Assembly (NCBI RefSeq): GCF_021028975.2 | Contig: NC_059439.1 | Span: 26,350,001 to 26,414,000, forward strand | DNA: 64,000 nt | Direction: 5' to 3' | Source: Sphaerodactylus townsendi | Taxonomy: Eukaryota | Shown: one piece after another, positions 1 through 64,000 of the stretch | Numbering within the stretch: position 1 is the stretch's first letter | Layout of the letters: each line of letters begins with the position of its first letter | Position numbers and translations under genes: made by a program | Notes under the pieces: generated by a model | The model's input: the letters and a program-made list of their open reading frames with translations, nothing else | Database searches by the model: none | Told to the model about the DNA's origin: nothing

Positions 1-310
1 CTCCGCCTCGGAGACTCCGTAGGGGGGGAGGCCGAAAGGGGGGAGAAGGGCCGCCCCCCGCTCCTCTCTCCCCGGTCGGCTCCGTTCCCACGCACCTTCC
101 AAGCCAAAACCTCCCCCTCGCGCCACCAGCAGCGCGCGGCTCGCCATCTTCGCTCGCCCGGAATCTACGTCACGCCAGGCGCGTGGAGGAACAATAATAT
201 CCGTCGGTTCGCGAGCGAGCGCACCCTCTCCTCTCCCGGCGCTCTAGCCCTCCGTCTCTATGGTCGGGGGAACGATGTCGGTACTTTTCTCCCTCCAGAA
301 AGGGCGTCCT
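1..310 (-). promoter_or_regulatory. CpG-island housekeeping promoter
   Basis: High CpG density; YY1-type CGCCATCTT at 142-150; CRE-like TACGTCA at 166-172. Confidence 0.65.
96..147 (-). CDS. First coding exon (MASRALLVARGGGFGLE+G) of a gene running off the left edge; mitochondrial presequence-like, possibly TUFM
   Basis: ATG in AAGATGGCG context in a CpG island; 52-nt exon ending GAAG|GTGCGT; Arg/Ala/Leu/Gly-rich peptide; TUFM lies near RABEP2 in mammals (identity unproven). Confidence 0.5.
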
Positions 311-410
311 ACCCTACAGGCCTGTTTTGTTAAGAGAAATGTTTACAACTTTACAAATATAGCTTGGAGTGAACGATGTGATCATTGCATAAAGAGACCC
401 ACTATTTACT

Positions 411-703
411 GGAGCCATGTGGCGTAGTGGTTAAATGCTTGCGCTGCCACTCACACGGTCAGGAGTTCTAACCCCCCTGTGGGTCAGGTATCCTGGCAGC
501 TGGCTCATGGTCAACCCAGCAGCCATTCATCCATTTCTTGGTCGGTAAATGAGTACCTAACTCATAGCTTGGGGGTAAAGAATAGCCAGGGAAAGCAATG
601 GCAAACTACCCCACAAAAGAGGCTTGCCTATGAAATTACTGCTCCCAGTGGTGCCCCAGGGCCGGACACGACTGAAGGGGAAACTTTACCTTTACTCTTT
701 ACT
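411..703 (+). mobile_element. Sauria-type SINE (tRNA head, RTE/Bov-B-like tail)
   Basis: A-box TGGCGTAGTGG; tail GGACACGACTGAAGGGG followed by ACTTT/ACCTTT repeats. Confidence 0.7.
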
Positions 704-1648
704 GGGCATAGTGTGAATAGTAGGTCTCTTTATACAATAATCACATTGCCTGTGAACCACACTGGCTGTAATGATCTTTTTTTTTTAATTCATGGGTCTT
801 TGCTGCTGGATTCTCAAAGTTTGTGACAGGGTTCCATGTCCCTTTTTTTAATTAAAAAAAAATATGTTGCCAGCTGTAACATTTCTCTCAACGAAGGGAA
901 AGATTCTGGGCATTTCTCTCAACAATTTACACTTTGCCCAGTGGCTTAAAACAGAAACATATACACAGAGAGGAAAGGTGCAAGTGCTCTATTAGTGTGC
1001 AACGAAGTGCCTAAACATACAAACACATACACTAATTCCTATATAGTACTACTTATTTCCTATTTCATTGCACCTTTCTTCCCTGTACATGTTTCTGTTT
1101 TAAGCCACTGGGCAGAGTGTAAATTGTTGAGAGAAATGCCCAGAATTTCAACCCCACCCCTTGCATATTATTATTATTTTTTTTAAAACCATGATTTTAA
1201 AAGTTACAAAGTCCTAACTGGATTTTCCGGTTCCAAAGTACAGAAGACATTCATTTATACTGAAGCCAGGGTCTAGAAAGACACCACACACAACCATGAA
1301 TGATGGCAGGCTTAAAAAAATTTCGCAGATTTTTTTATCCCGAATAAAGTTGCCACCAGATTTATGGTCCCAGCATACTTAAATGCTACTGCTCATTCAA
1401 CCTGTAGGTTTTTAGTAGCGCCCCATTAGAATCCACACAAACAAGGCTTAACAAAGACTTAAAATCATTTTCTGCTATTTATAACATATGGAAAAAATTG
1501 CAACAGCCAAAGTAATCTCCAGCGTGCCCAGCTTTTCTCGCGCTGATGTACCAGCTGGGGATGGAATACATTCCAGATCTTGAGCAGATGTTCCAATAAA
1601 CCTTGTTAGTCTTGAAGTGTACTTGAGACTTGGTTGTGGTTTTCTCAA

Positions 1649-1926
1649 GAAGAAGAAGAAGAGTTTGGATTTATATCCCCCCTTTCTCTCCTGCAGGAGA
1701 CTCAAAGGGTTTTACAATCTCCTTGCCCTTCCCCCCTCACAACAAACACACTGTGAGGTAGGTGGGGCTGAAAGAGCTCCGAAAAGCTGTGACTAGCCCA
1801 AGGTCACCCAGCTGGCGTGTGTGGGAGTGTACAGGCTAATCTGAATTCCCCAGATAAGCCTCCACAACTCAAGCGGCAGAGCGGGGAATCAAACCCGGTT
1901 CCTCCAGATCAGGTTCCGCCACTGCT
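1649..1926 (-). mobile_element. Squam3/MIR-like tRNA-derived SINE
   Basis: One of about 20 similar copies in the window; (GAA)n tail, GGGTGACCTTGGGC core, B-box. Confidence 0.85.
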
Positions 1927-1989
1927 ATCGTACACATCTATCCACTTGCTCAAAGAAATCAAAGACCAGAGGCAAATACAAAAACCTCC

Positions 1990-1995
1990 TTTATT
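1990..1995 (-). terminator. Putative polyadenylation signal of RABEP2
   Basis: AATAAA on minus strand about 200 nt after the predicted stop. Confidence 0.5.
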
Positions 1996-2198
1996 ATGTT
2001 CCGGAGACTCCAGTGTGTAAGGGGGACAGATGGAAGGGACAACAGATATTCCAGCCATCCTTCTTCCAGAGCTCACGCTCACCTAGCGCTATCCTGGTAA
2101 AGCTCTGGAAGACAGAGATGACCCCTTTGGTGTACAGTATATCTTGGTTTCTCTGAGGTTCCCATGAAGCCGAGAGGAGAGCCCTCCCCAGCTTCACT

Positions 2199-2261
2199 CT
2201 AAGGCTTATTTCCATCTGGGACACTGCTGGATTCTACCCTGGAAGAAGCATCATTCTGCAC
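2199..2261 (-). CDS. RABEP2: RABEP2 predicted last coding exon 11 (VQNDASSRVESSSVPDGNKP*)
   Basis: Strong acceptor TCTCCTTTCTTTGCTGCAG, phase 0 matches exon 10, stop TAG then AATAAA; not clearly homologous to the mammalian tail. Confidence 0.55.
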   Translation of the reverse strand: MQNDASSRVESSSVPDGNKP

Positions 2262-2372
2262 CTGCAGCAAAGAAAGGAGAGAAGGAAAATTAACCTGTGA
2301 CATTTCTCATAACGTATGGCTACCAAAGCAGCATCTTGCATGCATCTGGAAAGAGCAGCAAATCCTCTAGCC

Positions 2373-2519
2373 CAGTGGTGGCGAACCTTTGGCACTCCAG
2401 ATGTTATGGACTGCAATTCCCATCAGCCCCTGCCAGCCTAACCCAATTGGCCATGCTGGCAGGGGCTGATGGGAATTGCAGTCCATAACATCTGGAGTGC
2501 CAAAGGTTCACCACCACGG
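2373..2519. mobile_element. Palindromic hAT-type MITE
   Basis: Near-perfect hairpin with CAGTGGTGGCGAACC ends; related copies at about 9277, 13602, 17724, 26242, 32921, 45490, 46349. Confidence 0.8.
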
Positions 2520-3141
2520 CTTCTAGCCAGCGTAAGCCCCCTTAAAGTCACCCCCACCCCCACCCTGCCACACTGATTTGCCAAACATCAGTCATACTCC
2601 AAATGCAAGCACATGTACACTCCAATCATATCAGCTGCAGTTTTCCCATCTCATTTTTACTCCTTGGGTTAGTGTGATGTATGCCTTCAGGTACAGAGAA
2701 GCATGAGGGGCCTGTAGGACTTTGCAAAAGAGCGAGCCCTGCAAAAAAGGACAGGGAGTTACTGTGTTTGGTTCTTATGAGAGGCCTGCCCACCCCTTTT
2801 CAATCCAACTCTGGCAGCCCCAAGGGTTAGACGCTGGCTTTCAATTTAAGAAAGAGAGGGAAAAAATGTGGGATCTTATATTCTGCAGGTCTAGTGCCCT
2901 CTGGGAGAAATGAACGAGCTTGGCAAAAGATTCCAAGCGCCCCATCAAAATCTCACCCTTGCAAAGACGATAGGGCTTTTGAAAATGCTTTTTTTTTTTT
3001 GCTGAAGGGCAAGTTGGGAAAGAGGGTCACAGAAGAAGAGAAGGTGAGAGATGAAGCAAATCACCCTGGTGTTTGCTTACCATAGACAAATGGACCACAA
3101 GCCACCTCCTGCACAAACAAGCAGGCAATGGACCAAGGAGC

Positions 3142-3378
3142 TACCGTGTTTCCCCGAAAATAAGACAGTGTCTTATATTAATTTTTGCTCCCAAAGATGC
3201 ACTATGTCTTATTTTCAGGGGATGTCTTATTTTTTCTGTGTTCTGTTCGTCGGGCATGCTTCCAAACAAAAACTTTGCTACGCCTTACTTTCGGGGGATG
3301 CCTTATATTTCGCACTGCAGCAAAACCTCTACTGCGTCTTATTTTCAGGGGATGTCTTATATTCAGGGAAACAGGGTA
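3142..3378. mobile_element. Tc1/pogo-like MITE
   Basis: TIRs CCGTGTTTCCCCGAAAATAAGAC flanked by TA; inverted second copy at 63504-63740. Confidence 0.8.
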
Positions 3379-4318
3379 GCATAGCATAGTGGCCAGGAGA
3401 CTAGATGGTTCTGACTAAGAAGGGAGTGCCTTAGGGATTCGTAGCTGAAACGACTGCATTTCAACTCATCCTACACAAGTGAAAAAACAGCCCAGCCACC
3501 CCTATTGTGGCTTGCCAACCGCTCTTGTTTGAGCAATCCCAGGTAGACAAGAAAGCCAGAAGGTTGTCTGAGCTTCCGAAGGGAACCCTCTCTGCATTTC
3601 TTCTGCAAGGCCATGCGAGCAACAGAACTGCCTTAACTTAGACAAGCTTGATTAAGTTACATTTAAAATGGGGAAGGGGGTTAACAGTGCATGTAAAATA
3701 AATCTGGAAATTGTGGCTTGTACCCTTTTTCTCCATTCATTTTTTTAAAGGGAAGGGTAGTCTTAAATCTACTTACAACCTTCTCTTCTTGGGAGTATAG
3801 GTGTCATTTGATATACTTCATTTATAGCCTGCCATTCTCCCCGATAAGGAGAATGCATCTCACATTGTTCTTTTCGTGTTATCCTCACAACAACTCTATG
3901 AGGTAGATTAGGCTAACAGAAAGAGACTGGCCCAAAGCCAACTGGTGGGCTTCAAAGGTCGAGTGGGGATTCGAACCTGTGTTTCCCGGATCCTAGTTCC
4001 CGGATCCTAGTTACCACTATACCACACAGGCCCTAAAGGGTTTTCTGTTTTTTTAAAACTAAACATGGTAGGTCTTGCCATTTGAGAGGAACAAAAAAAG
4101 CTAGTTACAAAAGGCAGATCTTGTAGCAAAACAGAAGAAAGAAGAGTTGGATTTATATCCCCCTTCCTCTCCTGTAAGGAGCTTACAAACTCCTTTCCCT
4201 TCCCCCCCCCCACAACAAACACCCTGTGAGGTAGGTGGGGCTGAGAGAGCTCAGAAGAACTGTGACTAGCCCAAGGTCACACAGCTGGCATGTGTTGGAG
4301 TGCACAAGCTAATACAGT

Positions 4319-4710
4319 CAGTGGTGGGATCCAAAAATTTTAGTAACAGGTTCCCATGGTGCTGGGATTCAAACTGTGGCGTAGCGCCAATCGGGCTGGG
4401 CGGGGCACGACGGGGGCATGGCTAGGCATTCTGGGGGCGGGGCATTCCTGGGCGGGGCTGTGGCAAGGACGCAGCCACTGCGCCGGTCCTTGGGCGGGAA
4501 ACGAATGCACGCAGGCGCAGGCTACCACACACGCCGGTGCACCTCCCGCTAGACGGCTTCAAGTTCTGCATGCTACTGCTGAGAGGAGGGGCGTAACTAA
4601 GTCAAAAATCACATGGCAAAATCACCAATTAGTAACCCCCTCTCGGCACACACAAATAATTAGTAACCTACTCTCGGGAATCTGTGAGAACCTGCTGGAT
4701 CCCACCTCGG
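4319..4710. mobile_element. Non-autonomous hAT element nested in a SINE
   Basis: TIRs CAGTGGTGGGATCC / GGATCCCACCTC; 8-bp TSD AATACAGT. Confidence 0.9.
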
Positions 4711-4972
4711 AATACAGTTCATCAGATAAGCCTTCACAGCTCAAGTGGCAGAGTGGGGAATCAAACCCGGTTTTCCAGATTAGAGTGCACCTGCTCTTAA
4801 CCACTACGCCACGCTGGCTCAATATGATGTATACAGAAACACTTAAAAACACTGTCAAGAGGAAAAAAGAGAAAGTACATATCCCTTTCCTGAATGGTTC
4901 TGTTCTTTTTTCCCTCCAAGCTCCAATAGCCCAATCAGCAGGGATTTCCAAAAGAACGCTCAGCCCCCTTAC

Positions 4973-5043
4973 CTGTCTCTCACTCCCCTCTTCCTGACCT
5001 TGCTGCAGTCTTTCCAGTTCGCTCTGAATGCTGTTAAAAGAGG
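4973..5043 (-). CDS. RABEP2: RABEP2 exon 10 (ASFNSIQSELERLQQGQEEGSERQ)
   Basis: AG/GT sites, phase 1 to 0; resembles RABEP2 ASLCSLRTEMERVQQEQ. Confidence 0.85.
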
Positions 5044-5775
5044 CTGGGGATTGGGAGGGAGAAGAGAAGAGAAAGTCAAGCCCCTTCGGGCAGCATTGCA
5101 CACACCCAACTCTTCACGGACATGCAGGCACTTCCATCATATAAAACCAAACCAAAATCCTACCTTGCAAGAGTTCTTCCAGCCAGAAGTAGGGCAGGAA
5201 GGAGAAAAAAGAAAGGCAGTCAGTCACTTGCATCGCAGTGAAAAAGATATCTGACATTGCACCATCAAACCAAGATTGCTGGATTTTTTTAGTCCCAGCA
5301 CTTTCTGATTCCAGGAGCCTGTTCCTTTCCCAATAGCTCAGGGTCCCCAACCTTTCTCATTCTGCAGGCACCCTTTGAATTCCAACACAGGCTGGTGGGC
5401 TCACCCCAAAAATGGCTGCCAAAGGAGGGACAGCAAACCATAAAATGTCGTGAAGTTTTGCCCAATAAAAATATAACGACTGCGTTTTCCCGGCTATGTG
5501 GCCACGGTCTGGTGGTTTCAGCTCCTGACGTTTTGCCTGCATCTTTGGCTGGCACCGTCAGAGGCATGTCACAGTAAGATGCATTTCGTTCCGTGGCTCG
5601 TAGAATCATAGAGTTGGAAGAGTCCAGAAGGCCCATCAAGTCCAACCCCCTGCCATGCAGGAACACACAATCAAAGCAGTGTGGGGTGATTGTGTGGTGG
5701 GGTATATGCTTTGTTTACTTCACAGGTGGGGGTGGTGAGGTGTTTTTGCATGTGTCCAGGTTGCATTTGAACCAG

Positions 5776-6075
5776 GAGCAGCAGTGGCCTAGTGGCTAAG
5801 AGCAGTGGCTACGAGCAGGTGCACTCTGATCTGGAGGAACCGGGTTTGATTCCCCGCTCTGCCGCTTGAGATGTGGAGGCTTATCTGGGGAATTCAGATT
5901 AGCCTGTACACTCCCACACACGCCAGCTGGGTGACCTTGGGCTAGTCACAGCTTTTCGGAGCTCTCTCAGCCCCACCTACCTCACAGGGTGTTTGTTGTG
6001 GGGGGGAAGGGCAAGGAGATTGTAAGCCCCTTTGAGTCTCCTACAGGAGAGAAAGGGGGGATATAAATCCAAACT
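5776..6075 (+). mobile_element. Squam3/MIR-like SINE
   Basis: Full-length copy with A/B boxes. Confidence 0.85.
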
Positions 6076-6570
6076 AAAAAAACCCCCTCTGAAGTCACCA
6101 GTTATAGATGCGGGCAAAAAGGTTAGGATCAGAAACCACCAGACCACGGCCACACAGCAGGGAAAAACCACAACAGCCAGTTGATTTCAGACATGAAAGC
6201 CTTCAACAATACATCGAATAACAGCTCTGCAATGTTTTAGGCAGAAGATCTGCTTAACATTATGCCTTTCAAAATGAACAGAAAAAATATTTCCTTGCAT
6301 ACTCGCAGCCACCCTCGCATAGTCAATCAAATCTCCAGCGGCCAATCAGAAGCCCTGCTGAGCAAAAGCCCCACTTGGCTCCACCCACTTTCTTAAGACA
6401 CTTGTTGAGCACCTGGAAAGATGGAAAGTACCATTGTGCTTACGGCTGTCACACTGCTGGGCACTCTGAAAGGTGGAGGAGCTCATGGGTGCTACATTGG
6501 GAATCCCCTGCTCTAGTTGGACTGCCAAGCTTTACCACCATTGCTCTCTCTGAGCCTCGTTCCCGCCTAC

Positions 6571-6748
6571 CTCGTTCTTCTCGCTCTCCGTCCAGCTTCC
6601 CTTGCAGTTCAGACCGGGCGGCCATCTCTTGGTCTAGCCTCTCGCGCAGGGACACAATCTCTATCCGCAGACGCTCGGCCTGGTGCTCTGAACTGCGAAG
6701 CTGCGATTCGACTTCCAGTTTTTGCTGGCTCACCATGCTCTGCAGGTC
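6571..6748 (-). CDS. RABEP2: RABEP2 exon 9 (DLQSMV...EHQAERLRIEIVSLRERL...EREER)
   Basis: Rabaptin motif AERLRIEIVxLRE; AG/GT, phase 0 to 1; an alternative in-frame acceptor lies 33 nt upstream. Confidence 0.92.
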
Positions 6749-6819
6749 CTGGCCAAGGGAGACGACAGCCCCGTCCATCACCTGAGGATTCACAGCCCTC
6801 CCATGCTGATACCCCATAG

Positions 6820-7422
6820 CAGTGATGGCGAACCTATGGCACGGGTGCCAGAGGTGGCACTCGGAGCCCTCTCTGTGGGCACGCACACACAGAGTTCGTC
6901 ATGTGCAGGGGTAGGGAACCTGCGGCTCTCCAGATGTTCAGGAACTACAATTCCCATCAGCCTCTGTCAGCATGGCCAATTGGCCCATTGCTGGGCGAGA
7001 AACTGATAGGTGGATTCCTGGAAGAAACACTGGTCTGTCATGAGGCAGAAAATCACCCCCCACACACACACATCTAGGCTGGCCTTGGCCACTGAGCACG
7101 ACGTGTGAAAACCACGGTGAGTAGGGAGGACTCGGCTGGCAGGCCTGGTGCCTGTGCTCTGGGTGGCTGCTGCCTGGCGGGCGCGCAGAGGAGGCAGAGA
7201 TGCTAGAGAGGCACAGAGCAGTGTGCACGGGACTTGCTGGAGGCTAGAGCAGGCTGGCCTTTGCTCGAGCAGGTGGGGCAGAGGAAGAGGGAGCCAACCA
7301 GTTTTTTTCTAAACTAAAACCTCAGTATTCAGCTTTAATTGCCGTGTTGGCACTTTGCAATAAATAAGTGGGGTTTGGGTTGCAGTTTGGGCACTCGGTC
7401 TCGAAAAGGTTCCCCATCACTG
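6820..7422. mobile_element. Non-autonomous hAT (Charlie-like) element
   Basis: TIRs CAGTGATGGCGAACC; TSD CCCCATAG; relatives at 42182-42591 and 50459-50957. Confidence 0.85.
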
Positions 7423-7468
7423 CCCCATAGCTTCACTATGACACAAGCAGAGGACTGGTCAGCATTAC

Positions 7469-7600
7469 CTGGATGGGGGGCGGCAAGCGCTGCATCCTGC
7501 CAGCGGCATCTTGGGAAGAGGCTCTGCGCAACGCCTCGTTTTCACTGTTGAGGAGCTGCACTTCATAGCTAAGGCGCTTGTGCAATGCAGCCAGGTCAGC
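7469..7600 (-). CDS. RABEP2: RABEP2 exon 8 (ADLAALHKRLSYEVQLLNSENEALR...)
   Basis: Resembles AELVTTHKCLHHEVKRLNEENQGLR; AG/GT, 132 nt. Confidence 0.9.
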
Positions 7601-8352
7601 CTAGGAGGCAAGGGAAGAGGGAGATCAGAAGCACAGGGAACAAACACGACTAAAGCCCAGGAACTAGGCCGAGACAGACTTCTCAGGCCTAGGCGATGGG
7701 TTGGACTCAGTAGAAGGCAACTTCATGTGTTTAATGTGCTGCCCTGGGATGGAAAAGCAGCATGCCTCTGGGCCAGTGCAGAGGGTAAGGGGCTTTGTGC
7801 CCCCACCTAGCACAGCAGCTACAACAGCTTTGCACCCTCGCCTAACAAAGCAGCTACAACAAGGTTCCCCAGGAGGTTGGGGCTGGGGGGAGAGACTGTA
7901 ACACAAACTGGTTCTCTGACAACACTCATCCTCAACCTCTCCTCCCTCCTAAAACCACAGTTCTGGAAGCCCCTCCATTTGCTGCCCAGCCTTTTTCCTC
8001 TCTCTCTTTGAAGAAGAAGAGTTTCGATTTATGTCCCTCCTTTCTCTCCTGTAAGAAGGCTCAAAGGGGCTTACACTCTCCTTTCCCTTCCCCACCCCGG
8101 TGAGGTGGGTGGGGCCGAGAGAGCTCCGAGAAAAATGTGACCAGCTGGAATTGATTTTCATGGCTGGAATCAACTGGTCACCCAGCTGGCGTGCGTTAGA
8201 GTGCACAGGCTAATCTGGTTCCCCAGATAAGCCTCCACAGCTCAAGTGGCTGAGCGGGGAATCAAACCCTGTTCTCCAGATTAGAGTGCGCCTGCTCTTA
8301 ACCACTACGCCACTGCTGCTCCTTCCCAACACTAAACACCAGCCACACTCAC

Positions 8353-8451
8353 CAACTGCTCCTGAGTCTGTCGCTGGCTCTTGCTCATTGTGTTTTGGAG
8401 GCCCCGGAGAATCTCCTCGGAGCTTTTGACCTGACTGAAAAGAACCTGGAC
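8353..8451 (-). CDS. RABEP2: RABEP2 exon 7 (VQVLFSQVKSSEEILRGLQNTMSKSQRQTQEQL)
   Basis: Resembles MQVLLAQVQNSEQLLRTLQ; GTGAGT donor; tandem acceptor could add one Gln. Confidence 0.9.
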
Positions 8452-8550
8452 CTGCTCCAAGAGAGAAACAGCAGTCATGGAGCACAGGGCTGTCAGGAGA
8501 TAGATCCAAGATGGTTTTCAGCTGCCCCCCCAAGTGCCACCAATACAGAC

Positions 8551-8643
8551 CTGCCTGCAATCCTCGCTGCTGCATCTGAGAATCTCCTCCAAGTGGGCCT
8601 TTTCCTGAGATTTCTTCTCCACAGCCTCCCGATGCTGCCGCAC
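8551..8643 (-). CDS. RABEP2: RABEP2 exon 6 (VRQHREAVEKKSQEKAHLEEILRCSSEDCRQ)
   Basis: Resembles LRRSNEDCAKQ; AG/GT, phase 0. Confidence 0.85.
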
Positions 8644-9777
8644 CTGGAGGAAGAGATCGGGCCCGCAACAAGGGGAAGAGAGGATGAAGTTGCACATTTC
8701 CTACAGCCCAGCTTCTTGAGAGGGAGCTTGCCTCCTTCTCGGCACACAGTTCAAACCCCGACACCTCCAGTTAAAAAAGGCTCAAGTAATTATGTGGTGT
8801 GAAAGACCTAAACTTGAGACTCTGGAGGGCCGCTGTCAGTCTGAATAGCATATAGTGATCTTGACGGACCAATGGCCGGATTCAATATGCATCATGTGTT
8901 CCCCTCCCCCCCCTCTCTCACACACACAAATATTAAAGAAGAAGAAGGGTTTGGATTTATATCCTCCCTTTCTCTCCTGTAGGAGACTCAAAGGGGCTTA
9001 CAATCTCCTTGCTCTTCCCCCCATCACAACAAACACCCTGTGTGGTGGGTGGGGCTGAGAGAGCTCTGAAAAGCTGTGACTAGCCCAAGGTCACCCAGCT
9101 GGCGTGTGTGGGAGCATACAGGCTAATCTGAATTCCCCAGATAAGCCTCCACAGCTCAGTTGGCAGAGCAGGGAATCAAACCCAGTTCCTCCAGATGCAC
9201 CTGCACTTAACCACTACGCCACTGCTAAAGGATTAGCAGTTTTGGGAACAGTTGCAAAAACAGAAAGGGTTAGAGCAGGGGTAGGGAACCTGTGGCTCTC
9301 CAGATGTTCAGGAACTACAATTCCCATCAGCCCCTGTCAGCATGGCCAATTGGCCATGCTGGCAGGGGCTGATGGGAATTGTAGTTTCTGAACATCTGGA
9401 GAGCCGCAGGTTCCCTACCCCTGGGTTAGAGAATGCAGCCTATCAGAGCTCATTACCCAATGCAAATAAGGGTCAGGCTGGTGTTGTTTTTACAAGGGAG
9501 AATGAAACAGGAGAAAAAAAAGAAAAGCTATTAGCTAGCCCAGGCAGGTATGTATGTTCCGGGAAGGGGGAGTGCTTTGTGGTCCCCATCCACTAAAAAC
9601 ACAGGAGCATAATAGTACCCCCCTAAACAGAGTTACACCCTCCCAAAACCATTGAACCATTTCCATAGAATCAGAGTTGGAAGAGACCACAAAGGGCCAT
9701 CGTCCAACCCTCTTGCAGTCCACTGGGACTTCTCCTGCTCTCTAGGAGCTCTCAAAGATTATAGCAAGTGGACCAGA

Positions 9778-9917
9778 GGCTCCTTCCGCACATGCGGAAT
9801 AATGCACTTTCAAACTGCTTTCAGTGCTCTTGGAAGCTGTGCGGAATAGCACAATCCACTTGCAAACAGTGGTGAAAGTGGTTTGAAAATGCATTCTTTT
9901 GCGCGTGCGGAAGGGGC
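9778..9917. mobile_element. Palindromic PIF/Harbinger-like MITE
   Basis: TIR GGCCCCTTCCGCACATGCAGAATAATGC; more than 10 copies (e.g. 20383, 24367, 24877, 25957, 27881, 37350, 43701, 52927, 56661). Confidence 0.75.
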
Positions 9918-9997
9918 CAGAGATTACTTCCGCCAGTTCTTTTAATATCCTGGGATGCAGTTCATCAGGCCCTGAAGATTCGAATTCATTTAAAGTA

Positions 9998-10153
9998 NNN
10001 NNNNNNNNNNNNNNNNNNNNNNNNNNNNNNNNNNNNNNNNNNNNNNNNNNNNNNNNNNNNNNNNNNNNNNNNNNNNNNNNNNNNNNNNNNNNNNNNNNNN
10101 NNNNNNNNNNNNNNNNNNNNNNNNNNNNNNNNNNNNNNNNNNNNNNNNNNNNN
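9998..10153. other. Assembly gap
   Basis: Run of N. Confidence 1.
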
Positions 10154-10260
10154 AGCCTCTAATATTTAAAGGCATGCAATGTCTGAAAGGCTTCAAAAGA
10201 GGGCACTTGCCTGCACCCCGAAGCCTAGGCAGCCTTCTAGTCCCCCACACTCTCTTTTAA

Positions 10261-10480
10261 GAACATAAGAACATAAGAACATAAGAACAAGCCAGCTGGA
10301 TCAGACCAGAGTCCATCTAGTCCAGCTCTCTGCTACTCGCAGTGGCCCACCAGGTGCCTTGGGGAGCTCACATGCAGGATGTGAAAGCAATGGCCTTCTG
10401 CGGCTGTTGCTCCCGAGCACCTGGTCTGTTAAGGCATTTGCAATCTCAGATCAAAGAGGATCAAGATTGGTAGCCATAAA
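10261..10480 (-). mobile_element. CR1 LINE 3' end
   Basis: (ACATAAGA)n tail and 3' UTR shared with copies at 15233, 38401, 39866, 44463, 48526. Confidence 0.85.
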
Positions 10481-10514
10481 TAAATTGATAGCCTTTTCCT
10501 GCCCTTTCACACAC

Positions 10515-10829
10515 CTTGTTGTGAAGCTGCTTCCATTCTGAGTCAGGCACAAGCTGGTACCCAGCCGGCGGCAGGTAGATGGTCTCCGGTACCAGGGTAG
10601 CACTAGAGGAGGCAATTGACACCGTCTCAGGGCTGGCAGACCGTCTGCGGAGCATCGGGAGCCCAGGGCTTGGTACCAGCAAGGAAGAAGAGGCAATGGA
10701 GACACTGTCGAGGCCAGAAGCAAATTTTTCAGCCACTCCTCCTTCCTCCGGGGTAACATGGTCATCTCCTAGTCCATCGGGGAGCACTATGTCGACGAGC
10801 AGAGATTCAGATGAGCTGAAGAGGCCGTC
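10515..10829 (-). CDS. RABEP2: RABEP2 exon 5 (...TLVPETIYLPPAGYQLVPDSEWKQLHNK)
   Basis: Resembles TLVPEGIYLPPPGYQLVPDTQWEQL; 315 nt, AG/GT. Confidence 0.95.
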
Positions 10830-11345
10830 CTGGCAGCAAACAAACAATGAATTAATCCGAGACGTTCCCAGAATTTTCAAAAATGCCAAAGCAGCCCAGG
10901 TGGGACGAGCATACAAGTTGTTGGTTGCTGGCAGGAAGTTGCCCCAGCCCTGTCATTTGGGGGCCCAAAAGAGAATCTCCACAATTACACGAATCGGAGA
11001 ACATCTAATTGGCAACACAAAACTGGTTTTGACAAATGACTCATCCAATAGGACTTTAACTGAATAGCATCCATCGGGTGAGACTTATAATTCATTCTGC
11101 CACAATCCTGACACCCGTCAGTCAAGTTTGGTGTCATTTGCTGATCTGTTTACCGAGTTTCTAGCTTAGAGAGAGAGAGAAAAAAGACTCCATCGCGGAG
11201 CAAAGGCACAGCTCGAAATAGCTATTTATTCGGCAATACCCAGTCCCCACAAGAGCTTTCGGCAGAGATCCTCCGCTTTAATAACAAGCTCACCCCACCC
11301 AGCTTTGGCATTTCACATTCACTTTCCATTTCCTCCCCGGCTCAC

Positions 11346-11465
11346 CTGCTCACCCTGCAGCTCCTGAACTAGCCCCTCCGCCCGGGCCAGCTTCCCCTTC
11401 AGTTCGTCAATTTCCTGCTCCATGGGCAGCACAATGGCTCGGAGTCGTTCTGTATCTTCCTGTGC
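11346..11465 (-). CDS. RABEP2: RABEP2 exon 4 (AQEDTERLRAIVLPMEQEIDELKGKLARAEGLVQELQGEQ)
   Basis: Rabaptin motif IVLPMExEI; AG/GT. Confidence 0.95.
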
Positions 11466-11563
11466 CTGCAGGGAGAAAGGAAGCGCGCCAGTCAGGGGCC
11501 CTCCTGAAGGCTCTCTGCCTCCCGGACAGACCCGAAAGAGGTCTTTGGCTCTTCCTCAGTCAC

Positions 11564-11685
11564 CTTTTCCATCTGTTTCTCCAAGGAGTCCAATGGGCTG
11601 CTCCTCGGCAGCAGGCGGCTCCAGACGTTCTCCCGGCTCTCGCGCTCTCGAGCCGAAAGGCGCGCCTCGTAACTAGAGATGGTGT
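11564..11685 (-). CDS. RABEP2: RABEP2 exon 3 (DTISSYEARL...PLDSLEKQMEK)
   Basis: Resembles DSISSYEAQ and PLDSLEKQMEK; phase 1 to 0. Confidence 0.95.
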
Positions 11686-12001
11686 CTGCAAAAACAGAGC
11701 TCTCGCATTGATGTGCGCACAAGGTCAACTCGACTGTGGGGCCCTACCCCGCTCCAGTCCTCGGAGGTGACGCTGGAAAGTTTGAATGGAACCTGCGTTG
11801 AGTAGCATGTTCTGGGGGGAGCCATATCAGAGGAGAGTTTGGCCAGCAAGACCCTTCTGAAGCATCTTCCAGTTGGCCACTTGGAGAAACAGGATGTGGG
11901 ATGAGATGCACTTTTGGTCTACCTAGCAGGGCTCTCCTCCTGCATACAGGTACGCCCAGCCCCATCCCTTGCTCCTCTCTCTGGCCTCCTGAGTCTCTCA
12001 C

Positions 12002-12232
12002 CTTTCAGAATAGCCTGCAGCGAGGCTACCTCTTCTTGGCACTGGCGCCGGACAGCCTCCACGGCCTCATGCTTGGTGCTTTCGCTCACGGCAGCTACAG
12101 CCCGGACGGTTTCTACCTCGGTCAGCGCAGCTGCCAACTGGACCTGAAGGTTTCGGATCGTCTCTTCTGCATCAGGGTCTCTGTGGAGATCGGGGCCAGA
12201 GGCAGCACCCACCTCCTGCACCCGCTGTGGCT
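12002..12232 (-). CDS. RABEP2: RABEP2 exon 2 (...AVSESTKHEAVEAVRRQCQEEVASLQAILK)
   Basis: Closely matches RABEP2 VSESTKAEAVAAVQRQCQEEVASLQAILK; GTGAGA donor. Confidence 0.95.
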
Positions 12233-12459
12233 CTTGGAGCAGGAGGAGATATTAGGGAAGTTATAACTGGGCTGAATCTGAACTCAGGACCTCTAAATCT
12301 CCTCCTCCTCCTCCTCTTCCCTCTCTCCCTCCCCAGACTTTGATCCTATAACTCCTTTGGACCTTTAATTCCATACTGGGGGAAATACCCTAACCCTATC
12401 CGTGACCTCTGACCTCCCCTATTATTTGTGATGTCAAGCCCAGCTCTGCTCTCAAGGGG

Positions 12460-12920
12460 GCCCCAAGGGCGTGGCTTCCCGTCGCCCCGCCCTCTCTGTC
12501 TGCCCACGACGAGCGGGGCGGGGGGGGGGGGTCTCGCGCGTACCTTCCATTCTGCGGAGGCTTCTGCCGCTGCCGCCGCTCCTGGAGTCGGAATCGCCCG
12601 AGCGGAAGCGGAAATAGCCGAATGAACACGAGAACAATCGGCCAGAAAAAAAAAAAAGAGCGGCCGCAGCGTCGGGTGAGGACGGAAATATCCGAGTGGA
12701 GACTCTGGGGCGGCTCTTTCCGAAAGAGGCTACCGGACGTCTCGGGATCTTCCGGACGGTTCCGAAGGTAGCCGAAGTGGAACCGGGCGTAGCGAAGATG
12801 GACGGAGATGGCCCTAGATGGCGCTGCGGGGCGGGGCCAAGGGAGAGGCAATCTGTAGCGGCCGCGCACTCTATCCATGTTCAGAGGCAAGCCCGCAACC
12901 AGAACATTTTCACTTGGGCG
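12460..12920 (-). promoter_or_regulatory. RABEP2 CpG-island promoter
   Basis: CpG-rich; tandem ETS CGGAAGCGGAAA at 12603-12614; GC box; CTCF-like GGCCCTAGATGGCGC near 12810. Confidence 0.75.
12544..12550 (-). CDS. RABEP2: RABEP2 exon 1 coding part (ATG GAA G)
   Basis: AGAATGGAAG|GTACGC in the CpG island; phase 1 fits exon 2. Confidence 0.65.
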
Positions 12921-14451
12921 GGGGGGGGGGATGAATGAGTGCAGGGGTGGTCAACCCATCCTTACCTGTTTTCTTCATTATTATTATTATTTAATTGTGC
13001 TTTATTTTTTTATTTACCAATTTTGTACTTGAAACTCAAGGTGCATGCATGGCAAAAAGCAACGTCATTGAATAGCAGGAGGGATCTCATAAAGCAATGC
13101 AACAGAGCTGGGATTGCAAAAATTAGAAAAGTGCAAAAAAAGTTTCAAACATCCCAACACTCTCTCTCTCTCTCTCTCTCTCTCAATTAGGACCCTGTGT
13201 GTGTACAGATAGATAAATATGCGCTGATGTCCATGTTATAAACATAAACATTAATATTGTTCACTGCCGTTCCTAAAACACATGCTAAATATGCATTTTC
13301 CAATAACAGATATTTTATAGCTTAGTATTGATTGATTGATTGATTGATGGCAAGTCACAACACACACAGATTAGCACATGCTGGGGGGTAGGGGCTGGGC
13401 AATTGCCTGGGCCCTTTCTTGGGTCCTCATTGGCCCCCAGTACAAACTTATGAACTATGTGGCTGTTTGTGGGATTCCAGGAGGAAAAGGGAAGAGGAAA
13501 AAGTGCTGCGCTACAGATGCACCGTAAAAGCCCTATGGGATGAGGACTACAATAATGATGATAATTGGGGGGTGGGAGGGAAACCCTGGCTGGATCTAGC
13601 CCAGGGGTCTGCAACCTGTGGCTCTCCAGATGTTCATGGACTACAAATCCCATCAGCCCCTGCCAGCATGGCCATGCTGGCAGGGGCTGATGGGAATTGT
13701 AGTTCATGGACATCTGGAGAGCTGCAGGTTGCAGACCCCTGATCTAGCCAAACAGTAACTCTGCACAGAACTAAGCTGTGAAAATCTCAAGTTAATTTAG
13801 AAAACTCACCTCCTTTTCAGTTGTCCTGGCTTTGGAAGGGCGTCACTCTATTTGAGATTGTGCAGTGTATCATTTAACACCTTGTTTACGACTAGGGAGG
13901 TGGCTGGTTAGGAAGGGAGCATCCACAAGAACGGAAAGAGGCAAGGGATATCAGAGCATTAGAAATTATCTTGATCTAGGTTTCAAAAAACAATGCCAAT
14001 TTTTACATGCTGTCAAGTTTCCTGACTGTTTCAAGGCGACTAAATCATAAAAGTATCCTGCTACGTTTGCTCTTTCCAAGCTTGTTTATGGGAGTCTCAG
14101 TTTTCAAAATCCTAATTCGGGATACATTTGTAGCACTGAATCAGACAAAGATCTATGAACTCTAGAAGAGGAACTGAAAACCAACTTCACCCCTAGTTAG
14201 GAAATGAGGGATTTTCTGAATGCAGCCCAAAACCTCGGCCGCTTTTGAGCGGCTGGTGCCGTTGCACAAGTATTCACAAATGATGAGATTTTGGTCTGTT
14301 TGGCACTGTGGCTTTTAGTACCCTTGGCTTTTGAGTTTAGTTTGCAATATATAGAGAAGCCTCCCCTTCAAGCCCCTGTAGCCCACTCCTGCATTGACAG
14401 AGATCTTGCTGTTGTAAACAAAGGTACACACCAAGGTTGTGAGCAGGTGAA

Positions 14452-14457
14452 TTTATT
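14452..14457 (-). terminator. Putative polyadenylation signal of the I-domain gene
   Basis: AATAAA on minus strand about 155 nt after the stop at 14614. Confidence 0.6.
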
Positions 14458-14613
14458 GGTATCACAGGTGCATACATCGGCATTCCATCCCAAACCATGT
14501 AGGAGAGGATTTCATCGGCTGCCTTCTTCCATCCAGCTGGCTTGGAGCTTTCCTTCCCGTCAGCCATCTCCTGCTGTCGATCGTCTTACCAGCACCCACC
14601 GCTTGGCTCAGGA

Positions 14614-14774
14614 TCAGTGTTCACGCCCACATTTTTTGTTGGCCAGGGTGTCCAGTTTGGCACCGATTCTATCCAGGTCACTCAACACTTGCTCCAGTTT
14701 CCGTAGCACCTGTGGGTCCGGTGCGCAGGTACCAGGTGACTTGGGTGGAATGGGGGGCTGTGGAACCGCTGGGC
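14614..14774 (-). CDS. I-domain gene last exon: Pro-rich linker plus Cys-flanked coiled coil (GPAVPQPPIPPKSPGTCAPDPQVLRKLEQVLSDLDRIGAKLDTLANKKCGREH*)
   Basis: Acceptor TTCTTCTCTGTGCCCTTTCTAG; phase 1 fits the preceding exon; regular 4-3 hydrophobic repeat; polyA signal downstream. Confidence 0.75.
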
Positions 14775-14834
14775 CTAGAAAGGGCACAGAGAAGAAACTC
14801 ACATCAGTGCAACCACATCCTTGATCCAGCAAAA

Positions 14835-15776
14835 TCAGTGTATTTCTATAGTAATCAGGCAATCATGAAATGGCGCTGACTTGTTCCCCTTCGGGCTGTC
14901 CCTTACTAGTTGTTTTCAGGATGAGTGCGAATGGCTCCTCAGCCAATACGCCCCTACACCCCTCAGTTTGGACCTTCTACCGTTGGGAGAAGAGTCGAGT
15001 TCCTCCGGCCGGGAGAAACTATTGTTTGGGATCAGTTCTCTGGAGCTCGTTCAGAGACGTCCGTCAGCCGCCATTCCTTAACCGCCATTCATTATCTTTC
15101 TATATTTTTTTCTTTCTCTTTTTCTTTTCCTCTCCCCCCCCCCTTTTTTTCTTCTTCTTTATAATAAGTTAAGAAATGTTCAAGAAACTAAAGGATGACC
15201 CTTCGGGGTTTGAATATACTATATGTAAACAACCAGGGGGCATCCATTGAAAATGCTGGGGGGAAGAATTAGGACTAATAAAAGGACACACTTCTTCACG
15301 CAACGTGTGATTGGTGTTTGGAATATGCTGCCACAGGAGGTGGTGATGGCCACTAACCTGGATAGCTTTAAAAGGGGCTTGGACAGATTTATGGAGGAGA
15401 AGTCGATTTATGGCTACCAATCTTGATCCTCTTTGATCTGAGATTGCAAATGCCTTAACAGTCCAGGTGCTTGGGAGCAACAGCCGCAGAAGGCCATTGC
15501 TTTCACATCCTGCATGTGAGCTCCCAAAGGCACCTGGTGGGCCACTGCGAGTAGCAGAGAGCTGGACTAGATGGACTCTGGTCTGATCCAGCTGGCTTGT
15601 TCTTATGTTCTTATGTGCTATGTAGGAATGAGACATACAGTATCATAGCACTAGATTTGCTTGCCAATTTAATGTACGACAAGGGCATGCTTGTTCATAC
15701 CCTACTATGTTCTTAGTGTGTTTATTTTTGTTTGTCTATGTCTCTTTTTGCATTTTAAACAATAAAACATTTATTA
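14835..15776. mobile_element. Retroelement-like insertion with nested CR1 fragment (about 15233-15613)
   Basis: Flanked by 15-bp direct repeat CTTGATCCAGCAAAA (14820-14834, 15777-15791); AATAAA near the right end. Confidence 0.6.
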
Positions 15777-16607
15777 CTTGATCCAGCAAAACCAGAAGTG
15801 GCAGAACAGAGTATTTCCACCGGATGACCACTGATGCTAGTGTTGGGGGTAACCAAAAGGATCTTACCATTGGAACGCCTTCCTTTTGGGGAAAGCCTGT
15901 AGTGTTCTTTGTTCTTAAGTCAGTGGGGGACGGGGACATGATAAAAGCTGGAGATAATGGAGAAAGCCGGAACGAGTGGAAAGAAAGAATTGTTTCTCCC
16001 TAGCCCATAATCTGAACTACTCTCAATTTTGGCAAGGCATTGAGACAAGCGGTAGATTCAGGAGAGACAAAAAGGAAACACTGCTGCTAGTGTTTTAATG
16101 TTTAATTTATTTATTGTTTTAACTGAAACTATTTGTTGTATTCAAATGTTGATTGGTTTGTGAACCGCCCTGAGCCCTTCAGGGGTAGGGCAGTCTATTA
16201 AATTTAATAAATAATAATTATTATTATTAATTACTCATTCAGAAACCTTTATTAGGCATATACAACATGGGGGGGGGGGGAGGAAAGAGTAAATTCAACA
16301 GAGAACAGTGAAAATAGTGTGAACAGAAGCCAAGGGAACCTAGTTCGAAGTGCGTTATCAGTTTTTTATACCCTGCTTTTCTTCCCAATAGGATCTCAAA
16401 GCAGTTTGCAATCTTGCTCTCGCCTCCTTCATTGTGTCCTCACAAAAATCTGTGAGGTAGGTTAGGTTGAGAGAAAGTGGCTGCCGCAGGGTTACCCAAT
16501 GAATTGCCATGGCTGAGTGGGGATTAAAAACTGGGTCTCCCAGATTCCAGACTCATACACTTCACCACTACACCACACTGGCTGTCCTTCAAAAGAAACC
16601 ATACAAC

Positions 16608-17182
16608 CAGGGGTGGGATCCAAACATTTTAGTAACAGGTTCCCTTGGTGGTGGGATTCAAACAGTGGTGTAGCGCCAATGGGGCTGGGCGGAGCACAAG
16701 GGGGGCGTGGCCAGGAATTCCAGGGGCGGGGCATTAATAATTTCTCTGTTACTGTAAAAAACTCTTACTGTAAAAGAAAAGTTCCTAATTTCCAGCTGCT
16801 ATCTTTCTGTCCATAATTTAAACTCATTATAGCAAGTCCTATCGTCTACTGCCAACAGAAACAACTACTTCTCCTCTAATTGACTTTTCAAATACTTAAT
16901 TTTGTTTCTAGAAATCAAAAGAAGGAGACTTTCCTTAAACAAGGGACTTTACCATATTTCCAAAACATGTTTTTAAAACAGCCCAACAGGGAGAATTATC
17001 CCGTTTTCTACCTTCGCTAACCAGCCACATCGGAAACAACAGGACTTTATGATTTTTGGACCTAATGGAATTTCTAACGGAAAAGCAGACCCAATTAGTA
17101 ACCCCCCCCCCCCCTTGGCACACACAAATAATTAGTAACCCCCTCTCGGGAACTAGTGAGAACCTGCTGGATCCCACCTCTG
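16608..17182. mobile_element. Non-autonomous hAT element
   Basis: TIRs; TSD CATACA(A/G)C. Confidence 0.9.
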
Positions 17183-17496
17183 CATACAGCATATAATTAA
17201 TGTATATAATTCACTGCCTCTAGATGTGATGCGTGCCTCATGGATCTCCAAGCAGGGCACCAAATGACCCGCCTCTTTAAGCACAGAAAATCCTATTTTG
17301 CCTGCCACCCCAGGGCTTCTGCTATTGCACCAGGCAGGCATAGATCACAATACTTTGTCAGCTATGGTTGCTGCTGAAAACTTTTGATCTGGGAGGGGGA
17401 AGGGAAATAAATTATACAGTGGCATTTAAAAAGCCACCCGCTTCTAACTTCTAGATATAGAATCTCCCACCGTACCTCTCTCGCCGGTCACTGTAC

Positions 17497-17647
17497 CACG
17501 TCTGGAACAAATTTTCTCTTGCAGTTGGCGAGCGGTGTCCTGGAGGTCTGTGAAGTGACGCGCGTGCAGTATGTGCTGCGTGGCAGGACGGGAGGCCATG
17601 GCGTTGAGCTCCTGTACTGCAGTCGTGCTTATGAAGCCCAGCCCAAC
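17497..17647 (-). CDS. Integrin alphaM/X-type I domain exon D (VGLGFISTTAVQELNAMASRPATQHILHARHFTDLQDTARQLQEKICSRR)
   Basis: Aligns with alphaM VGDAF...QELNTIASKP...QLREKIF; 151 nt, phase 0 to 1. Confidence 0.9.
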
Positions 17648-19021
17648 CTTCCAAAGAGAAACACAATCAATAAGAGGCACCAAACTGTTCCTTAGAGAGC
17701 TACCAGCCTTGGAAGGACTAGCTCAGGGGTAGGGAACCTGCGGCTCTCCAGATGGCCATGCTGACAGAGGCTGATGGGAAGTGTAGTTCCTGAACATCTG
17801 GAGAGCCGCAGGTTCCCTACCCCTGGACTAGCTTAAGGACTAGACTATCTTAGGCTGATTCCGCATGGGCCAAAAACAGCAGTGTGAAAATGGTGTAAAA
17901 GGATTTAAAATGGTGTAAAAGGGTTTATACTGTTTTAACACCATTTTCACATCGCTGTTTTTGGCCCGTGCGGAATCAGCCTTATGCATGCACTACTTAC
18001 CATGCAGCTATTTGCTTTGCAATGTGGTTTCTCGCAGTTTCTTGTTTGCGCTGGGATTCTCCCCGTGAACTGCCCCTAACCAAGCCGAGCCATCATTTTG
18101 CCCCCCGCCCCTCACCCACTTCCATGTTGTTTCCGTGCAACCTCCATTTGGGGAGGTTGCCTGCCGCTTTCCCCCGCTACCGTCTTTGGTCTAGCAGCCT
18201 AGTGTTAGTTTACGAGGGCACGTCAATTTCTTGTCAATTTCACTGGGTCTATCATTCCGAGGATAGACCCTCAGCATGAAAATAAAAAGAAAGAAAGCCC
18301 TTCTAATCCTTCTGAAAGGGTGGCCTGAAAAGAGAGGAAGGAACCTGTGCAGGACCTGCTACTACTGAGCATGCACAGAGAGCAAAGGTACGCCAGCAGT
18401 GGCCTAGGAGGTTAAGAGCTCGTGTATCTAACCTGAAAGAACTGGGTTTGATTCTCCACTCTGCCACCTGAGCTGTGGAGGATTATCTGGGGAATTAGCC
18501 TGTACACTCCCACACACGCCAGCTGGGTGACCTTGGGCTACTCACAGCTTCTCGGAGCTCTCTCAGCCCCACCCACCTCACAGGGTGTTTGTTGTGAGGG
18601 GGGAAGGACAAGGAGATTGTAAGCCCCTTTGAGTCTCCTGCAGGAGAGAAAGGGGGGATATAAATTCAAACTCTTCTTCTTCTTCTTTGCACATGGGCTG
18701 AGATAGGAGAAGGATGGCACAGCTAGATGGTTCAAAGAGAATCCTTCTAGAGCTCTGAGTAGTTGGTCCAGTTTCTTATGGCTGGATCCATCCTGTTGCT
18801 TGCCTTCCATGTGCTGTCCTAGGCTTCCTTGGAACTCTGCCCCCCACCCTGACTCTGATTTTGGTGAGATCATAATTGTTCCTGACAGGTGACAACGTGG
18901 AAAAGCAACCTGATGCATGACTGCTGCTCAATAGATCCCTATTCAATTCATCACTTTTCCGAGACATCTCCATTCTTATGTCTCTGTGGCCCCTTCCGCA
19001 CATGCAGAATAATGCACTTTC

Positions 19022-19455
19022 AATCCCCATATTGCCCCGGTAGGCCCCTCCGCTCCACGGAGGAGGACCTACTCGTGATCCCTGGCCCAAAAATGATCAG
19101 GCTGGCCTTGACGAGAGGCAGGGCCTTTTCAGCCCTGGCCCCTACCTGGTGGAACAGACTCCCTAGGGAGATCAGGGCCCTGCGGGACTTACAGAGTTTC
19201 CGCAGGGCCTGCAAGACGGACCTGTTCCGCCAGGCGTTTGGCCAGCCTGGTTAAAAATATATCTACTGTGTCATCTGGCCACCCATGGGCACAAAAGGGC
19301 GGAGGGGAGTAGCCAGACGCCATCCACATTTTTAAATGGGTTGTGTTTTTAAGTAACTGATATTTAAATTATGTTTTAATGTATGTGTTAACCTTGTTGT
19401 GAACCGCCCTGAGCCCTTAGGGGGAGGGTGGTATATAAAACAAATAAATAAAATA
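19022..19455 (+). mobile_element. L2 LINE 3' fragment nested in a Harbinger-like MITE
   Basis: ORF2 C-terminus RAFSALAPTWWNRLP...FRRACKTDLF; tail GTGAACCGCCCTGAGCC...(AAAT)n. Confidence 0.8.
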
Positions 19456-19756
19456 AATCTACTTTCAATGCACTTTGCAGCTGGATTTTACTGTGCGGAA
19501 TAGCAAGATCCACTTGCAAACCATTGTGAAGGTGGATTGAAAGTGCATTATTCTGCACGTGCGGAAGAGGCCTGAGTGGCGACACCCTGGAGACTCTTCC
19601 CCCCCCCCCCCCGTCTTCATCTCCACGCCAAGAAGTTGGGACCTCAAAGCCGCATATTCTAGACAAAATCTGCCGTCGTCAAATTGCACTCCAAAGATCC
19701 TGCCTTGTGGTGAAAGAAGGGAATTGGATGGGGAAGAAGAGATAGCTGGGCCTCAC

Positions 19757-19910
19757 CCCAACTGCAAAGCGCACGACTCCAGCTCTCTCTGCTGCTTCGA
19801 CAACCTCTGCGTAGTCTAAGGGGTCCCCAGTTTTCAGCCCATCTGTCACTATCACCAGAATCTTGGTGGCTGTGTTGCGGGCGCCTCTGTGAGGAACGAG
19901 CAGATCTCTT
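19757..19910 (-). CDS. I domain exon C (RDLLVPHRGARNTATKILVIVTDGLKTGDPLDYAEVVEAAERAGVVRFAVG)
   Basis: Aligns with alphaM GARKNAFKILVVITDGEKFGDPLGY; MIDAS Asp in TDG; 154 nt, phase 2 to 0. Confidence 0.95.
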
Positions 19911-20137
19911 CTAAACAGGAGAGAAGAGAGGAATACGGTATGAAGAGATCCAGAAACGCCCATTAATGTTACCAACTTTTAAACTGGGAACGGCACCGCC
20001 GGGGGTCCTGAGGCAAAACGTTTCCCCATTGCTGCATCTTTGCAGCAGCCCGTGATGAACTCCTGCCCCACCAGAAGAGGAAGAGGAGCAGGCCACTGTA
20101 CAGGAGGAGAAGGCGAAAACAGAGCAAGGTTACCCAC

Positions 20138-20283
20138 GTGGCATGCCGGATGGCAGACGCTGTGTGTGTGGTGCCTCCCAGCTGTTTAACCTGGCTGAGC
20201 AGGTGATCCGGGTCGGGATTTCTCTGGAAATGCTTGAAGTCAAAATGCTCCTGAAAACGGCTTGAATACTGCAGGAGGGAGAA
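20138..20283 (-). CDS. I domain exon B (FSLLQYSSRFQEHFDFKHFQRNPDPDHLLSQVKQLGGTTHTASAIRHAT)
   Basis: Aligns with alphaM FSLMQYSEEFRIHFTFKEFQNNPNP...THTATGI; MIDAS Thr; 146 nt, phase 0 to 2. Confidence 0.95.
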
Positions 20284-21126
20284 CTGGAGAGGATGGGGAG
20301 AAATTAGCGGGAAGGGAGAGACCTTTAACTGAGTATCTACCTTGCTTGAATCAGCTTGTTGTGTAATCCACCTGAAGTCTCAGGCCCCTTCCGCACCCGC
20401 AAAATAATGCGTTTTCAAACCACTTTCACAACTGTTTGCAAGTGGATTTTGCTATTCCGCCCAGCTTCAGAGAGCACTGAAAGCAGTTTGAAAGTGCATT
20501 ATTCTGCATGTGCGGAATGAGCCTCAGTGGGAAAGGTGGGCTACAAAATAAACCTGGGAAGTTTTTGCAATTTTGAATTGGCTTCCAGCGCACGGCCCTA
20601 CAGTTAAGTTGCCTAGCCATCATTTCCCTTGTGAAGTTCTAAGCCTATACAGTTATAAGGGAACTTGATGAACAACTGAATAGCAGTGTTATTATTCAAG
20701 TTTCCTTTGTTTTCCTTTTTATATTTCTGGTTTCTGTTTTGAATTTTATTGACTCGTTCCTAGTTCTGTTTTTGTTCCTGTGGGGAGGCTTGATCAAAGG
20801 TGCCCCCCCCCCCCCGGTGGATGTAAAATAATAGCTGGGTAGTGTTCTGACATATAATAGCACCCACCTCAAGGCCGTGGAAACCAAACTGGACTGGTCA
20901 CATCTTTTGGAGGGAGGGAATTATGCGAATAAGTTAGCAATGTAAGCTTTCTTCTGTCCAGCAACTAAATATTTTGGGCATACCATAATTTCTTTTTTTA
21001 AAAGACTATTACTAATTTAAACGGCATCACGGTGGCTAATGTTGCACTTTGACCTGAAGTCCAACCTGTTTCAAAACCTTGGCAATAAGTAAGAACCGAG
21101 CACACCTTCTACCCCATTGCTAGTAC

Positions 21127-21254
21127 CTGTGTATTGTTGGGAAAGCTTTTCATGGTGTGTGTAACAAAGTTCTTCAGATGCATGAATTCTGAGGATCGCA
21201 TGCTGCTTGAACCATCGATCACAAAGATGATATCTCGGGCATCATTTGGACACC
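21127..21254 (-). CDS. I domain exon A (CPNDARDIIFVIDGSSSMRSSEFMHLKNFVTHTMKSFPNNTQ)
   Basis: DxSxS MIDAS motif (DGSSS); aligns with alphaM CPQEDSDIAFLIDGSGSI; phase 1 to 0. Confidence 0.95.
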
Positions 21255-22149
21255 CTACAAGGAAACAGAGCAGAGAAGATCTTTCAAAAGCAAAACCATT
21301 CCCTTCATTCATAAGACTGGCCTGCATCCTATGCAGGGACGTCCAACTGTGGCCCTCAGATATTCATGGACTACAATTCCCAGCAGCCTCTGGGGCAGAT
21401 GGGAATCGTAGTCCACGAACATCAGGAGGCCCACAGTTGGACGCGCCTGCATAGGCCATTGAGTGACTGTAGCCTAGTGGTTCGGCGCATGGTTTGGATC
21501 CTGAGGGTCCTAGTTTCAATCTTAGGCACATCCTAGTTTCAAGCTTAGGCACATCCTAGTTTCAATCTTTGGCGCATCTAGTTAAACTATTTATTAGACT
21601 GGCAAATAACCTCAATGTGACAGTGCCACGGGATTTAATTTAAACTAGGGTTGGTAATTTTTGTTCCTTGGCGGATTTAGGCAAATCTCCCCATCGCTAA
21701 ACTCCCCGTCAGGAAAAGCTTCATTTGTTATTCTCACAGACCTTAATGACAGAGGAGCCCCATTGCCAACCCTTTGGCAACTTTGGCTCACCTGCACTAC
21801 CTGTTTTCAGTGCCACAACCTATGCCCGGAAGAGTCAAAAGAGGAATGTTCTGAGTGTCTTTTTAATCCACCAAACCTATTCCTGAAGTTAACAGTCCAT
21901 GAATGCTTAAACACACGTTTAAATAGCATTTGAACCTGGCCATGGATCTTTCAAGGTTTCTTCTAGTGATGAAGGAATCACCAGTTTCCTTGAAGCCCCG
22001 TTTAAGAGCTTGCCAGCTTTACCAAAGGAGGAGGGTTGGATGAGCTGTTAATGAAAGATGCAACAGTGGTTATTCTCCACCGTTTCTATAACCCGCAATC
22101 CTAAATTAAACACCTGTGCCTTTCGTCATTATTTTGTCTGGAATCCATT

Positions 22150-22537
22150 CCCTATGAGGGGAGCTGGGTATGTTTAGTTTGATGAAGAGAAGGTTAAGAG
22201 GTGACATGGTAACCATGTTTAGATATTTGAAGGGATGTCATGTTGGTGAGGGAGCAAGCTTGTTTTCTGCTGCTCCAGAGACTGGGACCAGGAGTCATGG
22301 GTTCAAGGTGAAGGAAAAGAGATTCCACTTAAACATTAGGAAGAACTTTCTGATTGTCAGGGCTGTTTGACAGTGGAATTCACTGCCTCAGAGTGTGGTG
22401 GAGTCTCCTTCTTTGGAGGTTTTAAACAAAGGCTGGATGGCCATCTGTCAGGAGTGCTTTGATTCTGTGTTCCTGCATTGCAGGGGATTGGACTTGATGG
22501 CCCTTGGGATCTCTTCCAACTCTATGATTCTATGATT
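22150..22537 (+). mobile_element. CR1 LINE 3' fragment
   Basis: FSLMKRRLRGDM...FHLNIRKNF; (TTCTATGA)n tail. Confidence 0.9.
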
Positions 22538-22617
22538 AAAACTTTTCTCCCAAATTCCCTTCATTGGAACACGTAACACTCCATCCCATCCAACCTTTCC
22601 CCAAACCCTTTGCTTAC

Positions 22618-22695
22618 GTCCTTTCTCCTTGTTTCCTTGTGGGAGTTCTGGCCCAGCTAAAGCATCCGAGAGATCAAAACCATCATCAACAGACT
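22618..22695 (-). CDS. I-domain gene exon 2: acidic CD99-like peptide (ESVDDGFDLSDALAGPELPQGNKEKG)
   Basis: Acceptor TTTCCCCTCTCACAG, donor GTAAGC; symmetric phase 1-1, joins signal exon to I domain in frame. Confidence 0.75.
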
Positions 22696-22924
22696 CTGTG
22701 AGAGGGGAAAATGGGGTGAGAAGGGGCCAAGAACATCAATGGGCCACAGACAGAAACACAACTTACCATAACATGGCTCTGAAGATTTCAGCTTTAGATA
22801 CAGGTGAAATGTTTAGAAGCAAAACTACCGGATCGTGGCCACACAGCCCAGAAAACCCACAATGCTCAGTGTTTGTTCGATGCTTTAAGACATACTAGAT
22901 ACATGAAAAGATACAACTGATATA

Positions 22925-23316
22925 CAGTGGTGGGATCCAAAAATTTTAGTAACAGGTTCCCATGGTGGTTGGATTCAAACTGTGGTGTAGCGCCAATGGG
23001 GCTGGGTGGGGCACGACGGGGGCGTGGCCGGGCATTCCGGGGGTGGGGCATTCCTGGGCGGGGCTGTGGCAAGGATGCAGCTGCTGCGCCGGTCCTTGGG
23101 CGGGAAACGAATGCCCACAGGCACAGGCTGCCACGCACGCCAGTGCACCTCCTGCTAGACTGCTTCAAGTTCTGCGCGCTACTGCTGAGAGGAGGGGCAT
23201 AACTAAGGCAAAAATCACGTGGCAAAATCACCAATTAGTAACCCCCTCTCGGCACACACAAATAATTAGTAACCTACTCTCGGGAACCTGTGAGAACCTG
23301 CTGGATCCCACCTCTG
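22925..23316. mobile_element. Non-autonomous hAT element inside a ~30-bp tandem repeat
   Basis: TIRs; TSD CTGATATA. Confidence 0.9.
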
Positions 23317-23667
23317 CTGATATACTAGATACATGAAAGGATACAACTGATATACTAGATATATGAAAAGATAAAACTGTCCTGTACAATGTGATTTATC
23401 ATCAGTGATTCAAAATAAGCCTCACCAGCACCTAGAGTAGCCTCCACAGCGTATGAAATAGCAGGCTGTGTTCTGAACGGGCCCTTTACATCCACTTGCG
23501 CACATTTGCATGGATGTATGTTAGAGAAAAGGTCTCTTTGCTACCTTAAGCAGAGATTTAGCTTCTGAAGAATGGCAGCACCAGCAATTTACTCAAAATC
23601 TTTTCACGTGGCCTGCCCCAACCTATAGCACTTACCCCATCTAACCTTTTCTAAACCCTTTGCCTAA

Positions 23668-23748
23668 GTCTTGTCCCCTTGTTTCTTTGTGGGAGTTTTG
23701 ACTCAGTTAAAATATCTCTGAGATCAAAATCTGTGAGGTCAAAAAGAC
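23668..23748 (-). pseudogene. Duplicated copy of exon 2 with inactivated donor (pseudo-exon)
   Basis: ESFDLTDFDLRDILTESKLPQRNKGTR; flanks homologous to the 22618-22695 exon; donor GTAAGC changed to TTAGGC. Confidence 0.65.
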
Positions 23749-23833
23749 TCTGAGAGACAGGAAAATAAGGCGAGAATGTGCCAAGAACATTTTGATGCTA
23801 AGAAGATCAGGAAGAAATCACCTCAGCCCAGAG

Positions 23834-24190
23834 CAGTGGTTCTAAACCTTCCTAATGCCGCGACCCTTTAATATAGCTCCTCATGTTGTGGTGACGCCCA
23901 ACCCTAACATTTATCCATTTTACAGATGGAGAACACTGATGCAGAGTCTTAGACGACCCCTGTGAAAGTCTGGTGGTGGGATCCAAAAATTTTAATAACA
24001 GGTTCCGATGGTGGTGGGATTCAAACAGTGGCGCCGCCGCACACACACACCTCCAGTCCCTATTGGGCAGGGAGGTTGCTTTAGTAACCCCTTCTCGGCA
24101 TTCAGAAAAAATTAGTGACCACTTCTAGAGAAGTGGTGAGAACTGGTTGGATCCCACCTCTGGTCCCGGCCCACAGGTTGAGACCCGCTG
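23834..24190. mobile_element. SPIN-like non-autonomous hAT with a nested second hAT MITE (about 23971-24161)
   Basis: Ends CAGTGGTTCTAAACCTTCCTAATGCCGCGACCC and CCCACAGGTTGAGACCCGCTG; TSD GCCCAGAG. Confidence 0.8.
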
Positions 24191-24599
24191 GCCCAGAGGA
24201 AAGGATACCAGCAATAAGGAACAGATTAGCTCTCTAACTTGCTGGGAAAATTCCAGGTGGGCTATTGCCCTGGAGGCTACCAGTGGCCTGAACCAAGAAG
24301 AGCCAAGCCTCTTTTACACGGGCAACAGTACTGAAGCCCCACAACTCAGACCTGGTAACCCTCATAGGCCCCTTCCACACATGCAGAATAATGCACTTTC
24401 AATCCACTTTCAATGCACTTTGCAGCTGTGCGGAATAGCAAAATCCACTTGCAAACGATTATGAAAGTGGATTAAAAGTGCATTCTCCTGCACGTGCGGA
24501 AGGGGCCCTAGTCCTGATTCTCATTAACTCCTGGCCAGCCTGCTCTGATCATTTTAATTTTTCAGTCCATACTTTCTATAGGGGGGAGCCGCTTCCTAC

Positions 24600-24651
24600 C
24601 TGCTGTCCCAAAGAGAAGGAGGGTGACGATGAAGACTGCAAACGCTCCCAT
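24600..24651 (-). CDS. I-domain gene exon 1: signal peptide (MGAFAVFIVTLLLFGTA)
   Basis: Kozak GCCATGG, hydrophobic core, donor CAG|GTAGGA, phase 1. Confidence 0.8.
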
Positions 24652-25075
24652 GGCCCTTCTGGAAATCACCCTTTCACAATCTGAGCCCTGGAGTTGGCGC
24701 AACAGGGCAAAGGCTGTTTCTGAGCGTGGGTCGGGGGCCAGAAGGGCACTGACTGGAACGGTGGGAGGCAAAGACACTGTCTCGCTTTTACGGCGGCAGC
24801 TACACTTTGGTGTGCAAATATTTGTACCAATGAACACAGAGGGGAAGGAGGTGTTTGCTGCCGTTCTCCACATTGAGGCCCCTTCTGCGCGTGCAGAATA
24901 ATGTACTTTCAATCCACTTTCACAATTGTTCGCAAGAGGATTTTGCTATTCCGCACAGCCAACTGCAAAACGCATTGAAATTGGATTGAAAGTGCATTAT
25001 TCTGCATGTGCGGAAGGGGCCACTCATCTTCACAGATCGTGCAATGCTCGGGCCGTGACTGCCTATGTCTGTATC

Positions 25076-25130
<55 letters not shown>

Positions 25131-25132
25131 TT
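25076..25132. repeat. (TTTA)n microsatellite
   Basis: Seen directly. Confidence 0.95.
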
Positions 25133-26241
25133 CGTTCCACTTTTATACCGCCCTCCCCCAAGGGGGATCTTGTGCACAAGATCCAGCCAGCTTCCCCCGC
25201 CCCCCCTAGACCTTGTCTGCTTCCTCTCCTTAGTACATTTCCCAACCTGTATGACTTCTGTGGGGCTGAGAGAACTTCGAGAGAACTGTGACTAGTCCAA
25301 GGTCACCCAGGAGGCTTCATGTGAAGGAATATACCACACGGGCTCTCAATTGTTGTCAAGAGCCAGTGTGGTGTAGTGGTTAACAGCAGATGGATTCTAA
25401 TCTGGAGAACCGGGTTTGATTCCCCACTCCTCCGCCTGAGGGGCAGAGGCTTATCTGGTGAACCAGATGTTTTTTCACACTATGACATTCCTGCTGGGTG
25501 ACCTTGGCCTAGTCACAGTTCTCTTAGAACTCTCTCAGCCCCACCTACCTCACCAGGTATCTGTTGTGGGGAGAGGAAGGGAAAGGAGCTTGTAAGCCAC
25601 CTTGAGTCTCGTTACAGGAGAGAAAAACAGGGTATAAATCCAAACTCTTCTTCATCTTCTTCAAAAGCCCAGGAACGGGCCAGTAGGATTTCCAAATGAA
25701 GGAGAAGAGAATGACGTTGCAAGATCTCACTGGAAAGAAAATAAAACTTAATAAGCCTCGATTTGCTAACAATAACTGGTTGTGAATACATTGTTCTGTC
25801 AAATGTTAACATAAACAATAGATGTTTGGCAATTTTTAAATAAAGTGTACAGCAGGTGGCTAAAGGCATATACCCAGCAATAAGTACTGTGAAGGGGAAG
25901 GTCAGGCAGCCCTAATTTTTAATATATAAATGAGGCTTTTACAAAGTTTATCTCTGGCTCATTCCGCACATGCAGAATAATGCACTTTCAAACTGCTTTC
26001 AGTTTGAAGCTGTGCGGAATAGCAAAATCCACTTGCAAACAGTTGTGAAAGTGGTTTGAAAACGCATTATTTTGCGTGTGCGGAAGGGGCCTCTGTTTTT
26101 ATCTATGAAATGTTGAAGGCTAGGGAATTAATTATGGCTTCCATACGCAGGAATATGCCCTATTGAACTCAGGGCAACTTTGTCTCCTCAAAATAGGGAC
26201 CAACATATTAATCCAGACAAGCACCACCCAGAGCCCTTAGG

Positions 26242-26810
26242 GCAGGGGTCTGCAACCTGTGGCTCTCCAGATGTCCATGGACTACAAATCCCATCAGCCC
26301 CTGCCAGCATGCTGAATTTCATATATCGGGGGCAGTCCCTGTTTTATTTATTTATTTGCTTGCTGGCAGGAGCTGATGGGATTTGTAGTCCATGAACATC
26401 TGGAGAGCCGCAGGTTGCAGACCCCTGCCTTAGGGGATGGGGCGGTATATCAAAACTAACAAATAAAATAAATAAATAAAACAGGGACTGCCCCGATATA
26501 TGAAATTCAGCATGCTGGCAGGGGCTGATGGGATTTTTAGTCCATGAACATCTGGAGAGCCACAGGTTGCAGACCCCTGCCTTAGGGAATGGGGCAATAT
26601 ATCAAAACTAACAAATAAAATAAATAAATAAAACAGGGACTGCCCCGATATATGAAATTCAGCATGCTGTCAGGGGCTGATGGGATTTGTAGTCCATGAA
26701 CATCGGGAGAGCCGCAGGTCGCAGACCCCTGCCTTAGGGGATGGGGCGGTATATCAAAACTAACAAATAAAATAAATAAATAAAGCAGGGACTGCCCCGA
26801 TATATGAAAT
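26242..26810. repeat. Tandem ~150-bp repeats of MITE arm plus L2-like tail
   Basis: Three copies of ...GCAGACCCCTGCCTTAGGGGATGGGGCGGTATATCAAAACTAACAAATAAA... Confidence 0.85.
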
Positions 26811-27210
26811 CCATCAGGTAAAACTCGCTACCCCTGCCTCTGGAAAGCAGAAAAGCACTCCTGTTGAATTTCTGCCAGTCACAATGAAGCTGAAGATGTA
26901 GGGATTCAGTCAGGAAAAAAAAAACTATTGATGTCGTAACTGGCAACCCCTATGCTCAAACTCTACTCTGCAGAGCAAACCTACAAGACGTAATGTCTTG
27001 CCTGGAACTTGTAATCAGGGAAAGTAACATGTTTCGCCCTCCTTTAGAGGACCGGCAGGTGTGCGTGTGGGGAGAAGGTGTCATTACACCGGTCAAGAAA
27101 CAGGTTCCCCCCCCCTCCCTCTTTACGCATCTTGATTGTGGTGGTGCCTCTTAAATCTGACCTGTCAGCAAAGGAAAATGAGAGATGATTATAGGGTCTG
27201 AGAAAGGGGC

Positions 27211-27217
27211 TATATAA
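27211..27217 (+). promoter_or_regulatory. TATA box of the ACP4-like gene
   Basis: TATATAA about 70 nt upstream of the ATG. Confidence 0.6.
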
Positions 27218-27281
27218 CAGAAGCATTTGCCCGTCTGCCCTCAAACAACTTTTATCCAGGTGGTGCAGCTTTTTCGTCGCC

Positions 27282-27380
27282 ATGAGGCTACCTGTAACTT
27301 TGACTCACCTAACTATTCTCCTCCTGAACATTCTGCCTCTTGCAGCCAGACACGGGAGGACTCTGCGCTTTGTTACCTTG
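27282..27380 (+). CDS. ACP4: ACP4-like acid phosphatase exon 1 (MRLPVTLTHLTILLLNILPLAARHGRTLRFVTL)
   Basis: Kozak GCCATGA, signal peptide, LRFVTL motif, donor GTACGT. Confidence 0.85.
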
Positions 27381-28550
27381 GTACGTGGATGAGCGGGTGG
27401 GGGTGGGGAAACACCTGGGTTGTCTGAATGCAGAACTTAATAGAGCCAGCGTGGTGTAATGGTTAAGAGCAGATGCACTCTAATCTGGAGAACTGGGTTT
27501 GATTCTCCGCTCTGCCACTTGAGGTGCGGAGGCCTATCTGGTGAACCAGATTAGCTTGTGCACCCCGACACATGCCAGCTGGCTGGGTGACTGTGGGATA
27601 GTCTCAATTCTTTGGAGCTCTCTCAGCCCCACCCACCTCACAGGGTGTTTGTTGTGGCGGGGGGAAGGAAATTGTAAACCCCTTACAGGAAAGAAAGGGG
27701 GGAATATAAATCCAAACTCCTCCTCCTCCTCTTCTTCTAATACCTTAGCGCAAAACCGGGCTTCTTTTGTCCCATGGGAGGACTGCATGGAGTTTAATGG
27801 AAAGACTGGGAGTCAGGGTTCCTGGATTATTTGAAACGTGAGTGAAGGCCTAGGGTACTGATAAGCCGCATACAGAGAAAGGCTCCTTCCGCACATGCAG
27901 AATATTCACTTTGAATCCACTTTGCAGCTGGATTTTAACTGTGCGAAGTAGCAAAATCCACTTGCAAACAATTGTGAAAGTGGATAGAAAGTGCATTATT
28001 CTGCATGTGCAGAAGGGGCCAAATAGTCAGCATGATGATCTACGGGACAATGAGAGAGTCATTAAATTGCCAAGGGTTCCAAGAGGGGGCCCAGTGTGTC
28101 TCTGTATGCATGGTGCACTTCCATTGATTAATTGGCCAAAGAGCCTCCCCCAGCTCAATGGGAGAGTAGGGGAAACAGTACACTGCCGCGCTTATTCTAC
28201 CCTACCCTTCTGTATCCCAAGACCAGCAAGAGTCAGTTTGAATGGAAACTTCTTACAAAGCTGCTGTATAAGATTCAATTTTGCCTTGTAGCATCACAGC
28301 CATTGATTGTCGAGGTGGAGGGGGAGTGAAACCCAGATAGGGCAGGAAGAAAAAGAAGGAAACCGGAGCGCAGATAATGAAGGACCTATTATATCCAATG
28401 AAAACAATCAGGGGCCCCATTTTAGAGGTGAAAGAATTATAAAGGCTGAAGGCTGCTGGTCTTGTAGGTTAGAGTCAAGGAGTTGTGGTTTCCTCACTAG
28501 GTTTTCTGTACACTGTGATTCCCATATGCCCTTTTTTTCTTCCTCCGCAG

Positions 28551-28646
28551 GTATATCGCCACGGCGACCGATCCCCTTTAGGCACCTACCCCACAGATCC
28601 TCACCAAGCGGCAGCCTGGCCCCAAGGCTTCCAACAGCTCACAGAG
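28551..28646 (+). CDS. ACP4: ACP4-like exon 2 with catalytic RHGDRSP
   Basis: Histidine acid phosphatase RHGxRxP motif. Confidence 0.95.
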
Positions 28647-28856
28647 GTAGAGCTTAGAGAGGGATGGATTCTTGTGGACATTGCCACTAGTGTATATGAG
28701 GGTGAATATGATCCGTGGCTCACTCCAGAGTCAGGAGGCTTCCTGTTTTTGCTTTGGGGTGGAACAGGCCTCCGATGCTGATGAGTGGTGTGTCTTAAGT
28801 GGATTTTAATTTTTTTTGTTCTTGGCTTCTTTGTTTCCCCCACTCTTCTACTACAG

Positions 28857-28943
28857 TTAGGTATTTTACAACAGAAGGCACTGGGACGTTTCCTCAGGGG
28901 AAAATATGCGGGGTTTTTAAGTCCTTCCTACAAACCTCAGGAG
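28857..28943 (+). CDS. ACP4: ACP4-like exon 3 (LGILQQKALGRFLRGKYAGFLSPSYKPQE)
   Basis: Family similarity; AG/GT. Confidence 0.92.
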
Positions 28944-29678
28944 GTATGTATGCCAATAAAAGTATCTGAATTCTCAGGAGGTAAACAGAGTTGCTGTAGC
29001 TTTATTCTTCTGCCCATCATCCTTAAATCTAGCTAACTGCATCAGTGTTTTTCCTTGTTCAAATACAATATATATATAGAAGATCAGAGGCTGACCAAGG
29101 ATCATATTGGCTGTTCTTTGCTGCAGCACTGCCCTCGAATCTCTCTCCTCAGGGACTACTGCTTCCATAGAGCTCCCAGGTCACCACTGAATTATGGTAG
29201 TGAGAAATGTTGTAGAATTTCCTTTGCAGTCTGCCGTGGACAGGTCTGTCACAAAACACAGAATTAGTGACTGCTGTTTTTTAATGGTGGTTAAATGGAA
29301 CCTCGATGTCGCCCACCTGTAATATGTGAATAATACTGATTTTTACCTCGTTATTTTGTACGAGTGACAATTTGGGCGTTGTGACTTGAATACTAAAGTG
29401 TCTTTATTAGTGCTGTTATTTCAAGAAGTTAAATCTTTTCGAGCCTCTTATGTCTGACCATGAAAACACACAAAACTATTGCATTAAATATCACTTTTAT
29501 CTCATAACTGTGGGGGGGACCCCATTCCAATCATTAAGACAATGAAAGCAAAAAGCTCTCCACAGACAAGGTAGATATGCTCAGGAAGATCACCAGGTAT
29601 GTGGGAAAACAGCTCTGTAAATTTACCAAAAAGGGGGGGTGGGACAAAGGAAACAGGATAATGAGAACTGAATATGCC

Positions 29679-30241
29679 CAGAGGTGGGATCCAGCAGGTT
29701 CTCACCAGTTCCCGAGAGTGGGTTACTAATTATTTGTGTGTGCCGAGAGGGGGTTACTAATTGGGTCTGCTTTTCCGTTAGAAATTCCATTAGGTCCAAA
29801 AATCATAAAGTCCTGTTGTTTCCTATGTGGCTGGTTAGCGTAGGTAGAAAACGGGATAATTCTCCCTGTTGGGCTGTTTTAAAAACATGTTTTAGTAATA
29901 TGGTAAAGTTCCTTGTTTAAGGAAAGTCTCCTTCTTTTGATTTCTAGAAACAAAATTAAGTATTTGAAAGTATTAAGTATTTGACAGGCAGTCAATTAGA
30001 GGAGAATTAGTTGTTTCTGTTGGCAGTAGGCGATAGGACTTGCTAGAAAGAGTTTAAATTATGGACAGAAAGATACCAGATGGAAATTAGGAACTTTTTT
30101 TTACAGTAAGAGTTTTTTTACAGTAGCAGAGAAATTATTAATGCCCTGCCCCTGGAATGCCCCACCCCATTGGCTCTACACCACTGTATGAATCCCACCA
30201 CCATGGGAACCTGTTACTAAAATTTTTGGATCCCACCACTG
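29679..30241. mobile_element. Non-autonomous hAT element
   Basis: TIRs; TSD AATATGCC. Confidence 0.9.
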
Positions 30242-30504
30242 AATATGCCCTAGGAAGGATGAAATAGTGAAAGCAGTTTTCAGTTCCTTAAGCAAGGGGG
30301 GTGTGGGGGGGGGGGAGAGAAAATTTGCCTGCTTAGGACCTTAGTGGATCCTGCAGAGATCTGGAGACAGGCATTTTTCCAAATACTTCCCCTCCCTCCC
30401 TTAATTCCTTGCCCCTGTCCTTGTCTGACTTGATTGTGGCGTGATTCATACCCCATTGTGGCCAACGCATAATGTGACAAGAGACGCATTTGTGCCCATT
30501 TCAG

Positions 30505-30642
30505 ATATACGTCCGCAGCACTGATTATGACCGCACTATTATGAGCGCTCAGGCGAACCTTATGGGGCTCTATCCAAGTACAGACCCAGAGATCGGCTGG
30601 AAGCCGGTTCCCATCCACACTGTGCCAGTCAAGTACGACAAG
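30505..30642 (+). CDS. ACP4: ACP4-like exon 4 ([19 protein letters not shown]...[11 protein letters not shown])
   Basis: Conserved RSTDxDRT motif. Confidence 0.95.
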
Positions 30643-30739
30643 GTAAATTGTCAACCAGAGTTCTTGGCGGGTAAAGAGGACATTATGCTCTGCTTGTGTT
30701 CTGTTCCACACAATGTTTTGTGCCATATCACACAACTAT

Positions 30740-31115
30740 AGTACGAACGGAGTGAACTCCACCATTCAAAATGGTGCACAATAGTTTCAGCAAAGATCGG
30801 GGAACTGGGTTATGACCGTGACTCCTTCAATATGCTAACCTTTACTGAAACTTTTGCCCTCATTAAAGAGAGGCTCTTAGCAATGGACTATCGACAACTG
30901 CAGAGCTTGGCAAATAAATCTTGTTCACCAACGAATATGTAAATTCCTTTCACGCAGGGATATTATTATTATTATTTTGATAGATGCTGCATTTTAATGG
31001 GGGTCGATTTTAACATATAGAGCCATATTTAATAACTATTTAAAAATTTGATTTTATTTGTGCTCTATTTGTTTGTTCGCCATCCTGAGCCCTTTGGGGG
31101 AGGGCGGTTTATAAA

Positions 31116-31161
<46 letters not shown>

Positions 31162-31640
31162 ATTATTATTAATATTAATATTTAAATTAATATTATTAAA
31201 ATTAAAGGCTCTGGCCCGGGTGGAGGCCAGCCACATCATTGAGGGGCCAGGGATCACCAGTAAATTTGCCTCTGCTGAGCGCAGAGGCCGATTTGGGACA
31301 TATGGGGCAAGACGGTCCCGTAGGTACGAGGGTCCCAGGCCGCGCAAGGATACCCAGCCTATTATATTACAGCGCTCACAAATCCCATACACAGGAGAGC
31401 CTATATGCTGGCTAGATTTAACATCATGCCATCTCCGCTACATAGAGGAAGACTTAAAGGTCTTCCAAGCGATAAGAGGTTCTGTACCTGTAACATAAAA
31501 CAGCTGGATTCCATCCCACACATTCTCCTGAACTGCTTATTATACCAAGAACTCCGATCCAGTCTGTTCTCCCAAGCTATAGACTCTATGATTGATTATA
31601 GTACGAACGGATCACCACAGGAGGTGACTCCTATGAGGGA
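30740..31640. mobile_element. Degenerate non-LTR ORF2 C-terminus (+) interrupted by an L2 fragment (-) and (ATT)n
   Basis: RFCTC...HILLNCLLY zinc-knuckle-like; GLGPSYLRDRLAPYVPNRPLRS on minus strand. Confidence 0.65.
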
Positions 31641-32192
31641 TAATTGATTGTTTTGTTGTTTTAGACAGCCTTTGGTTTGTTTGTACAGTTTTCCCAATCC
31701 TTCACTCTCGGCTCCACTGCATTATTTTGTTTTATTAAGAATCTTTGCAGGTAAATGGGATTGTCTGATCATATTGCACGTGCCTCTTGTCGTTGACCTG
31801 CATACACGGCCTCATACCTATAATGTGTCCAGCCCCATGTTATTCCTCTCTTTCGTTAGGAATCTTTGCTGTTAGATCCAAATATTTCTTATCACACCTG
31901 GTGATTTGCTAGCTGATTGACTGAACAGTTTGTTATCACGTTTGCAATCTGCAGACTGTAAACGAAGCTAATTTAAAATGACCAAAAAACATTTCCTTTA
32001 GAGGTATGAAAATATAAATTCCACATTTGCACTCCATTTGCTTTTTTAATTTAATCCTTCAAAATGTGACCGCCCAAAACATGCTACCCTCATGACTTCC
32101 AGAGAAGATTGTCGAGTCACGTTGTGCCCAAACCTTTAATTTCTATTGCTGAATTGTGGTTTGTCGCATTCTTTCCTAATTGTACCCTACAG

Positions 32193-32291
32193 CTGTTGAA
32201 GCCGCCAACCCGCACTTGCCTACAATACCAACGGTTGATGGAGGAGACAATTAATTTGCCCAGCTACCAGGCCAAAATGAACACCTGGAAG
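32193..32291 (+). CDS. ACP4: ACP4-like exon 5 (LLKPPTRTCLQYQRLMEETINLPSYQAKMNTWK)
   Basis: Family similarity; AG/GT, 99 nt. Confidence 0.9.
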
Positions 32292-33738
32292 GTACCAGAG
32301 AAGGGAATTAAGGACGGGAGAATGAACGTCACAGGGTTCTGAGGGAAAGGTTTCTCGCCGCCCATTTCGTAAAAACATAGCTGCTGAGCAAACAAGAGGG
32401 AGCTGTTGCTGAAAGATCGTTTATGGGCGGTAGGGGCTTCCCGCTCCAACCATAATATCTTTAATTAACTCTGACGCAGTCTGGTGAGGTTGTGAAGTAC
32501 TTAACCCAGGGCTAAATCTCTCAGGGGGCTGGTGACTTGGCTGACCAGAATGCATCTAATCTACGAGTGAAACCACTTCAGGGCCTTTCCACACATGCAG
32601 AATAATGCACCTTCAATCCACTTTGGAGCTGGATTTTACTAGGCAAATCCTCTTGCGGACTGTAGTGAAAGTGGATTGAAACTGATTGTTCTGCAGGTGC
32701 GGAAGGGCCCTTAGAAGGGTTAAGGCAGCAGTGTGGTGATGTCTCAGATGCACGACATCTGCCTGGCAAGCGCAAGGTCCTGGGTTCTAATCCTCCTGCA
32801 CCTCCAGTAAAATGGATCAGATAATAGGTGATATGAAACTCCTCTACTGGAGAGCCACAGGTTGTAGGCCCCTGTCCTGGAGAGTTGTTGCAAGTCAGAG
32901 TGACCATGACAGAGTAGAGCATAGGTGTCAAACTCGTGGCCCTCCAGATGTTATGGACTACAGTTCCCATCACCCCCTGCCAGCATCATGCTGGCAGGGG
33001 ATGATGGGAACTGTAGTCCATAACATCTGGAGGGCCGTGAGTTTGACACCTGTGGAGTAGAGAGTCTATGACGACTGAGGCTGAGATTAAGCTTGGGAGA
33101 GCCACTCTTATCTCACCTCGGTCTTGGGTTCTTTTCCCTCCTAATGACTCCAGACCAGCTGATTGTTCAAGGATTTATTGTAAAAGTTCAAAACAAAGAA
33201 ATAAAACATAAATGCAGTAAGAGATTGCTCGACTGGTTACATTCCTTTTGGTTCTTTGTCCCCATTCCGGGAACCCATGGCCCAGAGATGCTTCTCTGAC
33301 CACGTCTCAAGATGGAATTCAAAACCCTTTGTTTTCCCCTTCTCAGGAAAACCCTTTGAAGTTTCATCCTGGCACCTCTGCATAGTTTGCTGTCCTCCCT
33401 CCAGGAGATCAAAAGGCAAAGATGCTTTTCACAGTCATATGTGACTTCCCTTTCCTGTAGCGATAGCATCATTCCATGACAGAGTCTGACACAATATAAG
33501 GGACCTTCAAGTGTCTTCTCTGCTGGCCACCCACCAATTATGTAGTAATTGTCAGCCAGGCATCCAATAGATCATTTGGGGAATGGACAAGGTGCCCCCA
33601 TAGAGAAGGCCCTGCTCCTGTAGCCACCCATGCCACTTCTGAAGACCAGAGTTTCTAGAGACAGACCTCTGAAAACAATATTACTTCTCAGCAGTCTCAA
33701 ATTTCCAGTCTAATTCTTCAACTTCCTCTGCCTTGCAG

Positions 33739-33834
33739 GGTTTCATAACCAAGATGATGAACTATACTGGCTTAAAAACTGAGCATCTGACCCTGAGGGG
33801 CCTTTGGAGGGTGCATGATACCCTTTTTTGCCAG
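33739..33834 (+). CDS. ACP4: ACP4-like exon 6 (GFITKMMNYTGL...WRVHDTLFCQ)
   Basis: Family similarity; AG/GT. Confidence 0.92.
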
Positions 33835-33917
33835 GTAGGGAGACAGTCTCTCATTACGGTTCCTTGCTCAACCATGGATAACCTTCACTCACACCTCTCT
33901 TTCTCGTTCTTTGCAAG

Positions 33918-34050
33918 AAAACCCACAATCTGAGCTTGCCTAGCTGGGCCACGCCGCAAATACTGGCCACACTTCAAGAGATGGAAGCATTTAATGTCGA
34001 AGCCCACGTGGGAATGCACGCCAGCCAAGAGAAGGCCCGGTTTACTGGTG
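33918..34050 (+). CDS. ACP4: ACP4-like exon 7 (KTHNLSLPSWATP...AHVGMHASQEKARFTG)
   Basis: Resembles ACP4 LPAWASP...AHVG...EKAQLTG; phase 0 to 1. Confidence 0.92.
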
Positions 34051-34306
34051 GTAAGAATATAACTGCATTTCTTAACCTTGTTTTGTTTTAAAATTTTGTC
34101 CTGTTTTATATGCCAATAAAGGCTTGTGTTGTGTTGGTGGTAAGAATAGACACCCAAGGAACTTCTAGATACAGGGAAACTGACAAGAGTATACGATGCA
34201 CTAAAAGGGCCAAGTCAGTTTCATTTGGTGACTATCCGAGGGCACTTCACAGCTAATTTAAAAGCCACCCTTCTCCAAGAACATCAGTGGGAGAATTTAA
34301 ACAAAA

Positions 34307-34588
34307 NNNNNNNNNNNNNNNNNNNNNNNNNNNNNNNNNNNNNNNNNNNNNNNNNNNNNNNNNNNNNNNNNNNNNNNNNNNNNNNNNNNNNNNNNNNNNN
34401 NNNNNNNNNNNNNNNNNNNNNNNNNNNNNNNNNNNNNNNNNNNNNNNNNNNNNNNNNNNNNNNNNNNNNNNNNNNNNNNNNNNNNNNNNNNNNNNNNNNN
34501 NNNNNNNNNNNNNNNNNNNNNNNNNNNNNNNNNNNNNNNNNNNNNNNNNNNNNNNNNNNNNNNNNNNNNNNNNNNNNNNNNNNNNNNN
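34307..34588. other. Assembly gap
   Basis: Run of N. Confidence 1.
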
Positions 34589-36078
34589 CTTTCTCTCCTG
34601 TAAGGAATCTCAAGGTGGCTTATAAGCTCCTTTCCCTTCCTCTCCTCACAACAGGCCCCTTGTGAGGTAGGTGGGGCTAAGAGAGTTTTGGAAGAACTGT
34701 GACTGGCCCAAGGTCACCCAGCAGGAATGTAGGAGTGCAGAAACACATCTGGTTCACCAGATCAGCCTCTGCCCCTCAGGTGGAGGAGTGGGGAATCAAA
34801 CCCGGTTCTCCAGATTAGAATCCACCTGCTCTTAACCACTACACCGCGCTGGCTCTCAGTAAACTTGATATGAACCAATTGGGATTCGGTCTAGGCTACT
34901 CGCATGCAATAGATGTAAGATTAGTTTAATAAATCTAGCAAGATGATAGCTGTAGTTAATTGTCGCAGTTCTTGTCTTTTGTTTGCTTATTGTCTGCCTT
35001 TCATACTGAGGCTCCAGGCAGATTACATAATGTCAGGCAGTAAAATCAGTAGGATAAGGAGGCACCTAATACACAATGTAATAGGAGTAGGTTTGCAGAA
35101 ATTTGAACCAAGCCTGTAGATATGGAACATGACATGTTAAAGAACGCAAGAAACAGTATCAGGGGTGGAAAGCGCTGTCAACCCGCAGTTGACTTATGCT
35201 GACCCTGAAGGACCCTCAAGGCATTTACAGGTGGGCTGCTGTTGGATCAGAGACCACCAAAGACCAAACCCTACACATCTCCCCCAGACATTTAAAAAAT
35301 ACAGCACATAACAAACAGGAATCAACCTTAACATTAAGGGTTTGGCTGATGGCTGCCAAGTTCAGGGAGCCAGCAGGGTGTAGTGGTTAAGAGCAGTATC
35401 CACTCTAATCTGGAGAACCGGGTTTGATTCCCCGCTCTGCCACTTGAGCTGTGGAGGCTTGTCTGGGGAACCAGATTAGCTTGTGCACTCCAACACACGC
35501 CAGCTGAGTGACCGTGGGCTAGTCACAGTTCTTTGGAGCTCTCTCAGCCCCACCCACCTCATGGGGTGTTTGTTGTGGGCGGGGAAGGGAAAGGAGATTG
35601 TAAGCCCCTTTGAGGCTCCTTACAGGAGAGAAAGGGGGGATATAAATCCAAACTCTTACTACTACTACTACTTCTTTTCCCTTCCCCCTCCTCCTCCTCC
35701 TCCTTCTTGGGGTCTCATTGAATTTACGCCCGAGATCTGTGTATCTTAGGCATATATATCATAAATATAGTTGCCCTGATGGCCCTGGCTAGCCCAAACG
35801 TGTCAGAAGCTCACTGTGTTAATAGTTGGATGGGAGACATCAGGGATATCCAGTGCTATGCAGAGACAGGCAGTGGCCAACCACCTCTGAATACCTCTTG
35901 CCTTGAAAACCCTGTGAGAGGTTGTTGTAAATTGGCTGCGACTTGACAGAACTTCCCACCTCTGCAAATACAGGCCCCCCCCCCCCGTCCAGAGTGCTGT
36001 TCATACGCCCTCCTCCTTGTTTGCTTGTTAAAAGCCTGTTTGCTGCCTCAAATCCTCGGTGGTCTCTCACCTCAGGAC

Positions 36079-36660
36079 CAGTGGTGGGATCCAAAAATTT
36101 TAGTAACAGGTTCCCATGGTGGTGGGATTCAAACAATGGCGTAGCGCCAATGGGGCTGGGCGGGGCACAACAGGGGCGTGGCCGGGCATTCCGGGGGCGG
36201 GGCATTAATAATTTCTCTGTTACTGTAAAAAACTCTTACTGTAAAAAAAAAGTTCCTAATTTCCAGCTGGTATCTTTCTGTCCATAATTTAAACTCATTA
36301 TAGCAAGTCCTATCATCTACTGCCAACAGAAACAACTACTTCTCCTCTAATTGACTGCCTGTCAAATACTTAATACTTTCAAATTTTGTTTCTAGAAATC
36401 AAAAGAAGGAAACTTTCCTTAAACCAGGAACTTTACCCTAATTCTAAAACATGTTTTTAAAACAGCCCAACAGGGAGAATTATCCCGTTTTCTACCTTCG
36501 CTAACCAGCCACGTAGGAAACAACAGGACTTTATGATTTTTGGACCTAATGGAATTTCTAACGGAAAAGCAGACCCAATTAGTAACCCCCTCTCGGCACA
36601 CACAAATAATTAGTAACCCACTCTCGGGAACTGGTGAGAACCTGCTGGATCCCACCTCTG
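36079..36660. mobile_element. Non-autonomous hAT element
   Basis: TIRs; TSD CTCAGGAC. Confidence 0.9.
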
Positions 36661-37672
36661 CTCAGGACTAACCAGGTCTGACCCTGTTCAGCTTGTGTTG
36701 AGCTTCCACCATCCAGATCAGAGCAAGGAACAACATAATATGAGTAGAAACGCATAAGCAGCGAGAGCCCGATCAAAACATATGGCAATAGATAACACAC
36801 AATAGAGGCAAAGTCGTTTGTGTTTCACTCTGGCTTTGCAGGGAGAAACGTCCCAGGTTAGATCTCCTGAATTTCTAGTGCTTTTGACCACTGCTTGTTA
36901 CTCCCCTCCCCTACCCAATGACTACGTTCGAGTGTGTAAACATAATATCCAACTGCTGAAAACACTTTCCATGCACAGGGTTTATGGGTGGCATTTTGTT
37001 GTCTCTTGCCACCCAGGCCGAGTGGACTCGGGCTTGAACCAGACCTGGCTGAAACCCAGGAAACAGACCCAAGAAGTGACCACACAACAGCCTGAGTGTG
37101 CCCATTACTTTCTCCCGTGCCCCTCCAGGAGCAAGCTGAGGCCCAGCTTCGCCCAGCATACCCCTTCGGTATGCTTTTCTATCTGCTGCCCTGGTCAGAG
37201 AACAAGCTGTGTTTGTGCATCTGACAAAGTCCACAAAAACCTGGGCCGCAAATAAAACTTTTACCTTCGGTCCCCCTTTTCGCTGTTTGATGGCACCCCC
37301 CAGTGGACAGAGCTGGTATTTCACATGCCAGAGGAATGAAAAAAGCCACTTCCGCACATGCAGAATAATGCACTTTCAATCCACTTTCACCATTGTTTGC
37401 AAGTGGATTTGGCTATTCCGCACAGTAAAATCCAGCTGCAAAGTGCATTGAAAGTGCATTATTCTGCATGTGCGGAAGGGGACTTTCAGACCAGCTCCAA
37501 ACTAGTTTCTCTTCCAAACTTGTAGCTGTGCCGTCTTCTGTAATGACAGAGAACTCACTGCACCTCTCTTGCCCCTGCCTCTGGCAGAGCTAGCACCGTT
37601 CTGCTTTGCCAAGGATCTGTTGTACTTTCTTACACCTCCTTGCATTCTCTCTCTCTCTCTCTCTCTCTGCAG

Positions 37673-37755
37673 GGTTGCTCCTGGGCGCTATTCTGAGCAA
37701 CTTCTCCAAGGTCGTATGCAGAGACCTGCCCCTGAAGATGATCATGTACTCTGCG
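37673..37755 (+). CDS. ACP4: ACP4-like exon 8 (GLLLGAILSNFSKVVCRDLPLKMIMYSA)
   Basis: Resembles ACP4 GILLNAILANFSRV...LPLKMVMYSA. Confidence 0.95.
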
Positions 37756-38400
37756 GTAAGTCCTCCTCAGCTGAGCATTTCAAACGGCTGAACGGAAAGG
37801 CCCAGACAGTCAAAGTTCTCTAAGAAGAAGATTATATCCCCCCTTTCTCTCCTGTAGGAGACTCAAAGGGGCTTACAATCTCCTTGCCCTTCCCCCCTCA
37901 CAACAAACACCCTGTGAGGTAGGTGGAGCTGAGAGAGCTCCAAGAAGCTGTGACTAGCCCAAGGTCACCCAGCTGGCGCGTGTGGGAGTGCGCAGGCTAA
38001 TCTGAATTCCCCAGATAAGCCTCCACAGCTCAGGTGGCAGAGCTGGGAATCAAACCCGGTTCCTCCAGATTAGATACGTGAGCTCTTAACCTCCTACACC
38101 ACTGCTGCTCTCTAAGGATTCGTTTACCTCACTTATATTCTACTTTGCTCCCTGATGGGGATCCAAAACAACTAGCATCCCTTTCCACGCCTCCATTTTA
38201 TCACCACAACTCTGGCCCCTTCTGCACATGCAGAATAATGCACATTCAATCACAGGCAAAGGAGGTGGGTTGGGTAATGCCCCCTCCTCAAAAGACGGTC
38301 GAATATTATTACCAAACCTGTCACTGAATTGGAATACAGCTCAATTGATTGAGCGGGATTTTGATAGATGAACCTGGTATTTCAGGGAAGGGCAGAGCTA

Positions 38401-39040
38401 GAACATAAGAACATAAGAACAAGCCAGCTGGATCAGACTGGAGTCCATCTAGTCCAGCTCTCTGCTACTCGCAGTGGCCCACCAGGTGCCTTTGGGAGCT
38501 CACATGCAGGAGGTGAAAGCAAGGGCCTTCTGTGGCTGCTGCTCCCGAGCACCTGGACTGTTAAGGCATTTGCAATCTCTGATCAAAGAGGATCAAGATT
38601 GGTAGCCATAAATCGACTTCTCCTCCATAAATCTGTCCAAGCCCCTTTTAAAGCTATCCAGGTTAGTGGCCATCACCACCTCCTGTGGCAGCATATTCCA
38701 AACACCAATCACACGTTGTGTGAAGAAGTGTTTCCTTTTATTAGTCCTAATTCTTCCCCCCAGCATTTTCAATGGATGCCCCCTGGTTCTAGTACTGTGA
38801 GAAAGAGAGAAAAATTTCTCTCTGTCAACATTTTCTACCCCATGCATAATTTTATAGACTTCAATCATATCCCCCCTCAGACGCCTCCTCTCCAAACTAA
38901 AGAGTCCCAAACGCTGCAGCCTCTCCTCATAGGGAAGGTGCTCCAGTCCCTCAATCATCCTTGTTGCCCTTCTCTGCACTTTTTCTATCTCTTCAATATC
39001 CTTTTTGAAGAGATAGAAAAAGTGCAGAGAAGGGCAACGA
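38401..39040 (-). mobile_element. CR1 LINE 3' fragment
   Basis: EKVQRRATRMIEGLEHLPYEERL...LFSLERRRLRGDMIEVYKI. Confidence 0.92.
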
Positions 39041-39117
39041 GGAAGCTCTATAGGGTACACCCTGATCTTGTATAATCATATTTTGATCAGTTATTCCTGT
39101 TCTGCTGCCTGATTTAG

Positions 39118-39224
39118 CACGACAGCACCTTAATTGCCCTGCAAGGAGCACTGGGCGTTTACAACGGTCGTCCACCACCGTATGCCGCCTGCCACGGATT
39201 CGAGTTCTACCAAGAAAGCAATGA
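39118..39224 (+). CDS. ACP4: ACP4-like exon 9 with catalytic HD ([35 protein letters not shown])
   Basis: HD motif; close to ACP4 HDSTLLALQGALGLY. Confidence 0.95.
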
Positions 39225-41155
39225 GTAAGTCCACTTGGTTACTTCTGTTTAGAAATGTTGCGACTGGGTGTGTCTTGTGAAGATTATCCCTCCAATTAGG
39301 CAGAAGTAGTAGTTGTTGGCTTTGTAATGCGGACTTTGCTGGCACATTCGGAGAAACCAGACACTAGTACAGGATAGTGACTCAGCCTCCTGCCACAAAT
39401 TGTGTTTTAAAAAATCAAGTTTCCAGCTCTCCAGGCTAAGAGGAAAGGAAGAAGAAGAGTTTGGATTTATATCCCCCTTTTCTCTTCTGCAAGGAGACTC
39501 AAAAGAGGCTTACAATCTCCTTTCCCTCCCCCCCCCCCAACAAACACCCTGTGAGGTAGGTAAGGCTGAGAGAGCTCAGAAGAACTGTGAGTAGCTCAAG
39601 GTCACCCAGCTGGCATGTGTTGGAGTGCACAAGCTAATCTGGTTCCCCAGATAAGCATCCACAGCTCAAGTGGCAGAGCGGGGAATCAAACCCAGTTCTC
39701 CAGATTAGAGTGCTCCTGCTCTTAACCGCTACACCAGGCTGGCTCTCTAAGGCTATGTATAATGCCGATCTGTATTCAAAACCAGGGAAAGCAGGAGAGT
39801 CTCGATGCACTGAGGTCTTCCGGCCTTCCCATCTCAAGCAACAACACACATTTGCACACTTTAGAATAAGAACATAAGAACATAAGAACAAGCCAGCTGG
39901 ATCAGACCAGAGTCCATCTAGTCCAGCTCTCTGCTACTCGCAGTGGCCCACCAGGTGCCTTTGGGAGCTCACATGCAGGATGTGAAAGGAACGGCCTTCT
40001 GCGACTGTTGCTCCCGATCACCTGGTCTGTTAAGGCATTTGCAATCTCAGATCAACAAGTTCAAGATTGGTAGCCATAAATCGACTTCTCCTCCATAAAT
40101 CTGTCCAAGCCCCTTTTTGTTTTTGAACAGTTTGTTTTTGAATGTTTTTGAACAGGCCGCAGAATCCTGAGTTTTGTTTGAAGCAGCAGATTATATATGG
40201 CCTCAATCTCCGCCCTTTTTGTAGATTTCCCCCCCCCTTCCCTTTAGTCCCATGTTGATTTATATTTTATGCAATACATATTTGTACATTTTAATCCCCT
40301 TTCTTTAAAGAAAAGGGCAGTACAGATGGTTCCCCCGGAAAAGCTCCAAGAAATTCCCTGCCAGACGCCGAGGACTCGAAAAGATGGCTAGAGAAATCTA
40401 GAGAGGGCTAAACCATGACGGTTAAGAGAAACCTCCGTTTTCTAAGGCATGTACCTCCAAGGTGGAAGAAAGCACTCTTTCCCTGCTCAGAGGCTTTCCT
40501 CGAATGTCTGGTTAGCCTGTAAGCAAATGCTGGATCAGTCTGACTTTTCCATTGGTCCAGCAGAGCTTTTCTCATGTTCCTGTCCAACCACCCTTTGTGG
40601 TAGGTTAGGTCGAGAGCCAGCGACGGCCCCAGAATTACTCAGTAAGCTTTATAACAGAGTGGGGACTCGAAGCTGTGTGTTCCAAGGCAAACACTGCAAT
40701 CAGACCACAACTCTGGCTCTTTTCCTGTAATATCCCTTCCAGGAAAGGCAGAGCATGAATCCAGAGCCCTTAACCTCTGCCAGCCACAGGGACCCTTGCA
40801 GCCGTGAAATCGCTCGTCAGCAAAACTAGTTGCTGATGCATGAAGTGCAGAGCAGAGGCTAAAGGAGAGTTTGGATTTATATTCCACCTTTCTCTTGAGT
40901 AAGGAAACTCCAGGCTTGGCTTACAAGCTCCTTCCCCCTTCCTCTCCCCCCACGACAGACACCTTGTGAGGTAGGTGGGGCTGAGAGAGTCCCGTGACTA
41001 GCCCAAGGAAGTTGTTGAAAGTTTTTAGGGCTGGGCTAGAAGAAGAAGAGTTGGATTTATATCCCCCCTTTCTCTCCTGTAAGGAGACTCAAAGGGGCTT
41101 ACAAACTCCTTTCCTTTCCCCCCTCACAACAAACACCCTGTGAGGTGGGTGGGGC

Positions 41156-41664
41156 CAGAGGTGGGATCCAGCAGGCTCTCGCCAGTTCCCGAGCGTGGGT
41201 TACTAATTATTTGTGTGTGCCGAGAGGGGGTTACTAATTGGGTCCGCTTTCCCATCTCCACGCCCTCGCCTCCCCGAGAGGCATCCTGCCTTTGAACGTG
41301 AAGGTTCCATATAGCAATTGCAACTAATAATGTCACTCCCTGAACTGGGTTAATCCCTTTCAGGTACTGCAATTCATTGATTCTCAGCCTTTCGTACCTT
41401 TTATCTCACCAGTCTCTATCAAAGAACCTGTGTGTTTCACCATTGCTGTGTTCAGATTTGTGAGTTGGGGCATTTTCTATAATGTGATGATGATTTAGAA
41501 ATGACCCTGGTGCAAAAAAATTTGGGGGGGTAATCCCCCATGGGGGGGGCATCTAACTCAGGTTTTGCCCAGGGCTCAGGTTTGCCTAGGTACGCCTCTG
41601 CCCCCTTTGCTGAGGGGGGGCTGGCAAGGGAACCTGTTACTAAAATTTTTGGATCCCACCACTG
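41156..41664. mobile_element. hAT element nested in a SINE
   Basis: TIRs; TSD GGTGGGGC; internal sequence differs from sister copies. Confidence 0.85.
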
Positions 41665-41958
41665 GGTGGGGCTGAGAGAGCTCCGAAAAGCTGTGACTAG
41701 CCCAAGGTCACCCAGCTGGCGTGTGTTGGGAGTGCACAGGCTAATCTAAGTACCCCAGATAAGCCTCCACAGCTCAAGTGGCAGAGTGGGGAATCAAATC
41801 CAGTTCTCCAGATTAGAGTGCACCTGCTCTTAACCACTACTGCTCACTATGCAAAACTATGGTGTTTTGCTAGAAGAAAAACACCATATATCTGAGGAAC
41901 TGCGATCACTGGCGCCGAGGTGCGTTTTCAACTGCACTTCCCATTTTCTCCTCTCCAG

Positions 41959-42128
41959 TTCCTTCAGCGTGTCCATGTTCTACCGCAACGAAAGTGGTCA
42001 GCGGCTCCACACCTTAACCGTACCTGGCTGCCCCACGCCTTGCCCCCTGCCACTCTTCATTCATCTCACACATACGGTTGTACCCCAGGACTGGGATGCT
42101 GAATGTCAAAACCCTCAAGGAGGACCAG
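41959..42128 (+). CDS. ACP4: ACP4-like exon 10 (SFSVSMFYRNES...PGCPTPCPL...DWDAECQNPQGGP)
   Basis: YRN and PGCxxxCPL motifs; phase 2 to 1. Confidence 0.93.
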
Positions 42129-42646
42129 GTAAAAAGAGAGACTGCATTCCTGCCCTTTTCGTTTTGCCCTTTGGGGTAGAACAGTGGTGGCGAACCTATG
42201 GCACAGGTGCCAGAGGTGGCACTCAGAGCCCTCTCTGTGGGCACACGCAGAGTTCATCATGGGGGGGGGGCAGAAAATCACCCCCCCCCACGCACACACA
42301 CACACACCTAGGCTGACCTGGGCACGATCCTTTACCTGGGAGTAAGCTCAGTTGCTGGCAATGGAGTTTGTTTCTGAGTAAACCCAGCTAGGGTTGATTC
42401 ACCCATTCGAAGCATTGCACAGTTGCTTCCCCAAGCTTACTCCTGAGTAACGCGCACCTCGGAGCCAACCTTTTTTCCTAAACTAAAACCTCAGTGTTCA
42501 GGTTAAATTGCCGTGTGGGCACTTTGCGATAAATAAGTGGGTTTTGGGTTGCAATTTGGGCACGCGGTCTTGAAAAGGTTCGCCATCACTGGGGTAGAGG
42601 AATCCAGGACATTTCACTCCCACCCCTTCCTCAATTCCTCTTGCAG

Positions 42647-42732
42647 GACGCACTGTAACGGGGCTGGCTGTGATCGTCGCTCTGCTGAGCGTGGCGTTAG
42701 TTGGGGCGTGTGTCTTGTACTGGAGGAGGTGA
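42647..42732 (+). CDS. ACP4: ACP4-like exon 11, TM helix and stop (GRTVTGLAVIVALLSVALVGACVLYWRR*)
   Basis: Hydrophobic TM segment; phase fits; AATAAA at 43335-43340. Confidence 0.85.
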
Positions 42733-43751
42733 GAAGACAGACGAGCAGCGACAAGGAAAGCCCATATCGATAGAGACAGCCGTCTTTGTGTTTTGTGGGA
42801 AGTGCCGTTTAATAGCGGCCTACTAGCATGAGCGATACGGACGAACAGCCAAAGGTCAGCTCCTTTGCACTGCAGTAGGAGAGATTCAGTATAATTTTCT
42901 CTCTCCTCCTTAACTGCATACAAAGTTCTCCTTTCTTCCTCACAATAATCCCGTGACCTAGGGAAGGCTGGGACAACACGACCAGCCCAAGGGCAGGTAC
43001 CCCAAAAGTGATGTTTCTTCCTACACAATCACCAACTACTTCCCCTACTGATTATGCTCCTGTAACGCAGGGCAAGTCAAAACTTTAGCCCATCAATTGC
43101 TACGCTGCTGTAGGTTTACAGGAACTAGAGCTAGATATTGAAATCTTACTCCCGTTTCCAACAGAGCTAACAGATCTGTCTACGTTATTATTGCTTTTAG
43201 AGAACTCAGGTTTTTTTCTCTCATTTGGCAGCAAACTTTCTTAGAGTCGACTGTGATTTTATTTCTTTATGGCTGTTTTAATTTTTTAACTATTTATTTG
43301 TAGCGATGTCTACGTTCTGTTTTTCTCTCATGGCAATAAAGGCTAGTGAATGAGCGACTGTAAGAGTGAAAACAAGGCATCTGCCATAGCATGTCATTCT
43401 GTCTGTGGGATACCTGTGCATGCACAATTCTGTCTCCTGAATACAAACATTTCCCCAGCGAGCCAGTGGAAGGAGTTCAGGGCTTCTCTACGGGGGCATC
43501 TGGGCCTGATTCACGAAGGTAATTTTTAGCAATCAGGCCCTCTGTGCTTCTATTCAGTGTCTGACATTCCCATACACGCAGCTTCCCCCACAAGCAGGGA
43601 TTCATCGGAGTTTTACAGCGGTTCAAAGGCAACAAGCGTCCACTCCTTAACGCTGGCAGTTCTTAGAAAGGGGAGGAAGCGACTGGCTGGGAAAAACATA
43701 GGCCCCTTCCACACGTGCAGGATAATGCACTTTCAATCCACTTTCACAATC

Positions 43752-44111
43752 TATTGTCGAAGGCTTTCACGGCCGGAATCACTGGGGAGTTGCGTGGTTT
43801 CCGGGCTGTATGGCCTTGTTCTAGCAGCATTCTCTCCTGACGTTTCGCCTGCATCTGTGGCTGGCATCTTCAGAGGATCTGATAGTAGGAATGGAAAGCA
43901 AGTGGAGCATATATACTGTGAGATCTGAGCAGACTGGTGCTGAGTGGAGCTGACACTGGGTTGTACCTTTTGACCTCACAGTATATATACTCCACTTGCT
44001 TTCCATTCCTACTATCAGATCCTCTGAAGATGCCAGCCACAGATGCAGGCGAAACATCAGGAGAGAATGCTGCTAGAACATGGCCATACAGCCCGGAAAC
44101 CACACAGCACC
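43752..44111. mobile_element. Penelope-like element remnant as an inverted repeat
   Basis: Inverted pLTR-like arms; flanking 14-bp direct repeat CCACTTTCACAATC; sister hairpin at 46042-46258. Confidence 0.75.
43835..43877 (-). ncRNA. Minimal type I hammerhead ribozyme motif (Penelope-associated)
   Basis: TCCT-CTGAAGA-TGCCAGCCACAGATGCAGGC-GAAAC-GTC-AGGA: CUGANGA and GAAA cores, GUC cleavage triplet. Confidence 0.7.
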
Positions 44112-47100
44112 CCACTTTCACAATCGTTTGCAAGTGGCTTTTGCTATTCCGCACAGTGAAATCCAGCTTCCAAGCGGATCGAATGTGCATTATTCGGCAT
44201 GTGCGGAAGGGGACTTGGAATCTTGAGCACCTGTCCCAAGAACTGAATTCCCTTTCCAGGAATGGCGGCCTAGAAATCTAAAATAAATAAATGGCCAACC
44301 TGCTTGAAATAGGCATCCAGCATTAGAGTCAATGAACCTGTATACTCCCAGCAGACAGTCAACGGGTGTCACTATTCTTTCCCAGAAATTCATGCGGCAG
44401 ATCAAGGGTTAAATACGGGCCACCAACCCCCAGGGCTTCCCAACACTGAAAATTCTATCTCCATAAGAACATAAGAACTAGCCTGCTGGATCAGACCAGA
44501 GTCCATCTAGTCCAGCATTCTGCTACTCGCAGTGGCCCACCAGGTGCCTTTGGGAGCTCACATGCAGGATGTGAAAGCAATGGCCTTCTGCTGCTGCTGC
44601 TGCTGAGCACCTGGTCTGCTAAGGCATTTGCAATCTGAGATCAAGGAGGATCAAGATTGGTAGCCATAGAGCGACTTCTCCTCCATAAATCTGTCCAGGG
44701 CCTTTTTAAAGTTATCCAGGTTACCAAAAACTGTGTAATAACATTTTTATTGGAACCAACCAAAATAATACACATGCTTTTCAAGTTTTCTGGAACGTAG
44801 AAAAGGTGGGTAGAGAAAAATAATTCAACTCGGGCCCCTTGATGCTTCTTTTTTTACCTCCTGGGTAGAACGTAAACAGATCTGAGCAGACTGGTGCTGA
44901 ATGGAGCTAACACTGGGTTGTACCTGTAGCATTCTGGGAAGGATGGATAAAGGCAGCTTCTGCGGGCAAAATGTTTCTTCAACACTGCACAGAACGCTCC
45001 TGGCTTCCAGAGGTTCTCATCTGGAGGCAGTCACTGGTCCGCTCTGAAATCAGAGCCAAACGGCACCTCTTTATTCCAACCTGCCTGGCATTTTGTGCAT
45101 AAAGCAACCGAGAGCCCTTAATATCAGATCTCGACTCCTGCTCCACCTGCAATTTTATTGAAGATTCCCAGGCAGGGCCACGGATCTTTGGCACCCAAAA
45201 CCGGTGTTGTAGTACTAACAGAATTTCCCCACGCGCACCAACGTGGCAGATCTGGAAGACTCCATAACCAATCTGCCGAGGGAGAAAAGAAAAAGTAAAT
45301 TGGTTAGCAAGGTAGAGTTCCCTGCAATTTTTGACCCGTCTCACAAGCAGTGCTACCAATTCCCTGTCCATGTTTTTACCCTGATCATCTTTGCCGTTTC
45401 ATGTGTCTGTCTGTTCCTAACTGCTTTCTATGAGTGGTCTTTGGTTGCCTCCTTTGAGCGGAGGCTGCTCAAAACTGAAAAGAACTACAGCAGGGGTCTT
45501 CAAACTATGGCCCTCCAGGTGCTCATGGACTACAATTCCCACCAGCCCCTGCCAGCATGGCCAAGTGGGAGTGCTGATGGGAACTGTAGTCCATGAACAT
45601 CTGGAGGGCCATAGTTTGAAGACCCCTGAACTACAGGATAGAAAACTGGCCACTCTCTCATTCTGCTCTCCCATATATTTATCCCACCATCCTGTTACCT
45701 CTACTCTGTAGGGCTAGCTGCAGATTACACATTAAGGAGCGATGCCCTAGTGCTGCTTTTCAAAGAGCAAAGCAGCAGGGGAGAGCTTTAACCCCTTCCC
45801 GGCTCTTTCCCATTCAAAATTTATCTCCCCCACACTGCTGTCTTTCTCCCATGCAGCATGTTTGCAAGAATTTGAAAAAAAATCCACGTTTACGTGGGAG
45901 AGAGCTGCATTGCTAATATTTCTCCACCCTAAATTCTCCCCACTTGAAAATGTGTTGTTGTGGTTTTAAAAAAAGACCCAAGTAATTACACCAATGGGTA
46001 CTTATGCTCACAAAATGAGTAATATTTAAACACATAATAAATTGTCGAAGGCTTTCACGGCCGGAATCACTGGGGTGTTGTGAGGTCTCCAGGCTGTATG
46101 GCCGTGTTCTAATAGCATTTTCTCCTGATGTTTTGCCTGTATCTGTGGCAGGTATCTTCAGAGGATCCTCTGAAGATGCCAGCTACAGATGCAGGCAAAA
46201 CGTCAGGAGAAAATGCTACTAAAACACGGCCATACAGCCCGGAAACCACCCAACACCTCAATAATAAATTGGAATACAATTCCATCTTTGTTTTCTCGGT
46301 AACAACTCAAATTATTATTAATATAGCTCAACAGGTAAGCATCTAGGCCAGTGGTGGTGAACCTTTGGCATGCCAGATGTTATGGACTACAATTCCCACC
46401 AGCCCCTGCCAGCATGGCCAATTGACCATGCTGGCAGGGGCTGATGGGAATTGAAGTCCATAACATCTGGAGTGCCAAAGGTTCGCCACCACGGATCTAG
46501 GTTATTTAACTAGAAACCCTCCGGATCCAATTTGAAAAAGAATCATGGTGTAATTAATTTGGTCTTTACCTGTTGTACATCTGCCTTGATTACTATGGTG
46601 TTTTTTTAAAAAAGAGGCATTTGGGCCTAATTTTTTTGTTGCACGTTTCCAAGCGGCCACAAAGAGGACACCTGCCAGGAAATTCACCACTAACCGAATG
46701 GCAAAGACTGCTTTAGTGTCTCCGGATCAAACCATTCTCTTTAAGACAGAAGAGGGGAATCCGTAGCTGTCCCCTGCCCACTTCAACACGCCCGTCAGAT
46801 TCAGAACCCCCTCAGTCTCCACGGGTGTCAAGTCCCTAGGAGGCACACGTGACTTCACGGTGTTCAGAGCCCAGTGCTGACATCATTGGGGGACTTCACC
46901 CTCGCCCTGAGGTTCTGGCTACTCCAGCATCCTTCTTCCGCACCTCTCCTGACAGCCTCACCAAGTGAGCACCAGCCCAGCTCTTACCTCAATTGGACAG
47001 CGGGTGCCCCAAAGGCAGCCATGTTCACGTGATGTATCTATCAAATCCAGTTTTACTTAAATGCTAGACCACAAGAGTGTGGTCCCTCAAGAGGGCAACG

Positions 47101-47509
47101 ATAACATCTTGGCCCCTGTCATTTCTGAGAATCCTTTTTTGCCCTTTCTTCATCACTTTCCTCTGGTGGATATCAATAACAGGTAGAGCTGTAGACTATC
47201 TGTATTTTTTTTACAACCCTTTGTCTTATACAAGAGAAAGGGGTGCCCTCTAGACACGTGATTCAGAAACGTGGCTTGCATTATGTCTCTCGGCTCCTTT
47301 TGCCCTCAGGAAGGGCAGTAAGAAGCCAGGGGGGCAGGGTGAATGGTACATAAAATAAAGGGGCGCCGTTTCCACCCCATATTATCAATGATCCATATAA
47401 AACCACAGCAAGCCCAGCTAAGAGCAGGAGAAAGGTTGGGGCTGGTGGGACTAAGTTTGGATCAACTGCGGGGCGACAAACGGGGAAGGTCGGAAGCGGC
47501 GGGCCTCTC

Positions 47510-48073
47510 TTAGCAGGCCAGGTCGAAGTCGTCCCTCTCCTGGTTGTAGTCCAGCACGTGCTGGCGGATGCGGGAGGAGTCGGTCCAGGTGATGAAGTCC
47601 TCCATGGCACGGGTGACCAGGAAGGCTGGGTCGGTCACCACCTCGGGCCCCACCCGCACATGCCCCTGTTCCACGAAGGTGACGGCGGCCTTCATGTGCT
47701 GGGCCATGCGGAGCTTGAGGAGCAGCGAGGGCAGGCGGCGGCGGCAGAAGGAGGAGGCTGAGACGCGCTCGCACTGTTCCAGGGAGTGCTTGGAGATCAC
47801 CAGCCCCAGGGCGTAGAGCTTCTCCAAGAGGGCAGTCGTACTGCGTGCCCGGAAGGCCGCCGACTCGGGAGCCTCGCCCAGGTCCCTGATACGGCGGGCC
47901 AGCTCCCGCACGGCCCGGCTCAGCTGGTTGTAGCGCGTGTAGTCTTCCCGGCGCTGCAAGCGATAGCGCCGCAGGATGCGCAGCTCGGCCAAGTTCCCCG
48001 AGGCAGCCTCCCAGTTCACCAGGTCGAGCTTCTTCAGCAGCTTCTGCTCATGGAATTTCAGCTTGCGCACCAT
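47510..48073 (-). CDS. IMP3: U3 snoRNP protein IMP3 (S4 domain), single coding exon, 187 aa
   Basis: [14 protein letters not shown]...SFCRRRLP...[11 protein letters not shown]...DPAFLVTR. Confidence 0.98.
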
Positions 48074-49529
48074 CTTGCCTCAAAGAAAGGGGGTAAGAGG
48101 GGGAGAGCCCCCGAGACCAAAATCGGGAGCCGAAAACTATGACGTGGCAGTCTTCGTCTTGAGGCTAACGCCGGGACATCAAAAAGGCTGGCACTGCCTA
48201 TGAAGAATGAAGCAACTTTAGAGAACAATTAGACATTAATCGGAATCACCCAACTATTCAATCCCTCGGTATTTTTGTAAGCCTCCTGAATGGGTCGGAA
48301 GAGAAAAATGGCCACTTGCTTACCCCCTGAAACTCACAATTAATAGGCCTTTCCTGACACACACACCCCCGCCCCACCAATTTCAGGACAAGCACTTTGA
48401 AATTCCCCACACAAAATTTGATCTTCATTTTAAAACTAATCCACCCCAGTTCTGTATGAAGCCAATGACGCCCGTTAGAATTTCCTCTAAGCACCGAGAC
48501 TTGAATTATAAGGAAAGGGATGCTTAAGAACATAAGAACAAGCCAGCTGGATCAGACCAAAGTCCATCTAGTCCAGCTCTCTGCTCCTCGCAGTGGCCCA
48601 CCAGGTGCCTTTGGGAGCTCACATGTAGGATGTGAACGCAATGGCCTTCTGCGGCTGTTGCTCCCGATCACCTGGTCTGTTAAGGCATTTGCAATCTCAG
48701 ATCAAGGAGGATCAAGACTGGTAGCCACAAATCGACTTCTCCTCCATAAATCTGTCCAAGCCCCTTTTAAAGCTATCCAGGTTAGTGGCCATCACCACCT
48801 CCTGTGGCAGCATATTCCAAACACCAGCCACACGTTGCGTGAAGAAGTGTTTCCTTTTATTAGTCCTAATTCTTCCCCCCAGCATTTTCAATGGATGCCC
48901 CCTGGTTCTAGTATTGTGAGAAAGAGAGAAAAATTTGCTTAATTGAATCAATGTCAATTCCAGTACTGGTAAGGGGAAATGCGGGGAAAGAGGAAGCAGC
49001 CTTCTAAGTTAACACCCCTGACTACAAGATGAACAGAACAGCAGACGGGGGAGGGGGAGAACAGCAGCCTTGTCTCCCCACGAACTGCATCTCAACAGCA
49101 GGGCAAACCACACTGACAGCCAAGTCCCCCACCGCCACTCAACCTCAAAGAATAAGCAGGGATTCCGCTCCTCAGTCCCCCATAATGTCAAAAATATGGG
49201 GGGGGCACAGTCATCGCCACAGCAATCCGAGCCCAGTGCTACCATCATCGGAGGAACCCTGTGGTCACCTGTAAACCGCACCCTCACCTTTGAATGGCAG
49301 TTATCTCTAAACCGGGGTATCCAACTCTGGCTCTCCACGGACTAGGATTCCCACCAGCCCCTGCCCCCTCCAGGCGTGCAAAGCAGGCAGAAACACCAAA
49401 AGGCCCTCCTTCTCATTTCTACACCCACGGTGAGCTTCACCTGTTGGATTTCACAGTGAAATCATATTACAGTTGAAGGATTGTTAAAGGTACCACGCCC
49501 CCCACCCCCGACCCCCGACCCTTCCCGCA

Positions 49530-49760
49530 CCTCACACACAACCCACCTTCAGGGCGCCATTGATTAAAAAAAGAACGAGGACGGAACCACGTGGCTTTTT
49601 TATACTTGCGCTCCTTCCCCGCCCCTTTCCGGATGGAACGCAGCGTCCGTCACGCTCCCGGTGTGCGCATGCGCTTAATTGAGGAACGGGCATGCAGAGC
49701 CTTCTGTCTGCCTGGCAGGGCGTTTCTCTGCTGCGCCTGCGTAAAGGAAGGCATTGGTGC
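49530..49760 (-). promoter_or_regulatory. Likely IMP3 promoter and 5' UTR exon
   Basis: CpG cluster; NRF1 site TGCGCATGCGC at 49664-49674; GC box; donor GAAG|GTGGGT; acceptor TTTCTTTGAG just before the IMP3 ATG. Confidence 0.6.
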
Positions 49761-52700
49761 GGAGGTGGAGCCACGTGGATGTACGTGGATGAGTGGGGTT
49801 TTTATGCCCTGCCAGTCTTCCGTTTGGAGTGTCAAGTTCAGCTCCAGGGGTTTATGCATCGCAGGAGTACAATTCTTATGTTGTTTTGAATGGCAGAAGT
49901 TAGGGTCTGGTTCACACTTGGAATCGAGAGGGGTATACATTTAATAAAATTAGCACATGTAGGGAAATGGTCCTAAGTTGCCTGTCCTTATTGCATGTGC
50001 AGAGAAACTGAAATGTGATAAGCCAGCGTGGTGGACTCTAATTTGGGTTTGATTCCCTACTCTCTTCCACATGATTGGTGGATTTTGAACCGGGAGAACT
50101 GGATTTGTTTCCCCACTCCTGCACATGAAGCCTGCTGGGCGACCTTGGACCAGTCACAGTTCTCTCAGAACTCTCTCAGCAAACACACACACACACACAC
50201 ACACCCCGGCCTCACCAGGTGTCTGCTATGTGGAGAGGAAAAGAAAGCCGTTTGTAAGCTGCTTCGAGACTCCTTACAGGAGAGAAAAGCAGGGTTTAAA
50301 AACCTCAGTCTGCCGCCCAGCGATGGTCTGCACAGACGTTTCCTGAACTGGGCAAATATATCACCCCCACCCCCACAACACTTTCAGGTCAAGAGAACAG
50401 TGTGGGAAGAATGCCACAACGAATCCCAATGATTTGCACTGTGAGCATTCAGTTAGTACAGTGATGGCGAACCTATGGCACGGGTGCCAGAGGTGGCACT
50501 CAGAGCCCTCTCTGTGGGCACGTGCAAACAGAGTACCCCCTCCCCACACTGGTCCGCTGGGCTCGATTATTAGCATTAAACCTAAGACCTAGTTTTGGGG
50601 AAGCAGTGTAGGTAACCCTGTTAAGCGCTGTTAAACTCCACTGATTTTCATGCGTAGAATTAAAGTGCGATCCTTTACCTGGGAGTAAGCTTGGTTGCTG
50701 GCAATGGGGCTTGCTTCTGAGTAAACCCTCCTAGGGTCGTGATTCACCCGTTGGAAGAGTTGCACGGTTGCTTCAAAGCAAAGCCCCCGACTACCACCAA
50801 GCTTACTCCTGAGTAATGCATGCCTCAGAGCCAACCATTTTTTCTAAACTAAAACCTCAGTATTCAGGTTAAATTGCCGTGTTGGCACTTTGCAATAAAT
50901 AAGTGGGTTTTGGGTTGCAATTTGGGCACTCGGTCTTGAAAAGGTTCGCCATCACTGAGTTAGTAGAACAGTTCAGTGGCCAGATATAATGTTTAGGCTG
51001 CCTTAAAAAGCCCAAGAGCCTGGCTTCTACAGGCAGTAGAATCCAAAGGTGGTATTGAGAACTATTTTGAGGAAATATGTACTGAGGTATTTTTAATTTG
51101 TGTGGTGTTGTGATCAGCAGTACCTCTTGTGCAAAGGCTGAAATCTTATGGTGCGTGTGGTGAGTGATTTACTTAAGGAGTTCCAAAGTCATCATAAGGT
51201 AAATTCTAGAGGGGGTAACTATTCTCCTATTAGCCTTGTTGCTACCAAAAATAACCTGAAATCTTGTGGCACAGTAAAGACTCATCAGTTCATTGTGGCG
51301 GTGTGCCTCTGACAATGTGGGCTCCGGATTACAAAAGCAGATGCCACAGTTCATTCTTTAGTCTTTATGGTGCCGCAAGGATCTTTCCTATTATCACAAA
51401 GTAAGTGTCTTTCAAGGCTGTATTCACAGGGAAAGGATCCAGGTAATTTCACCAGCAACAAAGCGTGCAAAAGGAAGTTCCGCGCACGTTTTCCTCAGTC
51501 AGCAACCATTTTTTTCTGCATCCCACCCCATACTCCCAGAGACCTTTTAAGACATTCATTGTGCAATAATGCCATCATGTTCCCTTGCTATGATCTACTC
51601 ATTCCTCGGCAATCCCAGCTTTCATTTCTTAAAAAGGAAACATCTGCCTTTTATCCCCTAAATGAAAAGGGCTATAGACTTTAAAAAAAAAAACCTTGAA
51701 AATTCAGAGGAACTAGTATATTGTGGAAATAGATTATGTTGTTATGCTGTAGTGTAATAATAGTTACTTATTAGATGGAAAGAAAACGGCACCAGTGTAG
51801 GTCAGACCTATGAAAATGTGTCCCTTCTTGTTTAGACCGCATGCTTCTGTGATTCGACTGCATTCTTTCTGGAAAGGTCGTCAGGTATGAGAAAGAACAT
51901 ACCAAGAATGGGGAAAGCTTAGAAAATGAACTATTAGAGAAAGTTGTGTGGAGCTAAAAAACAACAACCCCTCCCCTGTGTTTTGGAAGGCAAGGCAAAG
52001 AAAACTCTTGTGTCGATGCATGCTTTGAAAAACAAGCAAAGGGGGAGTTTTGTTTTGGGAAGGTAGATTGTTGCTGGCATTTGGAAGGACTAGAAAAACA
52101 GGAAAAAGAACACAGTCACATGGACTAGCATTCTCTTTGTCTTCCAATTTCTATCTAAATTTGGAAGCTGGAGGGGAGGATTGGTTGGCCTTCCACTGGT
52201 GCCCAGGCCAAGAGTGTAATAATGGCCCACAAAGGTTACAGTGATAAAGGGACCTTGAAAAGAGCATCACCAAAGGGTCTCTTCCAAAACAAACTCCCAA
52301 GGTTGTCTTCAAGTAAAAACATGCCAGCCGCGTTAGCTACTTTAGTAGGCGCGACTTTGGAGTAACTGACTAATCGAGTAACTGATTACTTCAAAATCCA
52401 AGGAACAGAGAATGGACGTGTCTTTTGCACTGAATTGGCAGAGGCCTTGCACAATGGCAGCAACAACCCCAAAACGTTTTGAAATTGGCAGGTGGTGTCG
52501 GGAGGCTTGCAATTTCCATCTTGAACGCCAGCTGTTGTACCAAGCGGATTGCAGCATGCCAACTCCCCAGAATGACGCGAAAGTGAAAAACAGCACTGTT
52601 GCCCTCATGCTTTTGAAATGAAGCAATGAGAAAAAAAATCTCTCCCAGGCTGTGTCCAGGTTCTAGAACTTCCAGAGCAAAAGTGCCCGTGATCCCCACT

Positions 52701-53300
52701 GCTTCTTGAATGGAAACCAAGCGGCAACTTGGATTTGAAGAAGAAGAAGAGGAGGAGGAGGAGGAGGAGGAGTTTGGATTTATATCTCCCCCTTTCTCTC
52801 CCGTAGGAGACTCAAAGGGGCTTACAATCTCCTTTCTCTTCCCCCCCCCCCCTCACAACAAACACCCTGTGAGGTGTTCCTTCCATTGAGTTGCTGTAAA
52901 GCTATATCTTCCTTGGCTATATCTGAGGCTCCTTCCACACATGCAGAATAATGCGCTTTCAATCCACTTTCAAGGCACTTTGCAGCTGCATTTTACTGTG
53001 CGAAATAGCAAAACCCACTTGCAAACAATTGTGAAAGTGGATTGAAAGTGCATTATTCTGCATGTGCTGTTTTGGTAAAGCTCTTGGGCCCCTAATAATA
53101 CCATTTGTTTCCTGGGACTTTCAGGGTAGGCTGCGGGCTTTAGGAGACTTCAGGCAGGGAATTCCCAAGGCCCAGGCCCAGCTCTCACCCTCATTCCCTC
53201 CCACCCATCTTCACGCCTGCTTACAAGACCCTCCACCGCCCATGCTGCCTGCAACCCCACAATCCTGTCTCTGGTAGCACTGGGAATTGCATGCCTATGG

Positions 53301-53537
53301 TAAGGTGACCAGATTGTCACCTGTTAAAACCGGGACGGGGGTGGGTGCGCGCGCGGGCCCGGCCGCAGGAGCGCACTGCCTTCTGGGGCGCTCCCCGGAT
53401 TCCCGCCCTGTGACAGAACGGGAAACGGGAGCGCCCCAGAAGGCAAAATCGGGACAGGTACAAAACCCCGGGGGACGTGGGACAGATCGGTGTAAGGCCG
53501 GACTGTCCCGCCAAAAGCGGGACGTCTGGTCACCTTA
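53301..53537. mobile_element. CpG-rich hAT (Blackjack-like) MITE
   Basis: TIRs TAAGGTGACCAGA / TCTGGTCACCTTA; TSD GCCTATGG. Confidence 0.85.
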
Positions 53538-55986
53538 GCCTATGGAATAATAGGAAGTGGGCTGGGGGGCTGGGGCTGGGGTGGGAGTTGGCTACAGTCA
53601 TCCTATAAACCCCAGACACTTGCAGTAGCGACCCCTGCAAGAAGCAACGAGCCAGTTTTGTTCTTTGAACCAGCCCAGGTAGCTCATGCTCTCAAAATGG
53701 CAGCACTAGCTGCTGAAACCAGAAACCTCCCCCAAAATAGACAGCTTATAAATTCCTGCCCCCACAGGCTGAGCCAGGCGACGGGTGTGGGAGATGGAGA
53801 GGGGGAAGGGGGCGATATTTATAGGTTTCGGCTACCACCGACGATCCAGATCAAAGGAAGATGGGGCGATGCCCAGCTCTTTCCCCTTTAGTTCCTTTCT
53901 CTGAGGACGGTGTGGGGTGCCCCCGGCTTTTGGTGTAGCCCAGGCCTTTTCCACACATGCAGAAGAATGCACTTCCAATCCACTTCCAATGCACTTTTGC
54001 AGCCATGCAGAATAGCAAGATCCACTTGCAAACAGTTGTGAAAGTGGATTGATGCAGGAGTGTAGTGATCTCCGGCGTATGGGCAGATTTATCCTGCTGA
54101 AGTCATTGGCGATCATACAGGGGAAGGGTAGGATTCTGTGTAGCTATCTTCCCAACACACAGAATACGACACAGAGTATACCAAATACTCTTCGGAGGTT
54201 CAAGATTTTGTTTCAGTGACTGCCCAATTCCCATGACTGTGGAGAGCAATCTCTCAAACCACGTGAGCGAATTTTTGCTCAAGGCCGAGGAATTAATAGG
54301 ACTCCCTGCGGTAAGGGGATGGAACCCACGGGGAAGTAGAAACTGGTCGCTTCTGTTCCCAGTCCTTGAAAAACTCCTAGGAAACGTTCCAAACGTTTCC
54401 CATCTTCCTTTTGTAATGCTTGCCAAAAACAAAACAAAAAACCCCAACAACCTCGAAATAAAACCACAAACACACAAACAAACGTGTGTTCGTACAGAAC
54501 AAAAAATTCCGAAATGCCAGCACAGAAACACACATGTATTAGCCGCTGGTTTAATTTTGTTGCTTTTACAACACCACGGGCGTCCTGGTTTTTAGATCTG
54601 TCTCAGTGGTACTTTAGTTTCGAATTTTAGACTCCCTTGGAGAAGGTGGCCCAAATAACGGCGGTGGGTTTTTACTCCTGGACAAAGAGAAAAATCTGGG
54701 GGCGAGGCCATCCCCGCCCTCTATTGCAACCTTAGTAAAACCTTTGAAATGTGCTGCCTGCCTGCCCGCATGTATGGCCTGGAATAGAAGAGCCACACTC
54801 CCCCAAGCTTTGGAAAAGGTCCAACGGTGCAGCTGTGGCAGCTGTCAGGGCGTGGGGAGGCCGGGAATGTGCCAGGACAGCACGTAGGAAACTGCTCTCT
54901 TGCCTGCCAGGGTCCCTTCGTGGCAAAGGTAGCCCTGGAAGGTGCTTCACAGTGGTGCCTCCGGGTCTCAGGGCGGCGGGGGGGGATATGAGATAACTGG
55001 AACCGATGGTTTACGCGGCAAAGGGTTAATCCCAGCATGCCCGTCACCCCCACCCTTGCCCTTCTGAAGTTTTGACATTTCCCAGCCAGGAACCTTCCAG
55101 GCCTAGTCCATCTTCCGCCAGCTCCCCTCTTTCCAGCCTCGGGGGATCTTCCTGGACTGAAAGCGGCGGCATGAAAGAAAAGGCGAAAGAGAAGGAGAAA
55201 GGAAGGAAAGGTGAGTGAACCTGGTGCCAGGGGACCAGGTGCAGGTGCGAGGAAAAAGGGGCGCGAAAAGGGGCGCAAAGAGAATAAAAGAGAGAGGGCA
55301 GAATGGGGAGGGAGGGAGGCTTTGGAAAGAGGGGGACGATCAGAGGGGGACACTACGCAAGGAGTGTCTTGTGGAAAAAGGTGCGAGCCGGTTGGCCAGA
55401 GCACTGGGTTCAAATTCCTCCTTGCTGGGCAAGTGGCTAGTGCTGATGGTCAGTTTTCCCTACGGGCGAAAATGAAACTGTCATGGCCTTATTCTACCTG
55501 CCTCCAGCATTTTCTGTCCAGACGAATAAGATAAAGAGGGGAGGTTTGCATCTTGAAAGTTCCCAAGGGATGGAGGTTTCTCAGTCCAGTCCTAATGAAA
55601 AAGGATGCCGGTTGTTTTGGAAATGCAGCGCACTGAAAGATATTGGGAGGAGGGGAGGAAGAAAAGCAGAAAGTGACAAAAGCGACGTGTACAGGTGCAA
55701 ACAGAAAAAATGTTTTTAAAGATTCTGTCTTGGGACAAAAGCCAGAGTAGTAAGTAGCCATGTGGCAACAGCATCAAAGAACCTTGTGGGGTACCATGAA
55801 GATGAGCAGTTTTCTTGGGCCCTATGCCACACACTATTATTGAGTATTGGACCTGACAGATTTGAGGGTTGAGGGAAAGTTTCCACAAGAAAAAGAAGGG
55901 TCTGCGTTAATCAGCAGGGCCAAACTGTTTATTATATTGCTATATGATACGCCTGGAGATTGTTGCCTTATTTCATGGTATATAGC

Positions 55987-56577
55987 CAGAGGTGGGATCC
56001 AGCAGGTTCTCACCAGTTCCCGAGAGTGGGTTACTAATTATTTGTGTGTGCCGAGAGGGGGTTACTAATTGGGTCTGCTTTTCCGTTAGAAATTCCATTA
56101 GGTCCAAAAATCATAAAGTCCTGTTGTTTCCTTTGTGGCTGGTTAGCGATGGTAGAAAACGGGATAATTCTCCCTGTTGGGCTGTTTTAAAAACATGTTT
56201 GAGAAATATGGTAAAGTTCCTTGTTTAAGAAAAGTATCCTTCTTTTGATTTCTAGAAACAAAATTAAGTATTTGAAAGTATTAAGTATTTGACAGGCAGT
56301 CAATTAGAGGAGAAGTAGTTGTTTCTGTTGGCAGTAGACGATAGGACTTGCTATAATGAGTTTAAATTATGGACAGAAAGATACCAGCTGGAAATTAGGA
56401 ACTTTTTTTAAAGTAAGAGTTTTTTACAGTAACAGAGAAATTATTAAATGCCCTCTCTCGAATCTCACGCCACGCCCCCATCAGCAATTCTCGGCCCCAG
56501 CCCCATTGGCGCTACGCCACTGTTTGAATCCCACCACCATGGGAACCGGTTACTAAAATTTTTGGATCCCACCACTG
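55987..56577. mobile_element. Non-autonomous hAT element
   Basis: Same TIRs as sister copies; flanked by a 36-bp direct repeat. Confidence 0.9.
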
Positions 56578-59500
56578 GCCTGGAGATTGTTCTCTTATTT
56601 CATGGTATATAGCTGACTATTCCCAGATAGACACACAGAAAGAAAGAAAAACTGTAATAGGGCCCCTTCCGCACATGCAGAATAATGCACTTTCAATCCA
56701 CTTTGAAGATGGAGTTTACTGTGCGCAATGCCAAAATCCACTTACAAACAACTGCAAACGTGGATTGAGTGTGCATTATTCTGCATGCGTAGTAGAAGAG
56801 GAGGAACGAATCACTGGTTTGAGGGATGGGGAAGAGAAGTTATAAACCTAATAATAACTTGTAAAAAGAGACGTCAAGAGAAGGAAACGGCACACTTGGG
56901 GAAGAGCGGACAGAGAAAGAAATCAAAACGAAAGGAAGGAGGATGGGGATTAGGTTACATGTTAAAGGGAGAGTCTTTGGAGATGGATGAATAAACAGTA
57001 GATTGAGCTGGACGAAGTTAGCGCAAGGGAGGGAGGCGCTGTGAATTAGTGAGTGTGGCAGGCACGGATGGAGAACTTGCGAGCGGTGGGAATGTGAGAG
57101 AGACAGCAACAGAGGCAGAGCCGCACAGCTAAGTCCTCCTTGGCACCTGCCCCATGTTTCTCTCCTCTCCCCTCCGCTGTCCTACCCACTTGGAGGAGAG
57201 TTGCCACCATCTGTTGATTTGGGGGCACGAAGAGACAGGATGGGTGCCCCTTCAGAGGGTAAGTTTCCTTTATTCCCAGCAGGGAGGAGAATTTCTGGGC
57301 ATTTGTTGAGGAAAAAGGAAATGGGACGGTAGGAAAAAAATTAAGTTGGGAGTCCAGAAACTGCAGGGGATACACTAGAAGTGTATGAAAACAGAGAATG
57401 GGAGGGAGTCCATGAGCTGGGGTGAAATTGGGCAGGGGGGCTAACCGGTCTCTCACAACTCATGGAAGAGAGGCATATAATATTCATTTTCTAGGAACTG
57501 TCCCCATCATTCCGCCAAAATCACATTTCGATCTGTTTTGAGGGCTGCGGTGGTGGTCAAGATTAGTTGAAGGGGGACAGAAAAAAATTGAAGGAAAACC
57601 TACAGCTGTGGATTGAATTAAAAATTATGGATTTTGAGCGGGGCTGTGGAATAGATGCTTGTGAGCAGTTTCCAGTTTGTAGGGAGCTGGTTGAGACTGG
57701 GACAGCTGGGCACGTTGGCTGTGGACTTTGTGGATTTCAGATGCAGCGACCGTGATGTGGCACAGGAGAAAATATTTGGGAGGTAACTAAGTAGTAAGTT
57801 CAACGCAAGGGCTATTTGGAGGCACTTCTGGTCCATTCCTCCGTCTCTGGAGTAAACCAAAGATGCACCACTGGATTGTGTGTCCTTTTGGGGCTATTTT
57901 AGGGGTAGCTGCAAAACGCAAGGTTGTGTGGGGGAGGGGGCTCGGGTTTGTGGAGGTTTCTTAAGAAATCCATTTCGACTTGGGGGGAAATGTATCTTTA
58001 AAGGCCCTGGATGGATGCTTTTGTGGGGAGAGGTTAAGTTGTTCCGCAATGGTGCAATCTTGAAGATGTCTAGAAACAGCTATTGAAAGCTGCTGAAGGG
58101 GGGGGGGGGAATGGAGCAAGTTAATCTGGCCGAATTTTGCCTAGGTTTGACCAGGGACATCTAAAGTCTCATAGGCCATTGCGAGACCATTTACCCCTCA
58201 TTGGGTGGTTTGTGCTTTCAGAGAAAAATGCAGAAAACTGGGTCTGTTTGCAAACAGGCAGATTCAGAAATGCTGAGCTGTACTGAGAGAGCAGCCCTTC
58301 GAAACTTTAGGAAGGAAGGAGGAGGTGACCCCAATTTGGCAGCTCCACCCCCACCCCCGCTCCCATTTTTCATCTTTCTTTTGCATTCCTCACTTTCCTG
58401 GATGGAAACCGAAAATTCCTTAAAGCCAGGTTAGGAAAGGCAGAGCGGAGCCGATTTCCTCACAACACACCCCGAACCATCCTCCCCAGCCCAGATGTCC
58501 TCCTGCCAACCACAGCTGGACCGGCCTTCTTCCCTCCCCAACATTTTTCCAGCTTTTCAGGCTTTACGGAAAAACCAACCGGAGCCAAAAATGGAATTAA
58601 AACACAGGGACGGATCCTAATGCTGAGAAGGGGAAGAGAAGCTGAAATGCAGCTGGGGCCAAGCAGTAGGGAGAAGAAGGCCTGTGTACCAAAAACACAC
58701 CCTTCCCCAGATAAAGGGGGCCTGGGATGGGAATAAGTTTGGCATCCAAAATGTCTGATTATTATTTTTTTTGGAACAGCAGTATTTAAGTTGTGGGATA
58801 TTCAGTGCATATCATATACATCATATATATCATATACAGTGCATTGCATATACAATGCAATACTGAATATTGTTTATTTATTTGCTTCATTTAAATCCCA
58901 CGTTTCTCCCCAGTGGGCAGGGTCTGAGATCAATATCCCCTGAGGTAGGGCAGCTGCCAAAACCAGGATCTCTGGTGGGGCACACTGCTACAGATCCTCA
59001 CCCACGCACCCCCTCTGCCACCTGCCTGCGCCCGTTCTCCGAACTGTGTAGTGTCATTGAAGAAGGGCACGTGACTGGTACCCTGTGGTGGCCCTCCCAC
59101 GGCCAGTGCTGTTGGTCAAAGGGTGTGCAGGCCCCTGAACATGGGCTGCCATCGGGCTTGGAAGCAGGAAAAGGGTGTAGCCATTTCATGTCATGTTAAG
59201 GGAAGCTGTACCTGGTGAATTTCTGCCTGAGGCTGCTGTTCAGAGCACAGGGCAAGAGACGGCAGTGATAATGATGGGTTGAATCCAACAAGCCATTCTG
59301 CCGGTGAGGAGGAGGAGGAGGAGGAGTTTGGATTTATATCCCCCCTGTCTCTCCTGCAGGAGACTCAAAGGGCCTTACAATCTCCTTGCCCTTCCCCCCT
59401 CACAACAAACACCCTATGAGGTAGGTGGGGCTGAGAGAGCTCCGAGAAGCTGTGACTAGCCCAAGTTCACCCAGCTGGCGTGTGTGGGAGTGTACAGGCT

Positions 59501-60046
59501 AATCTGAATTCCCCAGATAAGCCTCAGGTGGCAGAGCGGGGAATCAAACCCGGTTCCTCCAGATTAGATACACGAGCTCTTAACCTCCTATGCCACTGCT
59601 GGGCAGTCTCTTTTGGTAACCCCAGAATATGCTGGGGTTAATGAACACAAACTGGGTAATAAAGAGAGGGAAAGGGCAAAATTTCATGAGAAAGCCGGCC
59701 GGATCCAACTCTTACGTTACATGGCATTTTTATGAGCTCAAATAAAGAAGGGTATAACAGTGCCTTTTTAGAGCTGAAATGAATTTTTCAGTGGAAAGAG
59801 AAAATCTTATTTGAATTGGCTGTGGGAAAAAATGATACCTTCGTCATTTACGTTCTGCAAGAGTGCCAGTCAATGAACGAAGTTAGTTGTGCTCGGTGGT
59901 GGTTGTGGAAAGTGACATCAAGTCGAAATTGACATATGGCGTCCCCATCGGGTTTTCAAGAGATATTCAGCTGTGGTTTGCCATTCGTTGCCTTCCTCTG
60001 CATAGGGACCCTGGTATTCCTTGGTGGTCTCCTATCCAAGTACATA

Positions 60047-60403
60047 GGAGCAGCAGGGGCGTAGGAGGTTAAGAACTCGTGTATCTAATCTGGAGGAACC
60101 GGGTTTGATTCCCAGCTCTGCCGCCTGAGCTGTGGAGGCTTATCTGGGGAATTCAGATTAGCCTGTGCACTCCCACACACGCCAGCTGGGTGACCTTGGG
60201 CTAGTCACAGCTTCTCGGAGCTCTCTCAGCCCCACCTACTTCACAAGGTGTTTGTTGTGAGGGGGGAAGGGCAAGGAGATTGTCAGCCCCTTTGAGTCTC
60301 CTGCAGGAGAGAAAGGGGGGATATAAATCCAAACTCCTCCTCCTCCTCCTCCTCCTCCTCCTCTTCTTCTCCTTCTCCTTCTCCTTCTCCTTCTTCTTCT
60401 TCT
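60047..60403 (+). mobile_element. Squam3/MIR-like SINE with (CTC/CTT)n tail
   Basis: Full-length, near-consensus copy. Confidence 0.88.
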
Positions 60404-60792
60404 TAACCCTGCTTAGCGTCTGAGATCTGAAGAGATCAGGTTAGCCTGATCCATCCAGTTCAGGGCAAAGAGGTAGGAGTTATTTTTTTAAAAAGCATAA
60501 AATTTTGAATTTCAAAAACTCAAGATTAATCTCAGGAATACCAGATGCCCCAGGCTAATGTTACCAAAAGAAGTGGGGGTCAAAATCTGGAATTACATCT
60601 GATTTTCATAGAGTTCAATTTCCCTGCAAGGAAGGGCTGCTTTGGGTGCTGGATTGTATGGCATTATGCCCCACGGAGTCCCCTGCTCCCCAAAACCCTG
60701 TTCTCCCCAGGTACACCCCCAAACATCCAGAAATTTTCAACCTGGAGTTGGCAACCCCACAAACCAGGCCTGGCAATTGCTACCGGGTTGAC

Positions 60793-61158
60793 AGAAGAAG
60801 AAGAAGAAGAAGAAGAAGAAGAAGAAGAAGAAGAAGAAGAAGAAGAAGAAGAAGAAGAAGAAGAAGAAGAAGAGTTTGGATTTATATCCCCCCTTTCTCT
60901 CCTGCGGGAGACTCAAAGGGGCTTACAATCTCCTTGCCCTTCCCCCCCTCACAACAAACACCCTGTGAAGTAGGTGGGGCTGAGAGAGCTCCGAGAAGCT
61001 GGCTAGCCCAAGGTCACCCAGCTGGCGTGTGTAGGAGCGTACAGGCTAATCTGAATTCCCCAAATAAGCCTCCACAGCTCAGGCGGCAGAGCTGGGAATC
61101 AAACCCGGTTCCTCCAGATTAGATACACGAGCTCTTAACCTCCTACGCCACTGCTGCT
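60793..61158 (-). mobile_element. Squam3/MIR-like SINE with long (GAA)n tail
   Basis: About 26 pure GAA units then SINE body. Confidence 0.88.
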
Positions 61159-62934
61159 GTCAGGAAGGACATTTCTCCTAAAAACACTTCCTTCCAACTG
61201 AGTCTGGCAAGATGAAGAAGAAAGTATTTTCCTGCCTCAGTTTGAAAGCCGGTTTCTGAAAGGGTCGTGGTGGAGGAGGAGAACTTTCCAGATTTCTCTG
61301 CATTTCTCTGCTTGGCCCTTCTGGGGAAGACCGGAGCCTGAGATTTTGGGCCTTCCTGAGAATGTGGCCTCTGCCAATGCGGCTGCCGCGCAGCTTTTTC
61401 TCTGCAATCTGCTATTTATTCCCCAGCCTGCGGTCCCAGTTAACTGCAAACACATTTCTCCTCATCTGCAGCCTCCCGGTCCCCCACCCCCCCCACCCCC
61501 TCTCCCTTCCCAATGGCTTTTCCACCCGGTTCTGAAGACAAAAGGTCTGTCAGAAGCGCCCCCCCCCCCCCATTTCCCAAGTGATGCTGTCCAAGTTCCC
61601 TTGGCAGGCTGGGGTTTTTTTGGTGGGGGGGGGGGATTTGAGTTAAGGGAGAAATGAGAAAGAGGGAAACACAACAGCTGGCCAGCCATGCCTGGAGAAA
61701 TAGTGTCATTTGAGAAGGGTGGGAGGGGGGGAATGGGGAATTACAGTAGCCAAGTTAGCTGCCCCGTTACTCTCTCCTCTGCAACCTAATATTCTGTGCT
61801 AAAATTCATTTTTGCCTTTTTTTTGTGCCGTTAGCGAGGAGATCGGCTTCCCCTTTAAATTATTTGCATTTTTTAAAAGGATTATCCCATTATGCGTGAA
61901 TTCAGCTCTTTTTTTTTGGCTTTCCTTAAGCTGCTGTTCAGCATTCCTGGAGCTGTTTTTTTTGTGAACAAATTTATATTCAGAATCTGCAGGGGTTGAG
62001 GGAAATTAGTCGACACAGCAGAAGATACGAGAAGGAGCCTCGTCTCCTGCCACATTTCACTCTAATTTTCTTTCCCTTTGCAGGCCGCGTTCCTCTGCCC
62101 TGGCAGGCAGACTGGGACCTCATCTACGTTCCCTTGCCACGCTACTGTGGTGTAATGGTTAGAGGGTTGGACTAGGGCCTGGGAATCCGGGTTCATACTG
62201 GGTCAAGATGACCCACACATTACAAAAAGCACAGATTGGGTCCTAGGGCCCGGTTTGTGTCCTGTGTAACAGTCACACATGAGCTGTGAGTTGTCAATTC
62301 CCAGTAACATATTGCCTGATTTAGATGATGTTAGAAGAGGAAGAGTTTGGATTTATACCCCACCTTTCTCTTCTGTAAGGAGACTCAAAAGGGCTTACAA
62401 GCTCCTTTCCCTTCCTCTCCCCACAACAGAACACTTTTGAGGTAGCTGGGGCTGAGAGAACTGTGACGAGCCCAAGGTCACCCAGCAGACTTCATGCGTA
62501 GGAGTGGGGAAACAAATCCAGCTCATGTGGAGGAGTGAAAATCAAACCCAGTTCTCCAGATTAGAGTTCACTACTCTTAACCACTATGCCACACTGGACC
62601 AGTATGTTTGGCCCAGGTTGGATCAGGGTTGTTCTGTCCTGATTTGTTTTCATCAAAGGAGCAGCAGTGGCGTAGGAGGTTAAGAGCTCATGTATTCCAC
62701 TCCCCGGTGGAACCGGGTTTGATTCCCAGCTCTGCCGCCTGAGCTGTGGAGGCTTATCTGGGGAATTCAGATTAGCCTGTGCACTCCCACACACGCGCCA
62801 GCTGGGTGACCTTGGGCTAGTCACAGCTTCTCGGAGCTCTCTCAGCCCCACCTACCTCACAGGGTGTTTGTTGTGAGGGGGGAAGGGCAAGGAGATTGTC
62901 AGCCCCTTTGAGTCTCCTGCAGGAGAGAAAGGGA

Positions 62935-63102
62935 NNNNNNNNNNNNNNNNNNNNNNNNNNNNNNNNNNNNNNNNNNNNNNNNNNNNNNNNNNNNNNNNNN
63001 NNNNNNNNNNNNNNNNNNNNNNNNNNNNNNNNNNNNNNNNNNNNNNNNNNNNNNNNNNNNNNNNNNNNNNNNNNNNNNNNNNNNNNNNNNNNNNNNNNNN
63101 NN
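62935..63102. other. Assembly gap
   Basis: Run of N. Confidence 1.
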
Positions 63103-63977
63103 ACTGTGGGGAACTTGATATCAACTGTGGGGAACCTAATTCTGCAGGGATCTATTTGGATTCGATCTGCAGCACCAGAGAGGAGAGATCTCTGTCTCCC
63201 TCCTGTGCTGTTTTCTCCAGCCGAAAGGGTCCATTTTTCTTTTTGCCCTGGTGACACACAGTCTTGCATTGGGGCAAAAGTGCCCACCTAGAGCCAACTT
63301 GTCTCAAGAAAACCAGATGGGAGCGGGTTGGAGGCAAAGGCCCCATTTCCCCTGGTTTTGTGATGCTGTTGTGAATTGGCCCTGCGGCATTTAGCGAAAA
63401 AGGTTCTTCTCAGCTGCTGGTAGCAGGAGAGGGAAAACAAGTCAGATTATGGGAAGTCCAACCCAAATCATGGTCAAGCATATCATGTAGCTGAGACCTG
63501 TGGTACCCTGTTTCCCCTAATATAAGACATCCCTGAAAAATAAGACATAGTAGAGGTTTTGCTGAAGTGCGAAATATAAGGCATCCCCCGAAAGTAAGAC
63601 GTAGCCAAGTTTTTGTTTGGAAGCATGCCCGTCGAACAGAACACAGGAAAAATAAGACATCCCCTGAAAATAAGACATAGCACATCTTTGGGAGCAAAAA
63701 TTAATATAAGACACTGTCTTATATTCGGGGAAACACGGTATTTGTGGAGAAGGAGGTTTGACCTACATAGCACCATTTTTCCTGACCTGCAGTAGCCTCA
63801 GGGATGTGCTGTTTGCCCCTTGGGGAAAACCTTTCACCTGGTAGTGCTGCCTATGGAACGTCTCACTACCTAAGTAACTGAGGAGTTCCCAACAATATTT
63901 TTCTTTCTAAAACGTTTCTTTCTTGTGGTGTTCGTGCAGTCTCACCCCTGACACCTGTTCTTTCTGCAGGTGATACC

Positions 63978-64000
63978 ATGTCGGTTATATACAGTGAAGT
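63978..64000 (+). CDS. Possible start of an unidentified gene (MSVIYSE...), truncated by the window edge
   Basis: Acceptor TGTTCTTTCTGCAG followed by ACCATG; too short to identify. Confidence 0.3.

What the first reader, a model, noticed from the sequence alone, without database searches (positions are those of the whole stretch)
14614..24651. Secreted stand-alone leukocyte-integrin I domain fused to a coiled coil: candidate novel exon-shuffled gene
Seen: seven exons (24600-24651, 22618-22695, 21127-21254, 20138-20283, 19757-19910, 17497-17647, 14614-14774) with canonical splice sites join in phase into an intact 870-nt CDS (289 aa) with Kozak ATG, stop and polyA signal. It encodes a signal peptide, short acidic peptide, I domain with complete MIDAS (DGSSS, T, TDG), Pro-rich linker and coiled coil. 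No FG-GAP/propeller, leg, TM or GFFKR exons were found, and neighbouring genes bound the locus on both sides. Known: the domain resembles the alphaM/alphaX (CD11b/c) I domain in sequence and, as recalled, intron positions; ITGAL/M/X/D share the mammalian 16p11.2 region with RABEP2; I domains bind iC3b, fibrinogen and ICAMs, normally within a beta2 heterodimer. Inference: the phase 1-1 I-domain module was shuffled into a matrilin-like soluble oligomer that could act as a multivalent decoy, opsonin-binding or matrix protein. Automated annotation would probably call it an integrin fragment.
Basis: partly seen in the sequence, partly recalled or inferred. Interest (0 to 1): 0.92.

Follow-up and report, generated by a model that had tools for sequence, protein, structure and literature searches.

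The report
Secreted stand-alone integrin I-domain gene
Lizards and snakes carry a small conserved gene that took the ligand-binding "I domain" out of a leukocyte integrin (CD11b/c type) and made it a secreted protein with its own signal peptide and a short self-associating tail; databases mislabel it "integrin alpha-M-like" and I found no study of it.

Summary
Seven minus-strand exons with GT-AG borders join into an intact 870-nt ORF. It encodes a signal peptide, an acidic peptide, an I/VWA domain with a full MIDAS, a Pro-rich linker and a Cys-flanked helix.

The window is Sphaerodactylus townsendi. RefSeq already models this locus as XP_048373914.1 "integrin alpha-M-like" (296 aa).

The gene is real:
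- More than 25 squamate species (geckos, skinks, lacertids, iguanians, anguimorphs, an amphisbaenian, snakes) have orthologues with the same architecture.
- Four species checked have the same neighbours, a His_Phos_2 gene and RABEP2.
- Two intronless RNA-type contigs from other squamates carry the spliced form.
- Pairwise dN/dS is 0.17-0.32.

The four I-domain exons have the same phases (1|0|2|0|1) and nearly the same lengths as exons 6-9 of a canonical 30-exon CD11-type integrin. No propeller, leg or transmembrane exon lies in the 64 kb.

The family lacks the integrin internal-ligand Glu and has an invariant Cys at the end of helix α7. A tail trimer model scored 0.40 against 0.06 for the best control.

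Ligand, tissue and true oligomer state are untested, and no RNA data exist for this species. It is a new variant of a known kind and appears unstudied.

The parts
24600..24651 (-). Exon 1: start codon and signal peptide (17 codons plus 1 base, ends in phase 1). By homology the 5' UTR extends to at least 24741.
   Evidence: Translation and Kozak context. 100% match to P0157 residues 1-17. Gecko mRNA contig L002 nt 1-140 aligns to 24741-24600.
22618..22695 (-). Exon 2 (78 nt, phase 1-1): conserved acidic peptide with the motif FDLSDAL.
   Evidence: GT-AG borders. F24 is invariant and D25, L26, D28 and A29 are nearly invariant in 16 orthologues. L002 nt 138-222 aligns here.
21127..21254 (-). Exon 3 (128 nt): start of the I domain, with invariant Cys45 and the MIDAS DGSSS loop.
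   Evidence: Pfam VWA E=1.3e-07. Matches alphaM from residue 128. Corresponds to canonical integrin exon 6 (131 nt), entered in phase 1.
20138..20283 (-). Exon 4 (146 nt): I-domain segment that includes the MIDAS Thr/Ser (residue 125).
   Evidence: Pfam VWA E=1.5e-05. Same length and phase as canonical exon 7. Residue table.
19757..19910 (-). Exon 5 (154 nt): I-domain segment with the MIDAS Asp158 (TDG).
   Evidence: Pfam VWA E=1.2e-06. alphaM E=4e-13. Same length and phase as canonical exon 8.
17497..17647 (-). Exon 6 (151 nt): end of the I domain, helix alpha7 ending K-I-C233. A second in-frame GT donor at 17476 (RefSeq model) would add 7 residues.
   Evidence: alphaX E=1.3e-05 over residues 1-47. 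151 nt equals canonical exon 9. The short donor is used in L002, Rhineura and Thamnophis. The long donor is used in P0157 and P0155.
14614..14774 (-). Exon 7 coding part: Pro-rich linker, Cys260, a helix of about 3.5 heptads (264-290), Cys292 and the stop codon.
   Evidence: heptad residues and both Cys nearly invariant. AF2 helix 264-290. Trimer model 0.40 against best control 0.06. No Pfam or PDB relative.
14442..14613 (-). 3' UTR with the AATAAA signal at 14452-14457.
   Evidence: L002 aligns through to 14442 and itself ends just after AATAAA.
23668..23749 (-). Dead duplicate of exon 2 inside intron 1. The acceptor is kept, the donor GT is changed to TT, and there is an in-frame TGA.
   Evidence: L002 nt 160-221 aligns at 80.6% identity. 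Sequences compared.

Best explanation
This is a real, conserved squamate gene. It encodes a secreted stand-alone CD11b/c-type integrin I domain. [quoted passage not shown] A flexible Pro-rich linker and a Cys-flanked helix of about 3.5 heptads follow.

Shown: the gene structure; its conservation, synteny and purifying selection; splicing in related species; the I-domain fold; and the absence of every other integrin part.

Inferred: the four-exon, phase 1-1 I-domain cassette of a CD11-type integrin was copied within the same linkage group and acquired new 5' and 3' exons, no later than the squamate ancestor. The product is secreted. The tail helix makes a parallel homo-oligomer, modelled here as a trimer, possibly disulfide-linked. 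The invariant Cys45 and Cys233 tie the N terminus to the end of helix alpha7, replacing regulation by a beta subunit. Several MIDAS sites together then bind acidic residues on ligands with avidity, in the manner of a humoral receptor or matrix adaptor. The ligand is unknown; iC3b and fibrinogen, the ligands of the parent domain, are the first guesses.
For: - The ORF and splice sites are intact.
- The RefSeq protein P0157 (XP_048373914.1) is identical over the exons.
- Orthologues of 282-308 aa (one model 327 aa) occur across Squamata, and their I-domain tree follows squamate phylogeny.
- The order His_Phos_2 | gene | RABEP2 is conserved in Sphaerodactylus, Paroedura, Thamnophis and Rhineura.
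- Intronless contigs of 1162 and 961 nt from SRR6291277 and SRR6291286 carry the spliced CDS. The first aligns to the window in seven blocks at the exon borders.
- dN/dS is 0.17-0.32 overall, 0.16-0.27 for the I domain and 0.11-0.46 for the tail.
- Of 11 listed exon substitutions in two close relatives, 9 are synonymous.
- Exon lengths 128/146/154/151 and phases 1|0|2|0|1 compare with 131/146/154/151 and the same phases in a canonical 30-exon integrin.
- Foldseek places the model on alphaM I domains: TM 0.92, rmsd about 1.6 A, 44-46% identity.
- All five MIDAS positions are intact in 20 of the 24 sequences that cover them.
- Three copies of the tail scored 0.40 against a best control of 0.06, with in-register a/d contacts at 266, 270, 273, 277, 280, 284 and 287. 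The runs agree in at least 93% of contacts and partner pLDDT is at least 63.
Against: - No RNA run holding this stretch was found, so expression of this particular copy and its exon-6 donor choice are unproven.
- Secretion is read from the sequence only; no signal-peptide predictor was available.
- The oligomer is a model result. It was calibrated on two-copy cases, and the tool states that a pass supports binding but does not show it. Trimer, dimer and tetramer were not compared.
- One Cys at each end of the helix cannot all pair within a trimer.
- The MIDAS Asp is replaced in Crotalus adamanteus and C. tigris (G), Tiliqua (K) and Hemicordylus (A, plus D57H). Metal-dependent binding is therefore not essential everywhere, unless these are sequence errors.
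- The Cys45-Cys233 bond could not be measured because model coordinates are not exposed.
- The AF2 model is only moderately confident (mean pLDDT 70).
Confidence: 0.72

Rival explanations
1. It is a decaying partial duplicate of a CD11-type integrin (a pseudogene or exon debris), and the signal-peptide and tail exons are chance ORFs stitched on by the reader and by gene predictors.
For: Only four integrin exons are present. No RNA run was found for this species. A dead duplicate of exon 2 lies in intron 1. A few lineages have lost MIDAS residues.
Against: The ORF is intact, with the same seven-exon layout, from geckos to snakes. Exon 2 and the tail are conserved at motif level. dN/dS of the N-terminal part is 0.34-0.45 and of the tail 0.11-0.46. 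Spliced mRNA-type contigs from two other squamates carry UTRs and a polyA signal.
Confidence: 0.03
2. It is part of a larger gene: either a mis-split full integrin whose other exons lie outside the window, or a fusion with RABEP2 as in the Protobothrops model P0024.
For: P0024 (498 aa) joins the first I-domain exons to RABEP2. Podarcis raffonei has longer predicted isoforms of 365 and 453 aa.
Against: The gecko mRNA contig has its own 5' UTR, ATG, stop and AATAAA. The upstream neighbour is on the opposite strand, 2.6 kb from the ATG. The canonical integrin is a separate 30-exon gene 3.6 Mb away in Paroedura. P0024 lacks exon 6 and the tail, as expected of a prediction error on a 161-kb scaffold.
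Confidence: 0.04
3. It is a real secreted I-domain protein, but it acts as a monomer or as a partner of another protein. In this reading the tail helix binds a different coiled-coil protein, or the Cys residues tether it to another chain, and there is no homo-oligomeric multivalency.
For: The helix is short, about 24 residues. One Cys at each end does not fit a closed trimer. The complex test was calibrated on pairs and on microbial proteins. No homology to any known oligomerising coil was found.
Against: The a/d positions (Val/Leu) are conserved in all orthologues. The homotrimer model is in register and scores 0.34 above the best control. The protein-language-model features lie nearest to short matrilin isoforms, which oligomerise through such a tail.
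Confidence: 0.18
4. The gene is not a squamate invention. It is an old tetrapod paralogue of the CD11 integrins that was lost in other lineages.
For: In the free tree the family sits outside all tetrapod canonical CD11-type I domains, on a long stem (0.55-0.76 changes per site).
Against: Holding the family together with the squamate canonical integrins is not rejected and scores slightly better (AU p=0.557). Both the tail-only and the whole-protein searches found squamates only. Those searches see only predicted proteins of 0.55-1.75 times the query length that share 5-residue words with it.
Confidence: 0.2

Closest known systems
I (inserted) domain of the leukocyte integrins alphaM/alphaX/alphaD (CD11b/c/d)
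   Same: Fold and sequence match: 44-46% identity, TM 0.92. The MIDAS motif D-x-S-x-S...T...D is present. The four-exon structure has identical phases and nearly identical lengths. The gene lies in the same linkage group as the canonical gene.
   Different: The domain is not inserted in a beta-propeller. There are no FG-GAP, thigh, calf, TM or GFFKR parts. The internal-ligand Glu of the IFAIEG motif is replaced by H, R or Q in every member, and the Phe by an invariant Cys. The protein has its own signal peptide, acidic peptide and coiled-coil tail.
Matrilins, especially short isoforms (VWA domain plus C-terminal coiled coil)
   Same: The overall design is the same: a secreted VWA domain on a flexible linker, with a Cys-flanked C-terminal oligomerising helix. 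The nearest clusters by language-model features are matrilin-3a isoform X4 (0.95) and cartilage matrix protein (0.94).
   Different: There are no EGF repeats. Pfam Matrilin_ccoil does not hit the tail at E up to 10, and no matrilin coil appears among PDB hits at E up to 10. The VWA domain is closest to CD11 I domains and shares their exon structure. The resemblance is in how it would work, not in descent.
VWF A1/A3-type VWA domains with an N-to-C terminal disulfide
   Same: One Cys lies a few residues before strand beta1 and another right after the last helix. In VWF A domains such a pair clamps the two termini (my recollection of VWF; not tested here).
   Different: Sequence identity is much lower than to CD11 I domains: VWF A1 appears only at E about 0.02 for exon 3. 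The disulfide in this protein is inferred, not shown.

Membership tests
Integrin alpha subunit (alphaI-containing, CD11 type) | Seven-bladed beta-propeller (FG-GAP repeats) carrying the I domain between blades 2 and 3 | tested here: not met
   tblastn of eight full-length or near-full-length integrins on the 64-kb window hits only the four I-domain exons. The precomputed Pfam domains of the family list only VWA-type families (VWA, VWA_2, VWA_3, VWA_CoxE) and no integrin domain.
Integrin alpha subunit (alphaI-containing, CD11 type) | Thigh/calf leg domains, transmembrane helix and GFFKR cytoplasmic motif | tested here: not met
   No such exons are in the window. The protein ends 59 residues after the I domain, in a hydrophilic tail.
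Integrin alpha subunit (alphaI-containing, CD11 type) | Conserved internal-ligand Glu after helix alpha7 (IFAIEG), which engages the beta-subunit MIDAS (PMC12422189) | tested here: not met
   Position 236 is H, R or Q in all 23 family members that cover it, and E in the three canonical integrins aligned. Four further canonical squamate integrins also keep KIFAIEG.
Integrin alpha subunit (alphaI-containing, CD11 type) | I domain with MIDAS (D-x-S-x-S, T, D) | tested here: met
   D57, S59, S61, T125 and D158 are present in the window's protein. All five positions are intact in 20 of the 24 sequences that cover them.
VWA / I-domain superfamily (Pfam PF00092) | Rossmann-like alpha/beta VWA fold recognised by the family profile | tested here: met
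   Exons 3, 4 and 5 each score above the Pfam VWA cut-off. The AF2 model superposes on alphaM I domains at rmsd about 1.6 A.
Matrilins | Matrilin-type C-terminal coiled coil (PF10393) | tested here: not met
   No PF10393 hit for exon 7 at E up to 10. No matrilin coil among PDB hits at E up to 10.
Matrilins | EGF-like repeats between the VWA domain(s) and the coil | tested here: not met
   No EGF family was reported for any exon. The linker has no Cys pattern.
Matrilins | VWA domain of matrilin descent | tested here: not met
   The best sequence and structure matches are CD11 I domains, and the exon structure equals that of a CD11-type integrin. No matrilin sequence was aligned directly.

The most novel reading that the evidence does not exclude
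Squamates have a humoral counterpart of complement receptor 3/4. It would be a secreted, disulfide-clamped, coiled-coil-oligomerised CD11-type I domain that recognises iC3b, fibrinogen or damaged-protein ligands in solution without any beta2 subunit. Its conformational state would be fixed by the Cys45-Cys233 clamp. Its conserved N-terminal acidic FDLSDAL peptide would act as a built-in pseudo-ligand that occupies the MIDAS until displaced. That would be the first natural free-standing integrin alphaI domain, and a new class of soluble innate-immune recognition molecule.
Probability: 0.15. Interest if true: 0.85.

Novelty: new variant of a known kind. Interest (0 to 1): 0.66.

Why it matters
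To my knowledge, integrin alphaI domains are known only as inserts in alpha subunits, where a beta subunit controls them through the internal-ligand Glu. Here the same domain has been kept under purifying selection as a free secreted protein across crown squamates (to my knowledge some 200 million years).

It has lost that Glu and has gained a Cys at the end of helix alpha7 and an oligomerising tail. This is a natural experiment on how an I domain works without a heterodimer. It is also a textbook case of phase 1-1 module shuffling, with exon lengths preserved to the nucleotide, and a candidate lineage-specific innate-immune or matrix protein.

There is a practical point too. RefSeq names it "integrin alpha-M-like", and in Zootoca and Pogona plain "integrin alpha-M". 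Such names can mislead orthology tables and expression studies of CD11b in reptiles.

Tried and rejected
- **RNA evidence in this species.** The look-up of sequencing runs (kind rna) returned only DNA-type contig runs of the source species and two relatives. Read laying could therefore show substitutions but no junctions.
- **Joined model.** Exons were searched one by one by reference. Full-length work used database proteins that those searches returned.
- **Origin of the tail and of exons 1-2.** No Pfam or PDB relative was found. There was no similarity to the canonical integrin locus, to RABEP2 or to the rest of the window. The origin is unresolved.
- **Rooting the I-domain tree.** With collagen VI and alphaE as outgroups, the alphaE branch (length above 4) fell inside the gecko sequences, a long-branch artefact. 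I dropped the outgroups.
- **Timing of the duplication.** This is not resolvable: the AU test does not reject a squamate-stem origin (p=0.557).
- **Literature.** Five full-text searches and two papers on alphaI-domain evolution gave no description of a free-standing CD11-type I domain. The run accessions of the two mRNA contigs appear in no held paper, so the tissue and species of those runs are unknown to me.
- **An ORF at 47510-48073.** I first took it for an RPS9 retrocopy from its Pfam hits. It is IMP3.
- **Cys45-Cys233 distance.** Model coordinates are not exposed, so it could not be measured.


Full report
**Observation.** On the minus strand the seven stated exons all have AG acceptors and GT donors. 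Their phases chain without a break, and they join to 870 nt, which is 289 codons ending in TGA. The start codon sits in a gccATGG context. An AATAAA lies 157 nt after the stop. The locus contains no N runs.

Joining was done only inside scripts, for the frame check and for dN/dS.

**What the exons encode.** Exons 3, 4 and 5 each pass the Pfam VWA cut-off on their own. Against solved structures, exons 3, 5 and 6 match integrin alphaM and alphaX I domains best (E down to 4e-13). AlphaE and alphaL are far weaker. Exon 7 has no relative in Pfam or the PDB.

**Identity of the locus.**
- A HMMER scan of 1.84 billion representative proteins with exon 5 found a 291-aa Crotalus protein with the same layout.
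- Searching with that protein found about 20 squamate proteins of 282-327 aa, all auto-named "integrin alpha-M/X/D-like".
- One of them, P0157 (XP_048373914.1, Sphaerodactylus townsendi, 296 aa), is 100% identical to the window over every exon. The window is therefore S. townsendi, and RefSeq already models the gene.
The two sites are 21 nt apart, in frame, and both are GT.

**Is it a real gene?** Five lines of evidence say yes.
1. *Distribution.* Intact orthologues occur in geckos (Sphaerodactylus, Paroedura, Eublepharis), skinks, a cordylid, lacertids, an amphisbaenian, iguanians, anguimorphs and many snakes. Their I-domain tree follows squamate phylogeny, and the family forms one clade with 100% SH-aLRT support.
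2. *Synteny.* In Sphaerodactylus, Paroedura, Thamnophis and Rhineura the gene lies between a His_Phos_2 gene on the opposite strand and RABEP2 on the same strand.
3. *Transcripts.* The Logan assemblies of SRR6291277 and SRR6291286 hold contigs of 1162 and 961 nt that carry the CDS without introns.
   - The first, from a gecko by similarity, has a 5' UTR, ATG, stop and a terminal AATAAA.
   - It aligns to the window in exactly seven blocks: 24741-24600, 22698-22617, 21254-21127, 20286-20141, 19910-19755, 17648-17496 and 14775-14442.
4. *Selection across species.* Pairwise NG86 dN/dS among the window, Paroedura and the two mRNA contigs is 0.17-0.32 overall. By region it is 0.16-0.27 for the I domain, 0.11-0.46 for the tail and 0.34-0.45 for the N-terminal part.
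5. *Selection among close relatives.* Contigs of two close relatives laid on exons 4-7 show 11 listed exon substitutions, 9 of them synonymous, and no frameshift. That list is partial, because the tool shows only the best-supported differences.

No RNA run holding this stretch was found, so expression of this particular copy remains inferred.

**Exon shuffling.** I mapped the exact exon structure of the canonical CD11-type integrin of Paroedura (P0226). It has 30 exons, lies next to COX6A2, and sits 3.6 Mb from the small gene on the same chromosome.

| | I-domain exon lengths (nt) | Intron phases |
|---|---|---|
| Canonical integrin (exons 6-9) | 131/146/154/151 | 1, 0, 2, 0, 1 |
| Small gene, window and Rhineura (exons 3-6) | 128/146/154/151 | 1, 0, 2, 0, 1 |

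- The donor at 17497 is thus the ancestral border of the cassette. The 17476 donor of the Sphaerodactylus and Paroedura RefSeq models is either a gecko alternative or a prediction choice.
- Exons 1, 2 and 7 also start or end in phase 1.
- Full-length integrins hit nothing else in the 64 kb.
- Exons 1, 2 and 7 show no similarity to the canonical locus, to RABEP2 or to the rest of the window, so their source is unknown.
- In at least 12 species the small gene and the canonical integrin lie on the same chromosome-sized record.

**Timing.** In the free tree the family lies outside all tetrapod canonical I domains, on a long stem. A tree that joins it to the squamate canonical integrins is not rejected and is marginally better (AU p=0.557). 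Searches with the whole protein and with the tail alone found squamates only. Those searches see only predicted proteins of similar length that share short exact words with the query. A squamate or lepidosaur origin is my preferred reading (about 0.7), but it is not shown.

**Protein anatomy** (alignment of 16 orthologues; residue table of 27 family and 3 canonical sequences).
- *Signal peptide.* A hydrophobic N terminus is followed by small residues at positions -3 and -1. I read this as a signal peptide by eye; no predictor was available.
- *Acidic peptide.* The conserved motif FDLSDAL is encoded by exon 2.
- *MIDAS.* D57, S59, S61, T/S125 and D158 are all intact in 20 of the 24 sequences that cover them. 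The Asp at 158 is replaced in Crotalus adamanteus and C. tigris (G), Tiliqua (K) and Hemicordylus (A, which also has D57H).
- *End of helix alpha7.* Canonical integrins read K-I-F-A-I-E-G. The Glu is the internal ligand for the beta subunit (PMC12422189). Every member of the small family reads K-I-C-x-x-[H/R/Q]-G instead. The relay to a beta subunit is therefore gone.
- *Possible clamp.* An invariant Cys233 appears at the spot where, as I recall, VWF A domains carry the Cys that bonds to one just before strand beta1. Here that partner would be the invariant Cys45. I infer a clamp joining the N and C termini but could not measure it.
- *Tail.* After a Pro-rich linker of 25-30 residues come Cys260, a helix with Leu at heptad a positions and Val/Leu at d positions, and Cys292.

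**Structure models.**
- AlphaFold2 with the family alignment gives a moderately confident I domain (block pLDDT 70-91), disordered segments 1-42 and 238-262, and a helix at 264-290.
- Foldseek places the model on alphaM I domains with TM 0.92, rmsd about 1.6 A and 44-46% identity. AlphaL and alphaE score about 30% identity.
- Three copies of residues 250-296 scored 0.40 against 0.06 for the best of three controls. The runs agree in at least 93% of contacts, and partner pLDDT is at least 63.
- The contacts are parallel and in register at residues 266, 270, 273, 277, 280, 284 and 287.
- The tool states that this supports but does not show binding, and that its calibration was on two-copy cases. 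I did not compare dimer, trimer and tetramer.

**Comparison with known families.**
- It is not an integrin alpha subunit. It lacks the propeller, legs, TM segment, GFFKR motif and internal-ligand Glu, all tested here and not met.
- It is a member of the VWA/I-domain superfamily, and by descent a CD11-type I domain.
- It would work like a short matrilin: a VWA head on a flexible stalk with a Cys-flanked coil. The protein-language-model search puts it nearest to matrilin-3a short isoforms (0.95).
- It shows no sequence kinship to matrilin coils, and its VWA domain is not of matrilin type.
- I found no paper describing it.

**Verdict.**
- *Shown:* this is a conserved squamate gene, expressed in relatives, that encodes a stand-alone CD11-type I domain and was built by shuffling a phase 1-1 four-exon cassette.
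- *Inferred:* secretion, homo-oligomerisation, the disulfide clamp and MIDAS-dependent multivalent binding.
- *Unknown:* ligand, tissue and physiological role.
- *Novelty:* the gene exists in databases only as a mis-named automatic prediction, so it is a new variant of a known kind rather than an unannotated locus.

Noticed in passing
window 23668-23749 (-): A degenerate tandem copy of exon 2 with its flanks lies inside intron 1, about 1 kb upstream of the real exon 2. The acceptor is kept, the donor GT is changed to TT, and there is an in-frame TGA in phase 1. It is a dead pseudo-exon.
   Followed up: partly
window 17476-17497 (-): Two in-frame GT donors lie 21 nt apart at the end of exon 6. 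The upstream one is ancestral and is used in a related gecko's mRNA; the downstream one is used in the RefSeq models of Sphaerodactylus and Paroedura. In the long-form frame, two substitutions in one close relative are synonymous and one in another relative is not. This may be alternative splicing that adds 7 residues to the linker.
   Followed up: partly
window 47510-48073 (-): An intronless 187-aa ORF has Ribosomal_S4 and S4 domains. Its best PDB match is the U3 snoRNP protein IMP3 (E=1.3e-90 over the full length), so it is the single-exon IMP3 orthologue and not a ribosomal-protein retrocopy.
   Followed up: yes
window 4988-10823 (-), and from 27282 upward (+): The neighbours are RABEP2 exons downstream of the gene (tblastn with the RABEP2 part of P0024) and a 397-aa His_Phos_2 (histidine acid phosphatase family) gene placed head-to-head upstream. 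In Paroedura, TUFM follows RABEP2, as I recall it does in human 16p11.2.
   Followed up: partly
orthologues P0017, P0159, P0154, P0153 (not in the window): The MIDAS Asp corresponding to D158 is replaced in Crotalus adamanteus and C. tigris (G, though not in C. horridus), in Tiliqua (K) and in Hemicordylus (A, together with D57H). These are either independent losses of metal binding or sequence errors.
   Followed up: no
RefSeq names of orthologues: In Zootoca vivipara (XP_034990161.2) and Pogona vitticeps (XP_020648469.3) the ~290-aa protein is now named plain 'integrin alpha-M'. In Protobothrops the gene is fused to RABEP2 in a single model (P0024). These annotation errors could mislead orthology calls.
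   Followed up: no
window 15082-19737, introns 5 and 6: Several intron stretches draw extremely high summed contig depth in all four runs (about 2e5 to 3e7, against roughly 15-300 in the unique exon-bearing bins) and many repeat-type joints. They are interspersed repeats filling the introns.
   Followed up: no

Follow-up and report, generated by a model that had tools for sequence, protein, structure and literature searches.

The minus strand of the window, by which we mean the whole 64-kb stretch of gecko DNA analysed here, encodes a 296-aa protein that matches database protein P0001 and consists, in order, of a signal-like peptide, an acidic FDLSDAL exon, an I domain of the integrin alphaM/alphaX type, a Pro-rich linker and a Cys-flanked coiled coil. 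This architecture and its conservation, the integrin ancestry of the I domain and the register of two of its cysteines are established. We consider it probable that squamates from geckos to snakes carry an I domain derived from alphaM/alphaX that has no propeller, leg or membrane anchor and in which a Phe-to-Cys change likely closes a bond between Cys45 and Cys233, in a protein that is likely secreted and predicted to be oligomeric. Of wider interest is the gene as a whole, a chimera present throughout the squamates whose tail is predicted to self-associate, so that a matrilin-like design was made out of an integrin.

Gene architecture and occurrence in squamates

A sequence-only reading of this DNA had noted an I domain that starts with CPNDARD, ends with QLQEKICSRR and has EKIC in place of EKIF. 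All three were borne out, since CPNDARD (21252-21232, minus strand) and QLQEKICSRR (17527-17498, minus strand) are coding and match P0001 exactly. The four I-domain exons (Table 1) splice in frame and are letter-for-letter identical with P0001, 21254 being the acceptor of the first and 17497 the proximal donor of the fourth. Either candidate donor, 17497 or 17476, comes after the Cys233 codon, which is therefore coding in both cases. A sequencing contig from run X1, which may be the source sample, spans 17169-17721 with 0 differing letters and 0 gaps.

Table 1. Features of the short gene, with positions in the window
Feature	Positions	Strand	Remarks
First coding exon, with phase-1 donor: residues 1-17 form a hydrophobic N-terminus, likely a signal peptide	24600..24651	-	Kyte-Doolittle 19-residue mean 1.88, residues 2-20
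Decayed exon 2 duplicate in intron 1 (limits approximate): acceptor retained, donor GT gone, motif now FDLRDIL	23668..23748	-	scores 173 in local alignment; 300 random windows give at most 72
Exon 2: 78 nt, phase 1-1, acidic, FDLSDAL = CD99-family exon motif	22618..22695	-	motif columns 96% identical in orthologues vs 54% for whole segment
I-domain exon 1: Cys45 (codon 21252-21250), MIDAS DxSxS (D57, S59, S61)	21127..21254	-	
I-domain exon 2: MIDAS Thr125 (= alphaM Thr209)	20138..20283	-	
I-domain exon 3: MIDAS Asp158 (= alphaM Asp242)	19757..19910	-	
I-domain exon 4, which includes helix 7; two donors: 17497 (proximal, integrin register) and 17476 (distal, used in database model, +7 residues)	17497..17647	-	
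Codon of Cys233, TGT; the two full-length gecko paralogues have TTT (Phe)	17507..17509	-	
Final coding exon, with the stop: Pro-rich linker followed by Cys260, a heptad helix (266-287) and Cys292	14614..14774	-	
AATAAA, likely polyadenylation signal, ~157 nt past stop, ending gene before RABEP2	14452..14457	-	

No FG-GAP beta-propeller repeats were detected by Pfam in P0001, P0002 or P0004, and no thigh or calf domain, membrane helix or GFFKR was found in P0001 or the window; the highest hydropathy window within the last 60 residues of P0001 reaches 0.18, and hydropathy suggests a protein that is likely secreted. Searches by tblastn with five integrin chains against the whole 64-kb window matched solely in the four I-domain exons, and a Pfam scan of 150 upstream frames of at least 62 aa (24.9-49.9 kb) gave no integrin family.

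Exon 2, which is short and of phase 1-1, carries an acidic motif of the FDLSDAL type, as in the CD99 family; human CD99 begins DGGFDLSDALPD (PMC13604740). Gecko CD99-family loci totalling 200 kb contain exact FDLSDAL four times, where 0.0006 would be expected, and a 160-kb control contains none. The short gene lies on another contig than both of these loci, and neither a Pfam CD99L2 region nor a membrane helix was found in its protein. No function for the motif was found in the portions of the literature searched. The source of the last exon was sought as well, with no Pfam family over the cut-off, no genome paralogue below E 1 and no usable Atlas match. The sequence-only reading spoke of loss of the propeller; an integrin that lost it in place is not what the locus looks like, given its distance of 5.4 Mb from the gecko integrin pair, its CD99-like exon 2 and a last exon without traced source.

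Intact frames of 290-327 aa are present in geckos, an amphisbaenian, skinks, agamids, iguanians and snakes. The gene may be restricted to squamates; the representative search clusters at 50%, so its P0017 cluster could conceal an orthologue from outside this group. Complete short reading frames were found on Logan contigs 1162 and 1123 nt long, implying spliced transcripts in other squamates; in four sequencing runs at the locus, introns were covered like DNA and no splice joints were seen among the matches listed. That the gene is a decaying integrin fragment or a gene-model artefact is scarcely credible. Two database models do fuse it to RABEP2 and several are N-terminally truncated, but the intact frames across squamate groups, canonical splice sites, AATAAA past the stop, transcript-length contigs and a motif kept in the live exon 2 and lost in its dead intron 1 copy argue for a conserved gene, in agreement with the earlier preference for function over decay. 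Databases label the family integrin alpha-M or alpha-X (the 292-296-aa records of Anolis carolinensis and Pogona are 'integrin alpha-M'), so reptile expression studies may mistake the short protein for a CD11b marker. Searches by phrase, motif and accession in the main texts of openly accessible papers found no description of the protein, which reptile proteomics tables could nevertheless list.

Integrin ancestry of the I domain

In a tree computed without both Cys columns, nine short proteins (100/100) are nested within the amniote alphaM/X/D group (98/97), and forcing them to join matrilins was rejected (p-AU 1.2e-7); in this data set one exon boundary of gecko paralogue B was displaced by three bases when its exons were joined, and one stop symbol was counted as a gap. 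The three intradomain introns and both flanking introns agree with gecko paralogue A in place and phase, and those of paralogue B agree too, except that its first donor was not found, whereas gecko matrilin VWA domains occupy 1 or 2 exons. Identity of the I domain is 44-50% to those of alphaM/X/D and 45-50% to sauropsid integrin I domains, versus ~31% to matrilin.

A divergent matrilin or an old VWA lineage, in which the Cys pair would be ancestral and the gene would never have passed through an integrin, is highly improbable in our judgement. The closest language-model look-alike of the short protein is indeed a cluster of a 298-aa matrilin-3 isoform (score 0.95), matrilins terminate in LQKRIC in the identical register, and our own tail profile scored up to 13.9 bits on 56 matrilin ends (median 1.4) versus at most 1.8 in controls. 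However, Pfam found neither EGF-like repeats nor a matrilin coiled coil in the short protein, and a matrilin origin of the I domain is largely refuted by the tree, the AU test and the intron pattern, whereas the last exon alone may have come from a matrilin.

Cys45, Cys233 and helix 7

Cys45 aligns with alphaM Cys128 and alphaX Cys126, and Cys233 with alphaM Phe317 and alphaX Phe315, in that human alphaM and alphaX have EKIFAIEG where the gecko protein has EKIC. Cysteine follows KI in 34/34 squamate family records that reach this point (35 were examined, one fused model without the exon being left out), the N-terminal Cys is present in 31/31 records with that stretch readable, and both are among the 54 invariant I-domain columns of 16 aligned sequences. 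A Cys233 equivalent is found in 0/4 full-length squamate alpha chains, taken from the genome and from the representative search (two gecko paralogues, Varanus and Naja, all KIFAIEG), and in 0/6 other sauropsid I domains, including tortoise, tuatara, turtle and two birds. In a search for longer homologues, crowded by matrilin-2, no integrin stood among the best 120 of 376 matches. The presence of this cysteine in orthologues and its absence from full-length squamate chains thus agree with the sequence-only reading.

VWA domains with an N-to-C disulfide carry one Cys 5-7 residues ahead of strand 1 and another within the final turn of helix 7, and both residues match this placement (helix 7 comprises residues 218-234 in the AlphaFold model). 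When a profile from which both Cys columns had been omitted was aligned to the VWA domains of the representative search, 492/739 were complete enough to score, and 362/492 had a Cys exactly one residue past the Ile232 position. Both cysteines were present in 339 of these domains, the N-terminal one only in 19, the C-terminal one only in 29 and neither in 105 (odds ratio 65), and with one domain per protein the counts were 92/10/8/30 (odds ratio 34.5), a coupling whose p-values are overstated because the domains are related. It is therefore likely, judging from this register, that Cys45 and Cys233 form the standard VWA staple. Since the tree and introns place the domain inside integrins and not matrilins, the site of the disulfide must have been regained, through a single-base change from TTT (Phe) to TGT (Cys); the cysteine is new relative to integrins, as had been claimed, but is otherwise a return to the commonest VWA state, common to geckos through snakes. 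The propeller-less I-domain proteins of herring-family fishes have neither Cys in register, so the staple is not required for I-domain life outside an integrin.

The top fold match of the model is alphaM entry 1MF7 (45..237 on 128..321, Z 29.9, rmsd 1.6, 193 aligned), which is ordered from Cys128 and which we take to be an engineered closed-state mutant with a Cys128-Cys318 bond. Engineered alphaM disulfides were reportedly described by McCleverty and Liddington in 2003 and by Shimaoka in 2002, and the native disulfide would sit at the site used by protein engineers to set affinity. Closed and open alphaM entries differ by Z 1-3 only (open 1IDO, Z 28.5), and as evidence of conformational state the closed-like model is weak. 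Closed TRAP 4F1J gave Z 21.9 versus 19.8 for 4HQL. For the geometry of the Cys pair, these fold matches offer indirect support.

In alphaX, the N-terminal Cys is disulfide-bonded to the propeller (PMC3840939), and because the short protein has no propeller Cys45 is orphaned, as the sequence-only reading had supposed. The same paper describes Phe315, Ile317 and Glu318, the internal ligand after helix 7, as invariant in human alpha-I integrins (PMC3840939), and all three positions are altered in 16/16 aligned short proteins. The metal site shows some variation, with Thr209 changed to Ser in 10/16, Asp242 lost in 2/16 and Ser144 changed to Thr in 1/16.

The earlier claim that the bond fixes helix 7 and the affinity state was overstated. 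A true lock, which would hold helix 7 closed at permanently low affinity and leave binding to avidity or to non-MIDAS surfaces, as in VWF A1/A3, seems unlikely to us. It fits the position of Cys233 directly C-terminal to Ile232, which is invariant in the family and is the counterpart of alphaM Ile316, a residue whose socket maintains the closed conformation (PMC9876370); it also fits a top structural match ordered from Cys128 and the MIDAS losses in 2/16, consistent with relaxed metal use. However, TRAP and MIC2 I domains, with a disulfide from the N-segment to the last turn of helix 7, were crystallised closed and open and still open by two helical turns (PMC7351488). The linker following Cys126 is flexible in alphaX (PMC3840939), nothing folded precedes Cys45 in the short protein (pLDDT <50 for residues 1-42), and DxSxS and Phe218 (= alphaM Phe302) are retained in 15-16 of 16. 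Because Cys45 hangs on a free linker, we favour a stabilising staple over a lock. It is quite improbable that Cys45 and Cys233 instead pair with tail cysteines or with other chains in a disulfide-linked polymer: most members have four cysteines and snakes five, and a flexible linker of 20-27 residues separates Cys233 from Cys260, but the register is identical to that of the co-varying VWA pair, and Paroedura retains 45, 233 and 292 and lacks Cys260, which is thus no obligate partner of Cys45 or Cys233. In the tail model, moreover, Cys260 contacts Cys260 of another chain (expected error 5.9 A).

Predicted oligomeric tail, proposed history and known systems

Nine tail positions are large hydrophobics in 16/16 sequences. 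Complex prediction with three tail copies scored 0.38 versus 0.02 for the best of 3 controls (contact agreement at least 79%, pLDDT at least 64), against a mark reached by 21/30 solved pairs and 0/23 single chains of microbes and by 7/16 pairs of animals; three copies of a 42-residue piece fall outside this calibration, which was made with two copies, and a coiled coil may reach the mark simply because it resembles solved coiled coils. The tail is thus predicted to self-associate and the protein to be oligomeric.

In the history that we propose, the four I-domain exons, a phase 1-1 module, would have left their integrin context, so that Cys45 was without its partner in the propeller and KIFAIEG, the relay motif for the beta subunit, no longer served a purpose. 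Phe317 would then have been free for a one-base change to Cys, with Glu320 lost, and the resulting bond would cap the bottom of the domain and favour a closed resting helix 7, although Cys45 and the end of helix 7 could shift down together, as in TRAP. Several chains would be held together by the coiled coil, with cross-links through Cys260, Cys292 or both, and clustering might allow low-affinity, metal-dependent MIDAS sites to bind clustered CR3/CR4-type ligands by avidity. The most likely role, extrapolated like the ligand from alphaM/alphaX, would be that of a soluble immune adhesin, opsonin or decoy. A bolder version, to which we give a low probability, has squamates assemble the gene by shuffling exons of threefold origin (the front end from the CD99 family, the I domain from a complement receptor, plus a coiled coil), regain the ancestral VWA disulfide by one point mutation and obtain a soluble multivalent complement-receptor mimic in plasma or matrix, in which helix 7 would open under tension as in TRAP and the acidic FDLSDA would be a tethered MIDAS plug or a CD99-pathway ligand.

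For integrin allostery the short protein amounts to a natural experiment, in which an I domain of alphaM type has existed without a beta subunit throughout the squamate radiation, and it allows a direct test of whether an N-to-C bond locks helix 7 or merely stabilises it. The protein further offers a clear example both of molecular reversion and of convergence towards the design of matrilins. With CD99, XG and CD99L2 it shares exact FDLSDAL in a short phase 1-1 exon, but it has one motif only, no membrane helix and no Pfam CD99L2 match. Database models of propeller-less proteins in Sardina and Alosa likewise contain I domains of integrin type that are not part of an integrin, and the N-terminus of some is hydrophobic, yet they form a separate branch with tandem domains and neither Cys in register. 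The alpha-I domains of integrins alphaM, alphaX and alphaD (CD11b/c/d) resemble it in identity (44-50%), fold (Z 29-30, rmsd ~1.6), MIDAS, Ile316 and introns, whereas the short protein lacks propeller, thigh, calf, membrane helix and GFFKR, ends in a coiled-coil tail and has KIC(S/A)xx(G) for the KIFAIEG relay motif. In Plasmodium TRAP and Toxoplasma MIC2 a Cys of the N-segment lies opposite the last helix 7 turn, and both have a MIDAS and an I domain free of a beta subunit (PMC7351488), but at 16-19% identity they are of unrelated origin, and they are membrane-anchored, carry a TSR domain and are pulled by the cytoskeleton. Matrilins, the nearest language-model cluster, share the Cys pair in the same register and a VWA domain followed by a helix, here predicted to oligomerise, with a nearby Cys; unlike them, the short protein has a VWA domain of integrin descent in four exons rather than 1-2, no EGF repeat and a one-exon coil without Pfam matrilin match.

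Gene structure and distribution

The sequence-only reading had the I domain begin at CPNDARD and end at QLQEKICSRR, and both motifs were borne out on the minus strand, with limits that coincide with exon limits. Four spliced exons encode one VWA domain, the sole Pfam match of the short protein, and together with three further exons they reproduce, letter for letter, P0001, a 296-aa Sphaerodactylus townsendi protein carrying the database name 'integrin alpha-M-like'. Matches of five integrin chains to the window were restricted to the four I-domain exons. The Cys233 codon lies upstream of both candidate donors, whose usage varies among other gecko records.

Features of the I-domain gene and its surroundings in the window
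Feature	Coordinates	Strand	Content
Exon 1			Hydrophobic leader
Decayed exon 2 duplicate	23668-23748	-	In intron 1; donor lost, motif drifted
Exon 2			Acidic, 26 codons
Exons 3-6			I domain
CPNDARD	21252-21232	-	Domain start
QLQEKICSRR	17527-17498	-	Domain end
Cys233 codon	17509-17507	-	
Two in-frame donors	17476-17497	-	After last I-domain exon, 21 nt apart
Exon 7			Pro-rich linker, Cys260, helix, Cys292; AATAAA about 157 nt past stop
RABEP2 exons	4967-12709	-	Directly downstream of I-domain gene
Histidine acid phosphatase exon	30478-30738	+	Pfam His_Phos_2, E 5.7e-8; upstream, head-to-head with I-domain gene
Uninterrupted 189-aa frame	47513-48079	-	Matches ribosomal protein S4/S9; likely RPS9 retrocopy

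The database models P0018 and P0019 join the I-domain gene to RABEP2, fusions that are likely annotation artefacts in view of the stop codon and AATAAA of the I-domain gene. Two convergent full-length alphaM/X-type genes, paralogues A and B, lie 5.4 Mb off on the same contig (stretches L005-L012, G000:C15:31.72-31.80 Mb). Short orthologues, mostly 290-327 aa long, are present in geckos, Rhineura, skinks, agamids, anoles, Sceloporus and snakes, and in a near-length search all named matches at E <= 1e-20 were squamate. Entire short reading frames lie on two Logan contigs (1162 and 1123 nt), which therefore presumably represent spliced transcripts.

The FDLSDAL motif of exon 2 is 96% conserved, versus 54% across its segment. 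All seven residues recur in four phase 1-1 exons of the gecko's two CD99-family loci; 0.0006 occurrences are expected by chance in 200 kb, and 160 kb of control DNA held 0. The motif also stands at the human CD99 N-terminus (PMC13604740). A match of seven residues would suit either origin, a shuffled exon or a short motif reached by convergence. Downstream of the C4 CD99-family match lie two more FDLSDAL exons (L023:4031 and L034:5798, minus strand), which probably belong to XG.

The cysteine pair and its ancestry

Alignment to solved chains places Cys45 at alphaM Cys128 and alphaX Cys126, and Cys233 at alphaM Phe317 and alphaX Phe315, a single-base codon difference (TTT versus TGT). The proposal of a new C-terminal cysteine is confirmed as an observation: KI is followed by Cys in 34/34 records reaching that point (35 examined), and 31/31 readable records carry the N-terminal one, counts that take in isoforms and near-duplicates. 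The C-terminal Cys is missing from full-length squamate alpha chains, which read KIFAIEG in both gecko paralogues, Varanus and Naja, and likewise from those of tortoise, tuatara, turtle and two birds. In the predicted model Cys233 falls in the final turn of helix 7. Residues 45..237 superpose on alphaM 1MF7 128..321 (Z 29.9, rmsd 1.6, 193 aligned). The 1MF7 entry is reportedly an engineered closed mutant bearing a Cys128-Cys318 bond. The predicted Cys45-Cys233 bond itself is highly probable.

Such a pair is common among VWA domains, which bears indirectly on whether the two Cys could meet: 739 domains were found, and 362 of the 492 scorable have Cys at exactly the Cys233 position, where it co-occurs with one lying 5-7 residues ahead of strand 1 (both 339, N only 19, C only 29, neither 105; with one domain per protein, 92, 10, 8 and 30). 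The 19 'N only' rows prominently include integrin I domains. In a 47-row tree built with the two Cys columns left out, the short proteins form a single branch (100/100) within the amniote alphaM/X/D group (98/97), and grouping them with matrilins is 61.9 log-likelihood units worse (p-AU 1.2e-7). All intron positions and phases agree with paralogue A, and those of paralogue B agree save one, where no GT donor is found at the expected first I-domain exon end (L012, about 1369); VWA domains of gecko matrilins occupy one or two exons. Tree placement and integrin-type introns thus indicate that Cys233 was regained in an integrin-derived domain. A reason for this gain can be read off. According to PMC3840939, Cys126 of alphaX has its bonding partner in the propeller, while Phe315, Ile317 and Glu318 serve the beta subunit as internal ligand and do not vary among the alpha-I integrins of humans; all three positions are altered in 16/16 aligned short proteins. 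Lys231, Ile232 and Phe218 are invariant in these 16.

Helix 7 and the metal site

According to PMC9876370, Ile316 keeps alphaM closed, and the state of the domain can be set through engineered disulfides. The interpretation that a new bond may staple the domain is partly supported: the conserved Cys and its absence from full-length chains favour it, but a fixed helix 7 does not follow, as TRAP and MIC2, whose disulfide ties the N segment to helix 7 in its final turn, are solved closed and open, with the two linked segments moving together (PMC7351488). In the predicted model a disordered leader precedes Cys45, and similar freedom of movement is therefore likely for the bonded segment. By this analogy, a closed-biased yet switchable domain would be more likely than a rigid lock. 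The MIDAS is complete in the S. townsendi protein and mostly retained in the 16 aligned, with Thr to Ser in 10/16 and Asp242 lost in 2/16 (Lys in P0014 of Tiliqua, Gly in P0017 of Crotalus adamanteus).

The tail and comparison with known proteins

The tail has nine invariant, heptad-spaced hydrophobic positions. Three copies gave a predicted self-association of 0.38 versus 0.02 for the best control, with contact agreement of at least 79%, pLDDT no lower than 64 and the Cys260 of one chain touching that of another. The self-association mark was reached by 21/30 solved pairs and 0/23 single chains from microbes, and by 7/16 animal pairs; the score, for three modelled copies, may stem from resemblance to solved coils. 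Snakes have an additional tail Cys (CxxC), and P0308, a Thamnophis sirtalis isoform model, stops soon after KIC, with the coiled coil missing.

We found no description of the short squamate protein in the literature searched. The sardine and shad proteins P0204, P0211, P0213 and P0150, named 'cartilage matrix protein-like' or 'mucin-like', carry tandem integrin-type I domains with the propeller absent, in some cases linked to modules of a mucin-like or other type. These herring-family proteins are separate and, unlike the squamate ones, lack the Cys pair; they are likely an independent I-domain escape. By defining features, the short protein falls outside the integrin alpha subunits, the matrilins and CD99. 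The closest cluster of the language model was a short matrilin-3 isoform (0.95), which is in line with convergence on the matrilin design, and in its working the short protein would most resemble a CR3/CR4-type domain borne on a matrilin-like frame.
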